Source: an uncultured Pirellulales bacterium (GTDB lineage: Bacteria > Planctomycetota > Phycisphaerae > Sedimentisphaerales > Anaerobacaceae). Taken from it: a DNA stretch of 33,044 nucleotides. Position 1 is the stretch's first letter. Each line of letters begins with the position of its first letter. Under the pieces are notes generated by a model. It ran no database searches. It was not told the DNA's origin and saw nothing but the letters and a program-made list of their open reading frames with translations. This document shows, piece by piece, positions 1-33,044 of the stretch. Position numbers and translations under genes: made by a program. The stretch lies in assembly GCA_964559025.1 (NCBI GenBank), contig CAZLIO010000001.1:1-33044 (forward strand). Reading direction: 5' to 3'.

Positions 1-63
1 CCGTGGTGTGTCATGATCGAGTCGGTCATCGGCGTCTGAGCGAGGACCCGCAGAGGTGACCAA

Positions 64-1101
64 ATGCGCCAGGAGGTTCGGCCGGAGGTAGACCCGGAGC
101 TCTGCACGAACTGCGCCAGGTGTGTCGCGGCGTGCGCCTTCGAGGTGCTGAAGGCGGGCAAAAGCATTAAGCCGGTGGGTTTGACATTGTTTGTTAACTG
201 GGCAATCAAACCGTTTACTATGTATGTGATATCGGTGTTTTTTCTGGGCACGATGTTCTATGGTTTAATCGGCCCGGATGCGGTCGACCAGGTAAAGATG
301 CCCTTCGGCCGGGACCTGCCTGTTGGTGCGGTCTACGGGGCCGGAACCGTTATTGAGGTTGAAGGCATTAAGATGCTCCAGGTTCCACTTTGGAGAAGCT
401 ACTTAGCTGGTTGTATCCTCCTTGGGATAGCCCCGTGCACGGCCATGGTTCTTGTCTGGGGCTATCTTGCCAAAGGAAATGATGGACATACGCTGGTAAT
501 GGTGGCAATTAATTCTCTAACCATGCTTTTGCTCTATGGCCCATTAGGTGGTTTTTTACTTGGCGTAGGCAGACTTCCCGTTCCCTGGCAGGCGTTATTG
601 TTGTCGATTGCAATATACGTTGCCTTGCCGTTGGCTGCGGGATATTTGTCGCGAAAATGGATTATCGCTGCCAAGGGCGAAGACTGGTTCAAGGAAAAAT
701 TCCTGCATTTTCTGACGCCTGTTACGATAATTGCATTGCTTGTTACTTTGGTTTTGCTTTTTTCATTCAAAGGAGAGGTTATTCTTTCCAATCCGCTGAC
801 AATTCTCTGGATTGCGATACCCTTGTTTATTCAGACCAACCTAATCTTCTGGCTTGGCTATGGGTTGGCAAGGATATTAAAGCTCGAATATCGTGATGCG
901 TCTCCATCCGCGATGATAGGGGCGTCCAATCACTTCGAGGTTGCAATAGCGACGTCAACAATGCTGTTCGGCCTGTCTTCGGGGGCGGCCTTGGCGACGG
1001 TTGTCGGTGTGCTTATTGAGGTCCCGGTTATGCTTATGCTGGTGCGGATATGCCTGAGGACACAAGGTTGGTTCGGGACCGTACATCTCGAAAGTAATTG
1101 A
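64..1101 (+). CDS. acr3: ACR3-family arsenite efflux permease. The 5' end is aberrant: the first ~32 aa form a 4Fe-4S-ferredoxin-like head in place of the first ACR3 helices. Possibly chimeric or a pseudogene.
   Basis: From about aa 33 the ORF reads as ACR3: [37 protein letters not shown] (conserved TM Cys), VAINSL and SNHFEVAIA (conserved Glu). It is polytopic and hydrophobic throughout. The head [24 protein letters not shown] is a C-x2-C-x2-C-x3-C motif that is foreign to ACR3. Confidence 0.8.
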
Positions 1102-1141
1102 AAAAGTATAAGTTTGTTTAGAAACTTTTTTTCAAGAGGAT

Positions 1142-1381
1142 ATGCATATGAAGAAAATACAGATTCTCGGTACGGGATGTCCCAAGTGTAAAAAGTTAGC
1201 GGAAAACGCCGAAGCGGCGGTGAAGGAGCTGGGTGTTGAATACGATATTGAGAAGGTTACCAAGATTAACGAGATTATGAAGTTCGGCGTGATGGTGACT
1301 CCGGCTCTGGCGGTGGACGGCGAGGTCAAAGTGGTCGGCAAAGTGCTATCGACAGGTGAAATTAAGGGAATGCTTGAATAG
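1142..1381 (+). CDS. Small thioredoxin-fold redox-active disulfide protein (TM0996/MTH895-like)
   Basis: 79 aa with KIQILGTGCPKCKKL (CxxC) and VMVTPALAVDGEV, the typical pattern of this family, which is often found in ars operons. An SD-like AAGAGGA lies upstream. Confidence 0.8.
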   Translation: MHMKKIQILGTGCPKCKKLAENAEAAVKELGVEYDIEKVTKINEIMKFGVMVTPALAVDGEVKVVGKVLSTGEIKGMLE

Positions 1382-1481
1382 CCCCTCGTTGTTTGAAAGA
1401 GGATATTCATTACTATGAGGGGTGTAATTATGAGTGATACAAATTCGTATGAAGGTGATAATGATATCATAGAAAGCGAGA

Positions 1482-1946
1482 GTGGCTATGTTATTTAAGC
1501 TGATGCAAGGAGCTTTTATTGCTGTGGTTCTTGTGTGCTGTGGTTGTCAGGAGCGCGAAGCCGGCACCTCCTCTGATTTATATCGAGGGCAAAACGGCAA
1601 CTACGGCAAACCGACAATTATGGTATATTACTTTCACAGGACGGCCCGATGCCCAACCTGCATTACTATTGAGTTAAATGCGCATCAAGTCATACAAGAG
1701 CATTTCCAGAAGCAGATTGCAGACGGCAGACTGATGTGGATGCCGATTAACCTGGACGAACCCGGCGGTGAGGAATTTAAAAAGAAGTTCGACGTTGGCT
1801 TCAGCTCTCTCGTAGTGGCAAAGATACTGGATGGCAATCGCATAGAATATAAAAAGCTTAACGAGGTATGGACGCTTCTGAGGGACCAGGAAGGATTTTC
1901 CAAATATGTTACAGATGAAATAAATAAATTCCTGAATGAGAAGTGA
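1482..1946 (+). CDS. Thioredoxin-like lipoprotein, ArsF-family-like
   Basis: It has a lipoprotein-like leader (AVVLVCCGC) and a single CxxC (RCPTC) in a body of about 120 aa. By recollection it resembles the family NCBI labels ArsF. It sits between ACR3 and a CcdA/ArsG-like gene. The start could be GTG 1482 or ATG 1488. Confidence 0.55.
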   Translation: MAMLFKLMQGAFIAVVLVCCGCQEREAGTSSDLYRGQNGNYGKPTIMVYYFHRTARCPTCITIELNAHQVIQEHFQKQIADGRLMWMPINLDEPGGEEFKKKFDVGFSSLVVAKILDGNRIEYKKLNEVWTLLRDQEGFSKYVTDEINKFLNEK

Positions 1947-3393
1947 ACAAATGAATTTCTTGTTACAGTGCCCGTTCTGCAGGGGGGGCAGAGCAGTTCA
2001 TCCGCTGATTCTACTGGCGGTCATTGCCGGGGCCTGGTTGCTGGTGAGCGGGATAAGGGCAATATTTAGAAAGGAAGGTGTTTGGCGTATGGATAAAGTT
2101 GGGAAAATATTAATTGTAATAGGTCTGATTGCCGCTGTGGCTGTTGTGATTATTCTTAAGCAGCAACACAAGGCGGATTCCGGAGCAGTTGTAGATGAAG
2201 GGCCTGTTAAAGTTGCTGCGGTTCCCAAGGCCGAGGGGCCGGAGACCGTTAGGGTCGAGGCGCTAAAAGGTTTGCCGCGTCTGGTGGACCTCGGTGCAGA
2301 TAAGTGCATCCCGTGCAAAATGATGGCCCCTATACTTGAAGAATTAAAGAGCGAATATGAGGGCAGGCTGATAGTTGAGTTTATCGATGTCTGGAAAAAC
2401 CCTGCTGAGGCCCCGAAGTACGGTATTAAGCTTATACCAACACAAATATTCTACGACGCTTCGGGCAAAGAGCTGTTCAGGCACGAAGGCTTCTTCTCCA
2501 GGGAGGACATCCTCTCGAAATGGAAAGAGTTTGGCGTTGACCTGTCGGTTGGTCAGCCGTCTTTTGAGAGACTCAAGCCCGCTCAGGCCGATAACAGGAG
2601 CAAAGATAAAATCTGCTATATGTGCGACGGTGACATCGAACCCAAGACACTTGTGACCATTAGCACAGAAAAAGGGCCGGTTCGGCTGTGTAGCCCGCAT
2701 TGCTATTACATTATGTATTCGTGCCTGACCGAAGACAAGACCGATTTCGAGAAAAAGGTCTCGGTGACAGATTGGGCTACGGGCGAACCAGTTGCCACTA
2801 CAGAGGCGATGTATCTGTACGGTCTCGATGGTCAGACAGGGCGACCAACCATCAAAGCTTTCACCAACATGATACGGCCCGACCAAGCGACACCCGGCGG
2901 GATTGTCATCCCTTGGCAGGTCTTGCAGGACAAGGAATTAGCCAATCGCTGTGGATTTTGTGACCGGGCGTGCTACCCGCAGGATGCGGCTGAAGTTATC
3001 GCCGGGGGGATACATACTTATGGATGCTGTTCGCATTGTGCGCTTGGGGTGGCAGCCCGTACCGGTCTGGATATTGAAGTACGTGAGCGTGACCGGCTAA
3101 CCGGTGAGCCGATTGTTGTTAAGACACTCGGCGGCAAGGTGGCCTCGCTGGAACCGGCGACGGCCGTTGCCTGGTTTGGCCAGCGCCAGAAACCTGATGA
3201 CACGTGGGGCTCTGCCGGCTGCTTTCACCAGGGATTTTTTGTCACTTTAGAGAATCTCAAGAAATGGGTCGAGCAGAATCCTTACGAGACCGGCAGGTTG
3301 ATAAGCATAAGCCAGGCTCTGGCAAACAAAATGAAACTGTCGTCCGAGCAAATTCAGAAGGCCTGCAAGATTGGCGAATGTGTCCCGAAATAA
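1936..3393 (+). CDS. Membrane-anchored thioredoxin-domain protein fused to two TRASH-like Cys-rich metal-binding modules
   Basis: It has a TM anchor (ILIVIGLIAAVAVVIIL) and a thioredoxin domain with CIPC (nt 2305-2316; LIPTQIFYD..GKE). Two C-x2-C...C-x3-C motifs follow at aa 227-256 and aa 339-368. The start is uncertain: ATG 1936 overlaps the upstream stop, while ATG 2089 has AAGGAAGG about 10 nt upstream. Confidence 0.6.
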   Translation: MRSEQMNFLLQCPFCRGGRAVHPLILLAVIAGAWLLVSGIRAIFRKEGVWRMDKVGKILIVIGLIAAVAVVIILKQQHKADSGAVVDEGPVKVAAVPKAEGPETVRVEALKGLPRLVDLGADKCIPCKMMAPILEELKSEYEGRLIVEFIDVWKNPAEAPKYGIKLIPTQIFYDASGKELFRHEGFFSREDILSKWKEFGVDLSVGQPSFERLKPAQADNRSKDKICYMCDGDIEPKTLVTISTEKGPVRLCSPHCYYIMYSCLTEDKTDFEKKVSVTDWATGEPVATTEAMYLYGLDGQTGRPTIKAFTNMIRPDQATPGGIVIPWQVLQDKELANRCGFCDRACYPQDAAEVIAGGIHTYGCCSHCALGVAARTGLDIEVRERDRLTGEPIVVKTLGGKVASLEPATAVAWFGQRQKPDDTWGSAGCFHQGFFVTLENLKKWVEQNPYETGRLISISQALANKMKLSSEQIQKACKIGECVPK

Positions 3394-3517
3394 TATTTTC
3401 TGACTGAGCTGCTGTTTTCTGTGCATGGAGTCGAATATGAGGAGCATAATAATGAATCGCTTCGGCATTTTCACTATTGTGTATTTTTGTTTGTTGGCAT
3501 TGTTGGTCAAATAGCGG

Positions 3518-4216
3518 ATGGAAAAACTTTTTACAACGCTGACACACGCGGTTGAGGGGACGCCGGCAATAGCATTGACTGCCGCTTTTGTATGGGGTAT
3601 TCTGAGCATACTGCTCAGTCCATGCCACTTGGCAAGTATTCCTTTGATAGTAGGTTTCATTGACGAACAGGGTCGTATTTCAACCAAACGGGCCTTTATC
3701 ATATCGGTCCTTTTTGCAGTGGGCATTTTAATTACAATCGGTGCTATAGGGGCTGTTACCGCTGCCCTCGGCAGAATGATGGGAGATATCGGTAAGTACG
3801 GCAACTACTTTGTAGCTCTGGTATTTTTTGTAGTCGGCCTTCATCTTTTGGGTGTAATACCTATGCCCTGGAGCGGGCCGGGCCGGGTTGGTATGAAACG
3901 AAAGGGAATGCTCGCAGCGTTTATTCTCGGGCTGGTTTTCGGCATTGCTTTGGGGCCCTGCACTTTTGCATATATGGCGCCTATGCTGGGCGTTACCTTC
4001 AAATTAGCTGCTACGAATCTCTTATATGGCGTGTTGTTGCTTATAGTTTATGGCTTGGGACATTGTTCGGTCATCGTTCTGGCCGGTACCTGCACCGAGC
4101 TGGTGCAGCGTTATATGAACTGGAACGAGAAATCCAGGGGCGCAACCATTCTTAAGAAAATCTGCGGTGTCCTTGTTCTGATAGGTGGCCTTTACCTGAT
4201 TTTTATTACCCGATAA
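3518..4216 (+). CDS. CcdA/DsbD-type transmembrane thiol-disulfide electron transporter (ArsG-family-like)
   Basis: 232 aa with about 6 TM helices. The two hallmark membrane cysteines are present in LLSPCHLASIPL and ALGPCTFAYMAPML. Confidence 0.75.
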   Translation: MEKLFTTLTHAVEGTPAIALTAAFVWGILSILLSPCHLASIPLIVGFIDEQGRISTKRAFIISVLFAVGILITIGAIGAVTAALGRMMGDIGKYGNYFVALVFFVVGLHLLGVIPMPWSGPGRVGMKRKGMLAAFILGLVFGIALGPCTFAYMAPMLGVTFKLAATNLLYGVLLLIVYGLGHCSVIVLAGTCTELVQRYMNWNEKSRGATILKKICGVLVLIGGLYLIFITR

Positions 4217-4245
4217 GGACATTCCACCAACCTTTGTATTCACTG

Positions 4246-4275
4246 TTGACATTTTGTGGGATGAGGGTGTATAGT
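4246..4275 (+). promoter_or_regulatory. Candidate sigma70-type promoter for the phosphomannomutase gene
   Basis: TTGACA (4246-4251), an 18-nt spacer, then TATAGT (4270-4275), about 87 nt upstream of ATG 4362. Confidence 0.35.
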
Positions 4276-4361
4276 ATTTGGCGAATTGGAAGCTGGATTA
4301 TTGGAACGCGAGCTGAAAGCTCTGTAAGTTTGTTTCTGCGCAATTTAAGGAAGCCGACAAA

Positions 4362-5732
4362 ATGGATCCTGCGATTTTCAAGGCATACGATATACGAGGG
4401 ATTTATCCCGACCAAATCGATGAAGAAGGTGCATGGAAGATTGGCTGTGCCACGGCCCGTTTTTTGCGGTCGCTGCTTAGCGGTTATGAGCGGGGCCAGG
4501 CTAAGGCCCAGTCGCTGTGTGTCGGTCGCGATATGAGGACGCATAGCGAGGCGTTAGCCAAGGCCCTTATTAAAGGGATGAATACCACCGGTGCAAACGT
4601 GATTGATATTGGAATGGTTGATACGCCGCAGATGTATTTTGCAATCAATCATTTTGGCACCTGCGGCGGTGTGCAGGTTACCGCTTCCCATAACCCGGCC
4701 AAGTATAACGGCTTTAAGATATCCGGCCTGGGCGCAAAACCCATTGGTGTCGATACCGGCTTAAAGGACATAAAACATGTCGCAATGGCTTTGCTTCATA
4801 CAAAGGGTAAAGCTACAGGCTCGGTGCAAAAATATGACCTGACCGCCGAATACAAAAATCACGTGCTGAAGTTTCTCAGGCCAAATATAAAAAAGATGAA
4901 GATTGCCGTTGACGCCTTCAATGGAATGGCAGGCAAGACGGTCCCGGCCGTTTTCAGCAACCTGCCCGTAGAAATCGTTGCTCTTAACTTCAAGCACACC
5001 GGCAAATTCAAACATGAGCCGAACCCTCTGATTGAGAAATATCTGGATGAGGTAAAAGCAGCAGTAAAGGAGAAGAAATGTGATTTCGGGGTCTGCTTCG
5101 ACGGTGACGCTGACAGGTTGATGATGGTCGATGAAAAAGGTAATACTATCGGCTGCGATTTAATGACGGCCCTGATGGTGCCGTATTTTTTAGAGAAAAA
5201 GCCGAAGTCGGTGGTGGTTTACGATTTGCGAAGCAGCAGGGTTGTTATGGAAGAAATTATCAAGTACGGCGGCACACCGCGAAGGGAAAGGGTCGGACAT
5301 GCTTTTATGAAAAAGGCCCTGCGCGATTCGCACGCCATATTCGGCGGTGAGCTTTCCGGACACTTCTATTATTCGGACAACTACTATGCCGATTCGGGCA
5401 TGATTACCTTGGTGCACGTGATGAATATTCTCAGTACAGCCGATGTCCCAATGAGCGGGCTAATCACGCCGTTGCGAAAATACTCCGGCAGCGGCGAAAT
5501 AAACTTCGAAGTAGAGGATAAGCAGGCAAAAATGGATGAGCTTGCAAGAAGATACAGCGATGGCCGAATCGACCACCTGGATGGTGTTACTATCGTGTAT
5601 AAGGACTGGTGGTTTAATTGTCGGCCGAGCAACACTGAACCGCTGCTGCGACTGAACGTAGAGGCTTCAAGCAAAGAGCTGCTTGACGAGAAATTAGCCG
5701 AAATTGCCGAACATCTCGGTGAGCCGGTATGA
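4362..5732 (+). CDS. Phosphomannomutase/phosphoglucomutase (alpha-D-phosphohexomutase family)
   Basis: It has the active-site TASHNPAKYNGFK, the Mg site FDGDADR and the sugar-binding GGELSGH. It is full length at 456 aa. Confidence 0.9.
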   Translation: MDPAIFKAYDIRGIYPDQIDEEGAWKIGCATARFLRSLLSGYERGQAKAQSLCVGRDMRTHSEALAKALIKGMNTTGANVIDIGMVDTPQMYFAINHFGTCGGVQVTASHNPAKYNGFKISGLGAKPIGVDTGLKDIKHVAMALLHTKGKATGSVQKYDLTAEYKNHVLKFLRPNIKKMKIAVDAFNGMAGKTVPAVFSNLPVEIVALNFKHTGKFKHEPNPLIEKYLDEVKAAVKEKKCDFGVCFDGDADRLMMVDEKGNTIGCDLMTALMVPYFLEKKPKSVVVYDLRSSRVVMEEIIKYGGTPRRERVGHAFMKKALRDSHAIFGGELSGHFYYSDNYYADSGMITLVHVMNILSTADVPMSGLITPLRKYSGSGEINFEVEDKQAKMDELARRYSDGRIDHLDGVTIVYKDWWFNCRPSNTEPLLRLNVEASSKELLDEKLAEIAEHLGEPV

Positions 5733-5819
5733 TTTATCCGCATCGCCTCTTATGTGTGGATTCGTGCTACTGATTCCAGAGGATAGCAACCTTTCGCAGA
5801 AATAACAAAGGAAAGAATA

Positions 5820-6128
5820 ATGGAAGTTTATACAAAAACATTTCAAACGCCAAATGGCCTGGTTGAAGGAGTGCAGACCAAATGGGCCGGATTCAATATT
5901 CTGTTGGTCACCGGCTCTAAAGGTTTTTTGGCTTGTCCTGCGATTGATGTTGATGCCTGCGAGCGTTACGGCGTAGCCGCGGCAATAGCCGAAAGCACGC
6001 CGGACAATCCCATAGGTACACTGGAACGTTTCCCGAACCGGAATATAACAAAGGCAAACGCAAAAGCCCAGACCTTAGGTATCAAAGAAGGTATGAGAGT
6101 CAGCGATGCCTTTGCTCTTATCGCATAA
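5820..6128 (+). CDS. DUF1805 (YunC-like) protein
   Basis: 102 aa. The C-terminus LGIKEGMRVSDAFALI and the central GFLACPAIDV match my memory of B. subtilis YunC (GYIMCGALDV ... LGIKVGMSGREALLKM). SD AAGGAAAG lies upstream. Confidence 0.65.
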   Translation: MEVYTKTFQTPNGLVEGVQTKWAGFNILLVTGSKGFLACPAIDVDACERYGVAAAIAESTPDNPIGTLERFPNRNITKANAKAQTLGIKEGMRVSDAFALIA

Positions 6129-6174
6129 GCTCATTAGACACTTGGAAATATCCTTACAGAAACAGGAGATGATT

Positions 6175-7413
6175 ATGAAAAGAAACCGCCTTTCTCGCCG
6201 CCGATTTATAGCCGGTGCCGGCGCTGCTATCGGCGCGGCCGTAACCTCCGGCGGCATTACAGTCGCTCAGGGCGTAGGCACGACATCCTCAAAATCCGCA
6301 ATGCCGTTTAGATATTGTTTCAATACCAGCACTATTCGCGGACAAAAACTGAGTTTGGACCAAGAAATCGAGATTACTGCAAAAGCAGGTTACGACTCTA
6401 TTGAGCCGTGGGTCGATAAAATCCACGAGTACGCCAAGGGGGGCGGCAATCTCAATGAGCTGCGCAGACGCATCAGCGACCTCGGCCTGACCGTCGAGAG
6501 TGCCATTGCCTTTTCCCGCTGGATTGTGGACGATGATGCCGAGCGTGCCAAAGCTCTGGAACAAAGCAAACGGGATATGGACGCATTGGCCCGGATTGGC
6601 GGCAAGCGCATCGCGGCACCGCCGGCCGGTGCCACCAGAGAGGCGGGGCTCGACCTTATGAAGGCGGCCGAGCGGTATCGGGTGCTCTTGGAGCTTGGCG
6701 ACGAAATGGGCGTCGTGCCGCAGGTCGAGGTATGGGGTTCGTCAAAGAACCTGTACCGATTGGGCCAATCGATGTTCGTAGTTATTGAAAGCGGCCACCC
6801 AAAGGCATGTCTATTGCCGGATGTCTATCATATCTACAAGGGCGGTTCTGACTTCAACGGCCTGAAACTGCTCAGTCCCCGGGCCATCCAGGTCTTTCAT
6901 TTGAATGACTATCCTGCCGATCCGCCGCGAGAGACGATAGGCGACCGGGACCGTGTCTTTCCCGGTGACGGCATCGCACCGTTGACTCAGATTCTGCGTG
7001 ACCTGCACGCCAACGACAACAGGGCGGTGCTTTCGCTGGAGCTATTCAACCCGACCTATTGGAAGCAGGACCCGCTGGCGGTAGCGAAGGCCGGCCTGGC
7101 TAAAATGAAAGCCGCTGTAAACAAGGCATTAGGTGGAAGCTATAGTCTTGCAGCTAATCCGCCGGCCAGGCAAGCCTCCAATGGCCGGGCAAGCGAAACT
7201 GATTCATTGACAGCCACAGAAAAACAAACCAAACCGGGCGCTACATCGGCAGTGGCCGGATATGGATATGTAGCATCAAAGAACAGCAAAGTCTTTCATA
7301 AGCCCGAGTGTCGCTGGGCAAAGAGAATCAAGCCGGAAAACCTCGTAGGTTACAGCAGTAAAAACGAAGCGATAAAGGCCGGCAAAAGACCCTGCAAGCA
7401 GTGCAAACCATAG
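6175..7413 (+). CDS. Tat-exported sugar-phosphate isomerase/epimerase-like (xylose isomerase-like TIM barrel) protein with a C-terminal Ada-like Zn-ribbon tail
   Basis: A twin-arginine leader MKRNRLSRRRFIAGAGAAIGAAV is preceded by AGGAG. The TIM-barrel body includes IEPW, VEVWG and HLNDYP. The tail is KVFHKPECRWAKRI..N..GY.S..EA.KAGKRPCKQCKP. The longer ORF from 6106 lacks an SD. Confidence 0.7.
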   Translation: MKRNRLSRRRFIAGAGAAIGAAVTSGGITVAQGVGTTSSKSAMPFRYCFNTSTIRGQKLSLDQEIEITAKAGYDSIEPWVDKIHEYAKGGGNLNELRRRISDLGLTVESAIAFSRWIVDDDAERAKALEQSKRDMDALARIGGKRIAAPPAGATREAGLDLMKAAERYRVLLELGDEMGVVPQVEVWGSSKNLYRLGQSMFVVIESGHPKACLLPDVYHIYKGGSDFNGLKLLSPRAIQVFHLNDYPADPPRETIGDRDRVFPGDGIAPLTQILRDLHANDNRAVLSLELFNPTYWKQDPLAVAKAGLAKMKAAVNKALGGSYSLAANPPARQASNGRASETDSLTATEKQTKPGATSAVAGYGYVASKNSKVFHKPECRWAKRIKPENLVGYSSKNEAIKAGKRPCKQCKP

Positions 7414-8130
7414 ATGAGACTTCAGTTCATAACCTGTAAAGTAATGCAGAGGGAGGCGTATTTTTGTGCTGCCCGCTCGAAAAATGTTGTCGATATAGTT
7501 TTGATGGAGCAGGGTCTGCATGATGAGCCGGAAAAGCTTCGCAGTGAAGTTCAGAAAGCTCTCGATAATACCTGCGACATTCAGGGACGACCCTATGATG
7601 CTTCACTGCTTGGTTACGGCCTTTGCAGCAACGGCATCGTAGGATTGTCGGCGAAAATTCCCATTGTTGCCCCGCGAGGGCATGATTGCGTTACACTTCT
7701 GCTTGGCTCGAAAGACAGATATCAGGAATACTTCGACTCCCACCGCGGTGTTTACTGGTATAGCCCCGGCTGGATAGAATCCGGCAAGCAGCCCAGTAAG
7801 GAGCGCTATGAAAAAATGCTCAAAGAGTATAAGGAAAAATACGGGGACGATAATGCTCAATATCTGATGGAGGTCGAGCAAAAGTGGATAAAGGAGTATG
7901 ATTGGGCAACGTATATCGATTGGGGATTTGTCGATTCGGATGAGTATAAAAATTACACGAAACGTTGCGCCGAATTTCTTCACTGGAACTACGATGAGCT
8001 AACGGGCAGTCCCGTCCTTATGCAGAAGCTTGTTGACGGTGATTGGCACAACAGCGAGTTTTTGGTTGTCAAGCCCGGCCGGAAGATTAGCGAAGACCTG
8101 ACAAAAGATGGCATAATAAAAGCCGAGTAG
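7414..8130 (+). CDS. DUF1638 domain protein
   Basis: The pattern FITCKVMQRE...GLHDEPEKLR...LLGYGLCSNG...APRGHDCVTLLLGS...YW.SPGW matches my recollection of DUF1638. Its ATG directly abuts the upstream stop (TAGATG). Confidence 0.55.
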   Translation: MRLQFITCKVMQREAYFCAARSKNVVDIVLMEQGLHDEPEKLRSEVQKALDNTCDIQGRPYDASLLGYGLCSNGIVGLSAKIPIVAPRGHDCVTLLLGSKDRYQEYFDSHRGVYWYSPGWIESGKQPSKERYEKMLKEYKEKYGDDNAQYLMEVEQKWIKEYDWATYIDWGFVDSDEYKNYTKRCAEFLHWNYDELTGSPVLMQKLVDGDWHNSEFLVVKPGRKISEDLTKDGIIKAE

Positions 8131-8157
8131 AAAAGAGGAATCTTCTGAAGGCGTTTT

Positions 8158-8715
8158 ATGGATTTAGTCACAATCATAGTAATAGCCGTTGGACTGGCAA
8201 TGGACGCTTTTGCGGTCTCTATTGTCAGCGGCAGTGTGTATCAGCAGTTGCACGTAAGGCACGCCGTGCGAATGGCTGTTTTTTTCGGCGGCTTTCAGGC
8301 GTTTATGCCGTTGATAGGTTCTCTTGCGGGGATGAGTGTAAAAGATTACATAGCGGATTATGACCACTGGGTCGCCTTTGGCCTTTTAGCTGCCGTCGGA
8401 GGCAAAATGATTTATGAGTCATTCAAGATTGAGTCGTCCAAGAAGAGTTTGGACCCCTCGAATGTCATGGTTTTGCTGGTTCTGGCCCTTGCTACGAGTA
8501 TCGATGCCCTGGCGATTGGTATTACCCTTTCACTTATCGTAAGCTCTATTACTGTTGCAGTGATAATAATAGGTCTGGTCACATTCGTGCTGTCATATTT
8601 AGGCGTTTTCATCGGCAAAAAATTCGGTCATTTTTTCGAAAACAAGATTGAGGCCCTCGGCGGAATAATCCTTATTGGTCTTGGGATTAAAATACTGTTT
8701 GAGCATACGTTGTGA
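8158..8715 (+). CDS. mntP: Manganese efflux pump MntP (DUF204 x2)
   Basis: The motif is duplicated (GLAMDAFAVSI and ATSIDALAIGI). The protein has about 6 TM helices and is 185 aa. Confidence 0.85.
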   Translation: MDLVTIIVIAVGLAMDAFAVSIVSGSVYQQLHVRHAVRMAVFFGGFQAFMPLIGSLAGMSVKDYIADYDHWVAFGLLAAVGGKMIYESFKIESSKKSLDPSNVMVLLVLALATSIDALAIGITLSLIVSSITVAVIIIGLVTFVLSYLGVFIGKKFGHFFENKIEALGGIILIGLGIKILFEHTL

Positions 8716-8974
8716 AGGCTCTTTCAAAGAGTGCCCAGCTTTTGAATCATACGTTTGATTATTTATCAAGGTGAAATAACATCTTGGTCATAATGCACCT
8801 TGTTCGCACCTCAATAATGAGCAGGGAATTTCGTTGATGGATGGTACTTGCCGATATTATACGAATGTTCGACAAGAAAGAAAGAACTCGTACCTCTCAG
8901 TTTTAATATGAAAGAGCCAGTTAAGCTTGTATCACCACGTTTCAGGACGAAAGGCATCCTGAGAGTTCGTATAC

Positions 8975-10549
8975 TCAGGGGCGCAGTAGGTCTCTCATTC
9001 TTTTAAGCAAATCGTATCGGGTAATCAAAATGTAGAGGGCAACAGCGTGGCAAATGATGAATACAACTTGCACAAGTGCACACGTGATCTTGGCATTCCT
9101 TTTCTTGAAGAACAGATACCCAAATAGAGGAAGAAAAAAGACAGCAGAATAAGCCAGCGATAATAAATAGTACATCTCTAAATGGCCATACGGCGCCCCC
9201 AAATCATACTCAGAGACAAGCACTAAGAATCCGCCGGTGGCTATGGGAAGCCAAAGGTAACCGAGCAGTCCCAACAATCCAAAAAAAGGGTGACGAAGGG
9301 CAAGAGCTAAAAGATAGAATTTAAGGGGACATATTGCGTTTCCAAACACGAGTGCGAGATATATTAATACAGCCCATAGTGATTTTCGACCAGTTTCGGT
9401 ATTGTACTGTATGTATTTCAGTATTCGGACGATATTATGGCGTTGGGATTTCAGGAGACGGACAAGGCCTACAATTAATAAGAAAACAAGGGCACACAGT
9501 ACGAGTAGTTTAATCACGACTAATAGTACTTCTCTGGCTTTGCGGACTAATGCTCTTTTGCGAAGTTCTCGTTCTGCTTGTGGGTCGTCGATTTTACCTA
9601 AGGCACTGGCTGCGGATAGGCGGACAGGTAAATTTTCATCTTTCAAGGCTTTGATGAGGGATTGGACTGCCTGTGGGTCGCCGATTTTACCTAAGGCATT
9701 GGCTGCGAATTGTCGGACACGAGAGTCCCTATCACTTAAAGCTTTGATGAGGGGCTGGACTGCCTGTGAGTCACCGATTTGCCCTAAGGTTCTTGCTGCT
9801 GATTGGCGGACCGATATGCCTTCATCTTCTAAGGCTTTTATGAGGAATTGGACTGCAGGTTGGCCGATTTGACTCAGTATATCGATTGCGGATATGCGGA
9901 CACGAGAGTCCCTATCACTTAAAGCTTTGATGAGGGGCTCAACTGCGGCTTGACCGATTTTGCCTAAGGCGGAGGCTGCGAGTCCTCGGACACTATAGTC
10001 TCTATCACTTAAGGCTTTGATGAGGGGCTGGATTGCCTGTGGGTCACCAATTTTGCCTAAGGCATTAATTGCGGATACGCGGACACCCAAATCTTCATCT
10101 TCCAAGGCTTTGATGAGTGGTTGTACTGATTGTGGGTCACCAATTTGGCCTAAGGCATCGGCTGCATATCCTCGGACATGATAGTTTTTATCACTTATGG
10201 CTTCGATGAGAGGTTGGACTGCGGGTTGACCGATTTTGCCTAAGGCGTCTGCTGCAGATTGGCGGACAGAGTGCCGCTTATCTCCGAGCTGTGCTATCAA
10301 TTCCTCTATTCTCTTTTGGGTATCTTCATCTGTTGGTGTCTGTGAAGCTGCCGATACAACTGCTGTTTGTGGCACTGCTGTCTTGCCCTGTGATTTTGCA
10401 GATACTGTAAATAAGAATGGTGTTAAGACTGCTATGATAAGCAGACTTTTTAGGATTTTGCGGGATTTTTTCTTTAGGTGTTTAGGAGTTGCTGTTAGCC
10501 CACCCGGCAATGTAAAACCGACGTTCCGATTTGGCACTTTCTGAAACAT
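8975..10549 (-). CDS. HEAT-repeat (PBS-lyase-type) protein with an N-terminal signal/anchor and a C-terminal polytopic membrane domain
   Basis: Eight 30-31-aa repeats have the consensus D.D..VR.SAA.ALGKIGDPQAVQPLIKAL. The N-terminal hydrophobic segment is ILKSLLIIAVLTPFLFTVSA. About 5 TM helices follow the repeats. I chose the start at ATG 10549 (AAAGGCGGAAAAATG); the ORF is open up to 10738. Confidence 0.8.
   Translation of the reverse strand: MFQKVPNRNVGFTLPGGLTATPKHLKKKSRKILKSLLIIAVLTPFLFTVSAKSQGKTAVPQTAVVSAASQTPTDEDTQKRIEELIAQLGDKRHSVRQSAADALGKIGQPAVQPLIEAISDKNYHVRGYAADALGQIGDPQSVQPLIKALEDEDLGVRVSAINALGKIGDPQAIQPLIKALSDRDYSVRGLAASALGKIGQAAVEPLIKALSDRDSRVRISAIDILSQIGQPAVQFLIKALEDEGISVRQSAARTLGQIGDSQAVQPLIKALSDRDSRVRQFAANALGKIGDPQAVQSLIKALKDENLPVRLSAASALGKIDDPQAERELRKRALVRKAREVLLVVIKLLVLCALVFLLIVGLVRLLKSQRHNIVRILKYIQYNTETGRKSLWAVLIYLALVFGNAICPLKFYLLALALRHPFFGLLGLLGYLWLPIATGGFLVLVSEYDLGAPYGHLEMYYLLSLAYSAVFFLPLFGYLFFKKRNAKITCALVQVVFIICHAVALYILITRYDLLKRMRDLLRP
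9572..10282 (-). repeat. Tandem 90-93-nt coding repeats (the HEAT array), with blocks identical at DNA level
   Basis: For example, CGGACACGAGAGTCCCTATCACTTAAAGCTTTGATGAGGGGCT occurs at 9714 and again at 9897 (offset 183 nt = 61 codons). Confidence 0.85.
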
Positions 10550-10870
10550 TTTTCCGCCTTTCGCTCCGACAATAATATCAGAATCTTCTTTTAATTGCAA
10601 AAATCTGCAAGTTTTTTTACAGATTTTTTTGCCAAAGTCGCTAAAAATCCAACTTTTAGGCCTAAAACACCTGTGCATCCCGAAAATATCGTCCTTCTTT
10701 ATTTGCAGGCATTTATGATAAGATGTTCCAGCCGGCATTTACCATATAAAACGCTTAACAGAACGGCTTAAGTCTCTCGGTTTGAATGAAGTATTGAATG
10801 TGTAATGAGATTGCAACCATCGCAGTTTTTTCTTCCACATCTTACAATCAAAGATGTTAATAATAGCGAC

Positions 10871-10899
10871 TTGCCGCCGGAGAGAAAAAACAATATAAT
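10871..10899 (+). promoter_or_regulatory. Candidate sigma70-type promoter for the DUF362 gene
   Basis: TTGCCG (10871-10876), a 17-nt spacer, then TATAAT (10894-10899), in the divergent intergenic region. Confidence 0.3.
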
Positions 10900-10974
10900 G
10901 CACATGCTTTTTTTATCAAACTAAAGAATTGCAAAATGGCAGGTTGTTCTGTTTAATAACTATTGGTGGTTTTT

Positions 10975-12051
10975 ATGAGCTCTAAGGTATATTTTATTAA
11001 GGCTTCAATTAAAGACGGCGAGAAGGTAATTTCCAAAAAGGCACGCAAGCTGTTTAAGGCCGGCGGTTTTGCAGGATGCTTTGAGGAAAATGATTTCACG
11101 GCGGTAAAGGTTCATGTCGGGGAGGGCAATAATAACACACACATAACAGCTCCCTGCATTAAAGGGCTGGTGGATGAGCTGCTTAAATTGAAAACAAGAC
11201 CATTTGTAACCGACACGACCACTTTATATGTCGGCCAGAGGCACAATGCCATCGACCATAGTAATTTGGCTGCAAAGCATGGATTTGGTCCGGAAGTTTT
11301 GGGGATACCATTTATTGTGCCGGACGGGTTGTTCGGAACAAGTGAGATATCGGTCGAGATAGACGGCGAAATAGATAAACAAGTTTTCATTGCGTCCGGT
11401 ATAGTCAAATGCCAGTCGCTCCTTTCGGTGGCTCATTTTACCGGCCATCCTGCAGCGTGTGCGGCAGCTACGCTCAAAACGCTCGGAATGGGTTGTGCAA
11501 GTAAAAAGGGCAAGATGAAACAGCACGCCGCTCTTAAGCTCAGCATCAGCAACGACTGTACACGTTGCGGCGTATGTTTTGAGCATTGCCCCGCCGATGC
11601 AATTACGCTTGACGATGTCAAGGCACACATCGACCAGGACAAGTGCATCGGCTGTGCAGAGTGCATGGCGATGTGCAGATTCGGTGCCGTCAAGTGCAAT
11701 TGGGGCCCGGAATGTGAAGTATTACAAAAAAGTATCGCTGAATATGCTCTGGGCACACTGAAGGGCAAAGAGGACAAGGCTGCATTTTTTAACTTTTTAA
11801 TGTCAGTTACCAAAAATTGTGATTGTTTTGACACGCCGGATATGGGTAAAATAGTTGATGATATCGGTATAGCCGCCTCGACCGACCCAGTGGCTGTCGA
11901 TAAGGCAGCGCTGGATTTGGTGGAGAACAAAGCGGGCCGGAAACTGGCTGAGCTGTTGAAGAATAATAAACTCGACCCGCGTTACCAGATTGAACACGCC
12001 GAGCGTATCGGCCTGGGAAGCAGTAGTTACGAGCTTATAGAAATTGATTAA
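10975..12051 (+). CDS. DUF362 domain protein with a 2x[4Fe-4S] ferredoxin insert
   Basis: The N-terminus KVYFIKAS...AVKVHVGE...PFVTDT is typical of DUF362. Two clusters are present: CTRCGVCFEHCP and CIGCAECMAMC. I prefer ATG 10975 over TTG 10963. Confidence 0.7.
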   Translation: MSSKVYFIKASIKDGEKVISKKARKLFKAGGFAGCFEENDFTAVKVHVGEGNNNTHITAPCIKGLVDELLKLKTRPFVTDTTTLYVGQRHNAIDHSNLAAKHGFGPEVLGIPFIVPDGLFGTSEISVEIDGEIDKQVFIASGIVKCQSLLSVAHFTGHPAACAAATLKTLGMGCASKKGKMKQHAALKLSISNDCTRCGVCFEHCPADAITLDDVKAHIDQDKCIGCAECMAMCRFGAVKCNWGPECEVLQKSIAEYALGTLKGKEDKAAFFNFLMSVTKNCDCFDTPDMGKIVDDIGIAASTDPVAVDKAALDLVENKAGRKLAELLKNNKLDPRYQIEHAERIGLGSSSYELIEID

Positions 12052-12076
12052 GGATTGGAAAATTTGAGGATTCATT

Positions 12077-12853
12077 ATGTCTCTGGGACAGATAATAAGA
12101 AAAAAACGTGAGCAGTTAAATCTGACTCTGGACGAGGTCAGCAATCGCATCGGTTTTTCCAAGCCGTACCTGTCAACCATTGAGACCGGCAAGGTTAAAA
12201 ACCCGCCCGGTGACGAGCTGCTCACTAGGTTGGAGAAGATACTTGAGTTTGAACCGGGCCTGCTGTTGCACATTGCTCATATAGAAGGTCTTCCTGCCGA
12301 TGTTCGTCAGGAATATGAATCCGCTGAGGCTGAAAGTCAGAAATGGCGGCAGGTTATCAAAAAGCTTATTGATAAAAAAGCTAATGCAAGCCGGCTCAGC
12401 AAGCTTCTTGCTGAAAGTGACTTGAACATTGAGCAGGACAGGTTGCCTCTGGCGGCTGGTCGATTAGTGCCCGTAATAAATAAAGTTTCAGCCGGCTATC
12501 CGAGTGATTTCAACGACCTGGACTACCCTGTGGGCATAGCCGACGATTACATTCGCTGTCCGGACATGCACGACCCGAACGCATTTGCAGTTCGGGTTGT
12601 CGGCGATTCGATGGAGCCGAAATTCCGCGAGGGTAATATAGTGATATTCTCACCCGCAGCCGAGGTGCATAATGGTGATGACTGCTTTGTTCGTTTTGCG
12701 ATGCCGCACGAGACGACCTTCAAGAGGGTGTTCTTCGAGTCGGAGAATAAAATTCGTCTTCAGCCGAGAAACGAAAAATATTCCCCCACAATCGTTGACG
12801 GCAAACGCATCAACGGCCTTTACCGAGCTGTAGTAAAGCACGAAAAACTGTAA
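12077..12853 (+). CDS. XRE-family HTH regulator fused to an S24 (LexA/CI-like) self-cleaving peptidase domain
   Basis: The HTH is LTLDEVSNRIGFSKPYLSTIETGK. The S24 domain has VVGDSMEPKFREGNIVIF (Ser) and TFKRV (Lys). Confidence 0.8.
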   Translation: MSLGQIIRKKREQLNLTLDEVSNRIGFSKPYLSTIETGKVKNPPGDELLTRLEKILEFEPGLLLHIAHIEGLPADVRQEYESAEAESQKWRQVIKKLIDKKANASRLSKLLAESDLNIEQDRLPLAAGRLVPVINKVSAGYPSDFNDLDYPVGIADDYIRCPDMHDPNAFAVRVVGDSMEPKFREGNIVIFSPAAEVHNGDDCFVRFAMPHETTFKRVFFESENKIRLQPRNEKYSPTIVDGKRINGLYRAVVKHEKL

Positions 12854-12892
12854 TTGTTTTTGGATGTTTAGCCGTCACCGGCACGGCGACGA

Positions 12893-13140
12893 TTAAGCAG
12901 ATAAAGAGGTGATGAAATCCCGGGATTGAGCACAGAGACCTGCGCAGGTAGGATTGGCCTGGATGTAGTTGGCCGCTGCCAGTAGTGCTTCACGGTCTGT
13001 AATAAAAACCTTCCAACAACCACGAGCCCAGGGGGTTTGTTTCAGCTCAAAGCCCGTGTTGCACTACCTTTGAGCTGATTAATAAGGTGCTCGATTCTGT
13101 ACTTTGAGCGAAGGATAAGCACGTGGACATGGTCATTCAT
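12893..13140 (-). pseudogene. Remnant of an IS200/RAYT-type (Y1 HUH) transposase: N-terminally truncated and frame-disrupted
   Basis: The minus strand reads MNDHVHVLILRSKYRIEHLINQLKGSATRALS*. After a +1 shift it continues LKQTPWARGCWKVFITDREALLAAANYIQANPTCAGL. The HVH (HUH) and YI..NP..AGL motifs are typical of this family, and about 60 N-terminal aa are absent. Confidence 0.55.
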
Positions 13141-15299
13141 TATTCCACAACAAAACAGGTAATACCCTTGGGGGCTATGTTAATTGGGATTTTGACATTA
13201 TATTCGCGATCAAGTTTATATTTTCTGCTCTTGCCCTTCTGCTCACGAATACTCACTGTCTTGATAAGTCCCGTATAGTACAGCGGAAGTTTCAATTGTT
13301 TTCTGACCGAGCGGTCCAGAGGATTATAGACCATTGCCAGGCCCTTTCGCTTCAGTTGCGGATTGACGTGCAGAATACAGTCGATGTCACGTCCATCAGG
13401 TCTGCGTACGTGAATAATGTCGGAGTCGAGTATATCACGGTACTCTTTGTAGAAGTCCACCCATTTTTTAACGAGTGCTTTTGTTTCTTCAGTGTCGTAC
13501 AAGCGGGGCCCACGGTAGCAGGCCTGCACGCCTGAGCCGAAGTTCTGTGCAAGGTGTGCACCGTAAGCATCGAGATGTTCGGACAGTGGTTCGAGCGTGG
13601 CTGCAGCTCCACCCCCATGGTACTGTACCAGCGGCACAAACATCCAGCCCATACTCGGCGTTTTCTTCCAGGTGCCGTCGAATATGTTCTGTCGGCCGAG
13701 GATAATCTGCCTTTCCCGCGGCAGCGACCAGTTGGTCTCACGGTAGCCCATTGCACTTTTGTTCGAGCCGTTCAGAAAATACCAGTCCGGAACATTCAGA
13801 TAGACCCCCCTGCTGCGGCACCACTTATAGAAATTGGTAATCTTCTTCCACTGTTTCCATTGCGAATCATTGAGCCCGCGATGCCCCGGATGGCTCCTCG
13901 AGGCGCAAACGTCACCGGGATAAGACCCATCGTGTTCGAGCAGGTCTAAGCCCGTTTGTTCGATGAAGATTTTGATTTTTCTAAAATACTCGGCACCCCA
14001 TCCGCTGCACAGGCACGGCGAATTTCCGAAAATCGCGCCGCCGGGTTTACCTGTTTTAGGATTGATAACATCGTGTTCATTACTTATCTTGCGGCTGGCC
14101 AGAAGCGAATATCCGCCGAGCTCAATATTTTTACTATGGGCGTCATCGACTAATTCTTTTATCTGCGCTATGTAGTCCGGGTCGACATTTTCCATATTAA
14201 AACCGCTGCCAAAGGTCATTATGACCATCTCGAACCCGACCTCAGCGCACTGGTCGATTGCCAGGCGCACCGCTTTTGGATTTGCGTGACGGACGTGCAT
14301 AATGATTGGGTTTTCCGTGGCCCACGGTGCGATAGTCCGGTACATCCTCCGCAGCGCCAAACCCTTGCGTTCACGTTCAGTGCTGTCGTAGATTAACTCA
14401 AATGTTCGAAAGGATTCAAACATTTTGCCAGGCTCAATAACCACGTCGGGACCAATTGGCGGCCGAGTCTCTAACATCAGCGGTGTCTTCCGCAGATAAT
14501 TGACCTGCGTCCTGTACTGTGGGTCAGCAACCCAATATGTCGTTTTATTGGCGCTTTTCGGGTCCCCTCCGTGAAAGGCGTAATCGCTATCGACGTGAAT
14601 ATTCGGATACTCCCATCTTTCAGGTTGTTCCACCAGTGACTCGTACTCTACTGCTGCAAGAATCTCGCTGATAAACGTATTGAGTCTGACAGGTTCTTCG
14701 CTGCCGTTGTGGATTGTCAGCCACTTTGCCAGCAGAGGAATGCCTTGATACATTTCATAATGGATTGAGAGAGTCAGTCCTTTGAGTTTATCGTCCGGCG
14801 GTTTGAAATGCAGCGTCAGCGTTTTTCCGAGTGGAGGCCAGGGTAACTTGGCCGAGTAGCGCTTGCGTTTCCAGTCGAAACGTCTTTTTATTTTGCCGAC
14901 TTCAAAACCTCTGAACTTAAAAGCATCGGGATTGCTGCTCAAAGAATCAACCCGCTCGGTCAGCAGATATGCGTATTCGACCTGCCCTTGTAAGCCGCCA
15001 ACTTCATACTTGCGTCCATCGAGTTCGATTATTGCTTCAGGCTTAATTCCACGAATGATAGATTGGCCGGTCATCAGGTTATCGTAGGCGACGGTAGCCG
15101 CGTTGGGTCGGAGCCGAAACGTTCGGCTGATAAGCCCGTTGCTCAGAACAATTTCCCTGCCATCGAGCCGTTTTTCAATCTTAACCGGCTCTTTAATTTG
15201 CGTAACGAGCCAGTCTGCGTCGATCGTCTTGCCTGAGACCGTACCTATGATGAACAATACCATTAACGTTATGATTAATGATTGTTTTACTTTAATCAT
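13140..15299 (-). CDS. Secreted glycoside-hydrolase-like protein (TIM-barrel, possibly alpha-galactosidase/clan GH-D-like; family not assigned)
   Basis: It is a 719-aa ORF with a signal peptide (MIKVKQSLIITLMVLFIIGTVSG) and SD AAGGA. The central GFEMVIMTFGSGF...LEHDGSYPG region looks like a barrel. The family call rests only on a weak recollection. Confidence 0.5.
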   Translation of the reverse strand: MIKVKQSLIITLMVLFIIGTVSGKTIDADWLVTQIKEPVKIEKRLDGREIVLSNGLISRTFRLRPNAATVAYDNLMTGQSIIRGIKPEAIIELDGRKYEVGGLQGQVEYAYLLTERVDSLSSNPDAFKFRGFEVGKIKRRFDWKRKRYSAKLPWPPLGKTLTLHFKPPDDKLKGLTLSIHYEMYQGIPLLAKWLTIHNGSEEPVRLNTFISEILAAVEYESLVEQPERWEYPNIHVDSDYAFHGGDPKSANKTTYWVADPQYRTQVNYLRKTPLMLETRPPIGPDVVIEPGKMFESFRTFELIYDSTERERKGLALRRMYRTIAPWATENPIIMHVRHANPKAVRLAIDQCAEVGFEMVIMTFGSGFNMENVDPDYIAQIKELVDDAHSKNIELGGYSLLASRKISNEHDVINPKTGKPGGAIFGNSPCLCSGWGAEYFRKIKIFIEQTGLDLLEHDGSYPGDVCASRSHPGHRGLNDSQWKQWKKITNFYKWCRSRGVYLNVPDWYFLNGSNKSAMGYRETNWSLPRERQIILGRQNIFDGTWKKTPSMGWMFVPLVQYHGGGAAATLEPLSEHLDAYGAHLAQNFGSGVQACYRGPRLYDTEETKALVKKWVDFYKEYRDILDSDIIHVRRPDGRDIDCILHVNPQLKRKGLAMVYNPLDRSVRKQLKLPLYYTGLIKTVSIREQKGKSRKYKLDREYNVKIPINIAPKGITCFVVE

Positions 15300-15354
15300 A
15301 ATCTCATTTCCTTTTTTTAACTGTAGTTCTTTTGCAGCTGTCGTTAGCTAATTC

Positions 15355-15536
15355 CTGTTGCGGAAAACAAAAAACAACGATGTCACCCCTGCGAACCTGT
15401 CCTGAGCGAAGCCTGCCCTGAGCGCAGTCGAATGGGTCGAAGGAGCAGTGGTCCAGAGCGAAAAATCTGGATTCCCGCTGGAGTTTATCCCGCACACAAT
15501 GCGGGGCGGGAATAACAAATACTGTTTCCGCAACAG
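15355..15536. repeat. MITE-like element of about 180 bp bounded by 13-14-nt terminal inverted repeats, carrying one minus-orientation copy of the interspersed GCTCAGGGCAGGC element
   Basis: The left end is CTGTTGCGGAAAAC (15355-15368) and the right end is GTTTCCGCAACAG (15524-15536). Internal nested hairpins include ATTCCCGC...GCGGGAAT. The core at 15382-15436 (minus strand) is CCATTCGACTGCGCTCAGGGCAGGCTT. Confidence 0.5.
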
Positions 15537-15539
15537 ATA

Positions 15540-16295
15540 CTATCTAATATTTTGGCCGGCGACGGCTAAAACCAACGCAAAGACTTTTGAAGCACCGGCT
15601 TGTTTCAATGTTTTTGCACACTCGTTCAGCGTTGCACCGGTTGTCTTGATATCATCGACAAGGCAAATCTTTCGCTCAGTAAAATTATGTCCATAACGAA
15701 CAGCAAAGGCACCGGCGACATTTTTAGCACGTGCGGCGGGACTCGCCATTGCCGGCTGTAATTTGGTTCGGCGGGTTCGGACAAGCTCTGTGCTGATTTG
15801 GGCTGTGGGATGCTTTAATTTCCTGATTAAAACCTGCGATTGATTGTAGCCGCGAGCCAATCGCCTCGACCAGTGCAGCGGTACAGGAACGAAAAGCTCT
15901 ATATCATTATAAAAGCCACTCCCCTGCAAAGCGGAATTGGCCAAAAATCCTACCGCTAAATCCAGCTCTGTTCGGCCGTTTTTGAAGGCCAATATCATTT
16001 TTTGCAGGGCCTGGCTATAAACTCCACTGCGGGATATCCGGTCAAAGTGAAATTCTTTACCCTGGCAATCGGGGCAGGCCCCTTCCAGCAATGCAAATTT
16101 ACTGGCATCCCGGCCGCAGCGCCGGCAGTAATCAGCGCCCATGCAGGCCAGAAGCTGGGACCAGCAATTCTTGCACAGGTTGTTATCAGTTTCACAGATG
16201 TTTTCGCCGCAATTGATACATACTGCCGGCCAAAGAAGCTGGTTTAAGCCCTGCAGAGCAAAGTTAAAAGCTCGTTTTGTCTTTGTTGTATTCAC
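15540..16295 (-). CDS. comF: ComF-family protein (double zinc ribbon + phosphoribosyltransferase domain)
   Basis: The N-terminus has the Cys pairs C..C...C..C. The C-terminus has the PRTase motif ICLVDDIKTTGATL. Confidence 0.8.
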   Translation of the reverse strand: MNTTKTKRAFNFALQGLNQLLWPAVCINCGENICETDNNLCKNCWSQLLACMGADYCRRCGRDASKFALLEGACPDCQGKEFHFDRISRSGVYSQALQKMILAFKNGRTELDLAVGFLANSALQGSGFYNDIELFVPVPLHWSRRLARGYNQSQVLIRKLKHPTAQISTELVRTRRTKLQPAMASPAARAKNVAGAFAVRYGHNFTERKICLVDDIKTTGATLNECAKTLKQAGASKVFALVLAVAGQNIR

Positions 16296-16542
16296 GCCGG
16301 CAATTATATAGACAGTAACTCAGATTAACCACTCAGAAAATATGAAAGCCGGCCTGCAAATGGTTAAACTTAGCGAATATCGCTTTATTATAAGCAAAAG
16401 TGGTCATATATTCAGCTATACTGATGTGACTGCGCTTTTTAAAAGATAACAATCTTAAGCCAAGTTTTTTGTAACCTCTTTATTTACAATGTTCTATATT
16501 CGGTTGCCCGGCTATATTTGTGGTGTTTTTTAGGGTTCCGAC

Positions 16543-16571
16543 TTGACTATCGTGCTTTTGACCGTTATAAT
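16543..16571 (+). promoter_or_regulatory. Candidate sigma70-type promoter for folC
   Basis: TTGACT (16543-16548), a 17-nt spacer, then TATAAT (16566-16571). The ATG at 16590 lies only 18 nt past the -10 box, and there is no SD. Confidence 0.4.
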
Positions 16572-16589
16572 TGTTATAGTTAAATTTGT

Positions 16590-18005
16590 ATGGCAAAACC
16601 AATAAAGACAACCGGAAAGAAACGAAAGAAAAAATCCTCCTCTAAGGTCACCGGAGTCAAGAGCAAAAAGGCTTTTAGGAACTATCAGCAGGCCATTGAC
16701 TACCTGTTTGCGAGGACCGATTACGAGAAGCAGGAGCGTCTGCGCTATAACGTCACGACGTTCAACCTCAGCAGGATGCAAAAACTGCTCTCGTTATTGG
16801 GCAATCCACACAAAAAAATCCATACAGTCCATATAGGCGGCACAAAAGGAAAGGGCTCAACAGCCACGATGTTAGCCAGGATGCTCGAAGCGAACGGCTA
16901 TAGAGTTGGACTATACACGTCACCCCATGTGGTACACCTGCACGAGCGGATTACGGTCAATACAAAAATGATTAGCGACTCGGAAATGTGTGGCTTACTG
17001 AACCGAGTTTACGCTCCGGTTGAGAAGATGTCAAAGACCGACCCCCTCACTTTCTTTGAGATTATGACAGCCTTGGCATTTATGTATTTTCTCGATAAGG
17101 CGGTTGATATTGCCGTTATTGAAACCGGTCTGGGCGGCAGACTCGACAGCACAAACGTTATTCGGCCCAAAGTCATCGGCATAACCAGTTTAAGTATTGA
17201 CCATCAGAACCTGCTTGGGGACACTATTGACAGCATTGCAAAAGAGAAAGCGGGCATTTTCAAGCGTGGTGTCCCTGCTATTACTGTTCAGCAGGAACCC
17301 TCGGCCATGCGTGTCCTGAAATCGCAGGCTATCGCTGTCAAAGCGTCTTTGAGCGTAACCGGCAGCGATATTGATTTTTCGCATCGTTTTGAAACCTCGC
17401 GCGAGCACGGCCCGCACACGAGAATCTGCCTGACAACCCCGACCAGTAAATTTGAGCATCTTCGGGTACCGCTGCACGGCAAACATCAGGCAATCAACTG
17501 CGGCCTGGCATTAGCTATTCTGGATAAACTCAAATCGGCCGGATACAAGATAGACAACAACAAGGCCGCTGAGGGACTTCATAAGGTCTCGTTGGCAGGC
17601 CGAATGGAGATGATTTGGGACGACCCCAGAATTATGATCGACGCTGCTCACAATGCCGCAAGTATTAAGGCCCTGATTCATGCAATAGGCCAGAATATTC
17701 CTTATGATTCTATGGTGGTAATCTTCGGCTGCAACTCTGACAAGGACGTCAAAGGAATGCTCCAGAAATTACAATACGGTGCTGACAAGGTGATTTTCAC
17801 CCGCAGCAACTCACCCAAAGCAGTGTCGCCGGAAGATTTAGCTGAGATGTACACCGAGATATGCGGCAAGATGTACCAGACCGCCGCCACTTTGGACCAG
17901 GCATTACAACTGGCTAAAAACGCCGTCAGCAAAGAAGACCTGATTTGTATTACCGGCAGTTTTTATCTCATCGGCCAGGCAAAAATGCGCTTCCAGCAGA
18001 ACTAA
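16590..18005 (+). CDS. folC: Folylpolyglutamate synthase/dihydrofolate synthase with a Lys-rich N-terminal extension
   Basis: It has the P-loop GGTKGKGST, the Mur-ligase-type ETGLGGRLDSTN and the ...DAAHN motif. It is 471 aa. Confidence 0.85.
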   Translation: MAKPIKTTGKKRKKKSSSKVTGVKSKKAFRNYQQAIDYLFARTDYEKQERLRYNVTTFNLSRMQKLLSLLGNPHKKIHTVHIGGTKGKGSTATMLARMLEANGYRVGLYTSPHVVHLHERITVNTKMISDSEMCGLLNRVYAPVEKMSKTDPLTFFEIMTALAFMYFLDKAVDIAVIETGLGGRLDSTNVIRPKVIGITSLSIDHQNLLGDTIDSIAKEKAGIFKRGVPAITVQQEPSAMRVLKSQAIAVKASLSVTGSDIDFSHRFETSREHGPHTRICLTTPTSKFEHLRVPLHGKHQAINCGLALAILDKLKSAGYKIDNNKAAEGLHKVSLAGRMEMIWDDPRIMIDAAHNAASIKALIHAIGQNIPYDSMVVIFGCNSDKDVKGMLQKLQYGADKVIFTRSNSPKAVSPEDLAEMYTEICGKMYQTAATLDQALQLAKNAVSKEDLICITGSFYLIGQAKMRFQQN

Positions 18006-18148
18006 TCAATTGCGAGAAGTTAAATTCCAGCCATTCTTGGCGACAAAAGACATATTCATATTGCACTCATCGTGTCTTTATTTTATCCAAGACCCTGGGC
18101 TAGCGCCCTGTCAAGCATGCTTTGAGGAATCCAGTACCATCAATAAGT

Positions 18149-18201
18149 CCGGATTCCCACCCATTCGGCTTCGCTCAGGGCAGGCTTTTTGCGAGAATGA
18201 C
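18149..18201 (+). repeat. Interspersed ~51-nt element, copy B
   Basis: The sequence is GGATTCCCACCCATTCGGCTTCGCTCAGGGCAGGCTTTTTGCGAGAATGAC. It aligns with copies at 29274-29324 (+) and 15382-15436 (-). It is flanked by the 8-bp inverted repeat CTGTCAAG...CTTGACAG. Confidence 0.5.
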
Positions 18202-18258
18202 AAACCATCATTTGAGCCTTGACAGACCACTATCAAAGAGCGAAAGGAGCGAATTGTC

Positions 18259-18292
18259 TCATAGTCTTTTTGATTAATCAAAAAGACTATGA
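18259..18292. promoter_or_regulatory. Perfect 34-nt palindrome upstream of rhaB (candidate operator or hairpin)
   Basis: TCATAGTCTTTTTGATTAATCAAAAAGACTATGA. Every position pairs around the 18275/18276 centre. It lies 128 nt upstream of ATG 18420. Confidence 0.4.
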
Positions 18293-18419
18293 ACCTTTCT
18301 CCTGCGAGTGTATTCTCAATCTCCTTTTTCAATACCTCGATTTTCGGTTTGCAATAGCAGAGAATCTGGGTTATAAAGTCATTTCTTCAAAATTAAACAC
18401 TTGTAATAAGGAGCTGACG

Positions 18420-19895
18420 ATGGCGGAAATAAAAAAATATATCGCCGTTGACCTTGGCGCCGAGAGCGGCAGAGTGATGCTTGGCTCGGTTTCGGCACGG
18501 AAACTTGTTCTCGAAGAAATCCATCGTTTCGATAATGGGCCGATTGAAGAGCACGGCTCGCTGCGCTGGGATTTTGACAGGCTGTTTTACGAAGTTAAGT
18601 CCGGTATCAGCAAAGCGACAAGAGCGGCAGGCGCGCAGGTATGGGGCATCGGCGTCGATAGCTGGGGCGTAGATTTCGGCCTGCTCGACGTCGATGGCAA
18701 ACTCGTTGAGAATCCTTTTCACTATCGCGACAGCCAGACCAACGGGATGAAGGAAAGGGCGTTTGAGATGATGAGCAAACGCGACATTTAAGAAAACACC
18801 GGCGTGCAGTTTATGCAGCTAAACAGCGTTTATCAGCTGCTCGCAATGCGTCTGAATTATTCGATTGCCTTAGCCAAAGCTAATAATCTGATTTTCATTG
18901 CTGATTTGGTTTCGTACTTTCTGTGCGGCAAGATTTTCGCAGAATACAGTCTTGCCAGCACATCACAATTTATGGATATGAGGACAGGCCAATGGTCCAA
19001 AGAGGTCCTGGATAGATTGTCTCTGCCGATTCACATCATGCCGAAAATCGTCGAGCCCGGGACCGTTGTGAGCCAGTTGTCCGGCAGGATTGGAATAGAG
19101 CTCCGCTGTGGGCCAATTCCGGTTATTGCTATCGGCTCACACGATACTGCTTCAGCCGTCGTCGCTGTGCCCGCTGCCGGGAGTGCTAATTGGGCGTATC
19201 TTTCATCGGGAACCTGGTCCCTTATGGGCGTTGAAGTGCCGAAGGCAATTGTCAATGATAAAACCTTTGCATACGAGTTCACAAATGAAGGCGGAGTTGA
19301 AAAAACGATTCGGCTTCTCAAAAACATAATGGGACTATGGCTCATGCAGGAATGCAGGAGGCAATGGCAGCGTGAGGGGACCGACCTGTCCTATGCGGAC
19401 CTGGCGGCTTTGGCGGAAAAAGCCGAACCGTTTGCCAGTCATATTGACGTTGATTACAGCGGATTTCTTGCACCCGGTGATATGCCGAAGAGAATTAACG
19501 ATTACCTGACAGAGACCGGCCGGAATCCAATCGACGATAAAGGGCAAATGATAAGAACGATACTGGAGAGCCTGGCCTTAAAGTATCGTTCCATAATGGA
19601 AGCTATCGAAGATGCTACGGGAAATACGATTGAGATATTGCATATTGTCGGCGGCGGAATACAAAATGAGCTGCTCTGCCAATTCACGGCCAATGCCCTC
19701 GGCAAGAAGGTAATCACCGGCCCGATTGAGGCAACGGCCAGCGGCAATATCCTGATGCAGGCCAAGGCCACAGGACAGATACAATCTCTGGCCCAGGCCA
19801 GAGAGATTGTCCGCAATTCATTTGAGATGAAAGAATATCAGCCGCAGGATGCCTCACTCTGGGATGAACAATACAAAAAAGTGCATGGCTCGTAA
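18420..19895 (+). pseudogene. rhaB: Rhamnulokinase (FGGY family) interrupted by a single in-frame TAA at 18789-18791
   Basis: The ORFs 18219-18791 and 18804-19895 are in the same frame. The joined product is collinear with E. coli RhaB as I remember it (AVDLGA.SGRV, GIDSWGVDF, YRDSRT, KRDI[Y]..TG.QF, SHDTASAV, LSSGTWSL, NEGG, LKNIMGLWL, HIVGGG). SD AAGGAG precedes ATG 18420. Confidence 0.85.
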
Positions 19896-19932
19896 GTGCA
19901 TAAGGAAATAACCAACAATAGAAAGATTCATT

Positions 19933-21276
19933 TTGATTGCAGAACTCGAAAGCAGATTAGATAGTTTCGACCCCAACGAAAGAAAGCAGGCCCTGACGGC
20001 ACTCTGTGAGAAAGTCCGGGCAGGTGAAATCACTTCGCCAAGATCCGGCACAGATGTTAATCTGCACTGTCATACCTTTTTCTCTTATAATACTTATGGC
20101 TATTCGCCGAGCAAATTTGCCTGGTTAGCCCGCAAAGCCGGGTTGGCCGTTGCAGAAGTAGTGGATTTTGATGTGTTGGATGCTTTGGAAGAGTTCCTTG
20201 CGGCAGCAAGGATGCTCGGTCTGAAGGCCTGTGCCGGTCTGGAAACCAGAGTCTTTGTACCGGAATTTGCCACCAGAGTAATGACATCGCCCGGTGAGCC
20301 GGGTATCACGTACCATATGGGAGTAGGGTTTCCGAGAGCCACACTGGGCGGTGAGCAAAAACAGTTCCTGCTGAATCTTCGCCAAACTGCACAGCAGAGG
20401 AATCAGGATTTGATGGGACGGGTGAATCAGCACTTAAAGCCGGTGGAGCTGAATTACGAAAAAGACGTGCTTGTTCTGACGCCGGGCGGCAACGCTACGG
20501 AGAGGCATATGTGTCTTGCCTATGTACGTAAGGCAAAGGAAATCTTCGGCGATGGAGATAAGCTTATAAAGTTCTGGTCTGAGAAGCTGGGAGTTGAGAT
20601 TGAATCGTTGGCATTGCCCCAGGGCAGAGAATTGCTGAATACGATTCGAGCGAAAACAATGAAACGCGGCGGCGTCGGGTATGTGCTGCCGGATAAAGGC
20701 TCATTTCCACTGATGGCTGATACCAACCGGTTTTTATTTGAGGCTGGCGCAATTCCAACTTTGACTTGGCTGGACGGCACCAGCGAAGGTGAAAGAGACA
20801 TAGAAGAGCTTTTAGATGTAGCTATGAGCACCGGCGCAGCGGCTATCAACGTTATCCCCGACCGCAATTATACGCCCGGAGCCAAAGGCGAAAAGCTTCA
20901 GAACCTCTACCAGGTGGTGGAATTAGCCCAAAAGCTGCATTTGCCGGTTGTAGAGGGAACAGAGATGAACAGCCCGGGACAGAAATTTGTTGACAACTTC
21001 GATACGGCGGAGCTGGAGCCGCTGGTGCCGGTATTTCTCAAAGGCGCCCACATCGTTTACGCCCATTCGGTGCTTCAACAGAAATGCGGCCTTGGCTATA
21101 CGAGCGACTGGGCAAAGAAAAACTTTAAAAGCGCTGCGGACAAAAACGAATTCTTCCAGCAGCTTGGAAGCTCACTTGAGCCACAGGACGAAGATAAACT
21201 TAGCACTTTAAGTGAGGACGTAACCGCTAAGGAAATATTGGACAAAGTGACCCGTGACTTGAAGCAAGAAGGGTGA
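19933..21276 (+). CDS. PHP-domain-like metal-dependent hydrolase, function unknown
   Basis: DVNLHCHTFFSYNTYGYSP...GLAVAEVVDFD resembles PHP motif I/II. The only in-frame start after stop 19909 is TTG 19933. Confidence 0.45.
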   Translation: MIAELESRLDSFDPNERKQALTALCEKVRAGEITSPRSGTDVNLHCHTFFSYNTYGYSPSKFAWLARKAGLAVAEVVDFDVLDALEEFLAAARMLGLKACAGLETRVFVPEFATRVMTSPGEPGITYHMGVGFPRATLGGEQKQFLLNLRQTAQQRNQDLMGRVNQHLKPVELNYEKDVLVLTPGGNATERHMCLAYVRKAKEIFGDGDKLIKFWSEKLGVEIESLALPQGRELLNTIRAKTMKRGGVGYVLPDKGSFPLMADTNRFLFEAGAIPTLTWLDGTSEGERDIEELLDVAMSTGAAAINVIPDRNYTPGAKGEKLQNLYQVVELAQKLHLPVVEGTEMNSPGQKFVDNFDTAELEPLVPVFLKGAHIVYAHSVLQQKCGLGYTSDWAKKNFKSAADKNEFFQQLGSSLEPQDEDKLSTLSEDVTAKEILDKVTRDLKQEG

Positions 21277-21286
21277 GGGACAAGTT

Positions 21287-22948
21287 ATGGCAGTTTTACC
21301 GAAAACGCAATATGCTGTGCAGTTAGTTGGGCCGGATGAGCTTGTCCTGAATAAGTCCAAGGAGGTTTTTCCGCCGGGCAGGCATCAGATTCTTTGCCGG
21401 GTCGAGGCGGTTGGACTTTGTTTTTCCGACCTTAAATTACTAAAGCAATTTTCCTCACATGTCCGCAAGAGCAAAATTGTTTCCGGCATTGATCTTGAAA
21501 TACTCAAGGAGATACCCAGCTATGTCCCCGGCGAAGCGCCGACAATACCCGGCCACGAAACTGTAGTCAGAATTGAGGCGGTTGGCCCCGCGGTGGAAAA
21601 TTTTAAGCCCGGCCAGCGTTTCCTTGTACAGACGGATTATCGCTGGGTGCGCACCGCCAGTTCCAACGCGGCATTCGGATACAATTTCGAAGGCGCTCTT
21701 GCCGAGTATGTGCTGATGGACGAAAGGGTCATAACCACACCGCAGGGCGACTCGATGCTTTTACCCGTCGGCGAGGAGCTTTCCGGCTCGGCTGTTGCTC
21801 TGGTAGAGCCGTGGGCCTGCGTTGAGGATGCCTATGTATCCGCCGAACGTACGAGTTTGAAAATAGATGGCCAGATGCTCATCGTTGCTGATACTGATGT
21901 AACTGAAAATACTTTTCAGAATCTGTTTAGTAGCTATGGAAGACCGGCTAAAATAACCTGGCTTTCAGAGGAGCCAATACTGGCTGAATTGGAGGCAGCC
22001 GCAGACAGGGCCGCAAGCATATCGGCGCTTATCGATGCCGGCTATGACGACATAATCTATTTTGGCTCTGATGCTAAGGTTGTTGAAGTATTGTTTGCAA
22101 AAGTTGCTTTGAATGGTATTCTCAATATCGTCCTTTGTGGCGACAGATTCGGCAGAGATGTTGTTACTACGGTTGGGCGGGTTCACTATGGTGGTATTCG
22201 AATAGTGGGTACTACAGGCTCGGACCCGGCTGAGTCTATGAAAGTGATTCCCGATACCGATGAAATTCGTCCCGGTGACAGGATTAATATTGTCGGAGCG
22301 GGCGGCCCGATGGGTATGATGCACGTCATACGAAACATCTGTCAGGGCGTCGAAGGCGTGAGCGTTTTTGCTTCCGACGTGGATGACAATCGGCTGGCCA
22401 CACTAACAAAAATTGCCAGGCCTTTAGCCGAGAAATATGATGTTACGTATGAGGCATACAATCCCTTGAAAGAAAAGGTTACCGAGGCATTTGACTACAC
22501 CGCTTTGATGGCGCCGATACCTGCTCTGGTTGCCGCTTCGGTGCATAGCGCCGCAGAACGGGGTTTAGTAAACATATTTGCCGGCATTCCCGCGACGGTT
22601 ACCGGCAAGGTTGACCTTGATGCTTATATAGAAAAGCGATTGTATTTCATCGGGACCAGCGGCTCAACTCTGGAGGATATGAAACGAATGCTGCAAAAAG
22701 CCGAATCCGGACGGCTTGATACAAACCTCAGCGTCGCGGCTGTTTGCGGGCTTGCCGGTGCGACCGACGGCATTCGAGCGGTTGAGAACCGTTCGATAGC
22801 AGGTAAGATTGTTGTTTACCCGGCCTGTAAAGATTTGCCGCTGCTGACGCTTGAGAAGATGAACGAAAAGATGCCAAAAGTTGCTGAGTGTCTAAACGAT
22901 GGCTTGTGGACCAGACAGGCCGAACTGAAACTTCTGGAAATGTATTAA
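21287..22948 (+). CDS. Long (553 aa) zinc-type medium-chain dehydrogenase/reductase (MDR) family oxidoreductase
   Basis: The GroES-like N-terminus has RVEAVGLCFSDL and PGHE. The Rossmann motif is VGAGGPMG. It is about 200 aa longer than a typical MDR, with an insert between the catalytic and nucleotide-binding parts. Confidence 0.7.
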   Translation: MAVLPKTQYAVQLVGPDELVLNKSKEVFPPGRHQILCRVEAVGLCFSDLKLLKQFSSHVRKSKIVSGIDLEILKEIPSYVPGEAPTIPGHETVVRIEAVGPAVENFKPGQRFLVQTDYRWVRTASSNAAFGYNFEGALAEYVLMDERVITTPQGDSMLLPVGEELSGSAVALVEPWACVEDAYVSAERTSLKIDGQMLIVADTDVTENTFQNLFSSYGRPAKITWLSEEPILAELEAAADRAASISALIDAGYDDIIYFGSDAKVVEVLFAKVALNGILNIVLCGDRFGRDVVTTVGRVHYGGIRIVGTTGSDPAESMKVIPDTDEIRPGDRINIVGAGGPMGMMHVIRNICQGVEGVSVFASDVDDNRLATLTKIARPLAEKYDVTYEAYNPLKEKVTEAFDYTALMAPIPALVAASVHSAAERGLVNIFAGIPATVTGKVDLDAYIEKRLYFIGTSGSTLEDMKRMLQKAESGRLDTNLSVAAVCGLAGATDGIRAVENRSIAGKIVVYPACKDLPLLTLEKMNEKMPKVAECLNDGLWTRQAELKLLEMY

Positions 22949-22969
22949 AATTCTTGGAAAGGACAAATT

Positions 22970-24154
22970 ATGGAACCGCTAACGAAACTAATCAGAAGAT
23001 TCTCAAAGCGAATGAAAAGATGTGATGTTTGGTTGGTTTGTACGCTATGGTTGGTTGCTTTTTTGATGGTCGGCTGTGAAGAGCAACAATCAGGATTCAG
23101 CGGCCTGGAAATGGGGATGGGGAATCTGGCGCGTTTGTCCTCTGCCGAGACGCGTTCGATCAGTCCGGAGAATTTCACCGGCGAAAAGGGCAAGGGAGGA
23201 ATGGCAACAGAGGGTACCGGCGCAAGGGCAGCCCGTGAATTGGGGCAGGGCTGGAAAGTCTCCCCCTCGGTCAGGATTACGCCGGGCCAGACCTTCGTAA
23301 TGGCGGACGTCGAAGGCTGCGGCGCCATTCAGCATATATGGATGACCCCGACCGGAAACAATCGCTTTAACATTTTGCGGATTTACTGGGATGGTGAAGA
23401 AAAACCCTCTGTGGAATGCCCGGCGGGGGACTTTTTCGCCTGCGGTATGGGTCAGTATGTCGGTGTCAACTCCATGGCGGTCTGTGTCAATCCGAAGAGC
23501 GGATTTAACTGTTACTGGGTAATGCCGTTTCGCAAAAGCTTTAAGATTACTATGACGAATATCGATGCCAAGCCAATGGTACTGTATTACCAGATAGACT
23601 ACACGCTGACTGATGTCCCGAAAGACGCGGCTTATTTGCACGCCCAGTTTCGTCGGGTAAATCCACTTCCCGACAAGCAGGATTATACCATTCTTGAGGG
23701 CGTGCGGGGAAAAGGGCACTACGTTGGAACTTATATGACCTGGGGCTCAAACAGTCCCGGCTGGTGGGGTGAAGGTGAAATTAAGTTCTTTATGGATGGT
23801 GACACAAAATTTCCCACGATTTGTGGGACCGGTACGGAAGATTACTTCTGCGGCTCTTATGGTTTCAGCAAATTCCAGGGCAGGGGGTATGAGGAATTCA
23901 GCAATCCTTACACGGGGATGCCGCAGGTTATAGAGTCCGAGACGCAGCCGCGTTTCGGGCTGTACCGCTGGCATATTATGGACCCGGTCAGGTTTGAAAG
24001 TGACCTGAAGGTAACGATGCAGGCGCTGGGCTGGAAGAGTGAGGGAAGGTATCTGCCTCTAAAAGATGACCTTTCTTCGGTTGCGTTCTGGTATCAAGCC
24101 GAGCCTCATGCGCCGTTTCCGAAATTACCGGACAAAGACTCTCTGAAAAATTGA
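22970..24154 (+). CDS. DUF2961 / GH172-family glycoside-hydrolase-like lipoprotein
   Basis: The lipobox is LMVGC. Motifs present are GAIQHIWMT, RIYWDGE, NCYWVMPF, GWWGEGE and CGTGTEDYF. Confidence 0.75.
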   Translation: MEPLTKLIRRFSKRMKRCDVWLVCTLWLVAFLMVGCEEQQSGFSGLEMGMGNLARLSSAETRSISPENFTGEKGKGGMATEGTGARAARELGQGWKVSPSVRITPGQTFVMADVEGCGAIQHIWMTPTGNNRFNILRIYWDGEEKPSVECPAGDFFACGMGQYVGVNSMAVCVNPKSGFNCYWVMPFRKSFKITMTNIDAKPMVLYYQIDYTLTDVPKDAAYLHAQFRRVNPLPDKQDYTILEGVRGKGHYVGTYMTWGSNSPGWWGEGEIKFFMDGDTKFPTICGTGTEDYFCGSYGFSKFQGRGYEEFSNPYTGMPQVIESETQPRFGLYRWHIMDPVRFESDLKVTMQALGWKSEGRYLPLKDDLSSVAFWYQAEPHAPFPKLPDKDSLKN

Positions 24155-24197
24155 AAGATACCCGCGGATTTTTAAGTTTTGAAAAGGTCGAAGCAAA

Positions 24198-25466
24198 ATG
24201 GCAGATACAAATGAAATCGAAAAAGCATACGAGCAGGCAAAGCAGCGTTATGCCGAGCTGGGCGTTGATACCGATGAGGCAATGGAGCGGCTGAGCAGCA
24301 CGGCGATATCGCTGCACTGCTGGCAGGGGGATGACGTCGGGGGATTTGAAAGTGACGAAGGCCTCAGCGGCGGCGGCATAATGGCCACGGGTACATATCC
24401 CGGCAAGGCAAGAACAGCCGATGAGCTGCGGGCGGATTTGGAAAAGACGTTGAGCCTGATACCGGGTAAGCATCGGCTGAATCTGCACGCGATGTACGCA
24501 GAAACCAAAGGCAAGTTCGAGCGCAACGAATTGACCGCCGAGCATTTTACGGCGTGGATTGACTGGGCGAAGGCGAACGGCCTGGGAATGGATTTTAACG
24601 GCACGTTCTTTTCGCATCCGAAGGCCGAGAGCGGTTTCACGCTGTCCAGCGCGGACGAAGGGATACGGCGCTTCTGGGTAGAGCACGGAATCGTGTGCCG
24701 GGAAATCGGTGCGGCGATGGGAAAGGAATTAGGCACACCCTGTGTCACAAACTTGTGGATTCCAGACGGATATAAAGATATACCGGTTGACAGAAAAGGA
24801 CCTCGCCAGCGGCTTAAAAAGTCACTCGATGAGATATTCGCCGAACCGATGGACCGAAGCTGCCTTCTGGATGCCGTGGAGAGCAAGCTCTTCGGTATAG
24901 GCTCGGAAAGTTATGTCGTCGGCTCACACGAGTTTTACCTGGGCTATGCCATCGAAAATAAAACGCTGCTGTGCCTGGACACGGGACATTTTCATCCGAC
25001 GGAAGTTGTCTCCGACAAAATATCATCGGTGCTGACTTTTCTGGATGAGATTCTGCTTCATGTCAGCAGGGGCGTGCGGTGGGACAGCGACCACGTGGTT
25101 GTTCTCTCGGACGAGCTGCGGGCCATAACCGAACAGATAGTGCGGGGCGATTATCTTAAGAGGGTGCACATCGGCCTTGATTTTTTTGACGCCAGCATTA
25201 ACCGCATAGCGGCCTGGGTAATAGGGACGCGCTGTATGATAAAGGCGCTTTTGATCGCCCTCTTGGAGCCGGCGGAGAAGCTCCGCGAGACAGAGCTGGA
25301 CGGTGACTACACTGCACGTTTGGCGATGCTTGAAGAGCTTAAGACAATGCCCTTCGGGGCGGTCTGGGATTACTACTGCACAAAGCAGGATGTCCCGCCG
25401 GGACCGGACTGGTTGAAAGAAGTGAGTGACTACGAGACCAAGGTGACAAACTTAAGGCAAGGTTAA
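24198..25466 (+). CDS. rhaA: L-rhamnose isomerase
   Basis: It is near-collinear with E. coli RhaA as I remember it: [17 protein letters not shown]...[79 protein letters not shown]. Confidence 0.95.
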
Positions 25467-25494
25467 ATAAATCTATAGACGGAAAGGGGAACAA

Positions 25495-27219
25495 ATGGCA
25501 GCAGACAGCGAAAGTGGCGCTATAAAGGGAATGGATTTACTTTATGAATTTGAGCGTGAGCCGGTCTCGAAAAACAAGCTTCAGCCCGGCAAACATTTTG
25601 CGGGCGTTTTTGCCGGCGAGCACGTCGCAGGTACCGAGTTCGTCATAGGAGCGCTGTTTGTCGCCTGGGGCGCAAGCGCCTTTGACGTATTCGTAGGGCT
25701 GCTTATTGGTAACCTGATGGCCGTGCTGACCTGGACATTCGTATGCGCTCCGATAGCCGTTCGGACCCGGCTGACGTTGTACTGGTATCTTCGCAGGGTC
25801 GCCGGGCCGGTTACTACAACGATTTATAATGTTCTCAATGCCGTGTTGTTCTGTATCCTGGCCGGGTGTATGATTACGGTCTCGGCCTCGGCGGTTCGCA
25901 TCCCGTTCGGCATCGAGGAGCAAACGGGCTGGTTCCCGACGGACATAAGATTCGTTCTGGTTGTAATCGGCGTCGGTGCGGTTGTGGTTACTCTGGCGAT
26001 TCTGGGCTTCAAGAAGCTGGCACAATTTGCGGAGGTCTGCTCGCCCTGGATGTTTCTGATGTTCATAGCCGGAGGAGTTGCCATGCTGCCCGGCCTGGCG
26101 GCCCAGGAGCTCGGCCATAAAATCGGCAGTTTTCAGGATTTCTGGACACTGGCAAACAAGTCGGTTTGGACGGGCGTGGCGCCGGCGGGCAATCCACAAA
26201 TTACATTCTGGCAGGTGGCCGCCTTTGCGTGGATTTGTAATCTGGCGATGCACGGCGGGCTGTCGGATATGGCGCTTCTGCGCTACGCCAAGAAGTCATC
26301 TTATGGTTTGTATTCGGCCTTCGGAATGTTTCTCGGTCATTATTTGGCGTGGATTTGTGCGGGCATTATGGGTGCGGCGACGGCGATTATCTTAGGTAAG
26401 ACTATGGGTGAGCTTGATGCCGGCGGGGTTGCCTCGCAGGCCCTCGGTGTCTCGGGAATCATTGCCGTGGTTATTGCCGGCTGGACGACTTCGAATCCGA
26501 CGTTATACCGGGCGGGACTGGCCTTTCAGGCGGTAACTCCCGGCTGGCCTCGATGGCTGGTAACACTTGCTGCCGGGGCCATTACCACGGCAATCGCGTG
26601 CTCTCCGTTTGTATTTACGAAACTGCTTGATTTCGTCGGATACTATGGCCTGCTGCTTATGCCCGTCGGGGCGATTGTTTTTGTTGAGCATTGGATATTT
26701 CCCAAAATCGGCTTGACCCAATTCTGGGCCTCACGAAAGAAGCTGTTAGTGAGCTGGCCGGCACTGCTTAGCTGGGGCATTGCCATCGCGACGGCTTTGA
26801 TCCTCGAGCAAACCGGAATTCTGCACCTGTTCTTCTTGTTTGTGCCGGTCTGGGTGTTGACAGCGGTGCTCTATATCGTTTTTGCTTCGATGGCGGGCGC
26901 CCGTGAGAAGTTTGATGAGCAGGCGGAAGAACAAGTTCCCCGGAACGTCAATCACGAATCATCAGCGAGTGGGTCTGAAGTAGGTAGCTGGACTGAACAG
27001 AAGAACAATATCGGCAAAGACCCCGTGTTGTGGGCATCCGGGATTATTGCGGCCGCGGCACTGCTTACGTGTTTAGTTCTGCCGATTTGGGTGTTTGTTA
27101 CCGGTGGCGGTCAATACGAACAGAACTTCGCTGCTTTCAAAAATATACTTATCTGGCCGACCTTGATTTACTTTGTCACCGGTACGATATGGGCCGTAAA
27201 AAGAAACAAAGCGGATTGA
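25495..27219 (+). CDS. NCS1/CodB-like secondary permease with an appended C-terminal 2-TM module. It is a candidate sugar (rhamnose?) transporter.
   Basis: It has about 12 TM helices. The N-terminal pattern is EREPVS...K.FAGVFAGEHVAGTEFVIGA. A hydrophilic linker at aa ~470-510 is followed by two more helices. The substrate is inferred from context only. Confidence 0.45.
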   Translation: MAADSESGAIKGMDLLYEFEREPVSKNKLQPGKHFAGVFAGEHVAGTEFVIGALFVAWGASAFDVFVGLLIGNLMAVLTWTFVCAPIAVRTRLTLYWYLRRVAGPVTTTIYNVLNAVLFCILAGCMITVSASAVRIPFGIEEQTGWFPTDIRFVLVVIGVGAVVVTLAILGFKKLAQFAEVCSPWMFLMFIAGGVAMLPGLAAQELGHKIGSFQDFWTLANKSVWTGVAPAGNPQITFWQVAAFAWICNLAMHGGLSDMALLRYAKKSSYGLYSAFGMFLGHYLAWICAGIMGAATAIILGKTMGELDAGGVASQALGVSGIIAVVIAGWTTSNPTLYRAGLAFQAVTPGWPRWLVTLAAGAITTAIACSPFVFTKLLDFVGYYGLLLMPVGAIVFVEHWIFPKIGLTQFWASRKKLLVSWPALLSWGIAIATALILEQTGILHLFFLFVPVWVLTAVLYIVFASMAGAREKFDEQAEEQVPRNVNHESSASGSEVGSWTEQKNNIGKDPVLWASGIIAAAALLTCLVLPIWVFVTGGGQYEQNFAAFKNILIWPTLIYFVTGTIWAVKRNKAD

Positions 27220-27234
27220 GAGAAAGGAAAAATT

Positions 27235-28119
27235 ATGCCTGAAAAAGATTCCGCAAAAGGAGAAAAAAAATACTACGAAGATGTTCCTATGAAGTCTGAG
27301 GGATTTTTCTTAAAGGGTGCAGGCTCTCTTGACTGGGGGATGAAGAACCGGCTTTCGAGGATATTTAATCCCGATACCGGCCGAACGGTAATGTTCGCGA
27401 TTGACCACGGCTACTTTCAGGGGCCGACGACAGGACTTGAGCGGATTGACCTGACCATCGTGCCGCTGATGTACTACGCCGACGCTATAATGCTGACCCG
27501 TGGGATTCTGCGAACCTCGGTTCCGCCCACCCTGAACAAGCCGGTCGTGATGCGCTGCAGCGGCGGGCCGAGCATACTCAAGGAGCTCTCGAACGAGGAA
27601 TTAGCCGTTGATATAGAGGACGCGATTCGGATGAACGTCGCGGCGATTACCCTGCAGGTCTTTATCGGCGGCGAGTTCGAGACCCGTTCGGTACATAATA
27701 TGACCCGGCTGGTGGATATGGGGCTGCGTTACGGTATTCCGACTATGGCGGTTACGGCGGTGGGCAAAGATATGGTCCGGGATGCAAGATATTTCCGCCT
27801 GGCCTGCCGCATCTGTGCTGAGCTGGGTGCTCAGATTATCAAGACCTATTATGTTCCGGAAGGCTTTAAGACGATAACGGCTTCCTGTCCGGTTCCGATT
27901 GTCATGGCCGGAGGCAAGAAAATCCCCGTGCTCGACGCCCTGACAATGGCGTACAATGCGGTCCAGGAAGGTGCATCGGGCGTGGACATGGGACGCAACA
28001 TTTTCCAGTCTGATGCGCCCAAGGCGATGATGCAGGCGATTCGCAAGGTTGTTCATGAAGATATGAAGCCTGCCGAGGCCCTCGAACTGTACGAAGCCCT
28101 CAAAAACGAAAAAGATTAA
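27235..28119 (+). CDS. LsrF-type class I aldolase-fold enzyme (DhnA/FbaB/LsrF family)
   Basis: [70 protein letters not shown] (Schiff-base Lys), [12 protein letters not shown] and [14 protein letters not shown] all closely track E. coli LsrF as I remember it. Confidence 0.85.
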
Positions 28120-28132
28120 CCACAGATTTCAC

Positions 28133-28167
28133 GGATTTTCATCCTTCGCAGTGCTACGGAGAATGGA
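28133..28167 (+). repeat. Short variant of the interspersed element, copy D
   Basis: GGATTTTCATCCTTCGCAGTGCTACGGAGAATGGA shares the GGATT...GAGAATG ends with copies B and C. It is flanked by the direct repeat CACGGATT. Confidence 0.3.
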
Positions 28168-28281
28168 AACACGGATTAAATATAAACATATGAATCTTGT
28201 TTATTCTTCAGGGTCTTTTATTGTACATAACAGTACAGAAAAATTGTTGCAATAACAGATAAGGACAATTATCATCAAGCT

Positions 28282-28593
28282 ATGGTAAGTTTCAATGAAA
28301 TTGAAAATGTTGCCAGAAAAATTGGAATGCAAATCAATGCCAAGGCAGTGATTCTTTTCGGCTCATATGCTCGAAAACAACCCGGAAAGTATAGCGATGT
28401 TGACTTTTTGGTGATTGCCGAAAGTGATTTGCCAAGACACAAAAGAAGCCGCCAGCTGCACCTTATGTTCAAGCCGTATCCTTTTCCGATGGACATTCTG
28501 GTTTATACTCCCAAGGAAGTGGAAAATGAAAGTGAATTCGAGCTTTCATTCATCTCCACCGTACTACGGGAGGGGAAAAAGCTGTATGGATAA
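28282..28593 (+). CDS. Minimal nucleotidyltransferase (MNT) antitoxin of a HEPN-MNT pair
   Basis: 103 aa with LFGSYARKQ...SDVDFLV (the GS...DxD NTase motif). Confidence 0.8.
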   Translation: MVSFNEIENVARKIGMQINAKAVILFGSYARKQPGKYSDVDFLVIAESDLPRHKRSRQLHLMFKPYPFPMDILVYTPKEVENESEFELSFISTVLREGKKLYG

Positions 28594-28987
28594 AAAGCAT
28601 GAATATGCCAAGCGATGGTTCGATAAGGCAAAAAGTGATCTATTAGATGCTGACAATAATCTTGCCGCTGATAAAGTGCCTTATGACACGGTCTGCTTTC
28701 ACTGCCAGCAGGCCGCTGAAAAACTGCTCAAGGGTTTCCTTGTCGCGCACGGCTGCGAATATCCGATAACACATAACCTGTTTGTTATCTTGGACAAGGT
28801 TGTTGAATATGACGGGCTTGCCGAATCGTTGCGAGAGGCGCTTGCTTTGCTTAACCCTTACGCTGTAGAAGTTCGCTATCCTGGAGATGAATTAACCTTG
28901 ACGATGGACAACGCTGCTGAAGCACGGCAGGCGGCACAAGAGGTCCTTGAGTGGACGAAATCAAGGTTTGCACAGCTTTTTGAATGA
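28586..28987 (+). CDS. HEPN-domain toxin of a HEPN-MNT pair
   Basis: 133 aa with FHCQQAAEKLLKGFL, ITHNL and EVRYP, which are typical of HEPN. Its ATG overlaps the MNT stop by 8 nt (ATGGATAA). Confidence 0.8.
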   Translation: MDKKHEYAKRWFDKAKSDLLDADNNLAADKVPYDTVCFHCQQAAEKLLKGFLVAHGCEYPITHNLFVILDKVVEYDGLAESLREALALLNPYAVEVRYPGDELTLTMDNAAEARQAAQEVLEWTKSRFAQLFE

Positions 28988-29273
28988 AGAAAATAAAGAC
29001 TTTGTTCTTATGCACTTATGCTCTTATACACTTTTTTCTTGCCTTTTACGACAATCCCGACCTTAATATCCTTTGTTTTTTATGTTTAGTCGTCGCTGCT
29101 CTGGCGACGAAAAGCAATCTCGCCCTTGGTGGGATGCGGAATCCAAACGCGATTCGACATGTGTGATGCGAAAATGTCCGAACCAGCGGCTAAAAACGGA
29201 AGCCGGGTATACGGATCTGGTGAGCCGCAGCGTTATAATCCGAAAGTAGGAGTATGGAGTTAATTGAGATCTT

Positions 29274-29324
29274 GGATTCTCCGACACTTCGGCAACGCTC
29301 AGTGCAGGCTTTGCTTAGAATGAG
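29274..29324 (+). repeat. Interspersed ~51-nt element, copy C
   Basis: GGATTCTCCGACACTTCGGCAACGCTCAGTGCAGGCTTTGCTTAGAATGAG. About 40 of about 54 columns are identical to copy B in a by-eye alignment. It ends 16 nt before ATG 29340. Confidence 0.5.
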
Positions 29325-29339
29325 TTTTAGGGGCCTAAG

Positions 29340-30536
29340 ATGAAGAATAATACATCAGATAAATATTCTTCGAGGAAATTAGCTCAAATAGCGCCGATTG
29401 TTCGCGGGCTTCTGGCAGAGGAGACAGGTAACCAGGACATACCCTATGAACCCATTATCTTAAAATCTCTGACGAGTAAAGAAGCTATTGATTTTGCCGG
29501 TTCATCGAAAAATGCCGAAGCGAACGAGTATCCGGCACCCTTGAGCAAATCTCAGAAGCCGCCGCTTTTTTTAGATACAATGGAGTATGATACCGAACCG
29601 GAGAAACTCCGTAAGCAATTGTGCGATTGGATTTCGGATTATTCACTAAAGTATAAGGGCAAGCCTGAAATCGTATGTCTTCGTGAGCTGGGTATACTTT
29701 ATGTTAGCCGAGAAGATGATGCAACTGATTTGCCTCTTAAGAATAAGGTTGCGCTGGTAACCGGTGCCGCAGGAGCCATCGGTTACGGCATTTGCTGTGG
29801 GCTGCTGGAAAAGGGCTGCCATCTCGTCGCCACTGACCTTCCGGGCAAAAAGCTTGACGATTTCACGGCTGACCTGAAGCAATCAGCAGGCGACCGAGTA
29901 ATAGGAATTCCAATCGATGTTACTGATGAAAAGTCTGTTGTCCGAGGTTTTGAAAGTGTCATTCTGACCTGGGGCGGAATTGATATTGTGGTTGTAAATG
30001 CCGGCATCCCGCTGGTCTCATATTTGAAAGATATAGAGCTCGATGACTTTTGCAAGCTCGAAAAAGTAAACGTGGAAGGTACTTTTCTAACGCTTCGTGA
30101 AATCTCCCACCACTTTATATTGCAGAATACCGGTGGTGACATTATTATCGTCTCCACCAAGAACGTTCCCAGCCCAGGCGCCGGTTTTGGCGCCTACAGC
30201 GTCACCAAAGCGGCGGCCCACCAGCTGGGACGAATTGCCAGTATAGAGCTGGCGCAATACGGGGTTCGCGTTAATATGGTGGCGCCGGACGCGGTATTTT
30301 CCGAGGGTAAGTACAAGTCCGGCCTTTGGGAAGAAATAGGCCCCAGCCGAATGAAGGCGCGGGGACTCGATAAAGACCAGTTGCAGGAGTATTACCGAAA
30401 CAGGAATCTGCTGAAAGCTAAGGTTACGGGCCGACACGTTTCCAACGCCGTACTGTTCTTTGCCACGCGCCAGACACCTACAACCGGCGTTACAATTCCC
30501 GTGGACGGGGGTTTGCCGGACGCCACACCAAGATAG
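29340..30536 (+). CDS. Short-chain dehydrogenase (RhaW-like lactaldehyde dehydrogenase module) preceded by ~130 aa homologous to the middle region of bifunctional RhaEW
   Basis: The Rossmann motif is VALVTGAAGAIG, followed by NAG and YSVTKAA (YxxxK). The C-terminus ITVDGG..A resembles the B. subtilis YuxG C-terminal half. The N-terminal RKLAQIAPIVRGLLAEE resembles the YuxG mid-region RKQILAGIMPVIRGAVSEE. Confidence 0.75.
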   Translation: MKNNTSDKYSSRKLAQIAPIVRGLLAEETGNQDIPYEPIILKSLTSKEAIDFAGSSKNAEANEYPAPLSKSQKPPLFLDTMEYDTEPEKLRKQLCDWISDYSLKYKGKPEIVCLRELGILYVSREDDATDLPLKNKVALVTGAAGAIGYGICCGLLEKGCHLVATDLPGKKLDDFTADLKQSAGDRVIGIPIDVTDEKSVVRGFESVILTWGGIDIVVVNAGIPLVSYLKDIELDDFCKLEKVNVEGTFLTLREISHHFILQNTGGDIIIVSTKNVPSPGAGFGAYSVTKAAAHQLGRIASIELAQYGVRVNMVAPDAVFSEGKYKSGLWEEIGPSRMKARGLDKDQLQEYYRNRNLLKAKVTGRHVSNAVLFFATRQTPTTGVTIPVDGGLPDATPR

Positions 30537-30613
30537 GCCTGTTGCCGAGGCTGGGAAATCAACAGGGAAGGGACGGAACACATAATAAAGGTATTGCCGA
30601 AGATACGAAAGGA

Positions 30614-31822
30614 ATGATTCAAATGGACAAAGCGCTTGCTGAGCTAATAAAAATATCGAGAGGGACAGGAGGAGACCCGACGCTCGTTCAAGGTGGAGGC
30701 GGCAATACATCTGTGAAAACAGGAGACGGCAAATATATGTATATCAAGGCCAGCGGCACGGCCCTGAAGGATATGAATGAAAAACAAGGTTGGCGAAGGC
30801 TGCGGGTCGATTCGGCCCTGTCAATTGTAAGGAATAAGTCGATAGCACAGCTCGATACCCAAAAAAGAGAAATTGAGGTGGTAAACAGGCTGCTCCTTGC
30901 CTGCGATGATAACGTTAAAACAATTGCCCGGCCTTCGGTGGAGGCACACCTGCACGCCTGTCTGGATAAGTGCGTGATTCATCTACATCCGAGCGCCGCC
31001 GGGGCTTATGTAAATGCGAAAAATGGAAAGACCAAGCTCGAAAAGCTTTTCAAGGATGAAAGTTACTCGCCGCTTTGGGTCCCTTACACCGACCCCGGCT
31101 ACATGCTTGCTAAAAGGATAGCCGGGCTGGTGGATGGCTATCACAAGCAGTTCGGCGAGAAGCCTGCGATTCTTTTCCTCGAAAAGCACGGGCTTTTCAT
31201 TACGGCAAAAACCGCCACCGGCGCTTTGCGGCTCGTGCGCAGGGTGATGAATCGCTGCAACAGCAAGCTGAAACAGCCGAAGCCCGGAAGCGCCAAGTCC
31301 GTTAAGCGGGAAATAATAAGCGATGTAAAGCTATGCATTGAAAAGGCATATTTCGAGGCCACCGGCAAGCCCGCTGCGATATGTTATTATTACAACGATG
31401 CTATTGCGGATTTTTTTCGTCAAAGAGACGCAAAGAAAATGCTAAAGGGCTCTTTGACCCCGGACGAGCTGGTTTACGCAAATGGGCCCGCGATGTGGGT
31501 CGAGCTGAAAAAAAGTAATAAGTCACGTTCGGATGTAATGCTGGAGGGCATTTCGAAAAGTATTGCCGATAAGCTGAAACGGCAGATCGATACCGGCAGG
31601 AAGATTTCTGCGGCGTTTTTGGTTAAAGGTGTCGGCCTTTTTGTCGCGGGCACCGAAAAGATTGCACCGACAGTGCGGGACATTGTTCTGTACTCGATTT
31701 TCATTCGCACCAATGCGAATCGCATGGGCGGAATTTGCATCTTGAATAAACGGCAGGAAGATTTCATCAACAACTGGGAATCCGAGGCCTTCCGCAAAAA
31801 ATTAGCAACCGGCAAAACCTGA
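30614..31822 (+). CDS. Class II aldolase/adducin-domain protein (RhaE-like rhamnulose-1-phosphate aldolase module, including the middle region)
   Basis: Motifs present are VQGGGGNTSVK, EAHLH...HLHP (metal His), LEKHGLF, GVGLFVAGTEK and NNWESEAF. The start is ATG 30614 or 30623 (SD GAAAGGA); the TTG 30542 extension is unlikely. Confidence 0.75.
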   Translation: MIQMDKALAELIKISRGTGGDPTLVQGGGGNTSVKTGDGKYMYIKASGTALKDMNEKQGWRRLRVDSALSIVRNKSIAQLDTQKREIEVVNRLLLACDDNVKTIARPSVEAHLHACLDKCVIHLHPSAAGAYVNAKNGKTKLEKLFKDESYSPLWVPYTDPGYMLAKRIAGLVDGYHKQFGEKPAILFLEKHGLFITAKTATGALRLVRRVMNRCNSKLKQPKPGSAKSVKREIISDVKLCIEKAYFEATGKPAAICYYYNDAIADFFRQRDAKKMLKGSLTPDELVYANGPAMWVELKKSNKSRSDVMLEGISKSIADKLKRQIDTGRKISAAFLVKGVGLFVAGTEKIAPTVRDIVLYSIFIRTNANRMGGICILNKRQEDFINNWESEAFRKKLATGKT

Positions 31823-31875
31823 TTCCAGACCGGCAATGAAACGTTAGTGATTTATTGTCTGTGTGGCACTGTGTG

Positions 31876-33044
31876 CTATTTGTTTTTTATGTCGTAGGCC
31901 ATTAAAGCATCGCCGTGGCGGATGTAGAGCCGGCCGTCGGATATGGCCGGATGGGCCCAGTGTTTGCCGTCGCCCTCAGTAACCCGAAAAGAGCTGACTA
32001 TTTCAAAACGCTTCGGAGAAGGCTTAACCAGAGCCACATCGCCGGTGTTTTCATCATAGCAGTACAGCATACCATCGGCGTAGATAATCGAGCCTTTGTT
32101 TCCATTCCACTTGTTATCGTACATCACTTTCCCATTAGCCCAATCGAGGCAGACCCAATCGCCTCTGGCGTTGCTGGTCCAGTTGGCACCATAGAGATAG
32201 CCATCGACCAAGACGACACCGCCGTGGTGAACATCAAGAACTGCATCCTCCCACTTTTTGCTTATTTTTGTACCGTCCGCAGAAAGCCGGTACTTTACCC
32301 CGCCTATCTCATAGCCGGCAGTAATGTAAATATAACCATCCCGGTATAAAGGACTGACAGGATGATTGTGTCTGCCTATACCTTCTTTAATCCTATCCTT
32401 CCATAATACTTTCCCGGTCTTGATATCGAGACCAACCACTGACCTTTCCAGCATGGTGACAATCAGCTCTGTGCCGCCTATTTCGATCAGAGCAGGCGAA
32501 CAATAAGAGGATTTTTCACTCAAGCCTTTACTCGTCCATACGCTCCGGCCTGTCATTTTATCAAGGGCTACCACGCTGGCGTCTTTGCCGCCGGGAGTGC
32601 AAATTGCATTGGCATCTACAATCAGAACTGACTCGGCAATACCCCACATAATATTTTTCCCCTCGAACTTTTTCAAAGCATCAACAGCCCATTTTTCTTC
32701 GCCGGTTTTGGCATCAAAGCAGGCGAGGATGCCCGTTCCGCTGAACACATAGACTCGGCTGTCGTCAACAGTGGGTATGGTGCGAGTGCCTCGGTGGGAT
32801 CTTTGCCACTCGGGACCATAGGATACTTTCCATTTCAGGTTGCCTGAAAGGTCGTAGGCAAAAAGGAATCCCTCGCCGTTGAGCATACCTGTTGTGTAGA
32901 TAAATCCATCTGCTACGACCACGGATGAAAAACCAATGCCCAGCCCATCGACCGACCACAAAAGTTTGGGACCCGATTCAGGCCATTTCTTCAGCAATCC
33001 GGTCTCCGCCGATTTGCCATCGCGATTGGGCCCGCGAAATTGAG
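31876..33044 (-). CDS. PQQ-like beta-propeller repeat protein. It is 5'-partial, because the ORF runs off the right edge of the window.
   Basis: The minus-strand frame is open to nt 33044 and reads QFRGPNRDGKSAETGLLKKWPESGPKLLW, the typical mature N-terminus of this family. Repeated motifs include G.IY and DG.LY, and ALD..TGK..W. Confidence 0.75.
   Translation of the reverse strand, partial: QFRGPNRDGKSAETGLLKKWPESGPKLLWSVDGLGIGFSSVVVADGFIYTTGMLNGEGFLFAYDLSGNLKWKVSYGPEWQRSHRGTRTIPTVDDSRVYVFSGTGILACFDAKTGEEKWAVDALKKFEGKNIMWGIAESVLIVDANAICTPGGKDASVVALDKMTGRSVWTSKGLSEKSSYCSPALIEIGGTELIVTMLERSVVGLDIKTGKVLWKDRIKEGIGRHNHPVSPLYRDGYIYITAGYEIGGVKYRLSADGTKISKKWEDAVLDVHHGGVVLVDGYLYGANWTSNARGDWVCLDWANGKVMYDNKWNGNKGSIIYADGMLYCYDENTGDVALVKPSPKRFEIVSSFRVTEGDGKHWAHPAISDGRLYIRHGDALMAYDIKNK

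What the first reader, a model, noticed from the sequence alone, without database searches (positions are those of the whole stretch)
27235..28119. An LsrF-type (CoA-dependent thiolase) enzyme sits inside a rhamnose locus, suggesting an oxidative thiolytic route from rhamnulose-1-P to DHAP + lactoyl-CoA
Seen in sequence: the 294-aa product tracks E. coli LsrF almost motif for motif, including the Schiff-base Lys in GAQIIKTYY. No lsrK, lsrG, lsrR or lsrACDB genes are nearby. Its neighbours are rhaA, rhaB, two dehydrogenases (MDR 21287-22948, SDR 29340-30536) and a permease. Established: E. coli LsrF is not a simple aldolase. It transfers the acetyl group of 3-hydroxy-2,4-pentanedione-5-phosphate to CoA, giving DHAP + acetyl-CoA. 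Inference: oxidising L-rhamnulose-1-phosphate at C4 would give P-O-CH2-CO-CHOH-CO-CHOH-CH3, the exact lactyl homologue of the LsrF substrate. An LsrF-like enzyme could then yield DHAP + lactoyl-CoA. That would bypass toxic lactaldehyde and conserve a thioester. As far as I know, no such branch has been described for 6-deoxyhexose catabolism.
Basis: partly seen in the sequence, partly recalled or inferred. Interest (0 to 1): 0.7.

Follow-up and report, generated by a model that had tools for sequence, protein, structure and literature searches.

The report
LsrF-type thiolase in a rhamnose operon
A close relative of the E. coli enzyme that destroys the AI-2 signal sits inside a rhamnose-utilisation operon of an anaerobic planctomycete, almost always next to the same sugar dehydrogenase, which suggests an undescribed way of splitting sugar phosphates into DHAP plus an acyl-CoA.

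Summary
ORF 27235-28119 (+) encodes a full-length LsrF-family protein: NCBIfam LsrF thiolase model 503 bits (cutoff 297), 60.8% identical and gapless to E. coli LsrF. All ten published catalytic and ligand residues are kept, including LsrF-specific Asp251, and the catalytic Tyr of true aldolases is absent. It is the seventh gene of a tightly packed operon (rhaB-PHP-MDR-GH172-rhaA-permease-lsrF). No lsr gene occurs in the window or in 80 related loci.

- The SDR (29340-30536) and the next gene (30542-31822, class II aldolase-like) form a split RhaEW-type pair, so a canonical rhamnulose-1-P cleavage route may coexist.
- rhaB carries a private in-frame TAA.
- The gene's tightest partner is the SDR (55 of 57 assessable loci, at least 8 phyla), not rhaA/rhaB (24 and 21 of 80).

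rha genes join LsrF and the SDR in two lineages with different gene orders. The RhaEW paper reports no DHAP without NAD+, which fits oxidation before cleavage.

Best reading (about 0.4): the SDR oxidises C4 of rhamnulose-1-P and LsrF thiolyses the product to DHAP + lactoyl-CoA. This is unproven. Lactoyl-CoA is already known in planctomycete microcompartment pathways, so only the route would be new.

The parts
27235..28119 (+). LsrF-family CoA-dependent thiolase homologue (294 aa), the subject of the finding
   Evidence: NF006081 at 503 bits, full length. 60.8% identical and gapless to E. coli LsrF; D57, H58, K203, Y205, G226, G227, D251, M252, G253 and R254 all conserved. Asp251 is present and the aldolase catalytic Tyr is absent. 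Starts 15 bp after the permease stop.
29340..30536 (+). RhaW-type short-chain dehydrogenase (398 aa; the SDR domain is residues ~131-398, preceded by a 130-aa extension with no detectable homology). Proposed C4 dehydrogenase and conserved partner of LsrF.
   Evidence: NF006194 'bifunctional aldolase/SDR' C-terminal half at 391 bits; Pfam adh_short. TGAAGAIG, NAG and YSVTK motifs. Nearest solved structures are secondary-alcohol dehydrogenases: 3-hydroxybutyrate, sorbitol-6-P, xylitol and butanediol DH. A homologue lies within 4 kb of LsrF in 55 of 57 assessable loci.
30542..31822 (+). RhaE-type class II aldolase-like protein (likely start near 30620). It is the split counterpart of the N-terminal ~410 aa of fused RhaEW-type enzymes.
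   Evidence: Pfam Aldolase_II at 52 bits; NF006195/6196/6190 N-terminal halves at 94-101 bits. Aligns to residues ~17-445 of fused 650-715-aa proteins. Carries an SVE motif at 132-134, HLH motifs at 136-138 and 147-149, and KHG at 215-217, consistent with the class II aldolase Glu/His metal site by my positional inference. Present in 39 of 80 loci.
18420..19895 (+). rhaB rhamnulokinase, interrupted by an in-frame TAA at 18789-18791 (codon 124)
   Evidence: TIGR02627 rhamnulokinase is the best family for both halves, at 112 and 313 bits. Every relative aligned at that codon (13 loci) has TAT or TAC (Tyr).
19933..21276 (+). 447-aa protein with a weak PHP (metal-dependent phosphoesterase) N-terminal signature; role unknown
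   Evidence: Pfam PHP E = 7e-4, below the gathering score. Only weak PDB matches. Travels with MDR553 in 24 loci.
21287..22948 (+). 553-aa divergent Zn-type medium-chain dehydrogenase with a ~150-aa insertion; second candidate sugar(-phosphate) dehydrogenase
   Evidence: Pfam ADH_N; GLCFSD and PGHE motifs; weak matches to IolM and threonine DH. In 28 of 80 loci, including loci without rha genes (L027, L045, L065, L066).
22970..24154 (+). DUF2961 protein (the family CAZy classes as GH172, from my own knowledge), probable glycosidase
   Evidence: Pfam PF11175 at 318 bits; in 8 loci.
24198..25466 (+). rhaA, L-rhamnose isomerase
   Evidence: NF002203 at 706 bits (cutoff 572); Pfam RhaA at 686 bits.
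25495..27219 (+). 574-aa polytopic membrane protein, presumed sugar permease
   Evidence: No family hit. Hydrophobic sequence. Conserved position between rhaA and lsrF in 26 loci.
28282..28987 (+). MntA-like nucleotidyltransferase plus HEPN toxin-antitoxin pair, inserted between lsrF and the SDR; not part of the pathway
   Evidence: NF047752 MntA antitoxin E = 2e-6. The same pair is present in 7-8 related loci. In 31 loci (ORF clustering) an Rpe-like epimerase lies between LsrF and the SDR.

Best explanation
The gene encodes a genuine LsrF-family enzyme: a Schiff-base lysine TIM barrel which, in E. coli, transfers the acyl group of a 3-hydroxy-2,4-dione phosphate to CoA. Here it has been recruited to sugar catabolism and works as a pair with the conserved RhaW-type SDR. 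Proposed sequence: RhaA and RhaB make L-rhamnulose-1-phosphate. The SDR oxidises its C4 hydroxyl with NAD+, giving 1-phospho-3,5-dihydroxy-2,4-hexanedione, the lactyl homologue of P-HPD. The LsrF-like enzyme forms a Schiff base at C2, CoA attacks C4, and the C3-C4 bond breaks to give DHAP + L-lactoyl-CoA. Where present, the Rpe/LsrE-like epimerase would set the C3 configuration. Lactoyl-CoA could then yield ATP through phosphotransacylase and kinase, as in the PV microcompartment pathway. Shown: family membership, active-site conservation, operon membership, absence of lsr genes, and the cross-phylum LsrF-SDR linkage. Inferred: the SDR's site of oxidation, the identity of the substrate, the use of CoA, and the fate of lactoyl-CoA.
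For: (1) LsrF equivalog at 503 bits, 60.8% identity with no gaps, and ten of ten published catalytic/ligand residues invariant in all 88 family members examined. (2) The active site is LsrF-type, not aldolase-type. Asp251 is present where MJ0400 and T. tenax FBPA have Ala, and their catalytic Tyr aligns to a gap or Ala175. (3) It is the last gene of a seven-gene run with 10-43 bp gaps that includes rhaB, rhaA and a permease. (4) A homologous SDR lies within 4 kb, on the same strand as LsrF wherever found, in 55 of 57 loci with enough sequence. These span Planctomycetota, Verrucomicrobiota, Lentisphaerota, Chlorobi, Elusimicrobia, Hydrogenedentota, Latescibacterota and Proteobacteria. In L038 the two genes overlap by 4 bp and end the operon. 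(5) rhaA and rhaB flank LsrF-Rpe-SDR in a different order in a Lentisphaerales MAG, L074 (RhaA 687 bits), so the cluster was assembled independently. (6) The SDR's nearest solved relatives oxidise secondary alcohols of sugars and sugar phosphates, not aldehydes. (7) For the characterised RhaEW fusion, no DHAP or lactate formed without NAD+, and lactaldehyde was never tested as a substrate, which fits oxidation preceding cleavage. (8) An LsrE-like epimerase accompanies LsrF in 34 loci, as in the Salmonella lsr operon where the LsrF substrate is a diketone. (9) Cultured Shinella and Sagittula carry an FGGY kinase, a GlpD-like dehydrogenase, LsrF and aldolase II/SDR in sugar-transport loci. This shows the same logic of a kinase plus dehydrogenase(s) encoded alongside LsrF.
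Against: There is no biochemical evidence for any step. The locus also encodes a RhaE-like class II aldolase protein with apparent Glu/His metal-site motifs. Together with the SDR it could convert rhamnulose-1-P to DHAP + lactate with no need for LsrF. The LsrF+SDR pair occurs in many loci with no rha genes (bare pairs in L040, L043, L049, L057 and L058; with E1/E2, PfkB and FBA-II elsewhere; with a RuBisCO-like protein in Chlorobi), so its substrate may be something else. No lactoyl-CoA-consuming enzyme is encoded in the window. The MDR553 and PHP proteins, which also track LsrF, have no role in the scheme. Sequence cannot distinguish an acetyl from a lactyl pocket: the clade-specific substitutions (F56I, C87L, N112P, G175A, I224M) were not mapped onto a structure. 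In this particular genome rhaB has a stop codon.
Confidence: 0.4

Rival explanations
1. Same oxidise-then-thiolyse module, different substrate. The SDR and LsrF-like enzyme act on a five-carbon deoxy-ketose phosphate and keep the E. coli substrate P-HPD. Oxidising C4 of 5-deoxyribulose-1-phosphate (from the radical-SAM by-product 5'-deoxyadenosine), or C4 of a 1-deoxypentulose-5-phosphate such as DXP, gives exactly P-HPD, and LsrF then yields DHAP + acetyl-CoA. On this view the placement in the rha operon reflects co-regulation or a side activity.
For: The enzyme is 78-98% identical across at least 8 phyla of mostly anaerobic bacteria, and often occurs as a bare LsrF+SDR pair with no sugar-specific genes, which suggests a housekeeping substrate. 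The active-site residues are identical to those of the acetyl-transferring E. coli enzyme. An Rpe-like epimerase, whose family acts on 2-ketopentose 5-phosphates, is the commonest third gene. In Chlorobi the pair flanks a RuBisCO-like protein, a family known to isomerise methylthio-pentulose phosphates. The chemistry follows from the structures (my inference).
Against: No nucleosidase, MtnK/DrdK-type kinase or MtnA/DrdI-type isomerase was seen among the recurrent neighbours. In the window and about 20 relatives the gene is embedded in a tight operon with a high-scoring RhaA, RhaB and a permease. An independently arranged rhaA/rhaB cluster exists in Lentisphaerales.
Confidence: 0.2
2. Plain class I aldolase. 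The LsrF-like protein cleaves L-rhamnulose-1-phosphate (or another ketose-1-phosphate) directly to DHAP + L-lactaldehyde through its Schiff-base lysine. The SDR then oxidises lactaldehyde to lactate, as RhaW is currently annotated. No CoA is involved.
For: The fold and the Lys203/Asp57 pair are those of class I aldolases, and LsrF was first classified as one. The published assignment of RhaW is lactaldehyde dehydrogenase. Adjacency to the SDR is equally expected if the SDR acts after cleavage.
Against: The site carries the LsrF-specific Asp251 and lacks the proton-donor Tyr of its aldolase relatives. No aldolase product could be detected for E. coli LsrF, and its established activity is CoA-dependent thiolysis (Marques et al. 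2014 PNAS; established knowledge, paper not held here). SDRs of this type oxidise secondary alcohols. A second aldolase-type gene (aldII or FucA-like) is usually present as well, which would make a class I aldolase redundant. An LsrE-like epimerase would have no role.
Confidence: 0.2
3. Ordinary AI-2 processing. The protein degrades phospho-AI-2-derived P-HPD as in E. coli, with lsrK, lsrG and the transporter encoded elsewhere in the genome.
For: It is annotated as LsrF or 'AI-2 aldolase' by NCBI and JGI. It passes the NCBIfam equivalog cutoff.
Against: No lsrG, lsrR, lsrB, lsrC or lsrD lies within 10 kb in any of 80 related loci or in the window. The only LsrK-like hits are distant FGGY kinases at 20-29% identity; those listed coincide with the rhaB positions, except L053's. 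The gene sits 15 bp behind a permease in a sugar operon. Its conserved partners (SDR, aldolase II, epimerase) are not lsr components, apart from the epimerase.
Confidence: 0.05

Closest known systems
E. coli / Salmonella LsrF (3-hydroxy-5-phosphonooxypentane-2,4-dione thiolase, EC 2.3.1.245; PDB 3GKF, 4P2V)
   Same: 60.8% identical with no gaps and the same length. All ten published phosphate-binding and catalytic residues are identical, including the Schiff-base Lys203, Asp57 and the LsrF-specific Asp251. The N-terminal extension is retained. An LsrE-like epimerase is often adjacent, as in Salmonella.
   Different: It is not in an lsr operon: there is no LsrK, LsrG, LsrR or LsrACDB. It lies in a rhamnose operon and is coupled to an SDR. 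It forms a separate, very tight clade with its own conserved substitutions (F56I, C87L, N112P, Y143F, G175A, I224M). The presumed substrate carries a lactyl rather than an acetyl group (inference).
RhaEW (YuxG / Caur_2283), the bifunctional 'rhamnulose-1-phosphate aldolase / lactaldehyde dehydrogenase' (Rodionova et al. 2013, PMC3870299)
   Same: The window's SDR and aldII are homologous to its RhaW and RhaE domains and lie in a rha locus. The overall conversion of rhamnulose-1-P needs NAD+.
   Different: Here the two domains are separate genes in reversed order. The SDR has an extra 130-aa N-terminus. An LsrF-family gene is added, and it is more tightly linked to the SDR than the aldolase-like gene is (LsrF-SDR in 68 of 80 loci, aldII in 39 of 80). 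RhaEW yields lactate; the proposed route yields lactoyl-CoA.
Planctomycetota-Verrucomicrobiota microcompartment (PVM / PV-BMC) fucose-rhamnose pathway
   Same: Same superphylum, same sugars and the same net chemistry: ketose-1-P + NAD+ + CoA gives DHAP + lactyl-CoA + NADH, then lactyl-phosphate and lactate.
   Different: The BMC route cleaves first (class II aldolase) and then oxidises free lactaldehyde with an acylating aldehyde dehydrogenase inside a protein shell. The proposed route oxidises first and cleaves with a thiolase, so no free lactaldehyde and no shell are needed. No shell, PduL or acylating ALDH genes were recognised among the annotated genes of the window or among the recurrent neighbour clusters that I annotated; singleton ORFs in the loci were not scanned.
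Archaeal-type class IA aldolases and ADH synthase (T. tenax FBPA, M. jannaschii MJ0400, FbaB/DhnA)
   Same: Same TIM-barrel family (Pfam DeoC/LacD), the same phosphate-binding glycines and Arg, and the same Schiff-base Lys and general-base Asp.
   Different: Scores are far below their family cutoffs (173-188 bits for ADH synthase; 28-120 bits for the aldolases). Asp replaces Ala at position 251 and the catalytic Tyr is missing.

Membership tests
LsrF family (NCBIfam NF006081, 3-hydroxy-5-phosphonooxypentane-2,4-dione thiolase) | Full-length match to the family model above the curated cutoff | tested here: met
   503 bits against a cutoff of 297, covering 1-291 of 291.
LsrF family (NCBIfam NF006081, 3-hydroxy-5-phosphonooxypentane-2,4-dione thiolase) | Schiff-base Lys203, general-base Asp57 and the phosphate site His58, Gly226, Gly227, Gly253, Arg254 | tested here: met
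   All identical at the same residue numbers, and invariant in 88 family members (residues as defined in PMC2728841).
LsrF family (NCBIfam NF006081, 3-hydroxy-5-phosphonooxypentane-2,4-dione thiolase) | Asp251 beside the catalytic Lys (Ala in the aldolase and ADH-synthase relatives), and absence of their catalytic Tyr | tested here: met
   The window has GVDMGRN where MJ0400 has GVAVGRN and T. tenax FBPA has GIAVGRN. The Tyr of MMYPRG aligns to a gap or Ala175.
LsrF family (NCBIfam NF006081, 3-hydroxy-5-phosphonooxypentane-2,4-dione thiolase) | CoA-dependent acyl transfer from a 3-hydroxy-2,4-dione phosphate (the enzymatic activity itself) | not testable with these tools
   Needs an enzyme assay. 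The activity is known only for E. coli LsrF (Marques et al. 2014; paper not held).
lsr (AI-2 uptake and processing) operon | Co-location with lsrK, lsrR, lsrACDB and lsrG | tested here: not met
   tblastn with the Salmonella Lsr proteins found no lsrG, lsrR, lsrB, lsrC or lsrD in the window or in the 80 loci. LsrK matched only distant FGGY kinases at 20-29% identity. True lsr operons were recovered as positive controls in Salmonella and Lacticaseibacillus.
lsr (AI-2 uptake and processing) operon | lsr genes or luxS present elsewhere in the same genome | not testable with these tools
Class I fructose-bisphosphate aldolase (FbaB/DhnA, archaeal type) and ADH synthase | Match above the family cutoff, plus the catalytic Tyr proton donor | tested here: not met
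   NF040816 120 bits (cutoff 430); NF006704 28 (277); NF005321 36 (420); ADH synthase 173-188 (241-299). The Tyr is absent.
L-rhamnose catabolic operon (RhaA-RhaB phosphorylated pathway) | rhaA and rhaB in the same transcription unit as the gene | tested here: met
   rhaB through lsrF lie on the same strand with 10-43 bp gaps. RhaA scores 706 bits, above its cutoff; rhamnulokinase is the best family for RhaB. The arrangement recurs in about 20 relatives. Caveat: rhaB has an in-frame stop here.
RhaEW-type aldolase/dehydrogenase (partner genes, TIGR02632 / PRK08324 family) | Class II aldolase-like domain plus SDR domain, homologous over their full lengths | tested here: inconclusive
   Both domains are present but as separate genes in reversed order. 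The SDR half scores 391 bits to NF006194 and 204 bits to TIGR02632. The aldolase half scores only 60-101 bits. No full-length cutoff can be met by a split protein.

The most novel reading that the evidence does not exclude
A widespread two-enzyme system (found in at least 8 phyla), a RhaW-type SDR plus an LsrF-family thiolase, cleaves ketose-1-phosphates by oxidising C4 and then thiolysing the resulting 3-hydroxy-2,4-dione to DHAP + acyl-CoA. In this operon that means L-rhamnulose-1-P to DHAP + L-lactoyl-CoA, with no free lactaldehyde and no microcompartment. Two corollaries follow. The 'aldolase then lactaldehyde dehydrogenase' mechanism assigned to RhaEW would really be 'dehydrogenase then beta-diketone cleavage'. 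And the AI-2-degrading LsrF of enterobacteria would be a specialised offshoot of an older sugar-catabolic thiolase family.
Probability: 0.35. Interest if true: 0.8.

Novelty: new variant of a known kind. Interest (0 to 1): 0.66.

Why it matters
If correct, this adds a third way of splitting a sugar phosphate backbone, thiolytic as well as aldol and phosphoketolase-type. It conserves a thioester and avoids a toxic aldehyde, which would explain how anaerobic Phycisphaerae and their relatives can ferment methyl-pentoses from algal and plant polysaccharides without microcompartments. It would also reinterpret a characterised but mechanistically untested enzyme (RhaEW).

There is a practical consequence too. 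Thousands of environmental genes named 'LsrF' or 'AI-2 aldolase' are probably not evidence of AI-2 quorum sensing, although papers do read the annotation that way. The same gene pair flanks the RuBisCO-like protein in green sulfur bacteria MAGs, a protein whose function I recall as still unresolved, so it offers a lead there as well.

Tried and rejected
- **Literature:** nine full-text searches found no paper linking LsrF to rhamnose, RuBisCO-like proteins or lactoyl-CoA formation from rhamnulose. The 2014 PNAS thiolase paper is not held, so the residues contacting the acyl end of P-HPD could not be obtained. The 2009 structure paper gives only the phosphate site and the catalytic residues. 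I therefore could not decide between an acetyl and a lactyl pocket.
- **Promoter and terminator scans:** 10 promoter-like sites against 14 expected, and 20 terminator-like sites against 17 expected. This is no better than shuffled sequence and was not used.
- **Permissive domain scans:** the PHP protein, the permease, the SDR N-terminal extension, the MDR insertion and the aldII C-terminus gave nothing credible. PDB sequence searches for the MDR and PHP proteins gave only generic or marginal hits.
- **The search for homologous proteins:** it returned only relatives at 89% identity or more, so it added no diversity.
- **Structure prediction:** I considered predicting the PHP and MDR proteins but did not run it. 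A fold match would name the superfamily, which is already known, and not the substrate.
- **Rejected reading, FbaB or ADH-synthase clade:** rejected on scores, active-site residues and the tree.
- **Rejected reading, rhaB stop as a lineage feature or recoding site:** every relative aligned at that codon (13 loci, including the closest, L001 and L002) has a Tyr codon there.
Full report
**1. The observation**

The window contains the ORF exactly as described: 27235-28119, + strand, 294 aa. It matches the NCBIfam equivalog model for LsrF (NF006081, 3-hydroxy-5-phosphonooxypentane-2,4-dione thiolase) over the model's whole length at 503 bits, against a curated cutoff of 297. The next-best families all fall below their own cutoffs: ADH synthase at 173-188 bits and archaeal/DhnA-type class I aldolases at 28-120 bits. 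Against solved structures it aligns to E. coli LsrF (3GKF, 3GLC, 4P2V) without a single gap (E = 2e-116). Identity is 60.8% (177/291), and the residue numbering of the two proteins coincides.

**2.

- **A candidate cleavage enzyme.** The gene after the SDR (30542-31822) is a class II aldolase-like protein. It aligns to the N-terminal ~410 residues of the 650-715-aa 'bifunctional aldolase/short-chain dehydrogenase' proteins, and the SDR (29340-30536, residues ~131-398) aligns to their C-terminal domain. Together they form a split, order-reversed version of RhaEW, the enzyme that replaces RhaD in B. subtilis and Chloroflexus (PMC3870299). The locus is therefore not short of a candidate cleavage enzyme.
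- **A broken rhaB.** rhaB is interrupted by an in-frame TAA at 18789-18791. Every relative aligned at that codon (13 loci, including the closest, L001 and L002) has TAT or TAC there, so this is a private nonsense mutation or a sequencing error.
- **An inserted toxin-antitoxin pair.** An MntA-like nucleotidyltransferase/HEPN pair (28282-28987) sits between lsrF and the SDR.
- **Operon structure.** The seven genes rhaB, PHP-like, MDR553, DUF2961, rhaA, permease and lsrF are separated by only 10-43 bp. The gap is 162 bp to the TA pair, 352 bp from there to the SDR, and 83 bp from the SDR to aldII. Consensus promoter and terminator scans were uninformative.

**3. Is it a real LsrF, an aldolase, or something between?**

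All ten residues that the LsrF structure paper names are identical in the window protein and invariant in the 88 family members I aligned. These are Asp57, His58, Lys203, Tyr205, Gly226, Gly227, Asp251, Met252, Gly253 and Arg254.

That paper also points out how LsrF departs from its true-aldolase relatives. It has Asp251 next to the Schiff-base lysine where T. tenax FBPA and MJ0400 have Ala, and it lacks their catalytic Tyr. The window protein shows both LsrF traits. It has GVDMGRN where they have GVAVGRN or GIAVGRN, and the Tyr position aligns to a gap or Ala175.

In a neighbour-joining tree the protein falls in a tight clade with the 80 environmental relatives. The sister group contains both the enterobacterial lsr-operon LsrFs and LsrFs from sugar loci of Shinella and Sagittula. 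The Lacticaseibacillus lsr-operon LsrF, the Bacteroidota LsrFs and a Bacillus one branch more deeply.

**4. Gene-neighbourhood survey**

A scan of one genome per species recovered 80 loci encoding proteins 78-98% identical. Most are Phycisphaerae/Sedimentisphaerales MAGs; the window is closest to L001 and L002. The rest come from Verrucomicrobiota, Lentisphaerales, Chlorobi, Elusimicrobia, Hydrogenedentota, Latescibacterota and Proteobacteria.

Searching the window's neighbours against these loci gave:

| Neighbour | Loci (of 80) |
|---|---|
| SDR | 68 |
| aldII | 39 |
| MDR553 | 28 |
| permease | 26 |
| PHP | 24 |
| rhaA | 24 |
| rhaB | 21 |

Restricted to loci with at least 2.5 kb downstream, 55 of 57 carry the SDR within 4 kb, and every such SDR hit is on the same strand as LsrF. 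In L038, a complete chromosome, lsrF and the SDR overlap by 4 bp and end the operon, with no aldII nearby. The tightest partner of this LsrF is thus the SDR, not the rha genes.

The rha association is nevertheless real and not merely inherited synteny. A Lentisphaerales MAG (L074) has rhaA (687 bits), a FucA-like aldolase, LsrF, an Rpe-like epimerase, the SDR and a rhamnulokinase-like gene, in a quite different order.

No lsrG, lsrR, lsrB, lsrC or lsrD occurs in any locus. The only LsrK-like hits are distant FGGY kinases at 20-29% identity; the few listed coincide with the rhaB positions, and L053's 29% hit is a different FGGY kinase. An epimerase 32-38% identical to Salmonella LsrE is present in 34 loci, usually between LsrF and the SDR. 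In the window that slot holds the TA pair.

**5. Other contexts of the family**

- In cultured bacteria, LsrF-annotated genes occur in true lsr operons (Salmonella, Lacticaseibacillus).
- They also occur behind DhaK-DhaL kinases in Bacteroidota.
- In Shinella and Sagittula they sit in sugar-transport loci that combine an FGGY kinase, a GlpD-like dehydrogenase, LsrF and aldolase II/SDR, fused or as a 397-aa aldolase II alone.
- Among the environmental loci, LsrF-Rpe-SDR is frequently joined to a DeoR regulator, a class II FBA-type aldolase, a PfkB kinase and a PDH/acetoin-dehydrogenase-type E1/E2 set. In Chlorobi a fused aldolase II/SDR and LsrF flank a RuBisCO-like protein.

The common denominator is a kinase that makes a ketose or polyol phosphate, one or more dehydrogenases, and LsrF.

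**6. Mechanistic reasoning**

Established: E. coli LsrF forms a Schiff base at the carbonyl next to the CH2OP group of 3-hydroxy-2,4-pentanedione-5-phosphate and transfers the acetyl group to CoA, giving DHAP (Marques et al. 2014; my own knowledge, restated in PMC8016206).

Inference: any ketose-1-phosphate R-CHOH-CHOH-CO-CH2OP becomes an LsrF-type substrate once its C4 hydroxyl is oxidised.

Three results make this more than an analogy:

- The near-obligate LsrF-SDR adjacency.
- The SDR's closest solved relatives are secondary-alcohol dehydrogenases acting on sugars, sugar phosphates and hydroxy-acids. They are not aldehyde dehydrogenases.
- In the only biochemical study of the SDR's family (RhaEW), activity was measured solely in a coupled assay starting from L-rhamnose. 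[quoted passage not shown] An ordinary aldolase should release DHAP without NAD+, so the result is what one expects if oxidation precedes C-C cleavage.

On this view RhaE-type proteins would cleave the diketone hydrolytically (giving lactate) and LsrF would cleave it thiolytically (giving lactoyl-CoA). The LsrE-like epimerase would adjust the labile C3 centre of the diketone, as it may do for P-HPD in Salmonella.

**7. What argues against, and what remains unexplained**

- No step has been shown experimentally.
- The window encodes a RhaE-like protein with apparent Glu/His metal-site motifs (SVE at 132-134, HLH at 147-149, KHG at 215-217; the assignment is my positional inference). With the SDR it could complete the pathway without LsrF.
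- The LsrF+SDR pair also stands alone or in non-rhamnose contexts, so its ancestral substrate may be different. Oxidising C4 of 5-deoxyribulose-1-P or of a 1-deoxypentulose-5-P gives P-HPD itself. That would make the pair a salvage route for radical-SAM by-products yielding acetyl-CoA. I rate this rival at 0.2.
- The MDR553 and PHP proteins track LsrF even without rha genes (L027, L045, L065, L066) and have no role in the scheme.
- An E1αβ/E2 pair follows aldII directly in L018 and lies a few kb downstream in L001 and L025. Its role is unknown.
- No lactoyl-CoA-consuming gene is in the window.
- Clade-specific substitutions near catalytic residues (F56I, C87L, N112P, G175A, I224M) could reshape the acyl pocket, but I could not map them.

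**8. Comparison with what is known, and novelty**

The protein is a member of the LsrF family by every sequence criterion tested. It is not part of an lsr system (membership test).

The net reaction proposed, ketose-1-P + NAD+ + CoA to DHAP + lactoyl-CoA + NADH, is already achieved in Planctomycetota and Verrucomicrobiota. There a class II aldolase acts first, and an acylating aldehyde dehydrogenase then works inside a microcompartment, followed by lactyl-phosphate and lactate. The product and the energy conservation are therefore not new. What would be new is the order of steps and the enzyme that breaks the C-C bond.

Nine literature searches found no description of LsrF homologues in deoxy-hexose catabolism. 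Among the papers found by the annotation search, the titles and abstracts frame the gene in quorum-sensing terms. I class the finding as a new variant of a known kind.

**9. Verdict**

| Reading | Confidence |
|---|---|
| Observation | confirmed |
| SDR-then-LsrF oxidative thiolysis of rhamnulose-1-P to DHAP + lactoyl-CoA (best explanation) | 0.40 |
| Same module acting on a C5 deoxy-ketose phosphate | 0.20 |
| Plain class I aldolase followed by lactaldehyde oxidation | 0.20 |
| Ordinary AI-2 processing | 0.05 |
| Something not considered | remainder |

Interest is 0.66. The hypothesis is cheap to test, touches a widespread and misannotated gene family, and would revise the mechanism of a characterised enzyme. 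It rests on comparative genomics and chemical logic only.

Noticed in passing
window 18789-18791 (within rhaB, 18420-19895): In-frame TAA at codon 124 of rhamnulokinase. Every relative aligned at that site (13 loci, including the closest, L001 and L002) has TAT or TAC (Tyr). This is a private nonsense mutation or a sequencing/assembly error; every other gene of the operon is intact.
   Followed up: yes
window 28282-28987: An MntA-like nucleotidyltransferase / HEPN toxin-antitoxin pair is inserted between lsrF and the SDR. In 31 related loci (ORF clustering) an Rpe/LsrE-like epimerase lies between LsrF and the SDR. The same TA pair (86-97% identical) recurs at this position in 7-8 related MAGs, sometimes alongside the epimerase (L015).
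   Followed up: partly
L075 7805-12500, L078 7819-12282, L079 (Chlorobi MAGs): In green sulfur bacteria MAGs the order is fused aldolase II/SDR (~705 aa), LsrF-like, RuBisCO-like protein (433 aa; best hits type III RuBisCO, OiaX and MtnW, all below cutoff), then a second SDR. This RuBisCO-like protein's function is, as far as I recall, still unresolved. Its placement between an LsrF thiolase and an SDR suggests a substrate of the keto-pentose/hexose phosphate diketone type.
   Followed up: partly
L018 16430-20176; L001 16827-20533; L025 18138-20384; also L050, L055, L056, L060, L061, L063, L064, L065, L073, L077, L080: A PDH/acetoin-dehydrogenase-type E1 (alpha-beta fused or separate) and E2 recur near LsrF-SDR, with no E3 seen nearby. 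In several phyla they share an operon with a DeoR regulator, a class II FBA-type aldolase and a PfkB kinase. In the window's closest relatives they lie just beyond where the window ends. Their role relative to LsrF is unexplained.
   Followed up: partly
window 19933-22948; L027, L045, L065, L066: A 447-aa protein with only a weak PHP-phosphoesterase signature and a 553-aa Zn-type MDR dehydrogenase with a ~150-aa insertion form a conserved pair. The MDR also sits next to LsrF in loci without rha genes, so it belongs to the LsrF system rather than to rhamnose use as such. No function could be assigned.
   Followed up: partly
L081 7291-9873 (Parabacteroides distasonis); L082 7191-9861 (Aureibacter tunicatorum): In Bacteroidota an LsrF-annotated gene directly follows DhaK-DhaL (two-subunit dihydroxyacetone-kinase-type) genes, with no SDR and no lsr genes. 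This is another non-lsr context, possibly a different way of feeding a small keto-sugar or DPD to LsrF.
   Followed up: no
L085 9001-18870 (Shinella plasmid); L084 1174-11081 (Sagittula plasmid): Cultured alphaproteobacteria carry LsrF with aldolase II/SDR (fused 651 aa, or a 397-aa aldolase II alone), an ABC sugar transporter, an FGGY kinase (best hit xylulokinase, below cutoff) and a GlpD-like flavoprotein dehydrogenase. These are tractable organisms in which the LsrF + dehydrogenase logic could be tested genetically.
   Followed up: partly
window 29340-29729: The first ~130 residues of the SDR have no detectable homology to the fused RhaEW-type proteins or to any Pfam family, yet are conserved in the split-type SDRs of related loci (for example L038 and L074).
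   Followed up: partly
window 1936-3393 and 6106-7413: Two unusual domain fusions lie upstream of the operon: a thioredoxin domain joined to an alkylmercury-lyase (MerB)-like domain, and a xylose-isomerase-like TIM barrel joined to an Ada-type zinc-binding domain.
   Followed up: no
window 25495-27219: The 574-aa polytopic membrane protein in the transporter position matches no Pfam or NCBIfam family. In about half of the related operons a 475-aa protein only 39-47% identical takes its place.
   Followed up: no
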